A stretch of 64,000 nucleotides of DNA, taken from contig JAZOVV010000070.1 of the NCBI GenBank assembly GCA_045658925.1, positions 5,526-69,525 on the forward strand. The letters run 5' to 3'. This DNA comes from Eubacteriales bacterium. GTDB lineage: Bacteria; Bacillota; Clostridia; Oscillospirales; CAG-272. The position numbers and the translations under genes were made by a program. Below the pieces are notes generated by a model. It was not told where the DNA came from. It saw only the letters and a list, made by a program, of their open reading frames with translations, and ran no database searches. Positions 1 to 64,000 of this stretch are shown here, in pieces (position 1 is the first letter of the stretch; the number at the start of each line of letters is the position of its first letter).

Positions 1-860
1 GCGGTTCCGCAACAGGCGGTCACGTTATGTCCGATGCTTGGACAACCGAAAACAAACAGCACTTCCACAAGTGTACAGTAGACGGTTGTGACCATGTCGA
101 GGATACCGCAAACTGCTCCGGTGGCGAAGCAACCTGCTTTGCGGCGGCTAAATGCTCTGCCTGCGGCAAAGAATACGCCCCTGCCCTCGTTCATGATTAT
201 ACCAATACAGAAGACAACACAGTTAGATTCGCGGCAACCACCTGCCAAGAGTTCACCACCTATTGGTACGATTGCTCCCATTGCGGAAACAGCGCAAAGG
301 ACGATGTAAACGCAACTGACAAGTGGTACGAAAGCGACGAGGCAGGCAACCACGTCATGTCCGTCACTTGGACGACCGAAGACGGCAAGCACTTCCACAA
401 GTGTACAGTAGACGGTTGCGACTACACCTCAACTCCCGAAAACTGCTCCGGCGGTGAGGCAACCTGCACCGAGGGAGCAAAATGCTCTGCATGCGGCAAG
501 GAATACGAAACCGCTATCGGTCACGATTATACCAATACAGAAACCAACACGATTAGAACCACAGCAACCTATTGCAAAGAATTCAACACTTATTGGTACG
601 ATTGCTCTCGTTGCGGTGAAAGTGCAAAGGACGATGCAAACGCAACTGACAAGTGGTACACGAGTACCGAGGCAGGCAACCACATTATGTCCAACGCTTG
701 GACGACCGAAAACGGACAACACTTCCACAAGTGTACAGTAGCCGGTTGTGACCACACCTCGGAGCCCGAAAACTGCTCCGGCGGCGAAGCAACCTGCACC
801 GAGGCAGCTCAATGCTCTACTTGCGGCAAGGAATACGGTCCTGCTCCCAGCCACACCGCA
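1..860 (+). repeat. In-frame 330-nt (110-aa) tandem coding repeat, about 2.5 copies in the window and continuing upstream
   Basis: The ATGTCC...TGGAC(A/G)ACCGAA phase recurs at 27, 357 and 687. Confidence 0.85.
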
Positions 861-3800
861 GGCGCGGCAGCAACCTGCACCGCTCCTCAAATCTGTACCG
901 TATGTAGCGTAGTACTCTCCCCTGCTCACGGTCACGCTTGGGTAGCACCCACCTGCTTGGCTCCCCAAACCTGCACAACATGTGGTGCAACCCAAGGCGA
1001 AATCGGTGAGCACAACTTCGACAGCGCCGGTGTTTGCGGCACTTGCGGTAAAGTAACCGTAACAATCACTTTCCAAAGCGGAAACAGCAACGGCAACGAT
1101 GAAATCCTTCCCGCCATTTCCGGTTTTGCAGGCGATGCACTTCCCTCCATTCCCACTCCCACAAAGCCAAATTGCAGCTTTGGAGGTTGGTATACCGACG
1201 AGGCTTGCACGAATGCCTTTAGCGGAACCACCTTTAGCGCGTCTTTGACGCTTTATGCAAAGTGGACTTCCACTGTAAGCACAAGCAACGCGATTACTGT
1301 ATTGAGCTACTACGCCAATGGTAGTAACATGAGTTGGGACTATGCTGCTCCTATTAAACTAGCCATTCAGGCCGCAAATTATCCCGACGTAGTCTGTGTG
1401 CAATTATCGGGTGAGAGATGGAGGACTTTCACTCCTGATGGTTACACCGCGTCTTCGTTTAATAATAAATCAGAGAACACCAGGAACCTCGTGATTTATT
1501 ACAAGACCGACAAGTTCTCGGTAGTTGCCGGTAGTGGTAACACTTATTTTAACTACGTTGTTCTGAAAGACAAGAACGGTACTTCGTTCGCTGTCGTTAA
1601 CGCCCTATTTGAAACCGTAACAGAAGAGACCAAACATAATGAACTATGGGGAAGAATCAACGGCTTTTGGAATGACACAAACCGCGGCCTTATGCCTGTA
1701 ATTATAGCCGGTGCCTTTGGCAACAAAACGACTACCGATAGCATTGCTTACACCGGTCTGACCGGGGACTCCCGATTCGTTGATACTTCCAAGACTGCAA
1801 AGTCCATCACAGCTACAAACACTCCCCGCACCGGTGATTACGTCTTTGCTTCTTACCATATGCAATATTCGGTTGAAAGCTACAAGGTTTTAGACAAACA
1901 AAACACCAGCTGGCCGATTCTCGTCAGTGTAGCTATCCCCAAGGTTAGTTGTTCTCACCTCCTCGCAAAGACAGCAGCAGTTGATGTAACCTGCACGACC
2001 GCGGGCTGCAAGGAATATTACACCTGCACAAAATGCGGTAAGATTTTTGCCGACGCACAAGGTGTTGTTGAAACTACCGTAGCAGCTTGCACCATTCCTA
2101 CTCCCGGACGACACACGGCAGGCACACCTGCAACCTGCACCACCCCGCAAACCTGTATCAGATGCGATTACGTATTCCAGGAGGCGCTCGGCCACAATAT
2201 CATTATCGATAAAGCCGTTGCCGCTACCTGTACCACAACCGGTCTTACCGAAGGCCAACATTGCTCCAGATGCGACGGTGAAACCGTAACACAACAGGTT
2301 CTCGATGCTCTCGGCCACAATGCCGGAGCCGAGGCAACCTGCACCACCCCGCAAACCTGTACCAGATGTGGCCACGTACTCCAAGCCGCTCTCGGTCACG
2401 ACATCGTCATCGACAAGGCAGTTGACGCTACCTGCGAAACAAGCGGTCTTACCCATGGCTATCATTGCTCCAGATGCGACGATGCAACCGTAGAACAACA
2501 AGTTACCGATGCTCTCGTCCACAAGGCCGGAGCAGCGGCAACCTGCACCACCCCGCAAACCTGTACCAGATGCGGCCACGTGCTCCAGCCTGCTCTCAAT
2601 CACAACATCGTTATCGATGAGGCCGTTGCCGCTACCTGTACCACAACCGGTCTTACCGAAGGTTCTCATTGCACAAGATGCGATGACCTAACCGTAGAAC
2701 AACAGGTTATCAAGGCTCTCGGCCACAACATCGTCATTGACGAGGCCGTTGCCGCTACCTGTACCACAACCGGTCTTACCCGAGGCTATCATTGCTCCAG
2801 ATGCAATGATGAAACCGTAGAACAAGAAGTTATCGAGGCTCTCGGTCACAACATCGTCATTGACGAAGCCGTTGCCGCTACCTGCACCGCAACCGGTCTT
2901 ACCCAAGGCTCTCATTGCTCCAGATGCGATGATGAAACCGTAGAACAAGAAGTTACCAATGCCCTTGATCACAACATCGTCATCGACGAGGCAGTTGCCG
3001 CTACCTGCACCGCAACCGGTCTTACCCAAGGCTCTCATTGCTCCAGATGCGACGGTGCAACCGTAGAACAACAAGTTACCAAAGCTCTCGGTCACAACTA
3101 CGTCTGGGTAGTTGACGTTCAGCCCACCTTTGAAGCTGAAGGTGTTATGCATAAGGAATGTACAGTTTGCCACAGTACACGCAACGAAAACACTTCCGTA
3201 GATAAGCTTGCTTGCAGCCACGATCTTGCAAAGACAGAAGCAGTCGAGGCAACCTGCACAACTGCGGGCAACAAGGAGTATTACACTTGTTCTCTGTGTG
3301 AAAAGGTTTACTCCAATGCAGAGGGTACTCTTGAAACTACCCAAGAAGATTGCGTAATCGATGCTCTCGGCCACCAGGCCGGGGCATCGGCAACCTGCAC
3401 CACTGCTCAAACCTGTATTAGATGCGACCACGAATTCCAAACCGCGCTCGGTCACAACGAATTGGGCACCGTTGCTCACGTTGACGCAACCTGTACCAAA
3501 AACGGTGTAACAGGCGGCAATTACTGTGATCGCTGCAACGACGGCAAGGCAGCGGCTGAAGCAATCATTGAAAAACTCGGTCATAACGCCGACGGCTCTA
3601 TTCCTCACGTTGATGCGACCTGTACCCAACCCGGCGTAGTAGGCGGCACTTACTGTGACCGTTGTAACAGAGGTAAGGAAGCAGCCGAGAAGGTCATTTC
3701 CGCAAAGGGACACACCGCAGGCGCAACCGCAACCTGTACCAACGCTCAAACCTGTACCGTATGCGGTGCGGAAATCACCGCAGCTCTCGGTCACAACTAC

Positions 3801-6800
3801 AACAGAACGATCACTCACATTGATGCAACCTGCACCGAAGACGGTGTAACAGGCGGCACTTACTGCAGCCGTTGTAACGATGGCAGAGCAGAAGCCGGAG
3901 TTGTCCTTGAAAAACTTGGTCATAACACCGATGGCTCTATTGCTCACGTTGATGCAACCTGCACCGAAAACGGTGTAACAGGCGGTATTTACTGTAACCG
4001 TTGCAACAACGGCAAGGCAACAGCCGAAACCATCATTATAAAACTCGGTCATAACGCCGAGGGCTTTGTAAAACACGTTGATCCAACCTGTATCGAAACC
4101 GGTGTAACAGGCGGCATTTACTGTGACCGTTGTAACAGAGGTAAGGACGCAGCGGAAGCAGCTATCCCCGCTACCGGCCACAACGATTTGGGCAACGTTA
4201 ATCACGTTAATGCAACCTGCACCACATCCGGTATTGCCGGCGGTAAGTATTGTACCGTTTGTGATTACAACAAGGATGCAGCCGGAGCAGTTATCCCTGA
4301 AAAGGGCCACACCACAACCGAGGCTGCAACCTGTACCACCGCTCAAATCTGTACCGTATGTTATACACAACTCGCCGCCCCCCTCGGTCACACTTGGAAA
4401 AATGCAACCTGCACAGCTCCCCAGACTTGCTCTGTATGTCATGCAACCCAAGGTGAAGCTATCGATCACCAACTCAACAGTGCAGGCGTTTGCAGCATGT
4501 GCTCTCAAAGCTTTATGAGAACAGTCAAATTCCTTAATGGAAACATGAACACCGGCACTCAAATCGCCGAACCCGTTTCCGGTCTCGTTGGCGAAGAAAT
4601 CCCCTTCCCCGCTCCCCAAATGAGCAACTACAAAATTGTTGGTTGGTATCTCGACGAGGCTTGCACGAAGCCCTTTAACGAAACCACCTTTAGCGAGAAT
4701 TTGACACTTTATGCAAAGTGGGATTCCAACCCAACAGAGCAAACAACTGTATTGAGCTATTACGGCAATAATAGTAGCTGGACCAACGACGACGGTCCCG
4801 GTAAGCTTGCCATTAAAGACGCAAGTTCTCCCGACGTAATCTGCTTCCGAAAAATGGGATCGGGTTGGAAGACAATAACTGTTACGAATTACACCGCTTC
4901 TTCCCAAAACAAAAACACAGAGAAATTTATAACTTACTACAGAGCCGACAAGTTTACAGAAATCGACAGCGCGTATACCGGTGATTATAGTTATATTATT
5001 CTGCGACGCATAAGCAACGATACTCTGTTCGCTGTCGTTAACGTCCTATTTGAAAGCGGAACAGAAGAGACGAAACTTGCGAAGCTACAGGAAGGACTCA
5101 ACAATATTTGGAATAAAAACGGTCTTATGCCTACGATTATCGTCGGCGACTTTGGTAGCGCTACGACGACCGATAGCGCCGCCTACAAGGGGCTGACCGA
5201 AAACTCCCAATTCGTTGATGCTTCCAAGGTTGCAAAGTCAATCACAGGGGCGAGCAATACCGACCCCGGTCATTACGCATTTGCTTCTTACCATATGCAA
5301 TCTTCGGTTGAAAGCTACAAGGTTTTAACGGAGCGAAATGGCAAAGATCCGGTTCTTGTCACTGTAGCTCTTCCCAATGCTTGCGCACTCATAAAGACAG
5401 AAGCAACCGCTGCAACCTGTTTGGCTATGGGTAACAAGGAATACTACTACTGCTCTACTTGCGGAAAGATTTACCTTGATGCCATGGGTACTCGCGAAGT
5501 TACCGCGGCGGATTGCATGATTCCTGCTCTCGGCCACGATTGGACTGACGCAACCTGCACCTCTCCCAAGACCTGCTCCACCTGCGGTGTAACCGAAGGC
5601 GTAGCTCTCGACCACGTTTGGACAAATGCCTGCGATATCACATGTAACAACGATTGTGGTACCACCCGCATAGTCGAGCACGATTATGAATGGGTAATCG
5701 ATACTCCTCCCACCGTCACAACCGAAGGTGTTAAGCACGAGGAATGTACGGTTTGCCACGTAAAACGCAGTGAATACACCCCCGTAGATAAGCTTGCTTG
5801 CTCCCATGCTCTCGTAAAGACAGCAGCAACCGCTGCAACCTGCACGACCACAGGTAACAAGGAATATTACACTTGTTCCATCTGTAGAAAGGTTTACTCC
5901 GATGCAGAGGGTACCCTTGAAACTACCGTAGAGGGTTGCAAAATCGCTGTTCTCGATCATACTTGGGTAAATGCAACCTGCAATACTCCCAAGACCTGCT
6001 CCGTTTGTACTACAACCGTAGGCGAGGCTCTCGGTCACTCTTGGGTAGAGGCAACCTGCACAGCCCCCAGAACTTGCTCCGTTTGCCATGCAACCCAAGG
6101 TGAACCTATCGCCCACAACATCAATGATGCAAGCATTTGTACCCTTTGCGGCGGATATTTCCTGAGAACAATTCATTTCAAGGGCGGAAAGCTGTCGTCC
6201 GGCACATACGCCTACGATAACACCCAAATCGCTGCCTCTATTTACGGTTTGGTCGGTGAGAAATTCTCCTACCCCGAAATCACTCTTCAATTAAAGGGTT
6301 ACAACTTTGCCGGTTGGTGTACCGACTACGCTTGCACAAAGTCCTACACAGGAACCACCTTTAGCGAGGATATGACACTTTATGCAAAGTGGGTATCCAA
6401 TGCAAATCAAATCGTCACTGTAATGAGCTTTAACGTTAAGGTTCACGGACTTTTTGAGAGTAGCCGAACCGACCTTGTTGTAGGTACCATTCGTGACGCT
6501 AATCCCGACGTATTTGGCGTGCAAGAGGATGATAGTCTCTGGGTGACCTCGTTGAGAAGCGAATTTAAGAACGAGTATACCATTGTTGAAAAAAGCTCAG
6601 GCTCAAATGAATCCTGCGCAGTCTTCTACCGCACAAGCATGTTTACCTGCCTTGAAAGCGGTACCAAGTGGCTCTCCAACACTCCCGACAAAGCATCCAA
6701 GTATTCCTACACCGAAGGTGGAAAGACTTACACCGAAAACTACAACCGTATTATGACTTACGTTGTACTGCAACGCAACGACGGTGCAAAGTTCCTTTAC

Positions 6801-7214
6801 GTCAATACCCACCTCGACAATAACGGTGATAACTCTCATGAGGTAGCAGAAAAGATCAGAGAGGGAGAAGTTAAGAATATGATGAAAATCATTAACGGTA
6901 TTACCTCTAGATTCCCTAACATCCCTGTAATTGTAAACGGTGACTTTAACGTTGTACCCGACACCAGACTCGCTTACAACGCAATGACAGGAACCTACGG
7001 CTATCTTGATTCTTCCAGAATTGCAAAGGAAGGCGGCCCCTCAACAACCTTTACCGAAAGCAAGGATGAAAACAGCGGAATCATTCTCGACTACATTTTC
7101 GTTTCTCCTGACCTGAAGAATATGGTTGAAACATATTACGTTTGCCCCGCAAAGAGAAACGGAAAATGGGTTTCCGACCACAACGCAATCGTTGCTAAGA
7201 TTGCCATCCCCTAA
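1..7214 (+). CDS. Giant exported Cys-rich repeat protein, 5'-truncated by the window edge; three modules, each [4-Cys repeats]-[Listeria-Bacteroides-type repeat]-[EEP fold]
   Basis: ORF 27..7214 (2395 aa). The frame stays open back to nt 3, and GSATGGHV before the first Met matches the internal repeat ..EAGNHVMS.., so the true N-terminus lies upstream. Repeats of HFHKCTVxGC, ATCTxPQTCxRCGH and ATCTxTGLTxGxHCSRCD. GWYxDxACTxxF...LTLYAKW motifs end at 1265, 4721 and 6392. The C-terminal domain carries the EEP motif set. Confidence 0.85.
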   Translation, partial: GSATGGHVMSDAWTTENKQHFHKCTVDGCDHVEDTANCSGGEATCFAAAKCSACGKEYAPALVHDYTNTEDNTVRFAATTCQEFTTYWYDCSHCGNSAKDDVNATDKWYESDEAGNHVMSVTWTTEDGKHFHKCTVDGCDYTSTPENCSGGEATCTEGAKCSACGKEYETAIGHDYTNTETNTIRTTATYCKEFNTYWYDCSRCGESAKDDANATDKWYTSTEAGNHIMSNAWTTENGQHFHKCTVAGCDHTSEPENCSGGEATCTEAAQCSTCGKEYGPAPSHTAGAAATCTAPQICTVCSVVLSPAHGHAWVAPTCLAPQTCTTCGATQGEIGEHNFDSAGVCGTCGKVTVTITFQSGNSNGNDEILPAISGFAGDALPSIPTPTKPNCSFGGWYTDEACTNAFSGTTFSASLTLYAKWTSTVSTSNAITVLSYYANGSNMSWDYAAPIKLAIQAANYPDVVCVQLSGERWRTFTPDGYTASSFNNKSENTRNLVIYYKTDKFSVVAGSGNTYFNYVVLKDKNGTSFAVVNALFETVTEETKHNELWGRINGFWNDTNRGLMPVIIAGAFGNKTTTDSIAYTGLTGDSRFVDTSKTAKSITATNTPRTGDYVFASYHMQYSVESYKVLDKQNTSWPILVSVAIPKVSCSHLLAKTAAVDVTCTTAGCKEYYTCTKCGKIFADAQGVVETTVAACTIPTPGRHTAGTPATCTTPQTCIRCDYVFQEALGHNIIIDKAVAATCTTTGLTEGQHCSRCDGETVTQQVLDALGHNAGAEATCTTPQTCTRCGHVLQAALGHDIVIDKAVDATCETSGLTHGYHCSRCDDATVEQQVTDALVHKAGAAATCTTPQTCTRCGHVLQPALNHNIVIDEAVAATCTTTGLTEGSHCTRCDDLTVEQQVIKALGHNIVIDEAVAATCTTTGLTRGYHCSRCNDETVEQEVIEALGHNIVIDEAVAATCTATGLTQGSHCSRCDDETVEQEVTNALDHNIVIDEAVAATCTATGLTQGSHCSRCDGATVEQQVTKALGHNYVWVVDVQPTFEAEGVMHKECTVCHSTRNENTSVDKLACSHDLAKTEAVEATCTTAGNKEYYTCSLCEKVYSNAEGTLETTQEDCVIDALGHQAGASATCTTAQTCIRCDHEFQTALGHNELGTVAHVDATCTKNGVTGGNYCDRCNDGKAAAEAIIEKLGHNADGSIPHVDATCTQPGVVGGTYCDRCNRGKEAAEKVISAKGHTAGATATCTNAQTCTVCGAEITAALGHNYNRTITHIDATCTEDGVTGGTYCSRCNDGRAEAGVVLEKLGHNTDGSIAHVDATCTENGVTGGIYCNRCNNGKATAETIIIKLGHNAEGFVKHVDPTCIETGVTGGIYCDRCNRGKDAAEAAIPATGHNDLGNVNHVNATCTTSGIAGGKYCTVCDYNKDAAGAVIPEKGHTTTEAATCTTAQICTVCYTQLAAPLGHTWKNATCTAPQTCSVCHATQGEAIDHQLNSAGVCSMCSQSFMRTVKFLNGNMNTGTQIAEPVSGLVGEEIPFPAPQMSNYKIVGWYLDEACTKPFNETTFSENLTLYAKWDSNPTEQTTVLSYYGNNSSWTNDDGPGKLAIKDASSPDVICFRKMGSGWKTITVTNYTASSQNKNTEKFITYYRADKFTEIDSAYTGDYSYIILRRISNDTLFAVVNVLFESGTEETKLAKLQEGLNNIWNKNGLMPTIIVGDFGSATTTDSAAYKGLTENSQFVDASKVAKSITGASNTDPGHYAFASYHMQSSVESYKVLTERNGKDPVLVTVALPNACALIKTEATAATCLAMGNKEYYYCSTCGKIYLDAMGTREVTAADCMIPALGHDWTDATCTSPKTCSTCGVTEGVALDHVWTNACDITCNNDCGTTRIVEHDYEWVIDTPPTVTTEGVKHEECTVCHVKRSEYTPVDKLACSHALVKTAATAATCTTTGNKEYYTCSICRKVYSDAEGTLETTVEGCKIAVLDHTWVNATCNTPKTCSVCTTTVGEALGHSWVEATCTAPRTCSVCHATQGEPIAHNINDASICTLCGGYFLRTIHFKGGKLSSGTYAYDNTQIAASIYGLVGEKFSYPEITLQLKGYNFAGWCTDYACTKSYTGTTFSEDMTLYAKWVSNANQIVTVMSFNVKVHGLFESSRTDLVVGTIRDANPDVFGVQEDDSLWVTSLRSEFKNEYTIVEKSSGSNESCAVFYRTSMFTCLESGTKWLSNTPDKASKYSYTEGGKTYTENYNRIMTYVVLQRNDGAKFLYVNTHLDNNGDNSHEVAEKIREGEVKNMMKIINGITSRFPNIPVIVNGDFNVVPDTRLAYNAMTGTYGYLDSSRIAKEGGPSTTFTESKDENSGIILDYIFVSPDLKNMVETYYVCPAKRNGKWVSDHNAIVAKIAIP
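1290..1940 (+). other. Degenerate (probably catalytically dead) EEP-like domain, copy 1
   Basis: Aligns by eye to the C-terminal EEP domain, but the catalytic positions are replaced: SFNV->SYYA, VQED->VQLS, NTHLD->NALFE, NGDFN->AGAFG, SDHNAIV->SWPILV. Confidence 0.6.
2598..3089 (+). repeat. Four consecutive in-frame 123-nt (41-aa) coding repeats
   Basis: Unit starts at 2598, 2721, 2844 and 2967, with the next at 3090. Unit sequence: (N/G/D)H(N)IVIDEAVAATCTxTGLTxGxHC(S/T)RCxDxTVEQxVxxAL. Related, more diverged units run from about 2170 to 4320. Confidence 0.9.
4741..5375 (+). other. Degenerate EEP-like domain, copy 2
   Basis: Same alignment as copy 1: SYYG, CFRKMG, NVLFE, VGDFG, KDPVLV at the positions of the catalytic N/E/H/D-N/D-H. 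It shares FASYHMQxSVESYKVL with copy 1. Confidence 0.6.
6405..7211 (+). other. Intact endonuclease/exonuclease/phosphatase (DNase I-like) domain
   Basis: MSFNVKV, GVQEDD, YVNTHLDN, VNGDFNV and WVSDHNAIVAKI appear in the canonical EEP order. Confidence 0.75.
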
Positions 7215-7328
7215 ACATAACCCAACAAAAAAGCAACGGGCGTCACCGCGCCCGTTGCAAAATGAAATCATTTTAACCATAGCATGCACAACAATTATAT
7301 TCCAAAAGAATAACAAACAAAAAGCAAA

Positions 7329-7375
7329 GCCGCCGGCAAGAAGGCTTTTCCCTCCTTGCCGGCGGTTTTGCTTTT
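7329..7375. terminator. Bidirectional intrinsic terminator between convergent genes
   Basis: 12-bp GC-rich stem GCCGCCGGCAAG / CTTGCCGGCGGT (7329-7340 / 7355-7366). An A-run sits upstream and TTTTGCTTTT downstream. Confidence 0.7.
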
Positions 7376-7613
7376 ATAAAAGAATGTAAACAATCAGATA
7401 CGCAAGTGCGAGGAGCCCAAGCACTGCAAGCATCGGCAAAAACATCATTTTAACGGCTGCTATATACGTTTGGACCTGTTCCTTAAACGTTGCGTTGGGG
7501 CGCGGTGCTCCCAATCGAGGTGCTTTTGGTTTTCTCAGATCCGACATATTGGCGATGGAAGATCCGTCATCGATGTATACCGGCTTTATTTTCTTTTCCT
7601 TGTTCTTTCCCAT
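7374..7613 (-). CDS. Small C-terminally membrane-anchored protein (about 79 aa), last gene of the opp operon
   Basis: ATG at 7613 lies 1 nt after the oppF stop (TGAtATG). MGKNKEKKIKPV... ends in the hydrophobic MFLPMLAVLGLLALAYLIVYILL. A terminator follows immediately. No family recognised. Confidence 0.4.
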   Translation of the reverse strand: MGKNKEKKIKPVYIDDGSSIANMSDLRKPKAPRLGAPRPNATFKEQVQTYIAAVKMMFLPMLAVLGLLALAYLIVYILL

Positions 7614-7614
7614 A

Positions 7615-8706
7615 TCAGTTATCCTTTTGGAGCAGATGGCATGCCGCAAAATGTCCGGGCTCGTACTCCCTGTAAGAAGGGGTTACGTGCTTGCATTTTT
7701 CGGTTGCATGCGGGCATCTGGTATGGAAGCGGCATCCCTTGGGCGGGTTGGTGGGCGACGGAATGTCTCCCCCCAGCACGATGCGGTTCATCTTGATATC
7801 GGGATTGGGGTACGGAATCGCAGAGAACAACGCTTTTGTATAGGGATGGAGCGGATTTGCGAAAATATCCTGCTTGGAACCAAACTCGACCATAGAACCG
7901 AGATACATAACGCCAACCTTATCGGAAATAAACTTAACAACCGAGAGGTCGTGAGAAATGAACAGATAGGTCAAGTTCATGGATTTTTGCAGATCCTTGA
8001 GCAAATTGATGATTTGCGCCTGAATGGAAACGTCGAGTGCGGAAACCGGCTCGTCACAAATCACAAGCTTGGGCTTGACCGAGAGTGCACGTGCGATGCA
8101 GATTCTTTGGCGCTGACCGCCCGAAAATTCGTGAGGATATCTTTCGTAATAGTAATCACGCAATCCGCACTTTCTCATCAAATCCATAACGTATTCCTTC
8201 ACCTCGTTATTGGGAACGATGTGGTGCACCTTTACGGGCTCGGAGAGGATCTCTCCAACCGTGGAACGTGGGGGCAAAGAGGAATATGGGTCTTGGAAGA
8301 TGATCTGCATATCGGTGCGCAAATGACGCATTTGCGCATTGCTATACTTGGTAATGTCCTCACCGTTAAAAATGATACGGCCGCCGCTGGGCTGATGGAG
8401 CTTGAGAACGGTTCTTCCCATTGTGGTCTTACCGCATCCCGATTCGCCAACGATACCGAGTGTTTCGCCCGGCTTGAGCGTAAAGGATACGTCATCCACC
8501 GCAACAAGCTCTTTTTGAACCTGACCCAACAGATTTTTCTTTACGGGGAATCTCTTGCACAGATGTCTTACCTCAAGCAATGCCTCGGGGTCAAAGGGCT
8601 TTCCTATATCTGCTGCAATACGGGCGCTTTTTTCTTCGGCTTCTTTTGTAGCGATAGCCTCATCGTCATACAGAACGGTGTCTTCTGTTTTGCGTATTTC
8701 AGCCAT
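7615..8706 (-). CDS. oppF: Oligopeptide ABC transporter ATP-binding protein OppF
   Basis: Walker A GESGCGKTT, signature FSGGQRQR, Walker B LVICDEPVSALD, and a C-terminal Cys/His oligopeptide-type extension (CRFHTRCP..C..C). Overlaps oppD by 8 nt. Confidence 0.9.
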   Translation of the reverse strand: MAEIRKTEDTVLYDDEAIATKEAEEKSARIAADIGKPFDPEALLEVRHLCKRFPVKKNLLGQVQKELVAVDDVSFTLKPGETLGIVGESGCGKTTMGRTVLKLHQPSGGRIIFNGEDITKYSNAQMRHLRTDMQIIFQDPYSSLPPRSTVGEILSEPVKVHHIVPNNEVKEYVMDLMRKCGLRDYYYERYPHEFSGGQRQRICIARALSVKPKLVICDEPVSALDVSIQAQIINLLKDLQKSMNLTYLFISHDLSVVKFISDKVGVMYLGSMVEFGSKQDIFANPLHPYTKALFSAIPYPNPDIKMNRIVLGGDIPSPTNPPKGCRFHTRCPHATEKCKHVTPSYREYEPGHFAACHLLQKDN

Positions 8707-9931
8707 TGTTCTCGCCCTCCTCTGTGTAAAGATGGCACGCTACAAAGTGCGTGGGGCTCAACTGAACCATACCCGGGTATTCGCCCGAGCACTTTTTGGT
8801 GCATTTTGAGCAACGCTCTTTAAAATAGCAGTGGTTCGGCATATTCACAGGGTTGGGAACATTGCCGGGAATGTTAAACAACTGATCGGAATCCGAATCC
8901 ATCGTGGGCTTGGATTTTTGCAAACCAACGGTGTAAGGATGCTTGGGATTGTGGAAGATCTCGCGAACAGTTCCCTGCTCTATCGCGCGGCCTGCGTACA
9001 TAACAACAACGTAGTCTGCCATTTCGGCAACAACGCCAAGGTCGTGGGTGATGAGCAGGATGGAGCCGTTGATCTTATCCTTCAAGCTTCTGAAAAGATC
9101 GAGGATCTGTGCTTGAATGGTTACGTCAAGCGCGGTTGTGGGCTCATCTGCAATGATCAATCTCGGGTTGCAAGCCAACGCCATTGCAATCATAACAGGC
9201 TGTCTCATACCGCCCGAAAGCTCGTGGGGGTAAGAATTATATACGTGCTCGGGATCGGCAATACCAACGAGAGTGAGCATCTTTAAGGATGCTTCCTTTG
9301 CCATCTCCTTGGTTGCACCGGGAACGTGGACAAAGGTAACCTCATCGAGCTGGTTGCCGATGGTGAATACGGGATTGAGCGAGGTCATCGGCTCTTGGAA
9401 GATCATCGCGATTTGACGGCCTCTGATGCGGTAAATCTCGTGTACGGGCATATTGGCAATGTCGTAAACCTTTTCTTCGGTTTCAAAGTAGGTATTGCCA
9501 TCCGCATCCTCGAAAGCAATCGGGTCTCCGTTTTCGTCTCGCTTGTAGTCCTCGGAATTGAAGCGGATCTGCCCCGAAACGATTTGGCCCGCAGGGCCCT
9601 GAATGAGCTGCATAACAGACATACTCGTAACCGACTTTCCGCATCCCGATTCGCCAACGATACCTACGGTTGCATTTTTGGGTACGTTGAAGGATACACC
9701 GTTTACCGCCTTTACAACACCTTGGTCGGTGTAAAAGTAGGTGTGGAGATTCTCAATTTCGAGAATGTTGTTCTTATCCTTCATTTTAGTGACAAATTCG
9801 CTTTCATCGGCACGTCTGTGCTTATGCTTTTCCAACGCGCGGGTAATCTTGCGATTTTCCCTTGCGATTGCGCGAATTTCTTTGCCCGACAGATAGTGGC
9901 TATCCTTTTTGGTATTTGTCTTATCTGCCAC
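8699..9931 (-). CDS. oppD: Oligopeptide ABC transporter ATP-binding protein OppD
   Basis: GESGCGKS, LSGGMRQP, IIADEPTTALD and a C-terminal CYFKERC..C..C motif. I place the start at GTG 9931, which is preceded by AGGAGG (9939-9944) with a 7-nt spacer and lies just after the oppC stop (9936-9938). The track start at 10009 would overlap oppC by 74 nt. Confidence 0.9.
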   Translation of the reverse strand: MADKTNTKKDSHYLSGKEIRAIARENRKITRALEKHKHRRADESEFVTKMKDKNNILEIENLHTYFYTDQGVVKAVNGVSFNVPKNATVGIVGESGCGKSVTSMSVMQLIQGPAGQIVSGQIRFNSEDYKRDENGDPIAFEDADGNTYFETEEKVYDIANMPVHEIYRIRGRQIAMIFQEPMTSLNPVFTIGNQLDEVTFVHVPGATKEMAKEASLKMLTLVGIADPEHVYNSYPHELSGGMRQPVMIAMALACNPRLIIADEPTTALDVTIQAQILDLFRSLKDKINGSILLITHDLGVVAEMADYVVVMYAGRAIEQGTVREIFHNPKHPYTVGLQKSKPTMDSDSDQLFNIPGNVPNPVNMPNHCYFKERCSKCTKKCSGEYPGMVQLSPTHFVACHLYTEEGENNG

Positions 9932-9935
9932 GCCG

Positions 9936-11033
9936 TCACCTCCTTGCCTTGGGGTCAAGGGCATCTCTAAGTCCGTCGCCAACAAAGTTGAATCCAAGAA
10001 CGGCAACAACGATGCAAATACCGGGAGGTGCCCAAATGTTGATGTAGTTTTCCAAAATGTTGAGATCGCTTGCGGCGTTAATCATCGTTCCCCAAGCTGC
10101 ATAAGGCGGTTGAACGCCCATGTTCAAGAAGGACAGCGATGCTTCGTAAAGAATCATGCTACCAAGGCTGAGCGTCATAGAAACGATCAGCTGCGGCATA
10201 ATGTTGGGAACGAGATGCTTGAAGATTTTACGTCCTGTGGAATATCCCATTGCCTCAGCGGCTACCATATATTCCTGCTCGCGCAGAGAGAGGATTTGAC
10301 CTCTTACAAGGCGTGCCGTGCCGGGCCACGAGAACAGTGTCAGGAATGCCATCAGGAAGTAGATTCTGTATTGGGGATCGCCCATAAAGTCTTGAATAAC
10401 GTTGGGGTTCTCCAACTCACCGAATGCGGTGAGCACGGTACCGAATACCAGCATGATGGGAAATCCGGGAATACACATCAGAATATCGCAGATACGCATG
10501 ATCAAATTGTCGATCACGCCGCCGAAATAGCCTGCGATGCCTCCCATAATAACGCCAAAAAAGGTGATGATAAATACCGAGATGAAACCAATGATCAGCG
10601 AAATGCGGCCACCGTACATCAATCTTGTCAAAACGTCGTAGCCCGTTTCATCGGTTCCGAGAGGATGCTCTGCGCTCAAGGGAGCGAGGGCGTTCTCTTT
10701 TTCGGTCTTTTCGGTAATTTGATAAATGGTATGCGTCTTTCCGTCCTTTTCGTATTCAATCGTCTTAGAGGTGTACTCTACGATCGGGCTCTGGTCAACC
10801 TCGATTTCGCCCCACTTGTTGTAAACAACGGGGCCGAGGAAGCAGAACAGGAAGAGAGAGACCAACATAATAATGCCGATGACACTGAGCTTGGAACGGA
10901 AGAATCGACGAAGGACCATTTGCGTAGGCGACATCAGTCGCACGTTGCGGTCGAGCGGCTCGTCTGCTTCTTGCTCCTCAATCACAAGATTTTTCGTCTC
11001 ATCAACAGCTTGCTTATTTTCAATATCTTTCAT
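9936..11033 (-). CDS. oppC: Oligopeptide ABC transporter permease OppC
   Basis: Polytopic protein with the binding-protein-dependent permease loop AAEAMGYSTGRKIFKHLVPNIMP. Sits in the opp gene order. Confidence 0.9.
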   Translation of the reverse strand: MKDIENKQAVDETKNLVIEEQEADEPLDRNVRLMSPTQMVLRRFFRSKLSVIGIIMLVSLFLFCFLGPVVYNKWGEIEVDQSPIVEYTSKTIEYEKDGKTHTIYQITEKTEKENALAPLSAEHPLGTDETGYDVLTRLMYGGRISLIIGFISVFIITFFGVIMGGIAGYFGGVIDNLIMRICDILMCIPGFPIMLVFGTVLTAFGELENPNVIQDFMGDPQYRIYFLMAFLTLFSWPGTARLVRGQILSLREQEYMVAAEAMGYSTGRKIFKHLVPNIMPQLIVSMTLSLGSMILYEASLSFLNMGVQPPYAAWGTMINAASDLNILENYINIWAPPGICIVVAVLGFNFVGDGLRDALDPKARR

Positions 11034-11048
11034 TACGTGTCCCCTCCT

Positions 11049-12011
11049 TTACTGCAATTTAACACGAGGGTCTACCACAGCATACATCAGGTCTGCCAAA
11101 AGCACACCGATGATGCTGAGCAACGCAAGGAACATATTATAACCCATAATAACGGGAACGTCACCTACGATCATTGCCTTGTACGCCGTATTACCGATGC
11201 CGGGCAGGTCAAAGATCTGTTCGGTGATGATTGCGCCCGAGAAGAGCGAGGGTAACAATCCCGCAAGGCTTGTAACAAGCGGAATCATGGTATTTCTAAA
11301 TGCGTGCTTGTAAATAACAACACGCTCTTTTAAGCCTTTGGCTCTTGCCGTACGAATATAATCGGAGCTCAATACCTCAAGCATATTGGTACGGGTCATT
11401 CTCATTCTTCCGCCAATACTGAGTATTACTACGGTTGTGATCGGCAATATGAGATATTTGATGTATTCAAAAACGTAAGCAATTCCCGTTGCGGATTGCG
11501 TTGCATCGCCGAGACCGGATGACGGCAGCCATCCAAGTCCCGATGCAAAGATTCCCTTCAGAATTTGTCCAAAGAAGAACGACGGCAACGAAATACCGAT
11601 CATAACGAGTACCGTAACAAGATAATCACGGAAGGAATACTGGTGGGTTGCGGCGGTGATACCGAGAGGGATAGCAATCATAAATTCAAATATTGTTGCC
11701 AGAGCGGCTACAATAAAGGAAACGAACATATCTCTCTTGATAACGTCAACAACGGGCATGCTTTGCGTAAAGCTCTCACCAAAATCGAGGGTGATAATAC
11801 GCTTGAGCCACTCGCCGTAACTCATATCATACATCTTCATAATCGCTTCCTTGGTGGATTGATCTACGATCGCGCCGCCCGCGTTCATTTCGTTGATCTT
11901 ATTTTCAGCGAAACTCGAGGGCATATTTTGAATGAGCACGAACAAGATCAATGACACACCAAGCAATATGAATACCGACAGAAGAAGTCTTTTCAATATG
12001 TATTTTAACAT
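11049..12011 (-). CDS. oppB: Oligopeptide ABC transporter permease OppB
   Basis: MLKYILKRLL N-terminus and the IRTARAKGLKERVVIYKHAFRNTMIPLVT permease signature. Confidence 0.9.
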   Translation of the reverse strand: MLKYILKRLLLSVFILLGVSLILFVLIQNMPSSFAENKINEMNAGGAIVDQSTKEAIMKMYDMSYGEWLKRIITLDFGESFTQSMPVVDVIKRDMFVSFIVAALATIFEFMIAIPLGITAATHQYSFRDYLVTVLVMIGISLPSFFFGQILKGIFASGLGWLPSSGLGDATQSATGIAYVFEYIKYLILPITTVVILSIGGRMRMTRTNMLEVLSSDYIRTARAKGLKERVVIYKHAFRNTMIPLVTSLAGLLPSLFSGAIITEQIFDLPGIGNTAYKAMIVGDVPVIMGYNMFLALLSIIGVLLADLMYAVVDPRVKLQ

Positions 12012-12041
12012 AAACTACTCCAAATTTTGTCAAGCGTGAAA

Positions 12042-14816
12042 TCAGCTTGCAAATTCAATTTCCCAAATGCGGTCCAGGGGAGAGGTGTAGGGGTTAATCT
12101 CACCGGGGAGAGATTCGCTCTTGATGATGTTGGAATTGTATGCATAAAGCACGTCTCTTTGGTAAACAGGGAGCTCAATTGCAAGATCGAGAACGTATCC
12201 CATAGCCTCTTTGTAAAGTTCTGTACGAACTGCTTGATCCTCGGTCTCACGAGCCTCGTCAATAACTGCACTGAGGTCGTTGAGGATCTTGTTTTCTTCT
12301 ACATAAGTCGAGGGAGATGCAAGAATTTCGCGGTAACCCCAAGCGAGAACGCTGGTTGCGGTGGAATTCTTGTGGTAAACCTGATACATATCAGGGTCAA
12401 CGGTGCTACCCCATGCAGCTGCCCAAACCGCGAGCGAACCTGTGGTCAGCTTTGTGAGTGCTTGGGTATCCGGAACAACCTCGATATCCCATCCCATCTC
12501 GTTGAGCAGGTCTGCTGCCGCACGGAAGGTAAGATAAGTCGGGTGATCGGTCAGGTCTGCACCTGCAATGGTAAACTTGAGAGAAAGCTTGGAATCGCCC
12601 GCGGATACGCCTGCTTCGTTCATATAATATTGAATCTGTTCCATTGCGCTCTCTTTGCTATATTGAATAGAGGGATAATCGTGTCCGTTCAAACGGTCGT
12701 TGTTACCAAGCTCATCCTTCGGGTATGCCCAGCTTACGGTGGACATAGGCCAATAGATGTTCTCGGCAGTTCCTACGCTATAGTAGCTGAGAGCCAAGGA
12801 AGTATCCATTGCGCACATAATCGCCTTACGGATGTTGATGTTGGGAACCTTACCTGCGTTAATACCGATATAACCGTAACCGAGCTGGTCGGTGTTCAGC
12901 TTCTTAACGCCGTCAGCCGCCATTGCGTTGAGTTGGTTAATGTTGTATTGGGTGTATTGGGGAGAAATGTAGTGAACCGAGCCCTCTTTGAGTGCTGCGA
13001 TTGCGTTGGATGTGCTAACAACACGGTAACGAATCTTCTCGATTTTGGGTTGACCCATCAAGAAGTTATCGTTTCTCTTGAAGTAAACTACGTTATCTGC
13101 AAAGAATGCGTCTTCCTTGGGGTTGTCGCTGTTGTTTCTATCGGTAGCCTTGTATGCGCCGGCACCCATAGGAACCTTAATGTTTCTGGTGGATTGGATT
13201 TCGTTTCTCATAAAGTCGAAGGACGCAAACTCAACACCAAAGTTGTTGTTTTCAATGTCAACTGTGTAGCCTTCTGCATAGTAGTGCTGAGGAGCTACTG
13301 CAAATGCAAAGTTCCAAATAGCCTTGGGGTCAACGCCGTTGATAGTGATTTCGAGAACGTCGTATTCGTCTGCGTTTGCGGGAGTGCCATCCTCGTTGTG
13401 CTCACGCGCAACGGTGTAGGTGGTGTCACCAATGGTTACGGAAGGAGTGTTTGTGGTATGACCAAGGGATTTGATACCCGAAATGTTTTGAACTGCAAGC
13501 TGACCGCCCACAGAGCTTTCACGAAGGATAACTTCCTTTGCCTGTGCGGTGTACTGTGTACGAAGCTCGGTTGCAGTGCCCCAAGCGGTCAAAATTTCGC
13601 CAAGTGCGTTTTCTACCTTATGATTGTATACGTAGTTGATTGCGGAGGTCTTGTCGGTTACAACAGCAGTGTTGTATTGAGGAGTCAGTTTTTCAATCTT
13701 TGTTCTGTCCTCTTTACCGTTTTCGTCGGTTGCGTACTTAACTTCTACGTAACCTTCCAAGAACATAAAGCAGAATACTTCATCCTTAAACTGTTCGATG
13801 GATTTATAGGGCTCTTCAGTAAAGGAGTCCTTTGCGCCTGCGTAATCTCTTTCGAGCTCTTCCTTAAAGAGCTTCAAGGTCAGTTCATAGTCGGCAAGGA
13901 GCTGATCGTTGGTTACGGTGTTGGGAGTAGCCGAAACAGCCTTTTTATAACCGCTGGAAAGAGTGTGGTTCTTGATTGCGTTGACCATAGTGGTGTAATC
14001 CGCGCTGTAAGCACCTTGTGTGGGCGTTCTGCCAACCTGTTGATAGAGGTTGAGCAATTCCTTAATACGGTCGCCTGCTCTGCCTGCTGCCGCGCTGGAA
14101 AGTGCATCGTCTGCATTGTTGTTACCGGAACCGAGGGTTTGGGTTCTGTAGTTTTGCAGACCAACGATATCGGTGGAATACATGGTGGACGAGCCCGTGT
14201 ATACGGGGTCGAGATAAACGTACATATTGAAGAGTACGTCTTCGATGGTCAAGGGATGACCGTCAGAGAATTGGATACCGTTTTTGATAACAAAGGTGTA
14301 AACCGTTGTATCGTCGCTATCGTTGTGAACGATAGACATATCCTTAACAACAACTGCTTCGTTATCGCCGTATGCAACGGTAACTTCACCGTTCTTATAA
14401 CCGGTGGTAAGCATACCGATCTGCGTCATAGACACGATGGTGCCGTCATTGGCACTGGTCGAGAAGAAGGGGTTGAACAAGCCGTCAAGCTGCTCTGTCA
14501 TAATAACGAATGCATCGGGTGCTTTTGCTCCCTGCTCCTTTTTGGGAAGAAGCAAGAGAACAGGAACAAGAATTGCAACTACAAGAACTGCTGCAATAAT
14601 GGGAATGAGCTGCTTTTTGGTCAATTTTTTGCCTTTTTTAGTTTTTACAGAAGTGGGAACTACTTTGGCGGAAATGGTTGTCTCTTTAGAAACTGTCACT
14701 TCCACACCGTTCTCTTCCGTAACAGTTTCTTCGACAAAAGTTTCCTTGATGGTAACTTCCTCGGAAGCAACTTCTTCGGGAATGTTTTCTTCGTTGGGGA
14801 TTTTGTTTTCTTCCAT
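12042..14816 (-). CDS. oppA: Unusually large (924 aa) family-5 (OppA-like) solute-binding protein with an acidic N-terminal tail and a single TM anchor
   Basis: AGGAG RBS 7 nt upstream. The N-terminal 65 aa or so are E/V/T-rich, followed by KKGKKLTKKQ and the TM LIPIIAAVLVVAILVPVLLLL; there is no lipobox Cys. The SBP_bac_5-like core follows (FNPFFSTSANDG.., VYTFVIKNGIQFSDGHPLTIEDVLF..). Located directly upstream of oppBCDF. Confidence 0.85.
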   Translation of the reverse strand: MEENKIPNEENIPEEVASEEVTIKETFVEETVTEENGVEVTVSKETTISAKVVPTSVKTKKGKKLTKKQLIPIIAAVLVVAILVPVLLLLPKKEQGAKAPDAFVIMTEQLDGLFNPFFSTSANDGTIVSMTQIGMLTTGYKNGEVTVAYGDNEAVVVKDMSIVHNDSDDTTVYTFVIKNGIQFSDGHPLTIEDVLFNMYVYLDPVYTGSSTMYSTDIVGLQNYRTQTLGSGNNNADDALSSAAAGRAGDRIKELLNLYQQVGRTPTQGAYSADYTTMVNAIKNHTLSSGYKKAVSATPNTVTNDQLLADYELTLKLFKEELERDYAGAKDSFTEEPYKSIEQFKDEVFCFMFLEGYVEVKYATDENGKEDRTKIEKLTPQYNTAVVTDKTSAINYVYNHKVENALGEILTAWGTATELRTQYTAQAKEVILRESSVGGQLAVQNISGIKSLGHTTNTPSVTIGDTTYTVAREHNEDGTPANADEYDVLEITINGVDPKAIWNFAFAVAPQHYYAEGYTVDIENNNFGVEFASFDFMRNEIQSTRNIKVPMGAGAYKATDRNNSDNPKEDAFFADNVVYFKRNDNFLMGQPKIEKIRYRVVSTSNAIAALKEGSVHYISPQYTQYNINQLNAMAADGVKKLNTDQLGYGYIGINAGKVPNINIRKAIMCAMDTSLALSYYSVGTAENIYWPMSTVSWAYPKDELGNNDRLNGHDYPSIQYSKESAMEQIQYYMNEAGVSAGDSKLSLKFTIAGADLTDHPTYLTFRAAADLLNEMGWDIEVVPDTQALTKLTTGSLAVWAAAWGSTVDPDMYQVYHKNSTATSVLAWGYREILASPSTYVEENKILNDLSAVIDEARETEDQAVRTELYKEAMGYVLDLAIELPVYQRDVLYAYNSNIIKSESLPGEINPYTSPLDRIWEIEFAS

Positions 14817-14878
14817 ACCGTTTCTCCTAATTCATATTTTTATAGAACCTTTGGGGCTCTTTTGTTTTTCAATTTGTT

Positions 14879-15688
14879 TTATTCTGCGGTTTCTTCGGTC
14901 CAGGTGACATAAATCTTGATAACGAGCTCTGTTGTGATTCCCTTTTCGTAATCGACAAAATGCGTTCTGCCATCAAGATTTGCAGTGATTTGTTGGGTCA
15001 TGGCTTCGTCTAAATAAGCCGCGGCAAAAACCTTGCCATCCACTTTGGGAAAATCGTTCATGCTAACCTTTCCCGTAGAGCTTACCTTGGGAATGTTGAG
15101 GGTAAGCTTTTGCTTGGAACCGATCTTTTCAAAAACGCCGGATTCATTTTGGGAATAAAATTCGTAAGTAAAGAAGGGTGCCCATGCAGCATACAGGGTC
15201 AACTCACCGTCGGTGAGCTCGGCAGGATCGATAACGTCCTTTTCAAAATCCCATTTGCCGCTGTAAGTATAGGCCTGTTCCCTTTTGGATTCGGACACCG
15301 GAACTCCAAAAACGTCGAGCGGGTTACCGTTTACGTCAACCACCGGTGTTCTTTCCTTGTACCAGCCAATTTGAAAATAGTTGTTTGTGCCGTCAATTTT
15401 ACTGAGTTTGAATATGCCCTCACCGCGAACGGGATCGTCGGGCGCGAGGAGTGCTACTCCCGTTTTGCCTGCGGCGTTCGTCACAACGTCGTCTTTGTTG
15501 AAAACCTCAACAATGGTAACGTTTTGCGTGTTGTTGACGAATGCACCGCCCGCATCAAACCGAACCTTGACGGTATAACCCTCTTTTGCAAGAGAGTCGT
15601 AAATATTACCGTTTGCGCAAGCCGCGAGGCTCATAGCCAAAGCTATGAGCGCTACTGCGGCAAGGGTTTTTAAGATTTTGTTTTTCAT
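14879..15688 (-). CDS. Lipoprotein with a Listeria-Bacteroides-type repeat
   Basis: Start at ATG 15688 with a GGAG RBS. Signal peptide plus lipobox: MKNKILKTLAAVALIALAMSLAAC. IGWYKERTP...GELTLYAAW resembles the GWY...LYAKW repeats elsewhere in the window. Confidence 0.7.
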   Translation of the reverse strand: MKNKILKTLAAVALIALAMSLAACANGNIYDSLAKEGYTVKVRFDAGGAFVNNTQNVTIVEVFNKDDVVTNAAGKTGVALLAPDDPVRGEGIFKLSKIDGTNNYFQIGWYKERTPVVDVNGNPLDVFGVPVSESKREQAYTYSGKWDFEKDVIDPAELTDGELTLYAAWAPFFTYEFYSQNESGVFEKIGSKQKLTLNIPKVSSTGKVSMNDFPKVDGKVFAAAYLDEAMTQQITANLDGRTHFVDYEKGITTELVIKIYVTWTEETAE

Positions 15689-15711
15689 TTTTTCTCCAAA
15701 TATTCGCACTG

Positions 15712-18700
15712 TCATTCAGCATCAATGCCGTCTGTGCTTTCGTTTTTGGGATCATTTGTAGAGTCGTCAGTGTTTTCTTCTACCTTTTCGTTAGCCTCTT
15801 CACTGCTCTCTCTGTGGGTATTCTCAACCGATTCGTTCTGCAAGGTCGCCTTGCCCTTTTGGCTTTTGAAGTAGAGCACGCAGAACACGATCGCTGCCGC
15901 GAGAGATACTGCAAGAGCGGAAAGAACGACGATCATCCATACCACCTGCATATTGACCTTTTTGCCTGTATCGGTGCCAAGGTCCTCGGGCGTTGTTTCG
16001 GTATTGCCGCTTTGCTGATTTTTGATGTACTCAAGGTCGCTGATCTTTTGCTCAGCCTTGCGGAGCTTTTCAAAATTGGTTACAAGACCTCTTTGCGTAT
16101 CCGAAGTAATCTTATCATACGCTGCTCTTGCCGCAAGGACAAGATCTTTGGTTGCCAACGTAATGTTATCGGGGAGCGCATTGATTGCTGCGATTGCCGC
16201 CAAGGTAGTCTTGTCTGCTGCTGCAGAACCGTCAACCGCCAAAGCAAAATACTTGCCGTAAATGAACGAATCGTAATGCAAGCCGTTTACAGGTCTTACC
16301 ATAATAATAGTATTGTCTACACGGCCTACGTAATCGGTAAAGTTTGCACCGTAGTAAATAACGGAAGGTGCTTCGGTTGCGTTCCACATAAAGTAAGGAA
16401 CGATGCCAAGACCTTGATAAATCAGTGTCTCGCCTGTGTAAGCATCCTGATACTGATATTCACCCGTTGCAGGGAGATTTTCTGCGCTGAGCCAATATTC
16501 GTAATCATACTCCTCTTCCAAAATGGGAGCATCGTAGCTTGCAAAGGATACCATCGTCAATTTTTCGCAACCGTAGAATGCCTTATGTCCAATGGAACGG
16601 AGCGTAGAAGGAAGTACGACCTGAACAACATCCGAGCCTGCAAATGCAAGCGCGGTGATTCTTACAGTACCTTCGGCAACCGTTACCAAGGTGCTCTCAC
16701 CTGTGTAGGTAATCAGCTCCAAGCCATTGGGCACTACGCGATATAGCATACCGTCAATTACCTTAACGGTTTCGCTGAGGTCGTAGGTGGCTACGGGCTT
16801 TTCAAACTTTTCACCATTGAATTCTTCAAAGGTGGTGGAAGCAAAGCTCGAAAGCTTACACATTGCAAAGGGATTTTCGCCAATGTCGGTCAGTTTATCG
16901 CTCAGCTTTACCTCAAAGGGAGTTCTTACTTCCTTGAGGAATGCACCGTCACCGATGCGAACCGCACCCGACAGATCCATAGAGGTTACACCCGTATATG
17001 CAAATGCATAATTGCCAACCTCGCTGATGAATGCAGAACCGATAACGTTGCTAAGCGCGTCGCAGTAAGAGAATGCACCCTCACCGAGAACAACACCCTC
17101 TTTACCAAACGTAACTTCTGCCAATTTTTCGTTGTATACGAAAGCGTACTTGTCAATCTTTTCTACAGAGTTCAAAGAAACGCTTGTCAAATCAGCCTCG
17201 CAGAATGCGCTCTCGCCGATTTCCTTAACCAATTCAAGGTTGATGTTGGCAAGTTTAACGCAGAGGTTGAATGCTCTTGCGGGAATTGTATCGATGTTAT
17301 TGCCGAGTGTTACCGTAGTCAACTCACGGCAGTACTCAAACGCACCTGTACCGAGAGATTCCAAAGAGGAAAGATCTACAACCGTCAAAGCAGGGGCGTA
17401 GTATCTGTACTTGTATTCTCTGTTGGCATCGATTGCAGGCTCGGTCATATTCTGATCAGCAAACTCATAAAGAACGTCACCGGAGAACGCCGAAGCACCA
17501 ATAGACTTCACCTTGGAAAGGTCGATGTTCTTCAACTTAGGTGTGTTGTAGAATGCACTGTCACCGATAATAGCACCTTCGCCAAGGATGACTGTTTCAA
17601 GCTCAGCAGCGCCCATAAACGCGCTGTTGCCGATGACAACGTTGTTGCCAATGGTCAACGAGTGAAGAGGTGACGTGTAAATGTAGTAGTAAACGAGGAG
17701 TCCGTTTGCACCTTCATATCTACCGGGAATTTCGGTAAAGTTAGTTTCTCTGTCCAATCTGAACGCATCTGCACCGATCTTGACGTTGTTACCGATTGTA
17801 ACGTTTGCCAAGAATTTGCACTCTCTAAATGCGCCGTCCCCAATAACCATTCCGTCGGGAACGTTCAGCTCTTTCACCTTGGTGTACGCGAACGCGTATG
17901 CACCGATGCGATCTATTTGATTTAAGGAAGGAACCTGTGTAATTGCGGTTCTGTAGAATGCGTAATCACCGATGAGCTCAAGTGTGCCAAGCTCGATTGT
18001 TGCAAGCTTTTCGCAATATGCAAAAGCATAATCGCCTACGTGTGTTACGCTCGGAATGATAACCGAGGTGATATTCGTACTTCCGGAGAAGGCATTGGAG
18101 CCCACAGAGGTGATATTGCTATCATCTACACGGAATTCGCCCTTGTAGCCGGGAGCTACAAGCAAAATCTCGGTTCCCGCTTTGTTTGTCAGGTATGTGC
18201 CCGAGGCTGCTACCTTAAACGTTGCATTGTTGGGGTCAACCTCAAACGTTTCGGCCTTAGCGTTGCTAAATGCATACTCGCTGATAACGGCAACGTCTTT
18301 ACCGAGTTTAATGGTTTTAAGCGAGGTGCACTCGTTAAATGCTTGGGCAGGAATAACGGCTGCATTGATTGCAATTTCCGTGAGTGAGCTACAGAACTCA
18401 AACGCGTTTTGACCGAGCTTGATGATGGGAGCCTTGATGGTAACGGCTTTGAGCGCGGTATTGTTGCTGAAGGCGTAAGCACCCACAGACTGAACGTCGC
18501 TTCCGAGAACAACGCCCTCCAACTTGGTATTCAGGGCAAATGCACCATCCGCAATTGCAACAACCTTATCGAGGGAAATATTGCCGCGCAAAGCGCATCC
18601 CGCAAACGCATTTCTGTTGATAAACTTAACGTTCTCAATACCCTCTACAACCGTCAGGGACGTACATCCGTAGAATGCGCCAAAGTCGATTCTTTCCAAG

Positions 18701-26193: not shown

Positions 26194-28188
26194 ATGAAAA
26201 AATCATTGACGATTCTGCTCATTGCAGTATTATTGTTACCTTGTCTTTTAGCTAGCTGCACGCCTGCTATGGTCTTTGGTTCTCCGCTCTTGTTACCGCT
26301 TTTACTTCCGGATGAAGAGACCACCACAGCGAACTCCGAAACAACCGCTCCCGATGCCACCGAGACCTGCACACACGAAGCAACCGAATGGGTTATTACC
26401 GAAAATGCAACCTGCAGTAAGGCAGGCGCCAAATCCAAGCAATGTGTTTCCTGCCAAAAGGTTTTGGAAACCGCCACAATCGCAACCACGGCTCACACCG
26501 AAGAAATTATTGGTGGAAAAGCCGCTACGTGTAGCGAAAAAGGCTTAACAGCCGGCAAAAAATGCTCGGTTTGCAAAACCGTAATTTTGGAACAGCAAGA
26601 AATTGCCGCGCTTGATCACAACGAGGGCGACTGGATTATTGACAAGTGTGCCGAAATTGGCACAGCGGGCAGCAAACACAAGGAATGCACCCGTTGCAAG
26701 ACCACAATACAAACCGAAACGATTCCCGCTATTTCGGAATCTCACGCCCACCAAGGAAAGGTGTGGATCGTTGTAACCCCTCCCACCTGCAAGGAAACAG
26801 GTATCCGCCATTTGATTTGCGATTGCGGCAAGCAAATGGACTCTGACGTTCTTGCTATGACTCCTCACACCGAGGAAGTCATTTTGGGCATCGCGGCAAC
26901 CTGCACCGCATCGGGCAAAACCGATGGAAAGAAGTGCACCGTTTGCTCGTCCAATACTGTTTCTCAAGTTGTTATTCCTCCTCTCGGTCACTCCTTTAGT
27001 GACGGCACCTGCCAAGCCTGCGGTATCAGCGAGCCCTACGGCGTTTGGATCGTAGACGGTCTTGGAAATCCCGTTAGCGGCATTATTGTTAAGGTAATGC
27101 AAAACGGCGAACAAGTCAAAATGTATCCCTACAACGGTGAATTCCTTTCCATGAATTTGGAATCGGGCACCTACCAAATCGTTCTCGACCTTGCACAGTT
27201 GAGCGGAAGCTATACGTTTGACGAATCTCTTTGCACTCTTACCCCCGAAAAGCCCTCCACAACGATTCGACTCATACAAACCGTCACCGAAGAAACGGTT
27301 GTATACGTTGGCGATCCAATTGCTGCCGATTATACCGCTTATTACATCAAAGAAGGCGCAACAAAGGTAACTTTGACGCCTAATGACTATACGTTCTTCA
27401 TTTTCCACCCTACCACCGCAGCAATCTACACTATTACGTATGAGAGCAACTCCAACTTGACTATCAGCTATCACGGCGGCTCTTTCTTTGTTCAAGGCAG
27501 CGACCTCAGCAAAGATTCTTCCGGATTTTCGGAATATAAAAACGGCCTTGCATTTAGCATTTACGCAAGCAATCTCGGTGGCGAATACGTATTTGCTGTA
27601 AAATCCACAACCGAAACCTCTTGCGTCCTCAAAATCAAGAATGAGGGCGATCCCGGATCAAGAATTGAAGATGCTCCTTGGACCCCTTACCTTGAGGATG
27701 TCGCAATGGTAGAAAAGCAGTTGAACACCACGGTCAGCGGCACTTATACTACTATCGATGTGACCGACCTTTCCCTGAAGGCTGTCTACAATACAGAGGA
27801 TGGCTACTATCACCTCGGTTCTGTGAACGGTCCCATCATCTTTATTGATTTGACGTCGGATACACAGTTCATTAACAGCATTCAAACCATTTGCGGCTAC
27901 CAAAGAATGGGATCGTATATTTATGACGTTAACGGAGAACTCGTAGAAAAGCGCGCCTACAACGAGCTCTTCTACCAATACGGTATGCCCACAAGCGCCG
28001 ACGCAACGGTCGACTCCCCCATTCGCATCCCTCTCACCCTAAAGCTCGCCGAGGCAATTCAAAACTTTGGTGAGGAAAACGCTTGGTGGGATCCCACATC
28101 CTCCGGCAATATATTTACTCCTGCATTGCTCGGTGCACCTTACAATCAGGAATACGCATGGCTGCTCTTCTGCGGTTACTATGCATAA
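26194..28188 (+). CDS. Lipoprotein built from 4-Cys repeats (same family as the giant protein at 1..7214), a carboxypeptidase-regulatory-like domain and the shared C-terminal module
   Basis: AGGAG RBS. Signal peptide plus lipobox: MKKSLTILLIAVLLLPCLLASC. Repeats: ATCSKAGAKSKQCVSCQK, ATCSEKGLTAGKKCSVCKT, ATCTASGKTDGKKCTVCSS. Beta-sandwich segment: VWIVDGLGNPVSGIIVKVMQNGEQ. C-terminal EDGYYHLGSVNGPIIFIDLTSDTQ parallels ADGYYHVGTEDGPLLLVNLMGGTQ in the preceding gene. Confidence 0.85.
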   Translation: MKKSLTILLIAVLLLPCLLASCTPAMVFGSPLLLPLLLPDEETTTANSETTAPDATETCTHEATEWVITENATCSKAGAKSKQCVSCQKVLETATIATTAHTEEIIGGKAATCSEKGLTAGKKCSVCKTVILEQQEIAALDHNEGDWIIDKCAEIGTAGSKHKECTRCKTTIQTETIPAISESHAHQGKVWIVVTPPTCKETGIRHLICDCGKQMDSDVLAMTPHTEEVILGIAATCTASGKTDGKKCTVCSSNTVSQVVIPPLGHSFSDGTCQACGISEPYGVWIVDGLGNPVSGIIVKVMQNGEQVKMYPYNGEFLSMNLESGTYQIVLDLAQLSGSYTFDESLCTLTPEKPSTTIRLIQTVTEETVVYVGDPIAADYTAYYIKEGATKVTLTPNDYTFFIFHPTTAAIYTITYESNSNLTISYHGGSFFVQGSDLSKDSSGFSEYKNGLAFSIYASNLGGEYVFAVKSTTETSCVLKIKNEGDPGSRIEDAPWTPYLEDVAMVEKQLNTTVSGTYTTIDVTDLSLKAVYNTEDGYYHLGSVNGPIIFIDLTSDTQFINSIQTICGYQRMGSYIYDVNGELVEKRAYNELFYQYGMPTSADATVDSPIRIPLTLKLAEAIQNFGEENAWWDPTSSGNIFTPALLGAPYNQEYAWLLFCGYYA

Positions 28189-28212
28189 TGAAAAAACTTT
28201 TGGAGATTGATT

Positions 28213-28671
28213 ATGAGAAAAAACACATTTATGAAGTTTGTTGCAATTGTTTGCATTTTGGCTAGCGTATTGCTGATTGCTTGTGCTTGCAAGCAAGAGC
28301 CCCAAAACAATCAAGAAAGCAACACTACCGCATCAACGCAAACAACCGAACCCGAAAGCACCCCCACCGATCCCGTAACCGAACCTGTAACAGAGCCCGC
28401 ATTTACCGGCGTTATTTACAAAGTAACCGTGGTAGATGAAAACAATGCTCCCCTTGCAAATGCAATGATTCAACTTTGCAAAGACGAACTGTGCGGAATG
28501 CCCGGTTTCACCGATGCCAACGGTGTTGCAACCTTTGAGTATGACGCCCCCGCCAACTACACCGTAAAGGTTACTCTTGCGGGTTACACCGGCGAAGCCG
28601 AATACACCTTCCCCGCAAACTCGACCGAGCTGACTGTTCAACTCACCGCAGGTGCGGCAGAGCCTCAATAA
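28213..28671 (+). CDS. Small lipoprotein with a carboxypeptidase-regulatory-like beta-sandwich domain
   Basis: ATG 28213 with GGAG 7 nt upstream. MRKNTFMKFVAIVCILASVLLIACAC. IYKVTVVDENNAPLANAMIQLC...DANGVATFEYDAPANYTVKVTLAGYTG. Confidence 0.75.
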   Translation: MRKNTFMKFVAIVCILASVLLIACACKQEPQNNQESNTTASTQTTEPESTPTDPVTEPVTEPAFTGVIYKVTVVDENNAPLANAMIQLCKDELCGMPGFTDANGVATFEYDAPANYTVKVTLAGYTGEAEYTFPANSTELTVQLTAGAAEPQ

Positions 28672-28693
28672 GCAAAACAATTTTTGAATTTAC

Positions 28694-28736
28694 ATCTATC
28701 CCCGACGGCTATGTCCGTCGGGGATAGATTTTTTGT
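28694..28736 (+). terminator. Intrinsic terminator ending the lipoprotein operon
   Basis: Perfect 15-bp stem ATCTATCCCCGACGG / CCGTCGGGGATAGAT (28694-28708 / 28715-28729) followed by TTTTTTG. Confidence 0.85.
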
Positions 28737-28774
28737 ATTTGACGCATAAATATTCGCAAAACCCAAAATTTCTC

Positions 28775-28803
28775 TTGATTTTATTGCCGTTTGATGTTAT
28801 AAT
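28775..28803 (+). promoter_or_regulatory. Promoter for the CXXC-membrane-protein / polyferredoxin-thioredoxin operon
   Basis: TTGATT (28775-28780), 17 nt, TGtTATAAT (TATAAT at 28798-28803). Confidence 0.6.
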
Positions 28804-28858
28804 ATAGAATGAGATATTATGTTGTAAACATTCATTACCAATCGAAAGGAAGATTTGT

Positions 28859-29641
28859 ATGTCGAAGAAAGCTCTTCAATCCATACGCCTCATCTACGGC
28901 ATTGTGCTTTCCCTTATGCTAATTGTTACGGGAATACTGTTAATGATTGCGTGTGTGAACATTTATAAAATTGGCAACCGCCCGTTTACGGTAACCAATA
29001 TTTCCGCGGCGTTTGCAAAAATCGCAATTCCCGTTTGGATCACACTTGCCTTGAGTGTGATTGGATTGATCGGGATGCCGTTCCTCTCCACCGAGACCAA
29101 CACGCCCAAAGCAATTCGTGATAAGAAGGTTACATTGGCGCGCCTGCAAAAGAAAGTGAATTTGGAAGCTTGCGACGAAAACACGCTCAAACTTATCAAA
29201 AAAGAGCAAAAAACGCATACCGTTCTTCGTTTTGCGGCAATTTCGGCAATTTGTGTTGCAGCCATTCCGGCAATCATTTATACCTTTAACCTCAACCATT
29301 TCAGCGCCGATTACAATGCAAGTGTCATTTCCGCTTGCTTGTGGATTCTGCCCTGTTCGTTTGTGGCTATGGGTATTGGGGTAGCATTTTTGTATCTTGA
29401 AAACGCCTCGGTTGAGCGTCAAATCAAACACGTAAAAACTGCGATTGCCCAAACCAAAACCACACTCCCCGCAGGCGGAGCAGAAGAACACCGTAGCCAT
29501 GCAAAACTCATTACGGGTATTCGAATCGCACTGATCGTCATCGCGATTGCCCTCATTGTTGCGGGCATTTTGAACGGTGGAATGGCAGACGTGCTGTCGA
29601 AAGCCACGAATATCTGCACCGAGTGCATCGGTCTTGGTTAA
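28859..29641 (+). CDS. Five-TM membrane protein ending in a conserved-looking CXXC tail (..ATNICTECIGLG)
   Basis: AAGGAAG RBS. Five hydrophobic spans. The C-terminal 22 aa are GGMADVLSKATNICTECIGLG-stop (CTEC at 29615-29626). The stop codon overlaps the RBS of the next gene. The tail resembles what I recall as the 'CD1871A family CXXC motif-containing protein' (unverified recollection). Confidence 0.75.
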   Translation: MSKKALQSIRLIYGIVLSLMLIVTGILLMIACVNIYKIGNRPFTVTNISAAFAKIAIPVWITLALSVIGLIGMPFLSTETNTPKAIRDKKVTLARLQKKVNLEACDENTLKLIKKEQKTHTVLRFAAISAICVAAIPAIIYTFNLNHFSADYNASVISACLWILPCSFVAMGIGVAFLYLENASVERQIKHVKTAIAQTKTTLPAGGAEEHRSHAKLITGIRIALIVIAIALIVAGILNGGMADVLSKATNICTECIGLG

Positions 29642-29652
29642 GGAGGTTCGGT

Positions 29653-31233
29653 ATGAAGAAAATTTGGAATTGGTTAAAGGAACATAAACCCTCCAAGCGC
29701 AAACTGATTCAGGTTTATGCCGCATTACTCTTTAACGCAAACCTCAAAGGCTTCCGCACGGGTGACATTTACACAGGCCCTTTGAAAAACGTTTGCACAC
29801 CTGGTCTCAACTGCTACTCCTGCCCCGGCGCATCGGGTGCTTGCCCCCTCGGCGCACTCCAAAACTCGCTTGCATCCAGCAACAAAACCGCTCCCTACTA
29901 TCTTTTTGGCATTATCGTTTTATACGGCATGCTCTTTGGCCGTTGGATTTGCGGATTCTTGTGCCCCTTTGGCTTGATTCAAGAGTTGTTACATAAGATT
30001 CCCACACCCAAAATCAAAAAGAGCAAAGTTACCCGCGTATTTTCCTTTTTGAAATACGTCATTTTGGTCTTTTTTGTCATTCTTCTCCCCATCGCTTACG
30101 CATTTAGAAACTTCCCTCTGCCGGGCTTTTGCAAATACATTTGCCCTGCAGGAACCTTGGAAGGCGCTATGGGATTGCTCTCTAACAAGGTAAACGAAAG
30201 CTATCTTCGTATGCTCGGCCCACTCTTCACTTGGAAATTCCTTTTGATGATCTCCATCCTTGTGGCGTGCGTGTTCCTCTTCCGCTTCTTCTGCCGTTTC
30301 CTCTGCCCCTTGGGCGCGCTTTACGGACTCTTTAACAAAATCTCGCTGGTTGGCGTAAAAGTAGACCGCGCAAGCTGCACCGATTGCGGACTTTGTGTTG
30401 GAAAATGCAAAATGGACATCAAGCACGTTGGCGATACCGAGTGTATTCAGTGCGGTGAATGTATTTCCGCCTGCCCGACCAAAGCCATTCAATGGAACGG
30501 CTCCAAATTCTTCCTCGCCCCCAACGTAATCGATACTGCTCCGGCCGCAAGCAAGGAAGAAAAGCTCGCACTTGAATCTCGCGCAAAGAAGATTCAAAAA
30601 CGCAACACTGTCATCAAAATAACGGTTGGTGTGCTGATGGCGGCACTCCTTTGCACAACGCTTGTGTATTTCAACTTTATTGACGGTCGCGACGAGGGCG
30701 GTCTGTTGCCCAATCCCGAGGAAACGTACACCCCCAACCCGGGTCAAACCGATCCCGATGCTCCCCAAAAGCCCCCCGTGGGAACAGCAGTTGGCTACAC
30801 CTGCCCCAACATTTCGCTCGATATTGTTGGAAGCAACGAAAAATTCGACGTGCAAAAGGAAACCGCCGATGGCCGCGTTGTTGTTCTCAACTTCTGGTTT
30901 ACAACCTGCGGACCTTGCTTGGAAGAATTGCCTTATTTCTATCAAATGGCAACCGCTTATTCCGATAAGGTAAGCGTAGCGGCGGTTCACATTGAGCTGC
31001 CTAACGTAAACGTAACCGACTTTATTGCAAACGATTCGGGACACCCCGAATGGAACGACGGTACAATGTCTATCGCTTGGGATACAGGCTCGTACTGCAC
31101 CAAGCTCTTTAAGATTCAAGCCTGCCCCGTTACCGTTGTCATCAACGCAGACGGCGTGATTACCGATAAATTTGTCGGTAGCCTTACACACGCAGAGCTG
31201 ATTGCCGCTGTTGAAAAGGCACTCGGCGAATAA
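29653..31233 (+). CDS. NapH/NosR-type polytopic 4Fe-4S (polyferredoxin) membrane protein fused, through an extra TM helix, to a C-terminal TlpA-like thioredoxin domain (CGPC)
   Basis: ATG 29653 with AGGAGG (29641-29646). CX3CP-type motifs: CYSCPGASGACP, CGFLCPFG, CKYICPAG, CRFLCPLG. Ferredoxin motifs: CTDCGLCVGKC and CIQCGECISACP (about 30370-30480). Then the TM IKITVGVLMAALLCTTLVYF, a P/T-rich linker, and VVVLNFWFTTCGPCLEELPYF (CGPC at 30907-30918). Confidence 0.85.
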   Translation: MKKIWNWLKEHKPSKRKLIQVYAALLFNANLKGFRTGDIYTGPLKNVCTPGLNCYSCPGASGACPLGALQNSLASSNKTAPYYLFGIIVLYGMLFGRWICGFLCPFGLIQELLHKIPTPKIKKSKVTRVFSFLKYVILVFFVILLPIAYAFRNFPLPGFCKYICPAGTLEGAMGLLSNKVNESYLRMLGPLFTWKFLLMISILVACVFLFRFFCRFLCPLGALYGLFNKISLVGVKVDRASCTDCGLCVGKCKMDIKHVGDTECIQCGECISACPTKAIQWNGSKFFLAPNVIDTAPAASKEEKLALESRAKKIQKRNTVIKITVGVLMAALLCTTLVYFNFIDGRDEGGLLPNPEETYTPNPGQTDPDAPQKPPVGTAVGYTCPNISLDIVGSNEKFDVQKETADGRVVVLNFWFTTCGPCLEELPYFYQMATAYSDKVSVAAVHIELPNVNVTDFIANDSGHPEWNDGTMSIAWDTGSYCTKLFKIQACPVTVVINADGVITDKFVGSLTHAELIAAVEKALGE

Positions 31234-31252
31234 AATCCAACGATAAAGCAAA

Positions 31253-31288
31253 AGCAGAACAGACATATCGTTTGTTCTGCTTTTTTTA
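31253..31288 (+). terminator. Intrinsic terminator
   Basis: Stem AGCAGAACA / TGTTCTGCT followed by TTTTTTT. Confidence 0.8.
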
Positions 31289-31295
31289 TTTTATA

Positions 31296-31324
31296 TTGAC
31301 AAAAGTGTGAAATTATTGTATAAT
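31296..31324 (+). promoter_or_regulatory. Consensus promoter
   Basis: TTGACA (31296-31301), 17 nt, TATAAT (31319-31324). Confidence 0.65.
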
Positions 31325-31371
31325 TTAATTGTGCAGGCACTGTTTGCATAATGATTACAGAAAGGACAAAA

Positions 31372-33156
31372 ATGATGAAAAGCAAAGCAAAACTCTTTTT
31401 AGCCATTTCACTTTTAGTTTGTCTTCTCAGTTCCTTTGGAGCAAGTCTGTTCCAAACCAACTTCGGTGCTATCGAATACCACGACATGACCTTTGTTACC
31501 GAGAGCGGACACGAGCTTGACGCGCTCCTGCTCGTTCCCAAAACAGCTACCGAGGATAACAAAGCCCCTGCAATCGTCGTCAGCCACGGTTGGTATAACA
31601 ACCGCGAAATGCAAGACCTTAACTACGTAGAATACGCGCGCCGCGGATACGTGGTGCTCGCCATTAGTATGTACGGTCACGGTGACTCCGAGGTTATCGA
31701 GTCCAACACCTGGTGGAATGACGAAAACAATGCAAACGGCCTTTACGACGGTGTAAAATACCTCGCGACTCTCCCCTTCGTCGACACAACCAAAATCGGT
31801 GTCACGGGTCACTCCAACGGTGCTCTTGCTTGCCGCGAGGCGGTTCTTCAGGATGCGGAAGGTCTCATCGCCGCCGCTCTGCTCGTTTCCAACGATGCGG
31901 TATATTACGACGATAACGGCAGCTTCTATAACCAATTCGGTGCACGTGATGCCGCAATCGTTGCTTGCCAATACGACGAATTCTTCCACCGCGTTGAGGG
32001 CAGTGCTCCCAGAGACTACATCAACCAAGTAACTGCGCAATCCTTCTTGCACTTTGGCGTTGACCCCGCAGGGCTTGATGCGCGCAGTGCAGGCGAATTC
32101 TACTCGCAAGAAATAGACGGTGAGAATGCCATTCGCGCCATCTACAACCCTGCAATTACACACCCGTGGGCGCATTTTTCCGGTGACGTAGTTGCATTTA
32201 GCGTAGATTTCTTTGACCGCGCACTCGGCGCTCCCACAACCCTTGCACACAACAATCAAATTTGGCAATATAAGGCAGCCTTTAATGCTCTCGGTGTTGT
32301 CGGCTTCTTTATGTTCATCGTATCCTTGACGGTTGCTCTGCTCGACACCCGTTATTTCGGCATTTTAAAGACCGTAGAAAAGGTTGAGCCTTGGCCTGCA
32401 TTGGAAGGCGTTGCAGGCAAGAAAGCGCGCAGCAGAAGCTTCTGGGGCGCTGTATGGAGCATTCCCTTCTACTTCATCGGCTTTATCATTGGCTTTGTCG
32501 GTTCTATGATGATTGCTATATGGAATCAAGGCGGTTCCTTTGCCATCGGCGCGTGGTCGCTGCTTTGCGGTCTGTTCGCGCTTGGCACCGTTCGCAAGAT
32601 CAGATCCTCCTCCCTCCTCGACCGTTGGGAAAGAGGCGAGAAGATTGGCAAATACAAAATGTGGCGAACCGTTGTTCTCGCACTTACGGTTGTTGCCTCG
32701 GCATTCTTGCTTGTATTCCTCTCCGATTACTTCTTCCTGACCGACTACAGACTTTGGTGCTTTGCAACTATTCGAGCATTTGAAGCCAAGCATCTTGTCA
32801 AGGTTCTTTGCTTCCTGCCCTTCTGGCTTATTTACTATATCGCAACCAGTGTATGCAACAACTGCTACACCTACACAAAGCGCGGCTCTGTTGTAGCGCA
32901 AATGTTTTGGGCATTCATCGGCCCTGCGGCAATGATTGCCATTCAGTATATCACATTCTTTACCACAGGCAAGATGGTGCTTGACCCAGTGACCGGTATT
33001 ATGGGCATTTGGCTCTTCCCCATCGTCATCATTCTTCCTCTTTCCGTTCTTGTCAGCCATACCATCTACAAGAGAACGAAAAACCCCTACATTGGCGGTA
33101 TCATTATGGCGACTGTGGCGTGCATTATGACCGTAACAAACACTTTGACCGGCTGA
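31372..33156 (+). CDS. Alpha/beta-hydrolase domain fused to a C-terminal polytopic membrane domain
   Basis: ATG 31372 with an AAAGGA RBS. Signal/anchor MMKSKAKLFLAISLLVCLLSSFGA. APAIVVSHGWYNN and the nucleophile elbow GVTGHSNGA. The C-terminal 270 aa or so contain multiple hydrophobic spans. The membrane domain's family was not recognised. Confidence 0.8.
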   Translation: MMKSKAKLFLAISLLVCLLSSFGASLFQTNFGAIEYHDMTFVTESGHELDALLLVPKTATEDNKAPAIVVSHGWYNNREMQDLNYVEYARRGYVVLAISMYGHGDSEVIESNTWWNDENNANGLYDGVKYLATLPFVDTTKIGVTGHSNGALACREAVLQDAEGLIAAALLVSNDAVYYDDNGSFYNQFGARDAAIVACQYDEFFHRVEGSAPRDYINQVTAQSFLHFGVDPAGLDARSAGEFYSQEIDGENAIRAIYNPAITHPWAHFSGDVVAFSVDFFDRALGAPTTLAHNNQIWQYKAAFNALGVVGFFMFIVSLTVALLDTRYFGILKTVEKVEPWPALEGVAGKKARSRSFWGAVWSIPFYFIGFIIGFVGSMMIAIWNQGGSFAIGAWSLLCGLFALGTVRKIRSSSLLDRWERGEKIGKYKMWRTVVLALTVVASAFLLVFLSDYFFLTDYRLWCFATIRAFEAKHLVKVLCFLPFWLIYYIATSVCNNCYTYTKRGSVVAQMFWAFIGPAAMIAIQYITFFTTGKMVLDPVTGIMGIWLFPIVIILPLSVLVSHTIYKRTKNPYIGGIIMATVACIMTVTNTLTG

Positions 33157-33174
33157 TAATCCACAAAAACTTAG

Positions 33175-33205
33175 GCCGGAACCCATTCGGGGTGCCGGCT
33201 TTTTG
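33175..33205 (+). terminator. Probable intrinsic terminator
   Basis: Imperfect GC-rich stem GCCGGAACCC / GGGGTGCCGGC followed by TTTTT. Confidence 0.5.
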
Positions 33206-33220
33206 ATTGACGTTAAACGA

Positions 33221-33589
33221 TTATTTTAATAATTTGCTCTTTTGTGTTGCCGCAAAGCTGACGTTGGTTAAAAATTTGATAACGTCGTCGGGTGCGTCGG
33301 GAAGGAGAACCGAAACCCAATGGAGCTTATTCATGTGGTAAGCGGGATAGACGCCATCCTCGGCCCCAAAGGAGCCGAACATTTCGGTGGGCAATTTGAG
33401 GTTTACAACGTCGACGGATTCGTCGCTCGCCTGCCCGAATTTGCGCCGCGACACTTGCATTACAAGCGCATACCACTTGCGCGTATCGGCGTGCCGAAGT
33501 GCCGTGGTGACGAAATCATCCTCAAACGGAAAATCGGGCACTGTACCGTATGCGCTTATGCAATAATTGATCAAGTCTTGTTTTGTCAT
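33221..33589 (-). CDS. MmcQ/YjbR-family protein
   Basis: [12 protein letters not shown]...KWYALVM......VVNLK........[18 protein letters not shown] pattern. The ATG overlaps the upstream GNAT stop (ATGA at 33586-33589). Confidence 0.8.
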
Positions 33590-34122
33590 TTCTTCGCCTT
33601 CTCCCACTCTTCTTTTGTTAAAAGCAAAGCGTGCCCTGTGCGGACTTCGCCAAGGCGCTTGACCTCGATGCCCTCAGTGGTGTGGTGATAGACAAAGCCG
33701 AGTTTTTCCATCACGCGGCGGCTTTTTGTGTTGCCCTCGTAATGACCGCACCAGATGCGCGTCATACCGAGTTCTTCAAAGGCATAGCGAAGAAGCTCAC
33801 GCGAAGCTTCGGGAATGAGTCCTTGCCCCCAAAAAGGCTTGCCGATCCAATAACCGAGCTCGTATTCGTCCTCACGCTCGGCAAGATCTCTTCGGTGAAA
33901 GCCGATGCTTCCAATGGGCTTTCCGTCCGTTTTTCGACACACGGCATAGGTTTCGGGTGCAGAAAGCACCGTGCGAATGAGCTCGCGGCTATTCTCCACA
34001 CTCGTGTTTGGCGGCCATCCCGCAGGGGGCCCGATCTCGGGATCTTTAGCATATTCGTATAAATCTGCGGCATCCTCTTCGCGCCAAGGGCGCAGAATGA
34101 GACGTTCTGTTTCAAATGTCAT
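33586..34122 (-). CDS. GNAT family N-acetyltransferase (RimJ/RimL-like)
   Basis: [29 protein letters not shown]..., [26 protein letters not shown]. Confidence 0.85.
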
Positions 34123-34609
34123 ATTTTTTCTCCTTCAAAAAAGCATCTGCCTCGGCTCTGCTTTTGAAAATGATGACCTTTTTATCGCTGTATTTTTCAA
34201 TTAACGCATAGACGGTAGGCAAATTCTTACTTGGAAAGTCCTTAATCTGCTGTTCAAATTCGGGATCAAGCTCGGTCTCGATCCACGGCATTTCACAGCG
34301 TTTTTTGCCAATGCGAGAGATAGCCCCCGCAAGGCAGACCTCGACGGGCAGGTCGAAGAGAAAGACCGTGTCGCATTCTGCCATACGGCGCTCTAACGTG
34401 CGGCTGTAATTGCCATCGATGATCCAAGCATCCTGAAAGAGGATTTCGCCAAGACGTGCATCGTATTCTTCTCTTGAAATGTGCGTTTTGTCGGGCTTGT
34501 GCCAAATGGCATCAAGGTGATAAAGCGGCAGTCCGGTTTTCTCTTTCAGCTTTACGGCAAAGGTGGTTTTACCACTCCCCGGGCAGCCAATAACAATGAC
34601 TTTTTGCAT
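34112..34609 (-). CDS. P-loop NTPase / adenylate-kinase-like (topology-modulation FlaR-like) protein
   Basis: [18 protein letters not shown] Walker A. Size and layout match small nucleotide-kinase-like proteins. Confidence 0.75.
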
Positions 34610-34633
34610 CTTCTTCCCCCCCCCTACGAAATG

Positions 34634-35032
34634 TTATTTTTGAGAATTTCCATCACGTCTTATAATTTCGGCAAGAATTTCCTCATCAGCCGGGCAAAAA
34701 TCGTAGTTGGGAATTTCGCTTGGTGTGATCCATTTGATATCGTTGTGTTCGAGCTTTTTGGGCTCTCCCTCGGCGATTGTTGCGTTGAAAAGTGTGAGAT
34801 GTACTGTCAAATCGGGGTATTTATGCGTCACGTCCATAAAAACATCGCCAACCGACAAAAGCATGTCGATCTCCTCGCGACACTCGCGAATGAGGGCTTC
34901 TTCCTTTCTTTCGCCCGCCTCAACCTTGCCGCCGACAAACTCCCACAAAAGCCCCCTCGCCTTGTGCGCAGGACGTTGGCATATCATAAATCTGTCCCCT
35001 CTCCAAATCAGGGCAGCCACTACTTCGGTCAT
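34634..35032 (-). CDS. NUDIX hydrolase, MutT-like (8-oxo-dGTP diphosphatase family)
   Basis: Nudix box GGKVEAGERKEEALIRECREEI. Confidence 0.85.
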   Translation of the reverse strand: MTEVVAALIWRGDRFMICQRPAHKARGLLWEFVGGKVEAGERKEEALIRECREEIDMLLSVGDVFMDVTHKYPDLTVHLTLFNATIAEGEPKKLEHNDIKWITPSEIPNYDFCPADEEILAEIIRRDGNSQK

Positions 35033-35159
35033 ACAATATATCTCCTGTTCGTTTTTCTTTTTTCATTATAGCAAAATCCGCGTGCGTTGTCAAGATTTCG
35101 GGCATACTTCCCTCAGAGAACGAATATACTATTCTACAAAACGTTTTTGTGGGGGGATT

Positions 35160-35687
35160 ATGAAAGAGAAATCGATTGGACCTTGGCAACTGATGGGCTT
35201 TGCCGTAACCTCGTTTGGCGGCACAATTCTACACTTTCTTTATGAATGGCTTGGGGATGCCGTATGGATAGCACCCCTCTCGGGCGTAAACGAATCCACT
35301 TGGGAACACATGAAGTTGCTCTTTTGGCCAATGTTTCTTTATGCCGTTTTTCAGAGTTTTTTCTTCAAAAACCGCGAAAATTATTGGTGTATTAAGCTAA
35401 AAGGCACTCTTTTTGGAATAATTCTAATTCCAATTCTATTTTATACCTATAACGGAGTGATTGGAAAGTCGCCGGACTGGATCAATATCGCCATTTTCTT
35501 TATTTGTGCCGCTGCGGCTTATATTTATGAAACGCGGCTATTCAAGAAGGAAAAAACAGATTGCAAGCATCCCAAAGTGGCTCTCGGTGCTCTCTGTGTC
35601 CTCGCCCTGCTTTTTGTTATCTTTACCTTTGCAACCCCCGAGATTGGAATTTTCAAAGACCCGTTGACGGGAAGCTACGGAATATAA
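35160..35687 (+). CDS. Integral membrane protein, unknown function (possibly the DUF6512 family)
   Basis: ATG 35160 after a G-rich RBS. Five or so hydrophobic spans. NESTWEHMKLLFWP motif. The family assignment is from memory only. Confidence 0.6.
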   Translation: MKEKSIGPWQLMGFAVTSFGGTILHFLYEWLGDAVWIAPLSGVNESTWEHMKLLFWPMFLYAVFQSFFFKNRENYWCIKLKGTLFGIILIPILFYTYNGVIGKSPDWINIAIFFICAAAAYIYETRLFKKEKTDCKHPKVALGALCVLALLFVIFTFATPEIGIFKDPLTGSYGI

Positions 35688-35728
35688 AACAAGCCGATGC
35701 AGTTTGTTCTGCATCGGCTTTTGTTTGA

Positions 35729-36688
35729 TTATTTGTCGAGATGTGCAAAGATTTCGCTCCATACACTCTCGTCTTGCTCGGTCATTCTATCCCAATCAAA
35801 GGATGCGACAAATTGAACTTTCTGTTCCTTTGTTGCGTTCTTCTTTTTTGCAAACTTGGCGCGTGCTTTGCCGAATTCTGCAAGCAATTTGACAGCATCG
35901 GTAGTGTAATTGGGGTTGTGTCCCTTGTTTTGCACAAACAGAAAACGCACGTTTTCCTTGTCCTTCAATCCCTCTTTGAGGATATCATAATGCACGCGGC
36001 GGCAGAGCTTGTCATCCTCGGAATAAATGAGAAGTGCCCGGGCGTTGGTGTTTTTCAACGATTCTACCGCGTTGTAGGGAAAGAATTTCGGGTTGGATTC
36101 CTTTTCCAAAGCAAGAACTGCTTTGCGGTATCCCTTCAGGGGGCCTGCAAAAAAGGTTTTCACCATTTCTTCAACAGAGACAAATCCGCAAAGTGCCACA
36201 ACGTGCGAGATTTCGGGGTGCAAAGCCGCGATGTTCATGGTTGAAAACGCGCCCCAACTGTGTCCCATCACCGAAAGGTCAAGTCCCGCAAAGCGCGAAT
36301 CTGCTTTGAGCGTTGTGATGCAATCATTGAGGTCGCAAAGCGATTGTGCGAGTCCGTTCGGGCTTTCGCCGCCTGATTCCATACACCCCGTGTGGTCATA
36401 GGCAAACACGCGGTAACCGTGCGCGCAAAGCTTTTCGATTTCTTTCATATAGGCTCTGTGACCGCCGCCGAATCCGTGGTCAAATACGATGAGCCTATCT
36501 TCGATGGGATTGTCATAGAAATAAAGATATCCCTGTAAAATATGCCCCATAGAGGATTTGAGGGCGTATGCTTCTTTTTGCAGACCTGCAAAATCATCGG
36601 AAGAGTAATAGAAAACGGTTTCTGTATCGTCGCACCGCGCGTGCATCATACCCTTGTATCCGTTTACAACTTGTTTTTCAAAAATCAT
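35729..36688 (-). CDS. Alpha/beta hydrolase (dienelactone-hydrolase/peptidase S9-like fold)
   Basis: HGFGGGH, nucleophile elbow VMGHSWGAF, late D/H (EDDKL.., NKGHNP). Confidence 0.8.
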   Translation of the reverse strand: MIFEKQVVNGYKGMMHARCDDTETVFYYSSDDFAGLQKEAYALKSSMGHILQGYLYFYDNPIEDRLIVFDHGFGGGHRAYMKEIEKLCAHGYRVFAYDHTGCMESGGESPNGLAQSLCDLNDCITTLKADSRFAGLDLSVMGHSWGAFSTMNIAALHPEISHVVALCGFVSVEEMVKTFFAGPLKGYRKAVLALEKESNPKFFPYNAVESLKNTNARALLIYSEDDKLCRRVHYDILKEGLKDKENVRFLFVQNKGHNPNYTTDAVKLLAEFGKARAKFAKKKNATKEQKVQFVASFDWDRMTEQDESVWSEIFAHLDK

Positions 36689-36914
36689 CGTTTCTCTCCT
36701 GTTTTCGAATTACGTATCGACAGTTTGATTACCGACACTATAAGCATTCCAAATTGTTCTGTCACTATTATAACAAAACAGAAGGGCGTTGTCAATGCTT
36801 TCCTATTTCATCTTGACAAATTGCTTAAATTTTGGTATACTGATAACGACCCCGACAGATAGAGAAAAACGCTTAAAGCAAGGGGATTTTATATTGATGC
36901 GAGGTACGTATCTA

Positions 36915-37883
36915 ATGAATCGTTACAGCGTAAAAGAAATTGCCGAAATGATAAATGAAAGATGCCAAAGTGCAATCCTTGGCAAAAAGCACGTCCTAGA
37001 CCTTGCCATTATTTCTCTGCTTTGCGGAGGTCATATTTTAATCGACGACGTTCCTGGGACCGGCAAAACCGTTTTGGCAAAAACCTTTGCCAAGTCGCTT
37101 TCCCTTGATTTCAAACGGGTGCAGTGTGTTCCCGATATGTTGCCCTCCGATATTGTCGGCGTTAACTTTTTTGATATGAAGCAATCGGAATTCCGCTTTA
37201 TCAAGGGTCCCGTTTTCACCAACATCTTGCTTGTAGACGAAATCAACCGCGCTATGCCCAAAACGCAGTCGGGTCTGCTCGAATGTATGGAAGAACATCA
37301 GGTAAGTGTTGACGGTACCACCTACCCCTTGGCGGAACCCTTTATGGTAATTGCTACACAAAACCCCGTTGAAACCAAAGGAACCTTTGAACTCCCCGAG
37401 GCACAGCTAGACCGTTTTTTGGTCAAAACCTCGATGGGATACCCCACGCACAAAGAAAACATCGATATTCTCGCACTAAAGTTGCAAAATGTGAACGATA
37501 CTGCAAATAACACGGCTGCCGTTGATGTGGAATGCATCAACGAAGCAAGAAAAGAACTCGCATCCGTTTACGTTCACCGCGACCTTTTGGACTATGCCGC
37601 AACCATTTGCGAATGCACAAGAAGCGCAAAGGACGTTATCCTTGGCGCAAGTCCTCGCGCAATGATTGCTCTTGTGCGCGTGGCACAGGGATACGCTGCC
37701 ATTGCAGGCAGAGACTACATATTGCCTGATGACATCAAGCGCGCAGCCGTTCCCGTTTTGGCACACCGCATCGTGTTCCAAAACAGCTTTTACCACCGTG
37801 GAGACCTCGGCAAAAATTTGATTGAGAGCATCCTTGATAGCGTTGCCGTTCCCAGCGAACAAATCAACTTCTCTCGCAAATAA
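36915..37883 (+). CDS. MoxR-family AAA+ ATPase
   Basis: GHILIDDVPGTGKT (Walker A), LLVDEINRA (Walker B), VIATQNP, GASPRA. The start is ambiguous (ATG 36897 or 36915). Confidence 0.9.
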   Translation: MNRYSVKEIAEMINERCQSAILGKKHVLDLAIISLLCGGHILIDDVPGTGKTVLAKTFAKSLSLDFKRVQCVPDMLPSDIVGVNFFDMKQSEFRFIKGPVFTNILLVDEINRAMPKTQSGLLECMEEHQVSVDGTTYPLAEPFMVIATQNPVETKGTFELPEAQLDRFLVKTSMGYPTHKENIDILALKLQNVNDTANNTAAVDVECINEARKELASVYVHRDLLDYAATICECTRSAKDVILGASPRAMIALVRVAQGYAAIAGRDYILPDDIKRAAVPVLAHRIVFQNSFYHRGDLGKNLIESILDSVAVPSEQINFSRK

Positions 37884-37887
37884 GCCG

Positions 37888-39009
37888 ATGATAGAATTTT
37901 TCATTCGTTTAGCGGGCTTTGTCGGTCAAATCCTGCGCTCACCGCAATTTTGGATCGCACTGTTGGCACTTGCCGCATGTTGGATTTTGATTTCCCTGTA
38001 TCGGCAGGCAAAGCTACGTGCATTGGATCAAGTCGTTTACAAAAGACACTTCTCCACCGACGGCATTTTTGTGGGCGAAACGCTTGAATTGATCGAAACC
38101 ATCCGCAATCCCGGTTGGTTCCCTCTGTTTCGGGTACGGGTTGAGTTCTTTATGCCGGGTGGCTTGACGGTTGACGGAATCGAGTGCAAAAAGCACACCA
38201 AGGTAACCAGTATTTTTTATATTCCACCCCATGCAACCATTCAAAAAACGCATACCGTAAGGGCTGATAAGCGTGAGCATTACCATATGTACACCGCATT
38301 TATTCGATACAGAAAAACAGAATACACCTTCGATTCTCCTATCGATTTTTACGCATACCCCAATCAATATGATGCAGACGCAAGCTTTGCCCCCGACATT
38401 TACCGCTCGGGAGATGCGATTGCTTCCAGAAAATACATTGAGGACCCCTTCTTCCTTTCCGGCATTCGGGCATACCGACCGGGAGACCCGATGCGCTCTA
38501 TCAATTTTAAAGCATCGGCTCGCGGCTTTTCGGGCGGTATCAGACAACTGATGTCGAACGACTATGACAGCTCGCGCAATTACAACAGTATGATTGTATT
38601 GGATTTGACCTCTTATTCGGAGGCATTGATGGATGCCGACAAGCAAATCGAGCTTGAACTGCGATATGCCTGCTATCTGTTTTGCGAAGCCCTGCGAAAC
38701 GGCGGCAACGTCGGCTTTGCAACCAACTGCGCGGTGGATAGCTCGCGCTATATCCACATCCCCTGCAACAGCGGAACGATGCATACCAAGTTGATTTTGG
38801 AGCAGTTTGCCGAAATTTCAACCAATGCCAAACGGGATTACTCCGTCAGCATTATTTTGCAATCCATTGTGCCCGACCTGCCTCGCGGCACCGACGTCTA
38901 CATTATCACTCCCTTTGTGGATGATAAAATGGCAAGCCTTTTGCACTCCCTGCGTCGCACTGGTAGAACGGTAGAGGTCATTCTGCTTTCGGGAGGTATG
39001 CAAAAATGA
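37888..39009 (+). CDS. DUF58-family protein (MoxR partner), N-terminal TM
   Basis: ATG 4 nt after the moxR stop. GIRAYRPGDPMRSINFKASAR is the hallmark DUF58 motif. Confidence 0.8.
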   Translation: MIEFFIRLAGFVGQILRSPQFWIALLALAACWILISLYRQAKLRALDQVVYKRHFSTDGIFVGETLELIETIRNPGWFPLFRVRVEFFMPGGLTVDGIECKKHTKVTSIFYIPPHATIQKTHTVRADKREHYHMYTAFIRYRKTEYTFDSPIDFYAYPNQYDADASFAPDIYRSGDAIASRKYIEDPFFLSGIRAYRPGDPMRSINFKASARGFSGGIRQLMSNDYDSSRNYNSMIVLDLTSYSEALMDADKQIELELRYACYLFCEALRNGGNVGFATNCAVDSSRYIHIPCNSGTMHTKLILEQFAEISTNAKRDYSVSIILQSIVPDLPRGTDVYIITPFVDDKMASLLHSLRRTGRTVEVILLSGGMQK

Positions 39010-39635
39010 AGTGGATAAAGAAATACGGATATGAGCTGCTGGCAAGCATCTTGGGTGCCGCTTTTGTAACGATGCTTTTGTATATCCTCATCGTAATGCC
39101 AGAGGACCTTATGGTACGCGGCACGGTCATGTTCGGCTTGTTCTTTGATGCAATCGCCATTTATTACACTCTGCGTAAGTTGTGGCGCACCAAGTGGAGA
39201 CGTCGTGTAATGCCCTCGGTACAAAAGTTTTTTGAAAAAATCGCAAGGATGCTTAAAATCTTTCGCGAAAAGCTGGGCATTCCGGAGAAAAATCATCAAA
39301 CGGTTCTCAAAGGAAGGGCAAAAATCTTTTTTGATACAAAAGATGAGGGCATCACAACCAAACGCGCAAAAAAGCCTTCCGCTTGGAAAAATTTGCAAAC
39401 AGACAAAGAACGCTTAGGATATTTGTATAGACGTATGATTGATACCAATATCAACCAAGGCTTGCCTATATTCTCTTCCGAAACGCCAACCGAAATCAAA
39501 GGAAAGAAAGAATATCGCGACGTAGAAAATCAAATTTTCGATTTGTACGTTGAAAACCGATATAAAGAAGACGTAACCTTGGACCGCATCGTTTTGGATG
39601 ATTTAAAGAAAGAGATAAAAAGTAAAAAGGATTAA
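39006..39635 (+). CDS. Two-TM membrane protein, DUF4129-like C-terminus (third gene of the MoxR operon)
   Basis: ATGA overlap with the DUF58 gene. Two N-terminal TM helices. C-terminal TPTEI....DLYVENRYKED resembles DUF4129 (weak call). Confidence 0.55.
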   Translation: MKWIKKYGYELLASILGAAFVTMLLYILIVMPEDLMVRGTVMFGLFFDAIAIYYTLRKLWRTKWRRRVMPSVQKFFEKIARMLKIFREKLGIPEKNHQTVLKGRAKIFFDTKDEGITTKRAKKPSAWKNLQTDKERLGYLYRRMIDTNINQGLPIFSSETPTEIKGKKEYRDVENQIFDLYVENRYKEDVTLDRIVLDDLKKEIKSKKD

Positions 39636-39640
39636 ACCCA

Positions 39641-39669
39641 ACAGCCGCACCCTTGGTGCGGCTGTTTTA
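39641..39669 (+). terminator. Intrinsic terminator
   Basis: ACAGCCGCACC CTTG GGTGCGGCTGT followed by TTTT. Confidence 0.8.
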
Positions 39670-39739
39670 AGTAGAAAGGCGAAAAAAAGCAAGGATTTTC
39701 CGTGTGCGGAAAAAAATAAAACTTTTTTTCAAAAAGGGC

Positions 39740-39768
39740 TTGACAAAAGCAAGCAAATGCGGTATAAT
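39740..39768 (+). promoter_or_regulatory. Consensus promoter of tRNA-Arg
   Basis: TTGACA (39740-39745), 17 nt, TATAAT (39763-39768). The tRNA starts 25 nt later. Confidence 0.7.
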
Positions 39769-39792
39769 ATCAAGGTACGAAAAAACGTATAT

Positions 39793-39869
39793 GTGCCTTT
39801 AGCTCAGCCGGATAGAGTGTTTGGCTACGAACCAAAAGGTCGGGGGTTCGAGTCCCTCAAGGCACGCCA
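39793..39869 (+). tRNA. tRNA-Arg (anticodon ACG), CCA encoded
   Basis: Cloverleaf folded by hand: acceptor GTGCCTT/AAGGCAC, D-arm GCTC..GAGT, anticodon stem TTTGG/CCAAA with loop CTACGAA, T-arm GGGGG-TTCGAGT-CCCTC, discriminator G plus CCA. Length 77 nt. Confidence 0.95.
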
Positions 39870-39870
39870 A

Positions 39871-39917
39871 ACAAAAGAAGGATACCCAAACGGGTATCCT
39901 TCTTTTGTTTCGTTTTG
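39871..39917 (+). terminator. Intrinsic terminator after tRNA-Arg
   Basis: ACAAAAGAAGGATACCC AAAC GGGTATCCTTCTTTTGT followed by TTCGTTTTG. Confidence 0.85.
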
Positions 39918-40007
39918 TCTTTATGACGCAGAACCCCGCAAATTTCCGCTCGCGGAAATTTGTTATAACGTGCGCATCGTGTCTAAAGCATTCCTGTGCA
40001 TTATACG

Positions 40008-40090
40008 CACGTTTGGGTTCTGAGTCCCTCAAGGCAGTTATCCCCTATGTTACACGTTTGGGTTCTGAGTCCCTCAAGGCAGTTATCCCT
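40008..40090 (+). repeat. Two tandem 38-nt copies (45-nt period) of a pseudo tRNA-Arg 3' end
   Basis: CACGTTTGGGTTCTGAGTCCCTCAAGGCAGTTATCCC at 40008 and 40053. The core GGGTTCtGAGTCCCTCAAGGCA equals the tRNA T-arm/acceptor GGGTTCGAGTCCCTCAAGGCA with one inserted T. Confidence 0.85.
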
Positions 40091-40176
40091 CCGTATAAAC
40101 CATTGGTTGCATTTTGTTGACAAGCTTTTGAGGATATGATATACTGAAATCACACTTGAAAGGAAAGGGACAAATT

Positions 40177-40659
40177 ATGAAGAAACTATACTTCAAAAAG
40201 CTGACTTCCATCATCCTATATACCCTCATTTGCATCGTCATATACCTCATTGGTTTTAGTCTCATCTCGTTGATTGCAAACTTTTTTAAGGTGCTCCTTA
40301 TCAGACAAATTATTTCGTTTGGCATTCCCCTTGCCATCATCTTAATCAGAATTTACAACAAACGGCTCGAGAACCCCGACTTGCGCAGAGAATATTTGGC
40401 AACCGTAAACACGGAAAAGCTGAACCTCAAGGAAGAATGGCAATACATCATCAAATTCCCACACTTTTTGGCAGAGCTTTTTGCATTCTTTACGTTGGCA
40501 TTCGTTTATTCACTCTTAACTGTTATCGGAGTTTCCGTTCCCTTTATCGTCAAAATATTGTCAATACTGCTCGCCTTTGTGATATTCGCGGGACTTTACT
40601 TTATTATCGATTTCTTTCATTGGATACTCGTACATAGAACTTGGAAGAAGGAATACTAA
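40177..40659 (+). CDS. Hypothetical four-TM membrane protein
   Basis: ATG 40177 after AAGGAAAGGGA. Hydrophobic spans, followed by a terminator. No family recognised. Confidence 0.55.
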   Translation: MKKLYFKKLTSIILYTLICIVIYLIGFSLISLIANFFKVLLIRQIISFGIPLAIILIRIYNKRLENPDLRREYLATVNTEKLNLKEEWQYIIKFPHFLAELFAFFTLAFVYSLLTVIGVSVPFIVKILSILLAFVIFAGLYFIIDFFHWILVHRTWKKEY

Positions 40660-40676
40660 AATAAAACAAACAATTT

Positions 40677-40709
40677 CAGCCGCACTTATGAGTGCGGCTG
40701 TTTTGTTTT
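40677..40709 (+). terminator. Intrinsic terminator
   Basis: CAGCCGCACT TATG AGTGCGGCTG followed by TTTTGTTTT. Confidence 0.85.
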
Positions 40710-40730
40710 AGTCAAATTTTCCTGTTGCTC

Positions 40731-40759
40731 TTGCAAAAACCATACGTGTGTGGTATAAT
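40731..40759 (+). promoter_or_regulatory. Promoter with extended -10
   Basis: TTGCAA (40731-40736), 17 nt, TGgTATAAT (40751-40759). Confidence 0.6.
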
Positions 40760-40790
40760 CGATGCAGAACAACAAGTGGGAGGCACCATT

Positions 40791-42269
40791 ATGAAGCACA
40801 CGGTTACCGTTTTGCCCCACAATTTCATATTTTCCGTCCCCCACGGTGCGAACCTTTTGGCGGTACTCACGCAGAACGGCTTTTTTATCCCCGCTGCCTG
40901 CGGCGGACGCGGAAGCTGTGGCAAATGTGCCGTCAAGTGCCGCGCGGCGGATTCAGAAGGATATCAAACGGTGCTCTCTTGCCACACGACCGTAAAGGGT
41001 GATTTGACCGTCCTTTTGGATGCCGACAGCGAGAGTGGGCTTTGGAAGGTCTCTTCCACCTCTTCTTGCGCGTCGCGCAAAGTGGGAATGATTCTCGATA
41101 TTGGCACCACCACACTTGCCGCTTGCCTTGTTGACGCAGAAACGGGAGAGACCTTGGCAAAAGCATCTGCTCTCAATCCGCAGGGCGCGTTTGGCGCGGA
41201 CGTCATTAGCCGTATCAGCGCGTTTGGCGAGGGCAAAGGTGAGGAACTGCGCACGGCAGTTGTGGCGGCAACTAACCGCATTATTGCCGAATTTTGCGCC
41301 ACGGGTGCGAAAATTGACGAGGTTGTGGTTGCGGGCAACCCCACAATGCTTCACCTCTTTATCGGTGTTGACCCCACGAGCATCGGCTCATATCCATTTA
41401 CTCCTGCATTCACAGAGACCAAGTGTTTTGTAGGCGCGGATATTGGAATTGACGCTCCGCGCGTGCGTTTGCTCCCATCTATCAGCGCGTATCTCGGCAG
41501 TGACGTAGGCGCGGGAATTTTGGCGTGCGAGATGGACAAAACCGATAAAACACAGCTCTTTATGGACCTTGGCACAAACGGTGAGGTCGTGCTTACGCAC
41601 AAAGGAAAACTATTTGCGGCATCGACCGCAGCAGGCCCTGCGCTTGAGGGCGCGAATATGTCCTGCGGCATTGGCGGCGTTGCGGGGGCTATCGACCGCG
41701 TTTGGTGCGAGGACGGACATTTGCGTTTTACCACAGTTGAGGGCGCGCAGGCTCGCGGAATTTGCGGCAGCGGCTTTATCGATTTATTTGCACTTTTGCT
41801 TGACGAAGGCATCCTTGACGAAACGGGAGCCTTTTGCGAGGAATGTGATTCTCCCCTCTTCCACCACTTGGAGGACGATTGTTTTTATCTCACACCCGAG
41901 ATTTATCTCTCGCAGGATGACGTTCGACAGTTCCAACTTGCCAAAGCAGCCATTGCGGCGGGCGTAGAGGCGCTTTTAGCGCATTGCAAGGTGAAAGCGA
42001 TTGAAATAGAGCGCGTATTCTTGGCGGGCGGCTTGGGCTTTTATATGAGCCCTGCAAGGGCGGCACGCACGGGACTTATCTCCCCTGCTCTTCTCGCACA
42101 CACACAAATTGTTGGCAACACCGCGCTTGCGGGAGCTAAACTTTGCCTCTTGAAAGAAGACAACCAAACTGCTCTCGATATCCTATCGCAAGAGACAGAA
42201 ACGGTAGAACTTTCCTTCTCCCCTGTTTTTTCGCAAGCGTATATTGAGAATATGGGGTTTGATTTATAA
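40791..42269 (+). CDS. 2Fe-2S ferredoxin domain fused to an ASKHA-fold ATPase (DUF4445; RACo-like corrinoid-activation family)
   Basis: ATG 40791 with GGGAGG 7 nt upstream. ACGGRGSCGKCAVKC plant-type 2Fe-2S motif. ILDIGTTTLA and FMDLGTNGEV phosphate-binding motifs of the ASKHA fold. Confidence 0.8.
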   Translation: MKHTVTVLPHNFIFSVPHGANLLAVLTQNGFFIPAACGGRGSCGKCAVKCRAADSEGYQTVLSCHTTVKGDLTVLLDADSESGLWKVSSTSSCASRKVGMILDIGTTTLAACLVDAETGETLAKASALNPQGAFGADVISRISAFGEGKGEELRTAVVAATNRIIAEFCATGAKIDEVVVAGNPTMLHLFIGVDPTSIGSYPFTPAFTETKCFVGADIGIDAPRVRLLPSISAYLGSDVGAGILACEMDKTDKTQLFMDLGTNGEVVLTHKGKLFAASTAAGPALEGANMSCGIGGVAGAIDRVWCEDGHLRFTTVEGAQARGICGSGFIDLFALLLDEGILDETGAFCEECDSPLFHHLEDDCFYLTPEIYLSQDDVRQFQLAKAAIAAGVEALLAHCKVKAIEIERVFLAGGLGFYMSPARAARTGLISPALLAHTQIVGNTALAGAKLCLLKEDNQTALDILSQETETVELSFSPVFSQAYIENMGFDL

Positions 42270-42284
42270 AACAACATCAACCAT

Positions 42285-42322
42285 CAAAAAAGAACGCAAG
42301 TGTTTGCTTGCGTTCTTTTTCT
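42285..42322. terminator. Bidirectional intrinsic terminator
   Basis: AGAACGCAAG TGTTTG CTTGCGTTCT flanked by an A-run and a T-run. Confidence 0.8.
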
Positions 42323-42507
42323 TTATTCTTTTTTCTTTTTCGGTTTGCGTTTACCAAAGAGCTTTTGCAAAAGCGGTGCTAAAAACGCAGGGGCGCGCCA
42401 TACTATCATTTTCATCGCTATATATCCTTTCCCTACCGATTTTGGTACTACAATATATGCGACGTTCCCTTAAAATGTGCGCTTTGCTAAAAATTCTTAT
42501 CCTTTGT

Positions 42508-42930
42508 TTAGCCTTCTTCGGCTTGCAGCAGTTTCATCGCGGAGCGGAATACGACCTTATCGTTTTCGTGTGTGAGCGAATTTTCAACCTCTTCGAGGGG
42601 AACCCACTCGACCTGCGCAATCTCGCCCTCGCGAGCTTTGATGTTCTTTTGCGTGGTGTGTGTCAGGAAATATACCACTTCCTTGGAGACACCCGGCATA
42701 GGATTGTAATGCACGGTTTCGCGGAATTTGCTATCGATGCGAATTTGCACCGCGGTCTCCTCAAACACCTCACGCACAGCCGTCATATACTCAGTCTCAC
42801 CCGGCTCCATGTGTCCCTTGGGGAAAGAACGGTGACCGCCAAGCTTGTGCCGTATCATCAAAAGATATTGTTTTCCATCCTCTTCATCGCGGCGCACAAC
42901 AAGCGCACCACAGGATTTTTCACGAAGCAT
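42508..42930 (-). CDS. NUDIX hydrolase
   Basis: Nudix box GHMEPGETEYMTAVREVFEETAV. Lies 51 nt downstream of infB. Confidence 0.85.
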   Translation of the reverse strand: MLREKSCGALVVRRDEEDGKQYLLMIRHKLGGHRSFPKGHMEPGETEYMTAVREVFEETAVQIRIDSKFRETVHYNPMPGVSKEVVYFLTHTTQKNIKAREGEIAQVEWVPLEEVENSLTHENDKVVFRSAMKLLQAEEG

Positions 42931-42981
42931 ATTCGGTCACTTCCTTCCTTTTCCACTTTGGGGTTTTACTACTTCATTTGA

Positions 42982-45930
42982 TTATTGCTCGATTTGCTCC
43001 ATAATGAAGGCCTCGAGAATATCGCCAACCTTGATATCGTTGAATTTTTCAAGACCGATACCGCACTCGTAGCCTGCAGCCACTTCACGTGCATCGTCCT
43101 TAAATCTCTTAAGCGAGGAAATCTTATCCTCAAAAATCACTACGCCGTCGCGGACAACACGAATCTGCGATTGACGGGTAACCTTACCATCCTGAATATA
43201 GGAACCTGCAATGGTGCCAACGTTGGGTACGTGAATGGTTTGGCGTACCTCGGCGTGGCCGAGCAGATTCTCGCGGAACTTGGGCGCGAGCATACCCTTC
43301 ATAGCCGCCTCGATTTCTTCCAAACACTCGTAAATTACGCGATAGGTGCGTACGTCTACGTTCTGACGCTCTGCGGAGTCAAGCGCGGTCTTATCGGGAC
43401 GAACGTTAAAGCCAACGATGATTGCGTTGGATGCTGCCGCAAAGGTAACGTCACCTTCGGTGATACCACCCGCTGCCGCGTGAATAACGCGAACCTTAAC
43501 TTCCTCGTTGGAAAGCTTGAGAAGCGATGCCTTAACCGCTTCAACAGAACCGTCAACGTCAGCCTTAACGATGATGTTGGGGTCCTTAACGCCCTCGGAG
43601 ATTTGTGCAAACAAATCGTTGAGGTTGGCTCTTGCATTCGCCTTGAAGGTGTCTTCCTTTGCCTTGTCGCGACGTTGGTCTGCCAGCGTTCTTGCCATTC
43701 TTTCGTCCTCAACTGCTTGGAATTCATCACCTGCAGAGGGAACCTCGGAAAGACCTGTAATTTCTACAGGAACAGAGGGAGCCGCTGCCTTGAGGGTTCT
43801 GCCCATATGGTCGGTCATCGAACGAACGTGACCAACTGCCGTACCTGCGATAATGGTATCGCCGCTGCGGAGTGTGCCGTTTTGAACAAGAACGGTTGCA
43901 ACAGGTCCGCGTCCGCGGTCGAGCTTCGCCTCGATGACGATACCCTTTGCACGACGGTCGGGATTTGCCTTGAGCTCCTTAACGTCGGCTACGAGCAATA
44001 CACTCTCGAGAAGGTCATCAATACCTTGTCTGGTAAGAGCCGATACGGGGACACAAATGGTGTCTCCGCCCCATTCCTCGGGAACGAGGCCGTATTGGGT
44101 GAGCTCTTGCTTGATTTGGTCGGGGTTAGCAGTGGGTTTATCCATCTTGTTGATGGCGACTACGATGTCGATTTCTGCTGCTTTTGCGTGGTTGATTGCC
44201 TCAATGGTTTGGGGCATAATACCGTCGTCGGCAGCTACAACAAGAATTGCGATGTCGGTTGCCATTGCACCGCGTGCACGCATTGCGGTAAACGCTGCGT
44301 GTCCGGGGGTATCGAGGAAGGTAATATCGCGACCGCCCGCCTTAACGCGGTAAGCACCGATGTGCTGGGTAATACCGCCTGCCTCGCCGGCTGTTACGTT
44401 GGTGTTACGGATAGCATCGAGAATAGAGGTCTTACCGTGGTCAACGTGGCCCATAACGCAAACAACGGGTGCGCGTTCTTGGAGTTGCTCATCGGTGTCG
44501 ACTGCGTCGTCAAACAGACGCTCTTCAATGCTGACAACTACCTCGGGGGTAGCTTCAATGCCGAACTCATCCGCTACAAGCGCAGCGGTATCAAAGTCGA
44601 TAACTTGGTTGATGGTTGCCATCATACCCATCATAATCAGCTTCTTAACAACCTCACCTGCCGTTACGTGGAGCTTGGATGCGAGCTGACCGACTACGAT
44701 CTCCTCGCCGATCTCAACAGAAGTGGGTTTGTAGTTAACGGGTTGTTGAACAACAGGAGCAGAACCCTTGCGTCCTTTGTCCTTTTTGCCGTTTTTGTTG
44801 CCCTTGCCAAATGCGTTTTGACCTTGCTGTGCAGCGTTGTTTTGCTTTTTGAGCTTTTGGTTGCCACCCGCGAGGTTTTGGTCGCGATCGGATACGAAGC
44901 TATCCAAACGCTCATCATACTTGGAAAGGTCTACGGTGGATGTGTGGGTATCGATTACACGAGGACCCTTTCTCGTGCCGTCGGGATTGATATTGGTGGA
45001 TGCACCACGCACAATAGGCTGTGCCTTGAAGGTATCCTTGGGCGCGCTTTGTACGAAATCGCCCTTATCGCGGTCAAATCCACCGCGTCCGCCACGGTCG
45101 TTGTTCTTATTGAAGCTGCCGCGGTCCTTCTTTTGTCCGCCAAAATCAGTTCCACCTTGGGGACGGCCACCACCAAAACTCTCGGGACGCTTTGCACCGC
45201 CGAAAGCGGGCTGTTGACCTTGAGGCGCACGTTGCTGTTGGGTGGGAGCGGGACGCACTGCAGGTTGTGTGGGCATTTGCTTTACGGTAATGCCGGCTGC
45301 ACTGTTTTGCTGCGGACGGAAGGGGTTGCCGGTGTAGGGTTGACGTGCCGCGGGACGTGCTGCGGGTGCGGCCTCTTTGGCGGGTGCGGCAGGAGCAGCG
45401 GGAGCACCCGTTGCCTGCTTTTCTTCTTTCTTTTCTTCCGCCTTCTTTTCTGCTACGTTCTGCGGACGTGCAGTGGGGGCTTCTTCTTTTGCCTTGGGAG
45501 CGGGTGCGGGCTCAGACTTGGGAGCCGCTTCCTTCTTCTCTGCAGGCTTTTCAATCTTTTCGGTCTTCTCAACCTTTTCGACCTTTTCAGCTTTTTTAGG
45601 TGCTTCGGCAGTCTCGGGCTTTTGAGCCTCCTCTGCTTTTTCGACCTTTTCTGCCTTTTCGGCCTTTTCTGCCTTTTCGGCCTTTTCAACCTTTTTGGGC
45701 TTGGAGGGAATATAGGTCACTCCATCCAAATAGCTACCAATATCGGTAATTTGGTTTGCTTGGGTCAGGGACTCAAACAAAATGTCGAATTCCAACGGTT
45801 CGAGTGCCTTTTGGGTAGTCTTTGCCTCAATTCCGTTTTGAGCAAGCAGCTCGACGAGATCCTTGCTCTTCATTCCCAAGTCTTTTGCAAACTTGGTAAT
45901 CTTAAATTGTTGATTGATAGTAGAAGCCAT
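42982..45930 (-). CDS. infB: Translation initiation factor IF-2
   Basis: ATG 45930 after AGGAGG. Lys/Glu/Ala-rich N-terminal region. G-domain motifs [19 protein letters not shown]-terminal IF-2 domains. Confidence 0.95.
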
Positions 45931-46003
45931 ATTTCCTCCTGATTCCTCGCTTGGCCGCAGCGCCATGCGAAATCATAAAATTTCGAGCTTGACCCCGCAG
46001 AGG

Positions 46004-46354
46004 TCAATTCTCGTGCTTATCGTTTTCTGTATTCTTTGGCAGCTTGGAAAGAACCAGCTGACAAAGATTTTGGTCGGTAACGGCCAGAGCCGCAAGCCTG
46101 CCGCTCTTCCCCACTGCCGAAGAAAGCGTATCACCGTCAAGCTCCAGTACGTAAAGCGGAACACCGTAAAAGGTGCAACGGTCAAAGAGACGCTTGGCAG
46201 AGTTGGGAGAGTTATCGGCGGCACTGAAAACAGCCAAGACCGATTTTTGCTTTTTGAGTGCCTCGCAGACCATCGGCACGCCGTAAATCAGCTTGCCCGC
46301 CTTGGCACAGAGCCCCAAGGAGAACAAGAGGGCGCGGTTTGCATCACTCTTCAT
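46004..46354 (-). CDS. ylxQ: L7Ae/L30e-family RNA-binding protein (YlxQ-like)
   Basis: LGLCAKAGKLIYG...VLAVFSAADNSPN pattern. Conserved position between ylxR and infB. Confidence 0.8.
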   Translation of the reverse strand: MKSDANRALLFSLGLCAKAGKLIYGVPMVCEALKKQKSVLAVFSAADNSPNSAKRLFDRCTFYGVPLYVLELDGDTLSSAVGKSGRLAALAVTDQNLCQLVLSKLPKNTENDKHEN

Positions 46355-46622
46355 CGTTTTCAAGTTCCTGTTCCATAGCATCGTAAACCTCATCCGAAAT
46401 AACACATTCGAGGTCGCGATCGATCCTATGGCTCTTGCGTGCCTTCTTCAGGCACTTGACGTCACGGCAGATATAGGCGCCGCGTCCGGACTTTTTACCC
46501 TTGAAGTCGAGCGAAATGCCGCCTTCGGGGTCACGGACCACACGCAAAAGCTCCGCCTTGGGTTTATGTTCATTGCATCCCACGCAACGACGCATGGGAA
46601 TCTTTTTTATCTTTTTTTCCAT
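46344..46622 (-). CDS. ylxR: YlxR/RnpM (DUF448) protein
   Basis: PMRRCVGCNEHKPKAELLRVV...GRGAYIC. Lies directly after nusA. Confidence 0.85.
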   Translation of the reverse strand: MEKKIKKIPMRRCVGCNEHKPKAELLRVVRDPEGGISLDFKGKKSGRGAYICRDVKCLKKARKSHRIDRDLECVISDEVYDAMEQELENDEE

Positions 46623-46627
46623 TTTGA

Positions 46628-47665
46628 TTAGTCTTCGTAATCGCTGGACTTAATGTCGATCTTGCAACCGGTGAGACGTGCCGCAAGACGTGCATTTTGT
46701 CCTTCCTTACCGATAGCCAAGGAAAGTTGGTCGGGAGCAACACGAACACGGCAAGCTCTCTCGCCCGTCATTGTTACAGAGATAACTTCAGCGGGAGCGA
46801 GTGCGTTTGCAACGTAATCTTCAATTCTCTCGTCGTAGTGAACGATATCAATCTTCTCACCGCAAAGCTCATTGATAATGCTGTTCAAACGAACACCCTT
46901 GTTACCGATGCAAGCGCCTACGGGCTCAACGTCCTCGTCGCGGGAGTAAACGGAAATCTTGGTGCGGGAGCCTGCCTCACGGGCAACACCCTTAACGATG
47001 ACGATACCGTCGGCGATTTCGGGAATTTCCAACTCAAACAGACGGCGAACCAAGCCTGCGTGTGCGCGAGAAAGCGTTACAACAGGGCCGCGAGCCTCTT
47101 TGTTGACTTCCATAACGAAAACCTTGATCTTGTCGCCTACCATAAATTCCTCACCGGGGATCTGCTCGGAACGGAGCAGAACGGCACGGCTGGTGTCGGT
47201 TTCGAGAAGAACGTTACCGGTCTCGCGGTCAACCTTGCTGACCGTTGCGGTAATGATTTCCTCGTGCTTGTTTTCATAAGCCTCTTGCATAGCAAGACGC
47301 TCACCCTCACGAATGCCCTGAATGATGACCGACTTTGCGGCAGCGGCACTCAGGCGACGGAAGTTCTTCGTCTTGACCTCGGTTTCAACAACCATGCCCA
47401 GCTTATATTTTTTGGCAATGCACTTTGCGTCAGTCAAAGAAATTTGTGTTTCGGGGTTTTCAACCACCTCAACAACCTCTTTTTGCTGATACACTCTGAC
47501 GTCCTTTTTGTTGGGATCGATCAAAATACGAACGTTGGTATTGTTGCCATATTCCTTTTTGTACGCGGAAACAAGAGCAGCCTCGATTTTTTCAATCATA
47601 TAAGCTGCGGGAACGCCTCTTTCCTTCTCCAACAAATCAAGGGCGGTAAAAAATTCAGTATTCAT
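46628..47665 (-). CDS. nusA: Transcription termination/antitermination factor NusA
   Basis: N-terminal [14 protein letters not shown], an S1 domain, and two KH domains ([32 protein letters not shown]). Confidence 0.95.
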
Positions 47666-47710
47666 TGCTTTGCAATCCTTTCTCTATCTATATGCCGTTT
47701 GACGCTCGGG

Positions 47711-48190
47711 TCAATCAAATTGAAAACGCGTTTTCAGGGATGCGATGGAAGCACGGGGGAAAGCGATGGGCTCTTCCTTACCTTCCACTGCAAGCAGTAC
47801 CTCGCCTGCATCGTTGAGTCCTGCAAGCTTGCCAAGATAGCTCTTGGCGCCGTTCATAGGAGCGTAGAGGCGAACCTCAACGTCCCAATCCGCGCAAGCC
47901 TCAATCTGCCAATCCTCTTTGAGCTCTCTCTCAATGCCGGGAGAGGAAACCTCAAGGTGATAAGCCTCGTCGATGGGGTCTGCCTCATCCAAAAGCGGAT
48001 CGATGGCGCGATGCATTTTTTCGCAATCGTCAATGGTGATGCCTTCTTCGCTGTCAATGGTGATGCGCAGGTACATATCCGCGCCGACCTTAACGTACTC
48101 AACGTCCCAAAGGACGTATCCAAGCTCTTCGGCAAGCGGCTCGGCAATCAAGCGGACCGCGCCGACTACACCTTTTGCGTTCTTTTTCAT
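47711..48190 (-). CDS. rimP: Ribosome maturation factor RimP
   Basis: LEVSSPGIEREL motif. Sits upstream of nusA. Confidence 0.9.
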   Translation of the reverse strand: MKKNAKGVVGAVRLIAEPLAEELGYVLWDVEYVKVGADMYLRITIDSEEGITIDDCEKMHRAIDPLLDEADPIDEAYHLEVSSPGIERELKEDWQIEACADWDVEVRLYAPMNGAKSYLGKLAGLNDAGEVLLAVEGKEEPIAFPRASIASLKTRFQFD

Positions 48191-48276
48191 TTTCTTATCC
48201 TCTTTTTAAAAAAATCCAAAAATTAAGAGCGGGTCTTGCGTGGCCCACTCTCCATACTCGTTATTCTACCGTGTGT

Positions 48277-48305
48277 AGTATATCACATTTTTGAGCCCTT
48301 TGCAA
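48277..48305 (-). promoter_or_regulatory. Promoter of the rimP-nusA-infB operon
   Basis: On the minus strand: TTGCAA (48305-48300), 17 nt, TGaTATACT (TATACT at 48282-48277). Confidence 0.55.
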
Positions 48306-48571
48306 CCCTTTTTGCAAAAAAATTCTACCTTTTATTAAATTTTTTTAATAAAACAAGGCAAAAACGTGTGCTCGCACGCTTTCTTTGTGCAATTTTGTCC
48401 TTGTTCGACACCGCTCGACAGAGAGTGGCATATTCTAATAACAAAAGCTCCACGCGCCAGAATATTCCACCCGAAAACTTTTTTGGATGGCGTTTAAGCC
48501 CCCGACTTTGTTGGAAACAATAGTATCAACAAAGCCCAACGAGGAGCAAACAAAAGAAAGGAAGCGTGACA

Positions 48572-49060
48572 ATGAGTGTCAAACGCGGAGATATTTATTA
48601 TGCAGACCTGAGCCCCGTGATAGGCTCGGAGCAAGGGGGATTGCGCCCCGTACTAATTGTGCAAAACGACATCGGCAACCGATACAGCCCCACCGTCATA
48701 GCGGCGGCGATTACTTCACGAATGAGCAAAGCAAAGCTCCCTACACACATCGATATTTATGCAGGCGAAGTCGGACTCACCAAGGATTCGGTCATTCTCT
48801 TGGAGCAGATACGTACGCTGGATAAACGACGCCTGAAAGAGAAGATGGGACACCTTGACGACGAGGTCATGAACCACGTCAACACGGCAATTGCCATCAG
48901 CTTTGGCCTCGGCACACCCGAAGAAGACCTCGCCGCACGCGCAATGATGCAACAAATCAGTTATACCCCTCACCCTGCCCCGACGATGCCTGCGGCAAGC
49001 GCAACGACCACCAACCAACCTGCCGCAGCGGTGAATGAGCAGCCAACGGTACAAGGTTAA
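48572..49060 (+). CDS. mazF: MazF/PemK/EndoA-family endoribonuclease toxin with an extra C-terminal tail of about 45 aa
   Basis: [31 protein letters not shown]...[10 protein letters not shown]...LPTHI...[17 protein letters not shown]. After ..AISFGL comes an A/P/T/Q-rich extension. No antitoxin-like ORF upstream. Confidence 0.85.
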
Positions 49061-49098
49061 ACCTACAATTTTTATCCGTAAGCAGCAACACATCAAAG

Positions 49099-49250
49099 CC
49101 TTCTCCTCGAGGAGAAGGTGGCAGGCATTTGCCTGTCGGATGAGGTGTAGGACGCAATGCGTCCGTTTAGAAACGCGCGTTGTCGAACGCCATCTACGAT
49201 GGCTACACCTCATCACCCGCGTTCCGCGGGAGCTTCCCCTCAAGGGGAAG
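49099..49250 (+). ncRNA. Candidate structured RNA / hairpin array in the mazF 3' region (class unknown)
   Basis: Hairpins at 49099-49118, 49120-49137, 49216-49230 and 49233-49250. A 12-bp closing helix (49139-49150 with 49203-49214) encloses 3-4 small hairpins (49151-49163, 49177-49190, 49190-49202). Confidence 0.3.
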
Positions 49251-49283
49251 CCTTTTGTGAATTGCGCCCATTAAATGGATAAG

Positions 49284-49330
49284 AGAACCCGCGCCCGTGC
49301 ATCTTTTTGCACGGGCGCGGTTCTGTTTTT
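49284..49330. terminator. Strong intrinsic terminator between convergent genes
   Basis: AGAACCCGCGCCCGTGC ATCTTTTT GCACGGGCGCGGTTCT followed by GTTTTT. Confidence 0.8.
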
Positions 49331-50576
49331 ATTCGGCTTTGTACGGTTCCATATCTACGGTCTCTTTTTCGTAGAAGGGTACGTATTTGTCTTGATAGTA
49401 GTTTTCGTGAACGATAGTCGCATCACCGCTCGGCTCGCAAGTGATGATTGTGCATCCGCGTTGGTAGCCGCGCGTGTCGATGTCGCTATATGCCAAATAA
49501 TCGATGCTATAACCATAAGAAAGCGTCACACCCTTGTATTCGAGCACAAAGTTGTTGAGGTGGTCGTGACCGAAGAAAAGCCCCTTGGTGCTTCCCTTTT
49601 CCAAAACCGTTTCAAAGAGCTGCTCGTCTGTGCGAGAGGAATATACGACCTCATCGGTCTCGCCGTCAAAGCCGCGAATATAGGTAACGTTCTCGGTATT
49701 TTGGCGATTATTCGCTACGTATTCGTCATACGCCGCCTTGACCTCGCGGAGCGGAATGTGCATAAACATCAAGCTCTTGGGCTCAAGAAGATCGGCATAC
49801 GCAGTCTTTTGCTCGTCGGAAAGCGTAGCATATACGGCGGCATTTGCTGCTTTATGTGCTTCAATTTTACCTGCATACCAATCAATTTGATCCTGTTTTA
49901 CATAGTCGTAATCCCACTTGATGCCAAGGGGGTCTTGGTCGGTGTAGGAGTGGGTATCAATCATATAAAAGCTCTCGGTAATGAGCCCTGCGCTATTCTT
50001 GACGTTGATAACGTGGTTGCCCTCGCCCGAAAGGTCGCCGTCGGGGATAAAGAGGCAATGCTTGAGCGACTCATCATCGTACATTTCACTTACCGTGGCA
50101 CGATTATAGTAGTTATAAGCCTCGGAATCGTGGTTGCCGAAAACGATGGTCCAGGAAACCCCAAGGCGCTCCATCAAGCGCATAAACATACGGTGTGCTA
50201 TGGCGTTGTTGATGGTTCCACTGATGTAAGGAACGGCAAAAGAAACGTCACCCGTAACAATAATGAGGTCGGGCTTTTCCTCTGTAACCATTGCCGCAAT
50301 GGCATTGATGGTCATTTTATCTTCTTTGCGAGAAAGAAATCCGCCGCCAAGATGCACGTCGGTCAGCTGCATTACGCGGAATTCGCGGTCGGTGGTGAAA
50401 TAGTATTCACCGCCATCAAGAACAGGCGTTAAAGGTTCATCAACCGTAACAGCCGAAAAAGTGTCGATGTATTTGTTCATTTGCTTTTCGCCAATTTGAT
50501 TGACAACTGCGAAAACGCCGAAGATGAGTGCCAATGATGCCAAAACAATACCTGTGATAATCAATGCTTTTTTCAT
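49329..50576 (-). CDS. Membrane-anchored calcineurin-like metallophosphoesterase
   Basis: ATG 50576. N-terminal TM ALIITGIVLASLALIFGVFAV. Motifs QLTDVHLG, VTGDVSF, GNHDSE and GHDH. Confidence 0.85.
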   Translation of the reverse strand: MKKALIITGIVLASLALIFGVFAVVNQIGEKQMNKYIDTFSAVTVDEPLTPVLDGGEYYFTTDREFRVMQLTDVHLGGGFLSRKEDKMTINAIAAMVTEEKPDLIIVTGDVSFAVPYISGTINNAIAHRMFMRLMERLGVSWTIVFGNHDSEAYNYYNRATVSEMYDDESLKHCLFIPDGDLSGEGNHVINVKNSAGLITESFYMIDTHSYTDQDPLGIKWDYDYVKQDQIDWYAGKIEAHKAANAAVYATLSDEQKTAYADLLEPKSLMFMHIPLREVKAAYDEYVANNRQNTENVTYIRGFDGETDEVVYSSRTDEQLFETVLEKGSTKGLFFGHDHLNNFVLEYKGVTLSYGYSIDYLAYSDIDTRGYQRGCTIITCEPSGDATIVHENYYQDKYVPFYEKETVDMEPYKAE

Positions 50577-50612
50577 ATTTATTTCCCTTTCAAACATCGT
50601 TTATATTCTTTT

Positions 50613-51245
50613 TTACAAGGTGCGTGTAAGAATGGCAACAATCAGTTCCCAATTGTTCACCGTGGTGATGATTGCCCAAACAAAAATCGGGATTAAAACA
50701 ACATCGACAACTCGATAGAACCAAACGGTTGTGTGCAAAGAAAGTTTTTTAAAAATGAGGCAATATACTGCAAGTCCGATAAAATAGCCAACGGTATTCA
50801 TAATCAAATCGGCGGTTGCAAAATTGCCAATGATGGTGAAAAGCTGCACGACCTCAACACAAAGAGACACGCCAAAGCAAATGCCAAGGTCTCGCCAAAT
50901 GTTTTTCTTTTTGAATAAATGTTTCAAAAGAACCCCAAAGGGGGCAAACACTACGGCATTGGCGGGAAACTGCCAAAACTGATTGACAAAATCAAAGCGA
51001 ATTTGAAACGGAATAAGGTCGTATAAAAACCGCTCCTTGACAGTCATGTTGCTCAACCACTGATAGTTGGGTATCACCATGTAAAAATCGTTGAATTTGA
51101 GCCACAGTGCCCAAAAAATCAACAAAATATAAATGCTTGTGGCAATGATAACCTCACGGCGGAGTGTACACTCGTTGCACGCCAACAGCGGATTGAGTTT
51201 CTCCTTTAGACTGTCAAAATATTCTTTTATTTTTTTCATTTGCAT
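50613..51245 (-). CDS. VanZ-family membrane protein
   Basis: Four or five TM helices. NAVVFAPFGVLL motif typical of VanZ-like proteins. Confidence 0.7.
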   Translation of the reverse strand: MQMKKIKEYFDSLKEKLNPLLACNECTLRREVIIATSIYILLIFWALWLKFNDFYMVIPNYQWLSNMTVKERFLYDLIPFQIRFDFVNQFWQFPANAVVFAPFGVLLKHLFKKKNIWRDLGICFGVSLCVEVVQLFTIIGNFATADLIMNTVGYFIGLAVYCLIFKKLSLHTTVWFYRVVDVVLIPIFVWAIITTVNNWELIVAILTRTL

Positions 51246-51269
51246 ATCAACATTCTAATGTTCAGTAAC

Positions 51270-51923
51270 TTACAGTTGCTTTTTGAGAATGGCAAAAATC
51301 AGTTCCCCGTTTTGCAATGTGGTGCCAAAAGCATATATGAACAGTACTAAAAAGACAAAATTAGCAACGCGACAAGTCCAAATGCAGGTCTTCATCGTGC
51401 GTTTTTTGAAGATCAAATAATAGATTCCAAGTCCTACAAAATAACCCAAACCGTTCATAATCAAGTCAACGGTGGCAAAACCGCCAAGTAGGGTAAACAG
51501 TTGGAACACTTCAATGCAAAGTGACAAACCAAGGCAAAGAGCAAAATCGCGCAGGACGTTCCGCTTTTTAAACAGATAGTTGAGCAGAACACCAAAAGGG
51601 GCAAAAACAAGGCTGTTAGCCACAAATTCGAGCCGCTGAAGGGTATGATTTTGACGCGTGTAAAACGGCACAATATCCCACAAAAAACGCTCACGCAAAT
51701 TCAATTCCGAAAGATTTCTGTAATTGCGAGCAAGCATTTCCGCATTGCCAAATTTGAAGCACAGCCCCCAAAGAAGTATAAAAACATAAAAAGCGGTAGC
51801 AAAAATCACCTCGCGGCGAAGCGCGCGCCCATCGTATGTAAACAAACTCTCTCTATCTAATGTTTTGATTTTGAGCACCATTTGAGATTGTGCTTTTTGT
51901 TTTTTAAAATTCATATCCTTCAT
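51270..51923 (-). CDS. VanZ-family membrane protein (tandem paralogue)
   Basis: NSLVFAPFGVLL. Collinear similarity to the 50613..51245 product (e.g. VQLFTIIGNFATADLIMNTVGYFIGL versus FQLFTLLGGFATVDLIMNGLGYFVGL). The start is ambiguous (51962 TTG, 51923 or 51914 ATG). Confidence 0.65.
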   Translation of the reverse strand: MKDMNFKKQKAQSQMVLKIKTLDRESLFTYDGRALRREVIFATAFYVFILLWGLCFKFGNAEMLARNYRNLSELNLRERFLWDIVPFYTRQNHTLQRLEFVANSLVFAPFGVLLNYLFKKRNVLRDFALCLGLSLCIEVFQLFTLLGGFATVDLIMNGLGYFVGLGIYYLIFKKRTMKTCIWTCRVANFVFLVLFIYAFGTTLQNGELIFAILKKQL

Positions 51924-52054
51924 TCTCAACCGCCGGTTGATGTCTTCCTTTCTTCCGCTCAAGGAAACGTTCCATGTTTTCTCTTTTAGTATATCACAAA
52001 ACGCCTATTTTGTCAACATGCACAGCGTATATCCACTCTTCGTGTCAAAAAAAC

Positions 52055-52083
52055 TTGACAATACCGTAAAAATGTGGTATGAT
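52055..52083 (+). promoter_or_regulatory. Promoter
   Basis: TTGACA (52055-52060), 17 nt, TGgTATGAT (52075-52083). Confidence 0.6.
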
Positions 52084-52150
52084 AAGGCTATGGGAGAGTT
52101 CCCATAAACGGCATCTCCCCTAACATGACAATGAAAGGAAATTGAAAACT

Positions 52151-52876
52151 ATGTCTGTTCAGTTTGCAAAAGACGAAAAAGTCATTAAGTCATTTGACTA
52201 TGCTACCGTTGGCTACAACAAAAGAAAAGGTCAGTACGACACCTTTAAAAGCCTGATTGTTACCAATAAGCGCGTAATTCACGAATCGGTAAACGATAAG
52301 CGCAACAACGAAATCATTCTTCGCCAAGAGATGCCCGTTGCCGATGCAAAATACGTAAAGACCACAATGGGCAAGACCTCGAACCCCGCATACCTGTTGC
52401 AGGCACTCCTGTTTGCCATTATCGCGGCAGCGGCAGTTTTTGTTTCCACCCTTGATTTTGCAGAGAAGTTCTACATTGCGTTCCTGGTTCTGGCTGCTCC
52501 CTTTGCAATTCTCACCTTTGTAAAATTGGCTGCTTATTTCTCCAGTTGCACCAAAGTGGTTAGTTTCTCCATTTTCACCGACCACGTTGTAACCCCCGTT
52601 ATCTGCACCGCGGCAGTGGAAACCGAAAACAAGGAAACAGAAGGCAAGAAGAACACCAAGAAAGACCCCTCTCTTGAAATTCGCGTAAACGCAGACGTTG
52701 CACGCGAAATCGCAGACGGACTCGGTGCTGCCATTCTCGATGCTATCAACTACAAGGAAGAAGCTCCCGCTCAAGAAATTGAGGAAGCTATCCCCGCGTT
52801 TGCAACCGTAAAAACCGAAGAAACTCCCGTTGACGCTCCCGTAGCCGAAGAGGAAGAGATTGTTGAAGAGATATAA
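52151..52876 (+). CDS. Hypothetical membrane protein with an N-terminal PH/GRAM-like region and an acidic C-terminus
   Basis: ORF with two central TM spans. The N-terminal EKVIKSFDYATV...LIVTNKRVIHES resembles bacterial PH-like domains (weak). The start is ATG 52151 or TTG 52142. Confidence 0.55.
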   Translation: MSVQFAKDEKVIKSFDYATVGYNKRKGQYDTFKSLIVTNKRVIHESVNDKRNNEIILRQEMPVADAKYVKTTMGKTSNPAYLLQALLFAIIAAAAVFVSTLDFAEKFYIAFLVLAAPFAILTFVKLAAYFSSCTKVVSFSIFTDHVVTPVICTAAVETENKETEGKKNTKKDPSLEIRVNADVAREIADGLGAAILDAINYKEEAPAQEIEEAIPAFATVKTEETPVDAPVAEEEEIVEEI

Positions 52877-52894
52877 TTCCATAACACCACAAAA

Positions 52895-52922
52895 AAGGAA
52901 GGACAAACGTCCTTCCTTTTTC
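52895..52922 (+). terminator. Intrinsic terminator
   Basis: AAGGAAGGAC AAAC GTCCTTCCTT followed by TTT. Confidence 0.8.
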
Positions 52923-52938
52923 TGCTTGGCGCCGATTT

Positions 52939-53200
52939 GTACGGGATTCTGAACCAAGCATCGATTGAAAATCAATCGATGCGCAAATTTGCTGCGCGAA
53001 TTCGCCGCGAGCGCGCTTTGCGCGCACAAGATTTCTCAAGACCGGTACGTTTCACCAAACGAAAAGGAGCGTACAGGATTCTGAACCAAGCCTCGATTGT
53101 AAACAATCGAGGCGCGAATTTGCTATGCAAATTCGCCGCGAGCGCGCTTTGCGCGCACAAGATTTCTCAAGACCGATACGCTCCACCAAACGAATAAGGG
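52939..53200 (-). repeat. Two tandem structured repeat units of about 131 nt downstream of tRNA-Ala, each ending in a pseudo tRNA-Ala 3' end
   Basis: Units start (plus strand) at 52939 and 53071. Each has GCGCGC-AAA-GCGCGC, GCGAATTTGC-loop-GCAAATTCGC and a 10-bp hairpin with compensatory changes. GGTTCaGAATCC(T/C)GTAC(GCTCC) mimics the tRNA T-arm/acceptor with one inserted A. Confidence 0.85.
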
Positions 53201-53238
53201 GTGCCGTTCGGCACCCCTTATTCGTTTGGTGGAGCGTA
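53177..53238 (-). repeat. Perfect 29-bp inverted repeat (4-nt loop) that includes the tRNA-Ala 3' end; the inner part acts as the tRNA terminator
   Basis: TACGCTCCACCAAACGAATAAGGGGTGCC GTTC GGCACCCCTTATTCGTTTGGTGGAGCGTA. The right arm's last 12 nt (53227-53238) are the ACGCTCCACCA end of the tRNA. Confidence 0.9.
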
Positions 53239-53302
53239 CGGGATTCGAACCCGTGGCCCCAACACTGCCAGTGTTGTGCGCTCCCAACTGCGCTAACGCC
53301 CC
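53227..53302 (-). tRNA. tRNA-Ala (anticodon GGC), CCA encoded
   Basis: Folded by hand: acceptor GGGGCGT/ACGCTCC with the G3:U70 alanine identity pair, D-arm GCGC..GCGC, anticodon stem CAACA/TGTTG with loop CTGGCAG, T-arm ACGGG-TTCGAAT-CCCGT, A73 plus CCA. Length 76 nt. Confidence 0.95.
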
Positions 53303-53319
53303 GCCTGTTTGACACAGTT

Positions 53320-53348
53320 ATTTTATCACACTTTGGCGCAAATGTCAA
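53320..53348 (-). promoter_or_regulatory. Promoter of tRNA-Ala
   Basis: On the minus strand: TTGACA (53348-53343), 17 nt, TGaTAAAAT (TAAAAT at 53325-53320). The tRNA 5' end lies 18 nt downstream. Confidence 0.65.
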
Positions 53349-53380
53349 GTGTTTTTTGTCGGCAACTAAAAATTCTTGTG

Positions 53381-53875
53381 TTACAGTATCTTTTGATACG
53401 CCAATCTTTCATCGCCGTTTTCAAGATAGATAATTCCGCAATACTGAAATCCGCGCTTTTGGAGTGCGCGTTGCATAGGCAAATTATCGCGATGTGTATC
53501 GATGCGCAAATTATGACATTGAGAGAAACACTCGTTTATACAATACCCAATGATGCCTCTCCCTTGCTCCGCCACGGCAATGCGGTGTATAACGCCATAC
53601 GGTGCATCATTTAGCCACGAACCGTCATAAATTTTCGCATACGTCGGCTCGCCATCAAGCGAGAACATAAACGCAGCTACAATTTCGCCGTCCTCTTCGG
53701 CTACGTAGCCAACGCCTTTTTTCATATCCTCTCGTGCAGTGTTGATGTTGGGGGTTCCCTGATTCCATTGATTGGTATTTCCACTCTCTTTCATAAAAAG
53801 CTTTGCCCTCTCATAAATCTCGCCAATGCGAGATAGGTCTGCTTCTGTCGTTTTTCGAATCAACATAAATAACAA
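53381..53875 (-). CDS. GNAT family N-acetyltransferase
   Basis: VIHRIAVAEQGRGIIGYCINECF...IDTHRDNLPMQRALQKRGFQYCG acetyl-CoA-binding core. Confidence 0.85.
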   Translation of the reverse strand: MLFMLIRKTTEADLSRIGEIYERAKLFMKESGNTNQWNQGTPNINTAREDMKKGVGYVAEEDGEIVAAFMFSLDGEPTYAKIYDGSWLNDAPYGVIHRIAVAEQGRGIIGYCINECFSQCHNLRIDTHRDNLPMQRALQKRGFQYCGIIYLENGDERLAYQKIL

Positions 53876-53953
53876 CCTCTTCTTGTTTTGCTATTAGTAT
53901 ATCATAAAATTGATGGCATGTAAATGTATTTTATCTTTTTTTTGCAAAAATGC

Positions 53954-53982
53954 TTGTAATTTGGAAAAAAACGTGGTATAAT
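53954..53982 (+). promoter_or_regulatory. Promoter driving the structured RNA/leader
   Basis: TTGTAA (53954-53959), 17 nt, TGgTATAAT (53974-53982). Confidence 0.55.
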
Positions 53983-53985
53983 AAA

Positions 53986-54210
53986 GTTGCCAAACCAACT
54001 GAATAAATTTTAGCAAGGGCTATTTTTGTCTTTTTTTAGGGATAACTATACCCTTTTATTGCCATACTCATATGGAATTTGTAAAAATGCAAACTCCTAC
54101 TGGGTGTGGCGAAGATCAAATATGAGTTCTTGCTATTTTCAGTTGGTTTGGCGACTATCGGAGTTTGCGTTTTTGTGCGGTTACTTCGGTAGCCGCACTT
54201 TTTATTTTAT
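53986..54210 (+). ncRNA. Candidate structured RNA of about 220 nt with paired 5'/3' ends and its own terminator (6S-like or an orphan cis-regulatory leader)
   Basis: GTTGCCAAACCAACTGAA (53986-54003) pairs with TTCAGTTGGTTTGGCGAC (54139-54156), 18 bp. Next helices: TAGCAAG/CTTGCTA and ACTCATAT/ATATGAGT. Terminator GTGCGGTTAC-TTCG-GTAGCCGCAC plus a T-run (54175-54210). Class not recognised. Confidence 0.3.
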
Positions 54211-54228
54211 TTTAGGAGGAATCAAACC

Positions 54229-54675
54229 ATGATTGAAAGCTCAGTAAAAAAAGTATCCCCATATGATGAGGAGGCCACCATCAACTTAATGTCACGCTTT
54301 GCTTGGAAATTAACTCATACACAAGAGGTTAACACCAAGGATTCGCACTTAGAAACTCGTAATGGTGACCTTTATAGTGTGACAGAAACGCAAAACTATG
54401 TTAAACTAACCTTTGAGAGAGACACCAATATGCCTAACTATGAGAGAATTGCAGAATTGGAAAAAGAATATACTGCCCTCACATATTCAAAACCCGGGGC
54501 TCCCATCCTTCAAATACTTATAACCGTTGCACTCTTCTGTTTGTTTTTCCCTGTTGGAATTTACTACGGTTATAAAACTTACAAAAACACTAGTGCTCAA
54601 AACAAAGAGTGGGAAAAAGAGTTCAAAGAAAAAGAAGCCGCCATCTTTACAGAAGCTGCTTCTCTTATGAAATAA
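54229..54675 (+). CDS. Hypothetical single-TM protein (148 aa)
   Basis: Strong RBS (AGGAGGAATCAAACC ATG). Central TM ILQILITVALFCLFFPVGIYYGY and a K/E-rich tail. No family recognised. Confidence 0.6.
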   Translation: MIESSVKKVSPYDEEATINLMSRFAWKLTHTQEVNTKDSHLETRNGDLYSVTETQNYVKLTFERDTNMPNYERIAELEKEYTALTYSKPGAPILQILITVALFCLFFPVGIYYGYKTYKNTSAQNKEWEKEFKEKEAAIFTEAASLMK

Positions 54676-54718
54676 TTGGACACCCCTATGCATTGTAAAT
54701 TGCCTATGCCCTCTCTTA

Positions 54719-54753
54719 TCACGCGTCTGCCGATGGCAAACGCGTGAATTTTA
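54719..54753 (+). terminator. Probable intrinsic terminator
   Basis: TCACGCGT..CTGCC GAT GGCA..ACGCGTGA followed by ATTTTAT. Confidence 0.55.
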
Positions 54754-54803
54754 TATACAAGAACAAAAACCACAAAAAATCAAAATCACAACCTAAAAAT
54801 CTC

Positions 54804-54832
54804 TTGACTTTTCCCCATTCTTGCGGTATAAT
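54804..54832 (+). promoter_or_regulatory. Promoter of proS
   Basis: TTGACT (54804-54809), 17 nt, TATAAT (54827-54832). Confidence 0.65.
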
Positions 54833-54886
54833 GATTACAATGTATAATTATGCCCTCTGTGAGGGCGACAAGTGAGGTTTTGTATT

Positions 54887-56329
54887 ATGGCAAAGAATAA
54901 TGAAAAAATGGTTGACCAAATCACGTCTATGGACGTTGATTTTGCTCAATGGTACACAGACGTAGTGAAAAAAGCCGAGCTCGCTGACTACTCCGGCGTT
55001 AAGGGCTGCATGATCTTCCGCCCCTACGGCTACGCCATTTGGGAGAACATTCAAAGAGATCTCGATGCACGCTTCAAGGCGCTCGGTCACGAGAACGTTT
55101 ATATGCCTATGTTCATTCCCGAATCTCTTTTGCAAAAGGAAAAGGACCACGTTGAGGGCTTTGCTCCCGAATGTGCTGTCGTTACCATCGGCGGTCAAAA
55201 TCAGCTCCCCGAGAGACTGATCGTTCGCCCCACATCCGAAACACTCTTCTGCGAACACTTCCGCAACATCATTCAATCCTATCGCGATCTGCCCAAGCTC
55301 TATAACCAATGGTGCAACGTTGTTCGTTGGGAAAAGACCACCCGTCCCTTCCTGCGTACCGCAGAGTTCCTCTGGCAAGAGGGTCACACTATGCACGAGA
55401 CAGAGGAAGAAGCAAGACAGGAAACCTTGCAAATGCTCAAGGTTTATGAGGACTTTTATGCAGAGTCTCTCGCTATCCCCGCTTACACCGGCAGAAAAAC
55501 CGAGAAGGAAAAGTTTGCAGGCGCTGAGGAGACCTACACCATTGAGCCTATGATGCACAACGGTGTTGCTCTGCAAGGCGGTACCACCCACTACTTTGGC
55601 GACGGATTTGCAAAGGCGTTTGACATTAAGTTCACCGCGCGTGACAACACGCTCAAATATCCCCACCAAACCTCTTGGGGCGTATCTACCCGTATGATTG
55701 GTGCTATCATTATGTCTCACGGCGACGACAACGGTCTCATTCTTCCCCCCAAGATCGCGCCCATTCAAGTGGTTATCGTTCCCGTTGCGCAACACAAGGA
55801 AGGCGTTCTTGAAAAGGCAGCCGAAATTAAGGCACAGCTTTCCAAGACCTTGCGTGTTAAGCTCGACGACAGCGACAACTCCACCGGTTGGAAGTTTGCG
55901 CAATACGAGATGAAGGGCGTTCCGCTCCGTCTCGAAATCGGCCCTCGCGACATCGAAAACAACTCTTGCGTTCTCGTTAGCCGCGTAACGCGCGAAAAGA
56001 TGTTCGTTTCTCTTGACAACCTGCAAGAAGAGGTTGAAAAGGCACTCGCAAAGGTTCACGAAGAGCTTTACAACCGCGCTCTGGAAAACAGAACCAACCG
56101 CACCTACGAGGCACGCACCTATGAGGAATTCCTTGACACCGCAAAGAACAAGGAAGGCTACATTAAGGCGATGTGGTGTGGCGAAACCGAGTGCGAAGAG
56201 CAGCTCAAGGACGTCACCGGCGGCGTAAAATCCCGTTGCATCCCCTTTGTTGAGGATCACCTCGCAGACACCTGCGTTTGCTGCGGCAAGCCTGCAAAGC
56301 ATATGGTTATTTGGGGTAGACAATACTAA
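54887..56329 (+). CDS. proS: Prolyl-tRNA synthetase (archaeal/eukaryote-like class IIa form, no INS editing domain)
   Basis: [30 protein letters not shown], class II motifs (..FRxE-like CNVVRWE, HQTSWG) and a C-terminal Zn-like C..C..C..C region. Length about 480 aa. Confidence 0.95.
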
Positions 56330-56350
56330 TTAAATAAAGATTAACAATAC

Positions 56351-56395
56351 ACCGCCGCGTGAAGCAGAACTGGCTACACGCGGCGGTTTTTATTT
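56351..56395 (+). terminator. Intrinsic terminator after proS
   Basis: ACCGCCGCGTG ... CACGCGGCGGT followed by TTTTTATTT. Confidence 0.85.
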
Positions 56396-56451
56396 ACATT
56401 CCCCTCGCAACCGACCCAACCAATGGTTGAAAAAATTCAAGAACAGGATGT

Positions 56452-56480
56452 TTGACTTCATTTGTTGGGTATGGTATAAT
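56452..56480 (+). promoter_or_regulatory. Promoter
   Basis: TTGACT (56452-56457), 17 nt, TGgTATAAT (56472-56480). Confidence 0.65.
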
Positions 56481-56527
56481 AATATCACGGAAGGCGCCTC
56501 CGAAACAAAACCAAAGGAGTAAACAAT

Positions 56528-57598
56528 ATGAATCTCGGTAATAAAATTCGTGAACTGCGCAGGGCAAACAATCTCACACAAGAACAGTTAGCCGCTTCGC
56601 TGAACATTTCCGCGCAGGCGGTTTCAAAATGGGAGATGGGAGCATCCTATCCCGATATGACAATGATACCCACATTGGCGGCATTTTTTAAGGTATCTCT
56701 TGATGAACTTTTTGATTTTAACGTAAAGGATATTGACAAGGAGATAGAAGATATCCGACTGAAATCCAACAACTATTTCTGGGGTAATTTTGAAAAAGCC
56801 GAACAGATTTTACTTGACGGGCTGAAATTGTACCCTACGTCTATCTTACTGAAAACCGAATTGTTTGAGCTTTACACCTATAACACAGATAGAGGCGAAG
56901 AGCTTATCAACAAGGCATTTGAGCTTGGAAGTCATATCATTAGTGTTTCGCAAGATGTTTTTTGCACCTGCCGAACAAAAGCAAACCTCATTTTGATTTA
57001 TCGTTACTTGGAGCGCGAAAAGGGTGAAGATCACTACGAGGATATTAAAAAAATCATCGAAACGCTTCCCTATATGTACCCCTATATGATACAGGACAAA
57101 ATGCGACTTTCCGCAGCCTATATCAAAGGTGAAGAAGGTATGAAGGAAGCAAAGAGCCTTATGGATATTGAGTGGCAGGAGTTTTTCATAGCTTGCGACC
57201 AAGTGGGAGATCGCTATTTTGATATGGGTGACTATGAAAATGCGATAATTCATTTTCAAGAAAGCGTAGATGTGATCGAACGGTTTATGTACCCCAACAA
57301 AGAAGGCTACGATGCCTACCCCATTGGCGGCACACATGCAAATCACGCCATAACGCTTTTGAGTATTGCAGCCTGTATGCACCGATTGGGCAAAATCGAG
57401 GGCATTGACGAGTTGATTGCAAAAGCAAAGCATATTTATTTCGATGCTTATAACCACATCAAATTGTACGATTACAATAAAGATATGACCCACATGCTTG
57501 AGTATTTTACAAAGGAATACAATAAGAAAAAACTCAACGAATATAAGCCCCTTGATTTAAGCGAAATTGAAGAACGTATTGCCAAAAAGAACAGATAA
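56528..57598 (+). CDS. XRE-family HTH transcriptional regulator with a C-terminal TPR-like domain (RNPP-like architecture)
   Basis: LGNKIRELRRANNLTQEQLAASLNISAQAVSKWEMG is an HTH_3 motif. The remaining 280 aa or so are helical-repeat-like. Confidence 0.85.
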   Translation: MNLGNKIRELRRANNLTQEQLAASLNISAQAVSKWEMGASYPDMTMIPTLAAFFKVSLDELFDFNVKDIDKEIEDIRLKSNNYFWGNFEKAEQILLDGLKLYPTSILLKTELFELYTYNTDRGEELINKAFELGSHIISVSQDVFCTCRTKANLILIYRYLEREKGEDHYEDIKKIIETLPYMYPYMIQDKMRLSAAYIKGEEGMKEAKSLMDIEWQEFFIACDQVGDRYFDMGDYENAIIHFQESVDVIERFMYPNKEGYDAYPIGGTHANHAITLLSIAACMHRLGKIEGIDELIAKAKHIYFDAYNHIKLYDYNKDMTHMLEYFTKEYNKKKLNEYKPLDLSEIEERIAKKNR

Positions 57599-57601
57599 TC
57601 C

Positions 57602-57641
57602 AAAAAGGACAGAGATTCAAAATCTCTGTCCTTTATTTTTT
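57602..57641. terminator. Bidirectional intrinsic terminator
   Basis: 14-bp stem AAAGGACAGAGATT / AATCTCTGTCCTTT flanked by A- and T-runs. Confidence 0.85.
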
Positions 57642-58257
57642 ACTTTGTAACAAGAGCAACGATATCTTGATGTATTTCCTCAACCGTGCGGTAAGCATCA
57701 ACGATTTGAATGTTGTCGCGCTCGCGCAGCTGCTCGAATACGCGGTAGAATTGATTGCGTACCTGTGTGAGCTTTTCCTCGTTTTCGTAAATCTCTTGCG
57801 TTGCGCGGTTTCGATTGATGCGCGCCATACTCTGCTCGGGAGTGAGGTCAAGGAAGATGCAAACGTCGGGACGCATAATCTCGGGGCAATTCAAGTTCAT
57901 ATTGCTAACCCATTCGGGATCGGTTCCGCTGCCTTGATATGCCAAGGAAGAATAATAGTAACGGTCGCAAATAACGTCGAAACCGTCGGCAAGCATTTTT
58001 TGAATACCGTTGACGGGGTTGACGTTGTGATTGATGCGGTCAAAGACGAACATTGCCGCCATTTCGCATATCGTGCGCCGAGTTACACCCGATAAAGCAT
58101 CGCGCAAAAGTCCACCGCTAACCGTTTCGGTAGGCTCTGCCGTGCAGTAAACGGCTCTGCCCTGCTCGCTCAAGTACTTTGCCAAGAGATTGATTTGCGT
58201 GGTCTTGCCTGCTCCGTCTATTCCTTCAAACACGATAAATCTTCCGCGTTCTTTCAT
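57640..58257 (-). CDS. tmk: Thymidylate (dTMP) kinase
   Basis: GRFIVFEGIDGAGKTTQ P-loop, DRYYYSSLAYQG. Confidence 0.9.
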   Translation of the reverse strand: MKERGRFIVFEGIDGAGKTTQINLLAKYLSEQGRAVYCTAEPTETVSGGLLRDALSGVTRRTICEMAAMFVFDRINHNVNPVNGIQKMLADGFDVICDRYYYSSLAYQGSGTDPEWVSNMNLNCPEIMRPDVCIFLDLTPEQSMARINRNRATQEIYENEEKLTQVRNQFYRVFEQLRERDNIQIVDAYRTVEEIHQDIVALVTK

Positions 58258-58269
58258 TTTCTTTCTCCT

Positions 58270-58998
58270 TTAATTTTGCTTTGCCTTGAGTTCTGTAATC
58301 TCGGCGCGCAATTCTTCAATGGTTCGATTCATACGCGCAAATTCCTGCGCCACGGGGTCGGGAATGTGAATGTGGTCGAGCTGTTGGTTGCTGATCTTTA
58401 CGCCGTCGCGGCGTACAACCTTTGCGGGAATACCGACTGCCGTGCAGTTTTCGGGTACCTCGTGCAAAACGACCGCGTTTGCGGCAATCTTGCTGTTATC
58501 CCCTACCTTGAGGGGCCCGAGTACCTTTGCACCCGCGCCAACCATAACGTTGTTGCCAAGTGTGGGGTGACGTTTGCCAACATCCTTACCCGTACCGCCA
58601 AGGGTAACGCCTTGGTAGAGCGTGCAGTTGTCGCCGATTTCGGTGGTCTCACCAATAACGACCCCCGAGCCGTGGTCGATAAAAAAGTTTTTGCCAATGG
58701 TAGCACCGGGGTGAATTTCGATGCCCGTGAGGTGGCGCGCAGTTTGGCTGACGGCACGTGCTGCAAAATAATGCTTATTCTTTTGCAGGTTATGCGCCAA
58801 ACGGTGTGCCATAATGGCGTGAACGCCCGAATATAAAAGCAGAATTTCTGCCGTGCTTCGCGCAGCCGGGTCGCGTTCGCGAACCGCCTGTACGGTTTCT
58901 TGAAATTCCTTTTGCGTGCTATCAATGGCGCGTGCAACCGCGCGTTCTGCCGCACGAATTTCCTCGCCTACACGGCGAAATACGTTCTGCTTTTTCAT
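58270..58998 (-). CDS. cysE: Serine O-acetyltransferase
   Basis: ATG 58998 with GGAG 6 nt upstream. [58 protein letters not shown], and left-handed beta-helix hexapeptide repeats. It has an extra coiled C-terminal tail. Confidence 0.9.
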
Positions 58999-59176
58999 AA
59001 AAATCTCCATTCTGCCGCCGTGCGGCAGCACAAAATAATGGTGAAATTCCCGTGTCGCTTGCGACAAAATGGGTTGGTCCCATTTTTAGGGGATTTTGCG
59101 CGTGAAAGAGGCGCATTTGGGATTTTGGCTTACAAAACTTTCACGCTAAGCCCTCTATGGATAAACTCTATTTATT

Positions 59177-59205
59177 ATTATACACAATTCGAGGGAATTT
59201 GTAAA
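59177..59205 (-). promoter_or_regulatory. Promoter of cysE-tmk
   Basis: On the minus strand: TTTACA (59205-59200), 17 nt, TATAAT (59182-59177). Confidence 0.55.
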
Positions 59206-59212
59206 TACCTTT

Positions 59213-59258
59213 TTGAAAAAAAGCTATGGGAGAGGCAGGTTTGCCTCTCCCATTTTTT
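59213..59258 (-). terminator. Intrinsic terminator after the BNR-propeller gene
   Basis: ATGGGAGAGGCA GGTT TGCCTCTCCCAT with a T8 run on the minus strand. Confidence 0.85.
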
Positions 59259-59265
59259 AAATTGA

Positions 59266-62055
59266 TTATTGCTTAACCCACTTTGCGTAGATGGTGAAGT
59301 CGTTGCAATAGGTGGTTGCCGTGAAAGGCATGGTGCATGCGTAATCCATATACCAACCTTCAAACTTGTAACCTGCCTTTTGGGGAGCGTTGGGAAGAAC
59401 GATTTCTTCACCTACCAGGCCGCTAATCGTGCCAATCAAGAGGCCGTCGCCTGCATCGGTGTTGCCGTTCATCGTTTTGCCGCCCGTAAGAGTAATGGTA
59501 ATCTCACCCGTGAACGCTTCGGGTAATTCCCAAACAACCTGATAGATGGATGCTTTGGTTTCGTACTTATCTCTTTGGTAGTAAACAGTCAAGATCTTGC
59601 CGTTGGAAATTTCAACAGAAGACGTATAACCAAGGTCGGAGAGGTTATCACTGGTTACTCTTGCATCGGTCGTCAAAACAACTTCACGCGTCCAAGTAAG
59701 ACCGCCATCGTAGCTCAGACGAGCACGGATACCCAAAACGTCCTTGTCTCTTTCGGTATAAGAAACCGTACCGCCTGTGTTGGGATCGACGTAAATGCCG
59801 CGATAACCATAGGTCATAACCATAACGCCACTGCTGTGACGGAACATATGTGCGGGGCTTTCCTGTACGTTTGCAATCTTGCGCCATTCGCCAAACTTGT
59901 TGGCACCGGGCTGCAGCTCGCATTGGTAAAGTCCCTTGTCTGCACGCATAACAACAATGAGGACACCGTCGTCGTTATACAGACCGTAGGGCTCTTGGAA
60001 GTCCCAAGAATACTGTGTATCCGAATCGGCAATAACAATCGCATCGGACCAAATAAAGCCGTTTTCATCCATTTCACCGGTTGTGGTTCTAACAGCAATA
60101 CCGGTTCCCCATCTCTTCAATACCTTGTCATATTTAAGGTATCCAACAGAGGTCAAGCCGCCATCGGGATTGACGATAAGACCGTGAGGGGTAAACATAC
60201 CCTCGGGCATACTGTAAATCTCGCTCCAAGTCTTGCCGCCGTCCTCACTGACGATGTAGTTACCGCCCATCAGCTTGGTGTCAAGTGCTTCGGGAATACT
60301 GCTTGCCCACTCGGCATACTTGTCTCTATCCTGTCTGCGGAAATATTCCTTAGATGCGCAGAACCAAGAAACGATGATTTTACCGTTCCAATATACAACG
60401 CCCGCGTCGCGGTCGTCAAGAACGGTATCCTGCAGAAGCTGAGGCTCACTCCAGGTCTTGCCCTCGTCCTCGGAATACCAGCAAACAAGCTTACCCTCGA
60501 TATCGATGTGCTCGTTACGCATACCGGAAGAAACCGCAATCAAACGCGTGCCGTCCAGCTTAGCGACCGAAGGCCAAGCAAAGTAGCCGTACGGTTCATT
60601 ACCCTTGTAGCAAACAACGGTTTTGAGTGCGTTATCAATAACGTAAGTGTATTCGGGTTCGCCGAGTTCAAAGTTGTAGTAGTAAAGGTCAACGCTTCTG
60701 CCACCCCAAATGTAGAAGGTGGGGTTGAGAGATTCGTTGATATCCAAAACGATGTGATAGGTTTCGCCTGTGGAAAGAACTACGTGAGGCTTACCGCTCT
60801 TATCGTTTACAGGGATGGATTTGCCATTGGAATCGACAACAGATACGAACTTTGCACTGTTGGTAATTTGGAACTCCATATCTGTATTGCCGGCAGTATT
60901 GGACGAGCGTTTAACGTAAAGGTCGAAAGAAAGGCGACCGTATTTACCGACTGTGCGGAATGCAAGCGCGGTTTGGTCTACCGTGGGACCTGCTTGCTTA
61001 ACGTAATGGTAGCCGTACTCGAAGTCGATGCCCTCGGGTGCCTCTTCAACGTATTGGAAGGTCGCATAAGATTGGCAAGAAACCAAAGATTCGAAGCGAC
61101 GGCGCAAGAATTCATCGTAGTTATCCTTATCGTAGGTGGTAACGTAGAAGTGGGTTGAACCATTGTTGGTGCATACCTGAATGGCAACCTTTTCACCAAC
61201 AAAGGTTTCGTAGTATTCCTTCTTCAAAACCACTGCGTTTTCTTGAATTTCGTAGAGCGCAGCATCGATTTTTCCGGTTGCATCCTCAAGCCAAACATCG
61301 GTTGCACCGTCAAAATCGGCATAAAAGCTTGCGCTTTCCTCAAAGGTGAGCGCCGCACCGTTGGCTACGGACATATTGTATGCATAGGTAACGTTATAAA
61401 CCATACGAACCGAGAAGGTTTGTCCTGCGGCATCGGTAGCATTGTAGTACATCAAATAGCTACCCTCGCAATTTTCAAAGCGCATAGATCTTTCACCAAC
61501 GGTGAAGGAGAGAGCATTGCCAAAGCAATCGGCAATGGTGATGCACTTGGTAAAGTTATTGGAATCGACAGCCTTTTGATAGTTGAGTTGAACTTGGTCG
61601 CCTTCAACTGCTTTTCCGTCAACGGTAACGTTAACGTAGTTGGCATAAACCCAAACCGCTACCGTTGCCTCTTTAATGCCCCATTTGCAGGTAATCGTAT
61701 ATTTGCCGGATTTGGAAAAATCGAGTTTACCGCTTACGTCAAATACGATTCCTACGGGAAGCTCCAATGCCGTGGCAATATCCGCATGTAATTCCTCTTC
61801 GGTAACGTCAGCTCCCACCGCGTAGCGCAAGGTAGGAACCGAAGCCTCGGGCGGTTGCTCGGGCGTGATAGGTTGTTGGGGAGTGGTTGTTTCGGGTTTG
61901 TTTGTTTGGGGTGTATTTCCATTTGCTTGACCGGATGCACTATTTTCCCGACGAATGATTATCCATACGAGGGGAGATAAAAGCAAACAAATGGCAAGAA
62001 GGAAGGCTAAGCACGCAGACAAGCGCGCCTTGCCGGAAGGATTGTTTCCGCTCAT
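59266..62055 (-). CDS. Membrane-anchored surface protein: unknown N-terminal domains, a BNR/Asp-box (sialidase-like) beta-propeller, and a C-terminal Listeria-Bacteroides-type repeat
   Basis: N-terminal anchor LSACLAFLLAICLLLSPLVWIII. Asp-boxes SEDEGKTWS, SEDGGKTWS, SYDGGLTWT. C-terminal AGYKFEGWYMDYACTMPF...FTIYAKW. Confidence 0.85.
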   Translation of the reverse strand: MSGNNPSGKARLSACLAFLLAICLLLSPLVWIIIRRENSASGQANGNTPQTNKPETTTPQQPITPEQPPEASVPTLRYAVGADVTEEELHADIATALELPVGIVFDVSGKLDFSKSGKYTITCKWGIKEATVAVWVYANYVNVTVDGKAVEGDQVQLNYQKAVDSNNFTKCITIADCFGNALSFTVGERSMRFENCEGSYLMYYNATDAAGQTFSVRMVYNVTYAYNMSVANGAALTFEESASFYADFDGATDVWLEDATGKIDAALYEIQENAVVLKKEYYETFVGEKVAIQVCTNNGSTHFYVTTYDKDNYDEFLRRRFESLVSCQSYATFQYVEEAPEGIDFEYGYHYVKQAGPTVDQTALAFRTVGKYGRLSFDLYVKRSSNTAGNTDMEFQITNSAKFVSVVDSNGKSIPVNDKSGKPHVVLSTGETYHIVLDINESLNPTFYIWGGRSVDLYYYNFELGEPEYTYVIDNALKTVVCYKGNEPYGYFAWPSVAKLDGTRLIAVSSGMRNEHIDIEGKLVCWYSEDEGKTWSEPQLLQDTVLDDRDAGVVYWNGKIIVSWFCASKEYFRRQDRDKYAEWASSIPEALDTKLMGGNYIVSEDGGKTWSEIYSMPEGMFTPHGLIVNPDGGLTSVGYLKYDKVLKRWGTGIAVRTTTGEMDENGFIWSDAIVIADSDTQYSWDFQEPYGLYNDDGVLIVVMRADKGLYQCELQPGANKFGEWRKIANVQESPAHMFRHSSGVMVMTYGYRGIYVDPNTGGTVSYTERDKDVLGIRARLSYDGGLTWTREVVLTTDARVTSDNLSDLGYTSSVEISNGKILTVYYQRDKYETKASIYQVVWELPEAFTGEITITLTGGKTMNGNTDAGDGLLIGTISGLVGEEIVLPNAPQKAGYKFEGWYMDYACTMPFTATTYCNDFTIYAKWVKQ

Positions 62056-62142
62056 TTTTGTGTGTTCCTTTCAAAACAAAGATCCAATATCAAAGGCAGA
62101 GCAAGCATGCAGTTTTTTTGCTCTCCTTTTTAAAAGCATTTC

Positions 62143-62194
62143 AAAAACAAACGCCGGTAAAAGTTCAAATTGTATTCTGACACTTTTACCGGCG
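62143..62194 (-). terminator. Intrinsic terminator
   Basis: CGCCGGTAAAAGT / ACTTTTACCGGCG (13 bp), then TTTGTTTTT on the minus strand. Confidence 0.8.
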
Positions 62195-62237
62195 CTGCTC
62201 TATGCCCTAGGGCACAGATTTATTGAATTGAGTTCAA

Positions 62238-64000
62238 TTAAGCGTTTTGATCGTTGTTTTCAACTGCCTCTTCAGCAACAGCCTCTTCTACAGGTTCTTC
62301 TGCTGCAACAGCCTCTTCAACAACTTCCTCAGTTGCAACCTCTTCTACGATTGCTTCTTCTACGGGAGCCTCTTCGACTACAGCTTCTTCAGCCTCGGGA
62401 GCAGCTACGGGAATAGCGGCAACCATCATCTTGATGATACCCTCGTTAACCAGCTCTTCGGTGGTCTTGAAAGGCATTCTGTAATCAACCTCTTGGAAGG
62501 TCTTCTTCTTAGGCAGTTGGAGCTTTTCTTCGCAAAGAATAGTCAGAAGTTCGAGAGCGTGCTTAAACTTGCGTTCGCCCTTAACCTTGAGCAGTACAGG
62601 AACTGCTGCGTACTTCTTCTTAGCAGACATATCTGTGAAGTTGTACTTGCTGTCAGCCAATTCTTCGGGGCTCAAACCGATGTAAACGTACAGCGTGCGA
62701 GTCTTTGCATTGAACTTAGCAAGAGGTGTTCTGCCAACGTTGAAGGATTCAAAGTTCCAGCTGATACGGTTCTTAACACCCTTGTAAGAGAGCAGGAGAT
62801 TCTTAATAGCATTGTAGTAATCTTGAATGCTACCCTGCGATTGTGCAAGGCGAGACAGGTAGCTGCGGCGATAACGGGTTACCAACTGAACCTCACCGCG
62901 GCTTTCTTGCTCAAGCATTTCTGCATAACGGTCTGCTTCAGCGATTGCATCGATGTAATCGAGAGGCATAGAACCGAATCCACCGAAGGACTCATCTTCG
63001 TCATCCTCGGACTCTTCTGCTTCTGCAGCAGGAGCAACAGCCTCTTCAACAACTTCTTCAACAACTTCTTCAACAACGGGCTCCTCAACAACCTCTTCAG
63101 CAACGGGCTCTTCGTCTTCGACCAGAGCGATTGCATCGGTTGCATCTGCGGATTCGTTGAAGTTTTCAGCCATAGCGTCTGCAACAGCTTGCTGTACCTC
63201 TTCGGATACGTCAATACCGTTGTCTGCGTCAACTTGGTCTGCAAGTTCGTCTGCGATTTGGTCAGCCTTTTCACCGAGAGCATCTTCAGCGGTTTCAAGC
63301 TCGATGCCGGCAACCTCAGCGTTGAGGTCATCCATAGCCTCTGCAACAGCATCGGTAGCATCCACGTCAGCTTCTGCTTCTTCGGGAGCAACTTCTTCTG
63401 CAAGAGCATCTGCCAAAGCGTCAACGCCTTCTTCAATGACTGCATCGGGATCGTCGATAACGTCGGGAATAACAACGGGTTCAACCTCGGGAACGTTGCC
63501 TTCGGTTTCAACAGCGATAACAGGATTTCTGCCGCTCTTTTCAAGCTGGATGAGCTTCATGCCGACAAGAATCGGAACGACAACGAGCAGGATGAGAGCG
63601 ATGAGAACGATAAGTGCAATACCGATTGCGGAGCCCCAGAAAGGAACCTCGAAATCGGGAGCGAGCATAAAGGTGATCTCGCCTGCGGGAACATAGCCTT
63701 CAATAATATAGTAGGAACCGTCCTCGCTCAAGCTTACGGAGTAGGTATCTTTTGCGGCTGCCTTGTCGGTGCCGTTGTAGATGTAGAGATTATCAGCCGA
63801 CATAGGCAGACAATTCTTCTTTGCAATGATATCAGCAGATACGGGAATGAGAATGCTGAATGCGTCGCCTGCATTTGCACCGGTGATGTTGATGGTGTAG
63901 CCCTTGTAGGTCTTCAAACCGCGAATTGCCTTGCGAGCAAACTCGGTGGGAACACTCAGGGTTGCGGTAACGGAGTTGGAAATACCGTTTTCACCAAGGA
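62238..64000 (-). CDS. Single-TM protein with long acidic low-complexity regions flanking a conserved-looking basic domain; 5'-truncated by the window edge
   Basis: The frame stays open from the track's TTG at 63917 to nt 64000, so the N-terminus lies outside the window. TM GSAIGIALIVLIALILLVVVPILVG. E/A/V/D-rich tracts. Central RYRRSYLSRLAQS...KFNAKTRTLYVYIGL domain not recognised. Confidence 0.75.
   Translation of the reverse strand, partial: LGENGISNSVTATLSVPTEFARKAIRGLKTYKGYTINITGANAGDAFSILIPVSADIIAKKNCLPMSADNLYIYNGTDKAAAKDTYSVSLSEDGSYYIIEGYVPAGEITFMLAPDFEVPFWGSAIGIALIVLIALILLVVVPILVGMKLIQLEKSGRNPVIAVETEGNVPEVEPVVIPDVIDDPDAVIEEGVDALADALAEEVAPEEAEADVDATDAVAEAMDDLNAEVAGIELETAEDALGEKADQIADELADQVDADNGIDVSEEVQQAVADAMAENFNESADATDAIALVEDEEPVAEEVVEEPVVEEVVEEVVEEAVAPAAEAEESEDDEDESFGGFGSMPLDYIDAIAEADRYAEMLEQESRGEVQLVTRYRRSYLSRLAQSQGSIQDYYNAIKNLLLSYKGVKNRISWNFESFNVGRTPLAKFNAKTRTLYVYIGLSPEELADSKYNFTDMSAKKKYAAVPVLLKVKGERKFKHALELLTILCEEKLQLPKKKTFQEVDYRMPFKTTEELVNEGIIKMMVAAIPVAAPEAEEAVVEEAPVEEAIVEEVATEEVVEEAVAAEEPVEEAVAEEAVENNDQNA

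What the first reader, a model, noticed from the sequence alone, without database searches (positions are those of the whole stretch)
1..7214. Giant exported protein made of three [Cys-repeat]-[List-Bact repeat]-[EEP] modules in which two EEP domains are catalytically dead and only the last is intact
Seen in sequence. The three modules are 1-1940, 1941-5375 and 5376-7211. Each ends with GWYxDxACT...LTLYAKW followed by a domain of about 210-270 aa. The three terminal domains align to each other by eye. The last has the complete EEP motif set: SFNV, QEDD, NTHLD, NGDFN, SDHNAIV. The first two have substitutions at every one of those positions: SYY; VQLS/FRKM; NALFE/NVLFE; GAFG/GDFG; SWPILV/KDPVLV. 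They nonetheless keep the surrounding scaffold (PDVxC, FAVVN, MPxII, FASYHM, ESYKVL). Established knowledge: these motifs supply the metal-binding and catalytic residues of DNase I-like nucleases, phosphatases and sphingomyelinases. Inference: the gene arose by internal triplication, and two copies were retained as pseudo-enzyme (binding or scaffold) domains. This would be a secreted nuclease or phosphodiesterase with two decoy or substrate-recruiting domains, all mounted on a very Cys-rich stalk.
Basis: partly seen in the sequence, partly recalled or inferred. Interest (0 to 1): 0.7.

Follow-up and report, generated by a model that had tools for sequence, protein, structure and literature searches.

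The report
Giant surface protein, two dead EEP domains
The window holds the last two-thirds of a 3,611-residue surface protein from an uncultured gut-type Clostridia bacterium that has one intact phosphoesterase domain at its far end and two older, catalytically dead copies of the same fold, which are still kept by selection and probably serve as binding or scaffold modules.

Summary
One ORF (frame 3, + strand) runs from the left window edge to the stop at 7212-7214. It is the C-terminal 2,403 aa of a 3,611-aa protein (P0081), whose missing N-terminus has a lipobox-like signal peptide. The ORF contains three [Cys/His repeat array]-[Flg_new]-[EEP-fold] modules.

Only the last EEP domain (D3) has the full catalytic set. 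D1 and D2 get no Pfam or NCBIfam hit but are true EEP homologues:
- BLASTP against D3 gives E 7e-12 and 5e-10.
- A profile built only from active homologues hits both.
- AlphaFold models have pLDDT 86-89, one made without any active EEP in the alignment, and both superpose best on BT3783-type EEP structures.

D1 and D2 have lost most catalytic residues and a ~27-aa loop. D2 is still under purifying selection (dN/dS 0.27, against 0.29 for the live D3).

- The dead domains belong to an old, rare lineage of their own. It also occurs in a few other giant proteins and in small phage-borne proteins, so this is not a recent in-gene triplication.
- D3's nearest characterised relative is a sugar phosphatase, so "nuclease" is unproven.
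- The Cys stalk matches the putative zinc-binding modules of the T. ramosa IgA protease.

This is a new variant of a known kind, of moderate interest.

The parts
3..7214 (+). C-terminal 2,403 codons plus stop of a 3,611-aa gene. The first 1,208 codons lie left of the window.
   Evidence: Open frame from nt 3. It is the exact suffix of P0081.
3..1052 (+). Cys/His-rich repeat array: about 110-aa units (330-bp period, 2.5 copies) followed by short H...C...CxxC units.
   Evidence: TRF finds 21-837, period 330, 81% matches.
1053..1268 (+). Flg_new (Listeria-Bacteroides repeat), copy 1.
   Evidence: Best Pfam PF09479 stretch is aa 354-420.
1272..1949 (+). D1, a catalytically dead EEP-fold domain. 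Its versions of the catalytic motifs are SYY, QL, NALFE, GAFG, DYVF and NTS.
   Evidence: No Pfam hit. BLASTP against D3 gives E 7e-12. The active-only HMM scores 13+31 bits. AF2 gives pLDDT 88.6, and Foldseek matches 3mpr/4c1r at E 1e-14 to 1e-12.
1950..4508 (+). Long Cys/His repeat stalk: units of about 41, 43 and 68 aa, plus about 55-aa units related to ZBD1/ZBD2 of the T. ramosa IgAse.
   Evidence: TRF finds 2130-2728 (period 204), 2592-3098 (period 123, 88% matches) and 3813-4137 (period 129). phmmer against the 9qa6 sequence gives E 1.6e-12. ZBD description: PMC12237041.
4509..4721 (+). Flg_new, copy 2.
   Evidence: Pfam reports 3 stretches. It is 83% identical to the P0082 orthologue. 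dN/dS is 0.17.
4722..5384 (+). D2, a catalytically dead EEP-fold domain. Its versions of the catalytic motifs are SYY, RK, NVLFE, GDFG, HYAF and NGK.
   Evidence: BLASTP against D3 gives E 5e-10. The active-only HMM scores 36 bits. AF2 with a dead-only alignment gives pLDDT 86.3, and Foldseek matches 3mpr/3g6s/4c1r at about E 1e-12. dN/dS is 0.27.
5385..6155 (+). Cys/His repeat linker made of ZBD-like units.
   Evidence: Translation. It is 85% identical to P0082, with dN/dS 0.27. TRF finds 5951-6095.
6156..6395 (+). Flg_new, copy 3 (ends in GWCTDYACT...MTLYAKW).
   Evidence: Pfam reports 3 stretches. It is 91% identical to the P0082 orthologue.
6396..7211 (+). D3, an intact EEP phosphoesterase domain with SFN, QE, NTHLD, GDFN, DYIF, SDH and the WLSNTP loop.
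   Evidence: Pfam PF03372 gives E 4.7e-13. There are 77 homologues in Clostridia MAGs. The best solved relatives are 4c1r/3mpr at E 3.6e-11.
7330..7375 (.). GC-rich hairpin flanked by an A-run and a T-run. It is a likely bidirectional terminator shared with the convergent opp operon.

Best explanation
The gene encodes a giant (3,611 aa) surface protein of an uncultured Clostridia (Ruminococcaceae-like) bacterium.

Shown:
- The N-terminal signal sequence is lipobox-like.
- A very long stalk is built from Cys/His mini-modules related to the putative zinc-binding ZBD modules of the T. ramosa IgA protease.
- Three [Flg_new-EEP] supermodules are present.
- Only the C-terminal EEP domain (D3) has the full metal-binding and catalytic residue set.
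- D1 and D2 are true EEP-fold homologues that have lost most of that set and a substrate-side loop.
- D2 evolves under purifying selection as strong as that on D3.
- The dead domain type is an old, rare lineage, always preceded by Flg_new. It is reused in a few other giant proteins that end in a live EEP, and in small phage-encoded proteins.

Inferred:
- The protein is tethered to the cell by its N-terminus and presents one Mg2+-dependent phosphoesterase at the distal tip.
- D1 and D2 cannot hydrolyse phosphoesters. They act as non-catalytic modules, most likely binding modules that hold the protein on a polymeric, phosphate-bearing surface or matrix substrate so that the single live domain can work on it. 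This is analogous to carbohydrate-binding modules derived from dead glycosidases.
- I slightly favour a phosphorylated glycan or glycopolymer over DNA as D3's substrate class, because its nearest characterised relative is the mannose-6-phosphatase BT3783.
For: - Architecture and motifs.
- Homology of D1 and D2 to active EEPs: and 63 (a profile of 41 active homologues with no window sequences).
- Fold: for D1. for D2, with an alignment of dead domains only. The top hits are 3mpr, 3g6s and 4c1r in both cases.
- Selection: one search gives D2 0.27 (CI 0.17-0.40), D3 0.29, and the Flg_new copies 0.14-0.17.
- Recurrence of 'dead copies upstream, live copy at the C-terminus': P0082 and P0131 have 3 dead + 1 live. 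P0083/P0134, P0086 and P0088 have 1 degenerate + 1 live.
- Dead domains are always preceded by Flg_new.
- Phage-borne standalone [Flg_new-dead EEP] proteins sit next to a minor head protein and a terminase fragment.
- Export: N-termini of P0081, P0131, P0086 and P0134.
- Stalk.
- D3 subfamily: and PMC4978465.
- Precedents for EEP pseudoenzymes that bind rather than cleave: EEPD1 (PMC12988330) and Crc (fold hit 4jg3).
Against: - No ligand is known and no binding site could be mapped.
- Within the dead clade the ten former catalytic columns are no more conserved than average (mean pairwise identity 0.38 against 0.465 overall, P=0.17). A conserved ligand pocket at the old active site is therefore not evident. 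This fits a spacer role or divergent specificities equally well.
- dN/dS rests on one orthologue pair and a simple Nei-Gojobori estimate. For D1 only a 45%-identical paralogue-like partner was available (0.50, with dS near saturation).
- D3's activity and substrate are untested. A weak, sub-threshold OB-fold hint at the N-terminus (Pfam tRNA_anti-codon E 0.005; nothing in the PDB) would favour nucleic acid instead.
- The neighbour-joining tree may group the dead domains partly through long-branch attraction, although their shared loop deletions argue for common descent.
Confidence: 0.55

Rival explanations
1. D1 and D2 are purely structural spacers. They are rigid globular beads that, together with the Flg_new and zinc modules, extend the stalk and have no ligand of their own. 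Selection preserves only their fold.
For: The former active-site columns are unconstrained within the dead clade, and the invariant residues are mostly core or hydrophobic. The rest of the protein is a repetitive stalk. dN/dS of D2 equals that of the Cys linker (0.27 for both).
Against: A 220-aa degenerate enzyme is a costly spacer when 40-aa zinc modules are amplified freely in the same gene. The same dead module is the C-terminal, and apparently functional, domain of roughly 380-aa phage-borne proteins that have no stalk to extend. The Flg_new-EEP pairing is strictly conserved.
Confidence: 0.22
2. D1 and D2 are protein-protein interaction modules. They might mediate oligomerisation or binding to a host or bacterial protein, as in the EEP pseudoenzymes EEPD1 (a dimeric clamp) and Crc (a partner of Hfq).
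For: Both documented EEP pseudoenzymes work through macromolecular assembly rather than catalysis (PMC12988330; Crc-Hfq entry 8bvm listed). DNase I itself binds actin (1atn).
Against: Similarity to Crc and EEPD1 is only at fold level (E 1e-8 to 1e-9, 13-15% identity). No partner gene is conserved next to the gene: the neighbours are a convergent opp operon and an S8 protease.
Confidence: 0.12
3. D1 and D2 are neo-functionalised enzymes with a new active site or chemistry, not pseudoenzymes.
For: Some residues are invariant across the dead clade, including His in FASYH, Asp in FVD, and several Ser, Tyr and Asn residues. Purifying selection is present.
Against: The His/Asp-containing motifs have counterparts in active EEPs (the LD in GYLDSS; the strand DYIFVS), so they look structural. 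No new conserved polar cluster is evident. The metal ligands (Asn of SFN, Glu of QE) are gone in D1 and D2.
Confidence: 0.06
4. On D3's substrate: the protein is an extracellular, cell-tethered DNase/RNase of the SpnA/SsnA type that degrades extracellular DNA (biofilm matrix, nutrient scavenging), with D1 and D2 as DNA-holding domains.
For: The EEP catalytic set is intact. There are weak NCBIfam hits to exodeoxyribonuclease III (E 1e-7, far below the cut-off). There is a sub-threshold OB-fold hit in the N-terminal domain of P0081 (E 0.005). DNase I, TDP2 and LINE-1 endonuclease appear among the fold matches.
Against: The best sequence and structure relatives are BT3783 (a sugar phosphatase) and uncharacterised Bacteroides EEPs, not nucleases. 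The OB-fold hint is not significant and has no PDB support. There is no LPXTG anchor, unlike SpnA/SsnA (own knowledge of that family). The protein ends at ...AKIAIP.
Confidence: 0.35

Closest known systems
BT3783 (PDB 4C1R/3MPR), mannose-6-phosphatase of the Bacteroides thetaiotaomicron yeast-mannan PUL, with the uncharacterised EEPs 3G6S and 3L1W
   Same: It is the closest solved relative of D3 by sequence (E 3.6e-11; shared QE, N.H.D, GDFN, D.IFVS and WLSxTP motifs). It is also the top structural match of the D1 and D2 models.
   Different: BT3783 is a ~300-aa single-domain periplasmic enzyme. Here the domain sits at the end of a 3,611-aa stalk, preceded by Flg_new, with two dead paralogues upstream. 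D3's activity is untested.
EEP pseudoenzymes: metazoan EEPD1 (PMC12988330) and Pseudomonas Crc
   Same: They have the EEP fold with key catalytic residues lost, kept for binding rather than cleavage. Both appear among the fold matches (9yxy, 4jg3, 8bvm).
   Different: There is no specific sequence relationship. Those proteins are intracellular and single-copy, and they act on DNA forks or with Hfq/RNA. Here the dead domains are extracellular, tandem with a live paralogue in one chain, and paired with Flg_new.
Putative zinc-binding domains ZBD1/ZBD2 of the Thomasclavelia ramosa IgA protease (IgAse; 9QA6 sequence; PMC12237041)
   Same: The ~55-aa 'CSHxLxKT..ATCTTxGNKEYYTCxxCxK' units and the 'WVVDxxPT...HxECTVCH' units of the stalk match ZBD segments (E 1.6e-12). 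The paper predicts H2C2/C3H zinc sites and no disulfides.
   Different: IgAse has two such domains, whereas this protein has dozens of units in several sub-types. Zinc binding is only predicted in both cases.
Clostridia 'endonuclease/exonuclease/phosphatase family protein' with a Flg_new (TIGR02543) repeat, e.g. P0005, P0010, P0034, P0045
   Same: They have the same live [Flg_new-EEP] supermodule, 48-67% identical to D3.
   Different: These are 300-450-aa proteins with one live domain and no dead copies or giant stalk.
Cell-wall-anchored streptococcal nucleases SpnA/SsnA (OB-folds + EEP + LPXTG; own knowledge, not tested against sequences here)
   Same: They are surface-tethered proteins with an intact EEP domain and possibly nucleic-acid-binding accessory domains.
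   Different: There is no LPXTG motif, the OB-fold is not confirmed, D3 is closer to sugar-phosphatase-type EEPs, and those proteins have no dead EEP copies.

Membership tests
EEP superfamily (Pfam PF03372 Exo_endo_phos), D3 | Significant match to the family profile | tested here: met
   E 4.7e-13, 49.8 bits against a cut-off of 24.5
EEP superfamily, D3 | Complete catalytic and metal-binding residue set (Asn, Glu, Asn/His/Asp, Asp/Asn, Asp, Asp-His) | tested here: met
   SFN, QE, NTHLD, GDFN, D, SDH, identical to all active homologues
EEP superfamily, D3 | Mg2+-dependent phosphoester hydrolysis | not testable with these tools
   Needs an enzyme assay
EEP superfamily, D1 and D2 | Homology to, and the alpha/beta-sandwich fold of, EEP enzymes | tested here: met
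   Pfam and NCBIfam give no hit. BLASTP against D3 gives E 7e-12 and 5e-10. The active-only HMM hits both. AF2 gives pLDDT 88.6 and 86.3, and Foldseek gives E about 1e-13 to 3mpr/3g6s/4c1r.
EEP superfamily, D1 and D2 | Complete catalytic and metal-binding residue set | tested here: not met
   D1: SYY, QL, NALFE, GAFG, D, NTS. D2: SYY, RK, NVLFE, GDFG, H, NGK. They are EEP-fold homologues but not EEP enzymes.
BT3783-like sugar-phosphatase EEP subgroup, D3 | Closest sequence relationship and the shared WLSxTP loop motif | tested here: met
   4c1r/3mpr give E 3.6e-11. KWLSNTPD aligns with FWLSETPD.
BT3783-like sugar-phosphatase EEP subgroup, D3 | Phosphatase activity on mannose-6-phosphate or phosphorylated glycans | not testable with these tools
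   Activity is reported for BT3783 only (PMC4978465)
Surface-anchored OB-fold/EEP nucleases (SpnA/SsnA type) | N-terminal OB-fold nucleic-acid-binding domain(s) | tested here: inconclusive
   Pfam tRNA_anti-codon gives E 0.005, 17 bits against a cut-off of 27. No significant PDB sequence hit.
Surface-anchored OB-fold/EEP nucleases (SpnA/SsnA type) | C-terminal LPXTG sortase signal | tested here: not met
   The protein ends ...SDHNAIVAKIAIP* with no LPXTG or TM segment. Anchoring, if any, is N-terminal.
Flg_new / Listeria-Bacteroides repeat (PF09479, TIGR02543) | Profile match | tested here: met
   Three stretches, E 9.9e-23. TIGR02543 also gives three stretches.
IgAse-type ZBD zinc-binding modules | Sequence similarity to ZBD1/ZBD2 | tested here: met
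   E 1.6e-12, three stretches
IgAse-type ZBD zinc-binding modules | Zinc coordination by H2C2/C3H sites | not testable with these tools
   Zinc binding is only predicted in the reference paper too. The units here carry the H...C...CxxC pattern.
Bacterial lipoprotein | Signal peptide ending in a lipobox with Cys at +1 | tested here: inconclusive
   P0081 has ...LLVNAAIA-C23, read by eye. Relatives P0086 (..TVAS-C) and P0134 (..TIAS-C) are clearer. No predictor was available.

The most novel reading that the evidence does not exclude
The [Flg_new-dead EEP] supermodule is a previously unrecognised, enzyme-derived binding domain for a phosphate-containing cell-surface or matrix polymer such as teichoic acid, phosphoglycan or eDNA. 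It is exchanged between giant Clostridia surface enzymes, where it targets a live EEP, and phage virion-associated proteins, where it would act as an adhesion or receptor-binding module.
Probability: 0.2. Interest if true: 0.7.

Novelty: new variant of a known kind. Interest (0 to 1): 0.5.

Why it matters
Pseudoenzyme domains are well documented for kinases, proteases and glycosidases. For the EEP fold, the only examples I found are intracellular: Crc, and EEPD1 described in 2026.

This case shows a rare extracellular EEP pseudoenzyme lineage: 11 representatives at E<=1e-30 among 1.84 billion protein clusters. The lineage is under purifying selection, is repeatedly placed upstream of a live paralogue in the same giant chain, and has also been picked up by phages. 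If the dead domains bind the substrate polymer, they would be a new class of targeting module for phosphoester-bearing glycopolymers or eDNA in gut-type anaerobes. They would also be a possible phage adhesion domain.

The protein is also an extreme example of the still-unvalidated Cys/His 'ZBD' mini-modules, with dozens of units. That makes it useful for testing whether these modules are zinc-stabilised stalk elements in anaerobe surface proteins.

Tried and rejected
- Pfam and NCBIfam scans of D1 and D2 alone found nothing, so homology had to be shown by pairwise BLASTP, a custom active-only profile and structure prediction.
- The word-indexed homologue search with the dead-domain profile found only 3 proteins. 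The exhaustive HMMER search was needed to find the giant relatives.
- Scans of GTDB representative genomes with the dead-domain profile and with D3 found no confirmed locus. The IMG/VR scan with the dead-domain profile also found none.
- The look-up of encoding contigs has no record for P0081, so the upstream 1,208 codons could be read only as protein.
- The afdb50 fold library was unavailable. BFVD gave only generic viral EEPs with no close relative.
- The N-terminal 'OB-fold' idea has only a sub-threshold Pfam hit and no PDB sequence support. I did not rely on it.
- The sphingomyelinase reading was rejected as unsupported. No SMase appears among the top 50 structural matches or the sequence hits.
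- An artefact or pseudogene reading was rejected. The ORF is uninterrupted, and an independent metagenome assembly (L004) carries a colinear orthologue with dN/dS well below 1.
- Literature searches found no description of extracellular or bacterial tandem EEP pseudoenzymes.

Full report
**What is in the sequence.** A single open frame (frame 3, + strand) runs from the left edge of the window to a stop at 7212-7214. No stop precedes nt 3, so the gene is truncated by the window. The exhaustive protein search returned P0081 (3,611 aa, NCBI-derived, on a 78.8-kb contig). Its last 2,403 residues are identical to the window's translation. The missing 1,208 residues contain:
- a hydrophobic signal sequence (MKKYNLVAIIFCFVLLVNAAIAC);
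- a ~110-aa beta-rich domain with only a sub-threshold OB-fold hit;
- about 30 'DHxCDYGC' mini-repeats, followed by larger Cys/His repeats.

The relatives P0086 and P0134 begin with clear lipoprotein-type signals (..VASC..IASC). Export is therefore supported, and N-terminal lipid anchoring is plausible.

The window is chromosomal, since it carries nusA-infB at 42982-47665. NusA is 85-94% identical to proteins labelled 'Clostridia bacterium' or 'Ruminococcaceae bacterium' MAGs.

**Architecture.** Pfam finds three Flg_new repeats and one Exo_endo_phos domain at aa 2141-2393. The coordinates are in the parts list.

The visible protein is 5.8% Cys (140 Cys). The repeats are also visible as DNA tandem arrays of period 330, 204, 123, 129 and 78 bp. 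Several unit types match the putative zinc-binding domains ZBD1/ZBD2 of the Thomasclavelia ramosa IgA protease (E 1.6e-12). In that protein they are predicted to hold H2C2 or C3H zinc sites and no disulfides (PMC12237041). The 'Cys-rich stalk' is therefore best read as a chain of zinc-stabilised mini-modules.

**Are D1 and D2 EEP domains?** Yes. Pfam and NCBIfam do not detect them, but four other lines agree:
- BLASTP of D1 and D2 against D3 gives E 7e-12 and 5e-10.
- A profile built from 41 active homologues, containing no window sequence and no dead domain, hits D1 (13 + 31 bits) and D2 (36 bits, E 2e-13 for this single-sequence search) along the whole domain.
- An AlphaFold model of D1 has pLDDT 88.6 and pTM 0.89. 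It matches EEP structures, with 3mpr, 3g6s and 4c1r first (E 1e-14 to 1e-12, TM 0.74-0.79), then TDP2, nocturnin, CNOT6L and DNase I.
- That D1 alignment contained active EEPs, so I modelled [Flg_new2-D2] from an alignment of ten dead modules only. It has pLDDT 86.3 and pTM 0.74 and gives the same top hits.

**Are they dead?** The alignments place the substitutions in the catalytic columns.

| Motif in live D3 | D1 | D2 |
|---|---|---|
| SFN | SYY | SYY |
| QE | QL | RK |
| NTHLD | NALFE | NVLFE |
| GDFN | GAFG | GDFG |
| D of DYIF | D | H |
| SDH | NTS | NGK |

Both metal ligands (Asn of SFN, Glu of QE) and the Asp-His pair are gone in both domains. Both also lack the ~27-aa 'WLSxTP...' segment and two shorter loops found in active relatives. 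All terminal domains of related proteins keep every one of these residues. Loss of phosphoesterase activity is therefore a strong inference, though not an experiment.

**Are they decaying or retained?** An independent metagenome contig (L004) encodes P0082, which is colinear with the last ~900 residues at 68-88% identity. Nei-Gojobori dN/dS values:

| Region | dN/dS |
|---|---|
| D2 (dead) | 0.27 (bootstrap CI 0.17-0.40) |
| D3 (live) | 0.29 (0.20-0.39) |
| Flg_new2 | 0.17 |
| Flg_new3 | 0.14 |
| Cys linker | 0.27 |

The dead domain is thus as constrained as the live one. Within the dead clade, however, the ten former catalytic columns are no more conserved than an average column (0.38 against 0.465 mean pairwise identity, P=0.17). 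Whatever is selected is not the old catalytic constellation.

**History.** The dead-domain profile finds only 55 proteins at E<=1e-3, and 11 at E<=1e-30, among 1.84 billion cluster representatives. It finds none in GTDB representative genomes or IMG/VR. The strong hits are:
- giant proteins with the same logic. P0082 and P0131 have three dead domains and one live C-terminal EEP. P0083/P0134, P0086 and P0088 have one degenerate and one live domain;
- proteins of ~380-470 aa (P0001-3, P0084) that consist of Flg_new plus a dead EEP, preceded in P0001, P0003 and P0084 by a further N-terminal segment. They lie on short contigs next to phage genes: a minor head protein and a terminase large-subunit fragment, both with PHROG matches.

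Every dead EEP is preceded by Flg_new. In a neighbour-joining tree the dead domains form one clade and the live terminal domains another. Partly degenerate domains (P0086_d1, P0088_d1, P0089: SFN, QE, GDFN and SDH or SNH kept, but the His of NTHLD lost) sit at the base of the dead clade. D2 and D3 each have a one-to-one orthologue in P0082.

The three Flg_new copies are about equally distant from one another (46-51% identity). So the module has indeed been duplicated, but the dead lineage is old and shared. It is not the product of a recent triplication inside this gene.

A more extreme relative, P0090/P0132 (Lachnospiraceae MAG, MCR4728637.1), has seven degenerate EEP domains, none intact, plus a GDSL lipase domain.

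**What D3 does.** D3 belongs to a modest family of Clostridia MAG proteins (77 hits). Many are ~300 aa and some carry Flg_new. Its nearest solved relatives are 4c1r/3mpr (BT3783) and 3g6s (E 3.6e-11 and 2.2e-9), and it shares the WLSxTP loop with them. BT3783 was assayed as a phosphatase on phosphorylated sugars and was used to dephosphorylate high-mannose N-glycan (PMC4978465). The hits to exonuclease III models are far below their cut-offs. The substrate therefore cannot be assigned. I slightly favour a phosphorylated glycan or glycopolymer over DNA.

**Mechanistic model.** The protein is secreted and probably tethered by its N-terminus. A very long zinc-module stalk carries three Flg_new-EEP units, and only the distal one is catalytic. 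The two proximal units are non-catalytic EEP-fold modules under selection. Three observations make a binding or targeting role for a polymeric, phosphate-bearing substrate the most likely reading, at roughly 0.4 for that specific step:
- their reuse as the terminal domain of small phage proteins;
- the strict pairing with Flg_new;
- the precedents of EEPD1 and Crc.

A pure spacer role is the main rival, followed by protein-protein interaction and neo-functionalisation.

**Context.** Downstream lies a strong hairpin with flanking A and T runs (7330-7375). Beyond it is a convergent opp-type ABC transporter operon (7615-14816, minus strand). Next comes a second giant surface protein at 15712-23049 (minus strand), with subtilase S8, PA, Fn3-like and BspA-type LRR domains and a C-terminal TM segment. 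No neighbouring gene gives a functional clue for the EEP protein.

**Verdict.** This is a new variant of a known kind, namely an extracellular, tandem, selected EEP pseudoenzyme lineage. I rate its interest as moderate.

Noticed in passing
L001:1318-2460 (P0002); L002:376-1521 (P0001); L005:130-1554 (P0084): Small standalone [Flg_new-dead EEP] proteins lie on short contigs with phage-type genes. P0002 follows a minor head protein (phrog_115, E 2e-55). P0001 follows a terminase large-subunit fragment (phrog_38, E 1e-6). P0001 and P0003 start with 'ITREEQYLSYIAG'-type repeats. This looks like a phage-borne use of the dead domain.
   Followed up: partly
P0090 / P0132 (MCR4728637.1, Lachnospiraceae MAG); not in the window: A 3,270-3,306-aa protein has seven strongly degenerate EEP-fold domains, none with an intact catalytic set, plus one GDSL lipase domain. 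It has low Cys content (1%) and an acidic C-terminal tail. It is an all-pseudoenzyme array.
   Followed up: partly
window 15712-23049 (- strand): A second giant (2,445 aa) surface protein: signal/TM at the N-terminus, subtilase S8 with a PA insert, an Fn3-like domain, seven BspA-type LRR_5 regions and a C-terminal TM segment with a charged tail.
   Followed up: partly
window 7615-14816 (- strand): An opp/dpp-type ABC peptide transporter operon, convergent with the EEP gene. Its solute-binding protein is unusually long (924 aa; the SBP_bac_5 domain covers only aa 516-818).
   Followed up: no
window 2592-3098: 4.1 tandem copies of a 123-bp unit with 88% matches encode nearly identical 41-aa 'ALGHNIVIDEAVAATCT..GLT.GSHCSRCDDETVEQ' modules. 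This suggests recent in-gene amplification of stalk units and likely length variation between strains.
   Followed up: no
P0081 residues ~230-760 (upstream of the window): About 30 copies of a ~20-aa 'C(E/A)D(T/A)D(K/T)DH.CDYGC...FGT' mini-repeat, rich in Asp, His and Cys. It matches no Pfam family and looks like a metal-binding array of another type.
   Followed up: no
window 59266-62055 (- strand): A 929-aa protein with a BNR/sialidase-like beta-propeller signal and a C-terminal Flg_new repeat. It is another Flg_new-tagged putative surface enzyme in the same genome stretch.
   Followed up: no
window 23239-26163 (+) and 29623-31233 (+): Two large proteins carry thioredoxin-fold (AhpC/TSA, Redoxin) domains. 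The second also has 4Fe-4S binding motifs. This may be extracytoplasmic thiol-redox machinery close to very Cys-rich exported proteins.
   Followed up: no
P0086_d1, P0088_d1, P0089 (not in the window): 'Half-dead' EEP domains keep SFN/QE/GDFN/D/SDH (P0088_d1 has SFS/QN/SNH instead of SFN/QE/SDH) but replace the His of NTHLD (CAQFD, NIQLD). They branch at the base of the dead clade and may be intermediates or altered-specificity enzymes.
   Followed up: no

Follow-up and report, generated by a model that had tools for sequence, protein, structure and literature searches.

The tRNA-Ala gene in the DNA that we have analyzed (a stretch of 64,000 nt from an Eubacteriales bacterium, which we call the window) is followed by two tandem units rich in hairpins. 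These units belong to an undescribed family of structured modules, which trail tRNA genes in a few uncultured rumen and gut Clostridia. There is, in our opinion, about an even chance that they are RNA modules co-transcribed with the tRNA, whose arrays are resized by unequal recombination. The features of the tRNA-Ala locus are the following:

53320–53348, minus strand: sigma-70-type promoter for the transcription unit of tRNA-Ala (TTGACA and TAAAAT 17 nt apart, the −10 preceded by TG; 11 of 12 matches).
53227–53302, minus strand: canonical tRNA-Ala(GGC), with G3:U70 and an encoded CCA (ARAGORN; Rfam RF00005, 65 bits).
53177–53238, no strand: perfect palindrome with 30-bp arms (100% complementary; −58.2 kcal/mol, z = −13.8).
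53066–53188, minus strand: unit 1 (covariance model R1, 154.9 bits), with a' (53177–53188), the conserved linker TCTTGAGAAATCTTGT (53157–53172), the hairpins P2 (53142–53156), P3 (53114–53136) and P4 (53090–53113), and T* (53066–53087).
53058–53065, minus strand: TTTTCGTT, probably left over from a second hairpin A (its 3' arm), by comparison with the related sequences L004 and L020.
52939–53057, minus strand: unit 2, distal and partly decayed (covariance model R1, 132.8 bits), with a'2 (TGGTGAAACGTA, 53046–53057), the linker (53026–53041), P2 (53011–53025), P3 (52983–53005), P4 (52958–52982) and T*2 (52939–52955).
52891–52921, no strand: strong bidirectional intrinsic-terminator hairpin, AAAAAGGAAGGAC GTTT GTCCTTCCTTTTTT, with perfect 13-bp arms.

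The two units of about 131 nt had been described in an earlier note made from these letters alone. Tandem Repeats Finder detects them as one array (52939–53199, period 131, 2.0 copies, 90% matches), and a second repeat search agrees. The three near-perfect hairpins which the note ascribed to each unit are indeed found in unit 1, where P3 (GCGAATTTGC-ATA-GCAAATTCGC) is perfect. P2 (GCGCGC-AAA-GCGCGC) is the same in both units, but P3 of unit 2 (GCGAATTCGC-GCA-GCAAATTTGC) fits the description only loosely, with one C.A mismatch and one G.T. Two paired positions distinguish P4 of unit 1 from P4 of unit 2, and in both cases the partner has changed as well, as had been noticed. T*, a pseudo T-loop and 3' strand, closes each Ala unit. 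It reads GGTTCAGAATCCTGTACGCTCC in unit 1 and GGTTCAGAATCCCGTAC in unit 2, and its counterpart in tRNA-Ala is GGTTCGAATCCCGTACGCTCCACCA; the extra A after TTC reported for the unit copies is present in both. An 8-bp helix (GGAGCGTA/TACGCTCC) had been proposed to close the hairpins into a cloverleaf. Unit 1 does contain it, the only one of the two window units to do so, but it is not a conserved feature of the family: It is 65–71% paired across units, without a G.U bias; type-B units lack it, and in Trp-type units it is weak or missing.

Unit 1 folds with −60.2 kcal/mol (z = −7.3), while unit 2 folded alone has z = −1.6. The minimum free energy (MFE) structure of unit 1 also pairs the GG of the linker with the CC closing the T-like loop. 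We have rejected this pairing, since the GG varies (GG, GC, GA, AG) and its partner is invariant. The unit motifs do not occur again in the 64 kb, where shuffled sequences give an expectation of 0 matches. In L004 the units are longer, 163–170 nt, and each has its own copy of hairpin A. Compared with these longer units of related genomes, the second hairpin A of the window would have lost its 5' arm and loop by deletion.

The palindrome joins the tRNA to unit 1. Three pieces make it up: the 12 nt at the end of the tRNA (TACGCTCCACCA), CCA included, then the terminator-like hairpin A (53189–53226), and finally a' (TGGTGGAGCGTA), which is the exact complement of the tRNA-Ala 3' end. a' plays a double role, as 5' strand of the closing helix and as 3' arm of the palindrome; the earlier note under-described the second of these. 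In the MFE structure of the full transcript, the palindrome displaces the acceptor stem of tRNA-Ala. The promoter is the only promoter-like site within 52700–53500, and its layout is also found in L001, L004, L022, and L037. The terminator, which was missed by a simple terminator scan, closes both the transcription unit formed by the tRNA and the units and the convergent gene at 52142–52876, which codes for a membrane protein.

Such an arrangement might suggest a stack of terminators or insulators, whose hairpins merely bolster termination and shield the tRNA 3' end between convergent transcription units, the tRNA-like pieces being by-products of local duplication. The location between a tRNA and a convergent gene, the terminator-like hairpin A, its repetition in every L004 unit and the bidirectional last hairpin would all fit. 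Nevertheless, we consider this explanation unlikely: P2–P4 lack U-tracts, and the simple terminator scan does not report any site within the units. Termination does not require strongly conserved linkers and T-loop copies. In L028, L035, and L038 the element precedes a co-oriented gene or a promoter, not a convergent gene. Finally, the match with the neighbouring tRNA, found for four tRNA species, would be left unexplained.

The second tRNA of the window also has a trailing element, which was overlooked in the earlier note:

39793–39869, plus strand: tRNA-Arg(ACG) (ARAGORN; Rfam).
39870–40081, plus strand: type B element, whose core aligns with the type-B units found behind tRNA-Ala in L013 and L029.

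This element consists of a terminator hairpin (39870–39909), a hairpin-rich core (39910–40014) and two copies of GGGTTCtGAGTCCCTCAAGGCA (40015–40036 and 40060–40081). GGGTTCtGAGTCCCTCAAGGCA corresponds to tRNA-Arg from the T-loop to the 3' strand plus one T, which is placed as the extra A in the Ala units.

A search for homologues, suggested as a check when the units were first noticed, has revealed a family in related genomes. Our sample covers about 10 lineages, all of them metagenome-assembled. Units are found behind tRNA-Ala(GGC) in at least six related uncultured lineages of Oscillospiraceae and Clostridia. Ala-type units occur in L001/L002, L003–L008, L019/L020, L022, L024, L028, and L033, with covariance-model scores of 117–155 bits. 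Trp-type units are present in L035 and L049, a Ser-type unit in L038 and an Arg-type unit in the window. A tRNA adjoins the units in these related genomes wherever the upstream flank is in the sequence. The number of tandem copies behind tRNA-Ala is variable: one in L022, two in the window and in L005, at least four in L019/L020 and at least five in L004. L004 and L005 code for an identical GNAT protein, yet they differ in copy number (at least five versus two), which is therefore polymorphic. No tRNA-Ala without a unit was recovered among the related genomes; L035 and L036 lack the tRNA altogether at that locus. At the Trp locus a FliB-like gene adjoins the tRNA. Most homologues of this gene lack the tRNA, and only L049 gave a second Trp-type unit.

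A module begins past the terminator-type hairpin of the tRNA, and its parts have a fixed order: a 5' arm (types A and C), the linker UUUUGAGAAAUC, P2, P3, P4 and a terminal copy of the tRNA, which comprises the T-loop and the acceptor strand on the 3' side. An extra nucleotide follows UUC in the terminal copy of types A and B. A characteristic feature of the family is that its ends match the adjacent tRNA. At the Trp, Ser, and Arg loci the end of each unit copies the 3' half of its own neighbour. A direct pseudo 3' half is found 140–235 nt downstream of all the tRNA species of this clade that we have examined, with scores of 28–46 compared with at most 17 in upstream controls. The Ala-A, Trp, and Ser types also have an inverted copy of the 3' end, at a distance of 37–44 nt downstream (scores 24–28, compared with at most 14). 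Many units open with the exact reverse complement of the last 12–14 nt of the tRNA, which gives a perfect helix of 24–30 bp across the terminator hairpin. In five lineages the arms of this perfect palindrome are 30, 29, 26, 24, and 30 bp long, in spite of differences in hairpin sequence. The inverted copy is a true complement and not the 5' strand of the tRNA: G3.U70 of tRNA-Ala becomes A-U, and U6.G67 of tRNA-Trp becomes C-G.

The core of the units is 78–93% identical between genomes, while four-fold sites of the GNAT gene are only 40–68% identical in the same genome comparisons. Hairpin A plus a' is 56–84% identical. The linkers, which are single-stranded, are conserved as much as the stems. 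In a covariance-model alignment of 20 units, 91.6% of the cells are paired and 15 pairs have changed on both sides. None of 500 shuffles matched the observed value on any of five measures, a strong result which rests on an alignment fitted to the model. With an unfitted alignment the observed score was reached by 6 of 500 shuffles and the other measures by 33–150 of 500. Pairing falls to 20–49% when the partner is slid by 1–3 columns. The power of these covariation tests is limited by the 84% identity of Ala-type units and the small number of independent lineages. The Trp-type unit does not fold better than its shuffles (z = −0.5).

Wobble pairs are found preferentially on one strand. On the tRNA-sense strand, P2, the split T-stem, P3, and P4 contain 40 G.U cells versus 4 A.C cells, and of 18 distinct full-length units, 16 keep one G.U in P3. 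In L001, L022, and L013 the wobbles of hairpin A are U.G or G.U and never A.C. Compensatory changes in helices and wobbles biased to one strand are general features of a structured RNA, and the units have both; one alignment out of the two had been fitted to the model. The a:a' part of the palindrome is perfect and has no G.U, a pattern that would fit templating at the DNA level at least as well as selection at the RNA level.

The units might also be the neutral debris of a local duplication which took in a piece of the tRNA gene, and would then have neither a function nor a family. Decay is in fact visible in unit 2 and other distal units, as shown by the C.A mismatch, the loss of the closing helix and the truncated 3' copy. 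This explanation is extremely improbable and is already contradicted by the ends matched to each neighbour, by homologues in at least six lineages and behind four tRNA species, and by a core which is better conserved than four-fold sites and has compensatory changes.

Another alternative is that the units are hairpin repeats acting as DNA, similar to REP/BIME, MITE, or IS200/IS605-PATE. A trans-acting transposase specific for single strands would recognize the folded DNA, and its target behind tRNA genes would be the region of the hairpin or of the T-loop. Each unit has several perfect or near-perfect palindromes besides the large one with 30-bp arms, inverted repeats of 12 nt (TGGTGGAGCGTA...TACGCTCC) stand at the ends of unit 1, and the tandem arrays are intergenic, between convergent genes, variable in copy number and apt to break assemblies. 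The G.T conserved in P3 and the ratio of 40 to 4 would be mismatches in DNA hairpins, and the conservation of single-stranded linkers would not be expected. No Y1/HUH or DDE transposase is found within about 12 kb, the terminal inverted repeat is not conserved (the termini are 65–71% paired and unbiased), a target-site duplication of the usual short size is absent and the 64 kb have copies at two tRNA-linked loci only. We give little credit to this possibility. REP/BIME and the repeats of type III antitoxins do resemble our units in being tandem, intergenic, non-coding, rich in hairpins and variable in number. Unlike REP/BIME, which measure about 35 nt and are dispersed, the units have 130–250 nt, are found only behind tRNA genes in the sequence examined, have ends templated on the neighbouring tRNA and no adjacent RAYT gene. 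In contrast with type III toxin-antitoxin systems, no toxin gene adjoins the array, which is followed by the terminator and the convergent membrane-protein gene; a MazF-type ORF (48566–49060) lies 4 kb from the array and is type II. CRISPR, type III antitoxin repeats and small ORFs were rejected on anatomical grounds: The unit lengths (129–138 nt) do not follow multiples of three, and spacers are lacking.

The reading that we prefer, RNA modules co-transcribed with the tRNA, is based on the constraint and strand bias described above and on the organization of the locus. A strong promoter precedes tRNA-Ala and a strong terminator is found only past the last unit. The modules, which have no promoter of their own and lie between both, would be produced by an RNA polymerase that passes the first hairpin. 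Their anatomy, the existence of a family, the variable copy number, the sequence constraint, the strand bias and the match with the adjacent tRNA are observed facts; we infer that the modules are transcribed, processed and functional, and that they work as RNA from the tRNA-sense strand. In the read-through transcript, the 5' arm would pair with the 3' end of the tRNA, including CCA, and the resulting perfect duplex of 24–30 bp would rival the acceptor stem. This duplex could be a stem for processing of the RNase III type or for quality control, and the conserved core with its T-arm mimic would be released or retained as a stable structured RNA. An excellent U-tract comes after the first hairpin at the loci of tRNA-Trp and tRNA-Ser, where read-through may therefore be rare and the modules poorly transcribed. 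Arrays would expand and contract by unequal recombination between direct repeats, the tRNA 3' half and its copies. Homologous cores are found behind different tRNAs with ends that match each neighbour, which suggests that the module has moved among tRNA loci and that its ends were re-templated on the target tRNA.

Two further points count against an RNA role. It leaves the matching of the ends to each new tRNA unexplained, and a tRNA 3' end followed by an insert and then by a second 3' end is what site-specific integration classically leaves behind. Integrative elements which target tRNA genes, and their gene-less derivatives (CIMEs), are bounded by attL and attR repeats of the tRNA 3' end. 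The units share this topology: Direct repeats of the tRNA 3' segment (T and T*) flank the insert at the Ala, Trp, Arg, and Ser loci. The tRNA is intact, and the insert behind it closes with a direct copy of the tRNA, from the T-loop as far as the 3' end. Tandem stacking and the presence of related inserts at different tRNAs are also shared. They differ from CIMEs in their small size (130–250 nt) and lack of genes, with no recombinase found within about 12 kb, in the 1-nt T-loop insertion of their distal repeat, in the exact inverted copy of the 3' end beside the terminator and in the strong constraint on sequence and structure of their interior, with an RNA-type wobble bias.

Stacked att-flanked remnants were one of the two interpretations offered in the earlier note. 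In a more explicit form, the units would be miniature gene-less elements, attP-like circles of about 130–250 bp, put into tRNA genes by a T-loop-specific recombinase encoded elsewhere. The element would bring a new tRNA 3' end with its terminator and leave the displaced original 3' end at the far side. Repeated integration would produce the arrays, and the additional base in the T-loop would represent a scar of the crossover, which alters spacer length and locks the element. Several observations agree with this scheme, which we regard as possible although not probable. In L001, L004/L005, L022, and L029 the distal copy reads through CCA into the trailer. The final terminators of L004, L020, and L029 are similar to one another and not to the hairpin adjacent to the tRNA. 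The Ala, Trp, and Arg types share the position of the insertion within the T-loop. Related elements with different targets would be expected to show homologous cores at different tRNAs, with matching ends. In L013 the block of tRNA and unit is inverted, a unit is found beside a different, non-Ala tRNA in L033, and copy number is polymorphic between the two assemblies with an identical GNAT protein.

The att topology and this polymorphism are the part of that interpretation which stands. Three features are not accounted for. Recombination at att sites does not predict an exact inverted copy of the tRNA 3' end, which would have to be created again for each target; at one syntenic locus, the conservation of the core greatly exceeds that of four-fold sites; and the G.U bias on the tRNA-sense strand points to selection on RNA. 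Other objections may be added. The Ala-type end kept in L033 beside a non-Ala tRNA implies that the repeat there is no duplicate of its neighbour. An Ala-specific element integrated into tRNA-Trp would give a chimeric tRNA, but the Trp, Arg, and Ser tRNAs are intact. An empty tRNA-Ala site has not been found among the related genomes, and a circle of 131 bp is very small for recombinase synapsis. The claim that there is no integrase nearby is correct for about 12 kb on each side, where a Pfam scan of the larger ORFs (all those of at least 150 aa, plus one of 148 aa) shows no integrase, transposase, or reverse transcriptase. We have not detected relatives in phage and plasmid collections by blastn. 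Matches of three motifs in viral contigs are due to chance within coding regions or are unconfirmed by the covariance model.

A further possibility, less probable than integration of this kind, is that the modules are a mobile or self-propagating RNA/DNA element specific for tRNA genes, both of whose ends are re-templated on the target tRNA at each locus. One end may be the inverted copy of the 3' end and the other the direct copy from the T-loop onward, with the extra T-loop base marking the junction. The choice of target may then be programmable by base pairing or templated synthesis, instead of depending on an att site recognized by a protein.

The other early interpretation, a family of tRNA-like non-coding RNAs, holds in part. 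Homologues and compensatory changes support a family of RNAs, but the units are not tRNA-like. Neither ARAGORN nor RF00005, even at E values up to 10, detects them as tRNAs; only tRNA-Ala and tRNA-Arg are found. The T-like loop UUCAGAAU has 8 nt instead of 7, and a T-stem of 5 bp is not formed: Local pairing is limited to GG/CC, and the lower three pairs require the GCG upstream of P3, which makes a split stem. The alanine identity pair is also absent, since GGAGCGT/ACGCUCC in unit 1 gives A3-U70. The Rfam search that had been proposed did not find any family above threshold. At gathering thresholds and at E values up to 10, the Ala and Trp loci only give tRNAs and hairpin noise (miRNA models, STnc320 and tmRNA_permuted).

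Among known tRNA-like RNAs, the tRNA-like domain of tmRNA, including permuted two-piece tmRNA, and RNAs similar to YrlA/Y RNA share with the units a T-arm-like hairpin directly before the acceptor 3' strand, and CCA in some units. Permuted tmRNA also has the same gene order (acceptor 3' strand, CCA, hairpin, acceptor 5' strand), which explains a weak match to RF04321 (21.6 bits, E = 0.023, with a gathering threshold of 47) covering only the tRNA T-arm, the hairpin and a'. In contrast to tmRNA, the units have A-U instead of G.U at 3:70, an 8-nt T-loop and an acceptor-like helix which is not conserved. ARAGORN finds no tmRNA in them, and they contain no tag reading frame and no pseudoknots. They do not match YrlA or Y RNA in Rfam, and the scan of ORFs over about 12 kb shows no domain of the Ro/Rsr type. 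Some 3' external transcribed spacers of tRNAs are regulatory RNAs, such as 3'ETS-leuZ of E. coli. The modules are predicted to resemble them as functional RNAs within the trailer of a tRNA transcript, dependent on the tRNA promoter. Unlike these spacers, they are much larger, with multiple helices, in tandem and past a terminator-like hairpin, and they have copies of the tRNA 3' end in both orientations. A full-text literature search gave no description of such elements.

A functional tie to the upstream GNAT gene, suggested by the idea of a tRNA-acetylating toxin, was rejected because L019 has the tRNA and its units without GNAT, and close GNAT homologues occur without the tRNA. The distant homologues P0069, P0075, and P0048 are not syntenic, and an exact-sequence look-up of the GNAT protein of the window gave no record.

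If the modules are functional RNAs, they would form an undescribed class of structured RNA linked to tRNAs, which pairs with the 3' end of the co-transcribed tRNA and partly mimics it. They would point to a novel layer of tRNA maturation, quality control or decoys in a major group of rumen and gut Clostridia. If they are mobile, they would be the smallest tRNA-targeting elements seen so far, and the question would be how both ends come to match every new tRNA. In either case, the units have practical consequences, they break metagenome assemblies at tRNA loci and give rise to spurious ORF calls. Many contigs end within an array, and in L004 a spurious gene of 135 aa has been called across it.

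The tRNA-Ala array has the following surroundings:

53875..53381, minus strand: end of the GNAT acetyltransferase gene, upstream of the tRNA-Ala promoter
53348..53320, minus strand: near-consensus promoter, TTGACA-17-TAAAAT with TG, upstream of tRNA-Ala
53302..53227, minus strand: tRNA-Ala(GGC)
Directly after tRNA-Ala, minus strand: terminator-type hairpin (hairpin A), then two repeat units
52891-52921: strong bidirectional terminator hairpin, after the second unit
52142-52876: convergent membrane-protein gene, whose end adjoins the final terminator

Tandem Repeats Finder reports 52939-53199 as 2.0 copies with a period of 131 and 90% identity. Within the window, the unit motifs are confined to this array, with 0 matches expected from shuffles. 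The sequence details listed in the earlier note are all found here. Its near-perfect hairpins are so overall, but the second hairpin of the distal unit is imperfect, with one C.A and one G.T. Compared with shuffled sequence, the proximal unit has a far more stable fold (z = -7.3), while the distal unit does not (z = -1.6). Mechanical ORFs of 62-102 aa span the units. About 4 kb away, an ORF with a strong PemK/MazF toxin domain is present (48566-49060, plus strand, E = 3.4e-37); a link to the repeats is not evident.

A perfect palindrome with 30-bp arms extends across the tRNA 3' end (53177-53238, z = -13.8). Its 5' arm includes the last 12 nt of mature tRNA-Ala, CCA too, and its outer 3' arm is TGGTGGAGCGTA. 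The same TGGTGGAGCGTA had been described as the 5' strand of a helix closing the three hairpins into a cloverleaf-like junction; the strand is indeed present, but its role as a palindrome arm was under-described. When the full transcript is folded to minimum energy, the palindrome helix forms and displaces the tRNA acceptor stem.

Relatives were sought in two ways: from contigs encoding close GNAT homologues, and by scanning genome and metagenome collections for the pseudo-T-loop motif. The sample covers about 10 lineages, every sequence being metagenome-assembled. The GNAT protein assigns the window to uncultured Ruminococcaceae/Oscillospiraceae/Clostridia from rumen and gut metagenomes. Both approaches recover the same arrangement of tRNA-Ala and units in several lineages. 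Among these comparison loci (L-numbers), L022 has one unit after tRNA-Ala, L005 has two, L019/L020 at least four and L004 at least five. Their period is 163-170 nt, because every unit retains its own copy of the hairpin; between the two units of the window the hairpin has been deleted, leaving TTTTCGTT as a remnant. The GNAT protein is identical in L004 and L005, while the number of units is different. The last unit of several arrays finishes with the full tRNA 3' end, GGTTCAGAATCCCGTACGCTCCACCA.

Many contigs stop 200-450 nt past the GNAT gene, within the array, which is typical assembler behaviour at repeats. Contigs L001, L002, L006-L009, L013, L036 and L037 end inside or just before arrays, and scaffolds L003 and L004 have N-gaps at them, so the true copy numbers are probably underestimated. 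In L004, the source annotation has a 135-aa gene across the array (3483-3890), almost certainly spurious. In L013, the entire block of tRNA-Ala and a type B unit (2982-3236) is inverted relative to the GNAT gene as compared with the window and other genomes. The motif scan found only four MAGs and one chance match in the genome collection, and three contigs and chance matches in the metagenomes; a search of viral contigs, phages and plasmids for the units gave no match. Judging by these sequence searches, the family is narrow in distribution.

A covariance model built from 15 Ala-type units picked up diverged units behind tRNA-Trp in two genomes, one in L035 and one in L049. These units retain the conserved linker TTTTGAGAAATC, helix P2 with an A-rich triloop, helix P3 (GCGA..TTTGC/GCAAA..GC; in L035 its loop holds an additional branch) and the GGCTT ahead of the T-like loop. 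Their helix P4 has the GCCGAGA...GAGGC form found in L001 and L022. The ends are those of the neighbouring tRNA: the Trp units start with GGCAGGGGCAGAA, which is exactly complementary to the 3' end of tRNA-Trp, and finish with GGTTCtGAGTCCTTCTGC, which copies the T-loop and 3' strand of tRNA-Trp but has one inserted base where the Ala units have their extra A.

Elements behind tRNA-Ser and tRNA-Arg were first spotted by eye, and a systematic scan followed. In L038, tRNA-Ser(GCT) (3899-3990) is followed by an element of about 250 nt (3650-3900, minus strand), which we call type C. It contains a terminator, then, beyond a 1-nt bulge, a stretch exactly complementary to the tRNA-Ser 3' end, a hairpin-rich core of ~200 nt and a T-arm copy without insertion, which shares sequence with the -35 promoter box of the following gene. 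In the window, tRNA-Arg(ACG) (39793-39869) is trailed by an element at 39870-40081 (plus strand), made up of a terminator hairpin, a hairpin-rich core and two copies of GGGTTCtGAGTCCCTCAAGGCA. The core is of type B, aligning with units of that type that follow tRNA-Ala in L013 and L029. The GGGTTCtGAGTCCCTCAAGGCA copies, which repeat tRNA-Arg from the T-loop to the 3' strand with a T inserted, come after this core with a 45-nt spacing (40015-40036 and 40060-40081); an inverted copy of the tRNA 3' end is absent from this element.

A direct pseudo 3' half is found 140-235 nt downstream of every tRNA species of the clade examined, with scores of 28-46 versus 17 or less in upstream controls. The Ala (type A), Trp and Ser types also have an inverted 3'-end copy 37-44 nt downstream. 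This copy is genuinely complementary to the 3' end and does not simply repeat the 5' strand of the tRNA. In it, G3.U70 of Ala and U6.G67 of Trp are "corrected". One Ala-type unit stands behind a different tRNA, whose 3' end it does not match (L033, 1-224, plus strand). This tRNA, cut by the contig start, is apparently Gly(CCC), with anticodon loop CTTCCCAAG and 3' end CACCTGCTCCA. L014, from a more distant Clostridia genome, has a different arrangement downstream of tRNA-Ser(GCT) (1212-1470, plus strand): a hairpin-rich stretch of ~170 nt between two direct copies of ACTTGAACCCGAGAGGG, which is antisense T-arm-like, preceded by GTTTTGAGAGGG, which resembles the type A linker. This could be a distantly related element that runs the opposite way.

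The GNAT four-fold sites of the compared genomes are only 40-68% identical, yet their unit cores have 78-93% identity, so the core is either under selection or replaced by transfer and not neutral debris; neutral duplication is effectively excluded. The hairpin and a', the complement of the tRNA 3' end, are 56-84% identical between the same genomes. RNAalifold finds helices P2, P3 and P4 again and suggests one more, of 3 bp, in which GCG immediately before P3 pairs with CGU immediately after the T-like loop; this would be a T-stem into which P3 and P4 have been inserted. One-sided changes in this helix all retain pairing, and Trp units have GUG at the corresponding nucleotides, as in the tRNA-Trp T-stem. 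Covariation is modest on the unfitted alignment because there is little variation. With the alignment fitted to the model, which leans towards the structure, and including Trp units, 15 pairs are changed on both sides, and none of 500 shuffles matches the observed values.

Counted on the tRNA-sense strand, departures from Watson-Crick pairing in P2, the split stem, P3 and P4 comprise 40 G.U cells versus 4 A.C cells, and one P3 G.U is kept in 16 of the 18 distinct units of full length. In three lineages, hairpin A contains wobble pairs but no A.C. The closing helix proposed earlier does not behave in this way: it is only 65-71% paired, with no wobble bias (12 G.U versus 15 A.C). We take these patterns as a sign that an RNA transcribed from the tRNA strand is under selection, except for the duplex between a' and the tRNA 3' end. 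This duplex is perfect wherever it is long, which could be explained equally by templating at the DNA level.

We give an even chance to the units being RNA modules made together with the tRNA, in arrays resized by unequal recombination. They have no promoter of their own, and the tRNA promoter lies on one side of them and the sole strong terminator on the other, so they are most likely made by read-through of the first hairpin. RNA polymerase would include them in the tRNA precursor, where pairing of the module's 5' arm with the tRNA 3' end would lengthen the first hairpin to a duplex of 24-30 bp, which could plausibly serve as an RNase III-type stem for processing or quality control. The conserved core and T-arm mimic would form a structured RNA acting with a partner, and unequal recombination would expand and contract the arrays. 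That they are simply a stack of terminators is improbable, and we are equally doubtful of DNA hairpin repeats of the REP/MITE/PATE kind; both are weaker than the two main readings.

The main rival, also suggested in the earlier note, is that of gene-less mini-elements integrating at the T-loop, which would account for the direct repeats, their stacking, their presence at different tRNAs and the common position of the extra base. Nevertheless, the inverted 3'-end copy, the intact non-Ala tRNAs and the strand-biased constraint are left unexplained, and no recombinase was found within 12 kb; we consider it rather unlikely. The RNA and integrative readings are compatible, as the units may first have arisen through insertion and then been kept as RNA.

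No Rfam 15 family matches the units. The permuted tmRNA model gives a weak match, due only to the order of T-arm, CCA, hairpin and complementary strand. The units lack the defining features of tRNA, tmRNA, YrlA, REP/MITE and type III antitoxin repeats. They share the topology of tRNA-integrated elements, but so far neither a recombinase within 12 kb nor an empty tRNA-Ala site has been found. Full-text literature searches found no description of such tRNA-trailing elements. Among known kinds, we class them as tRNA-linked structured RNAs or tRNA-targeted mini-elements, whose unusual feature is that the neighbouring tRNA serves as the template for both their ends.
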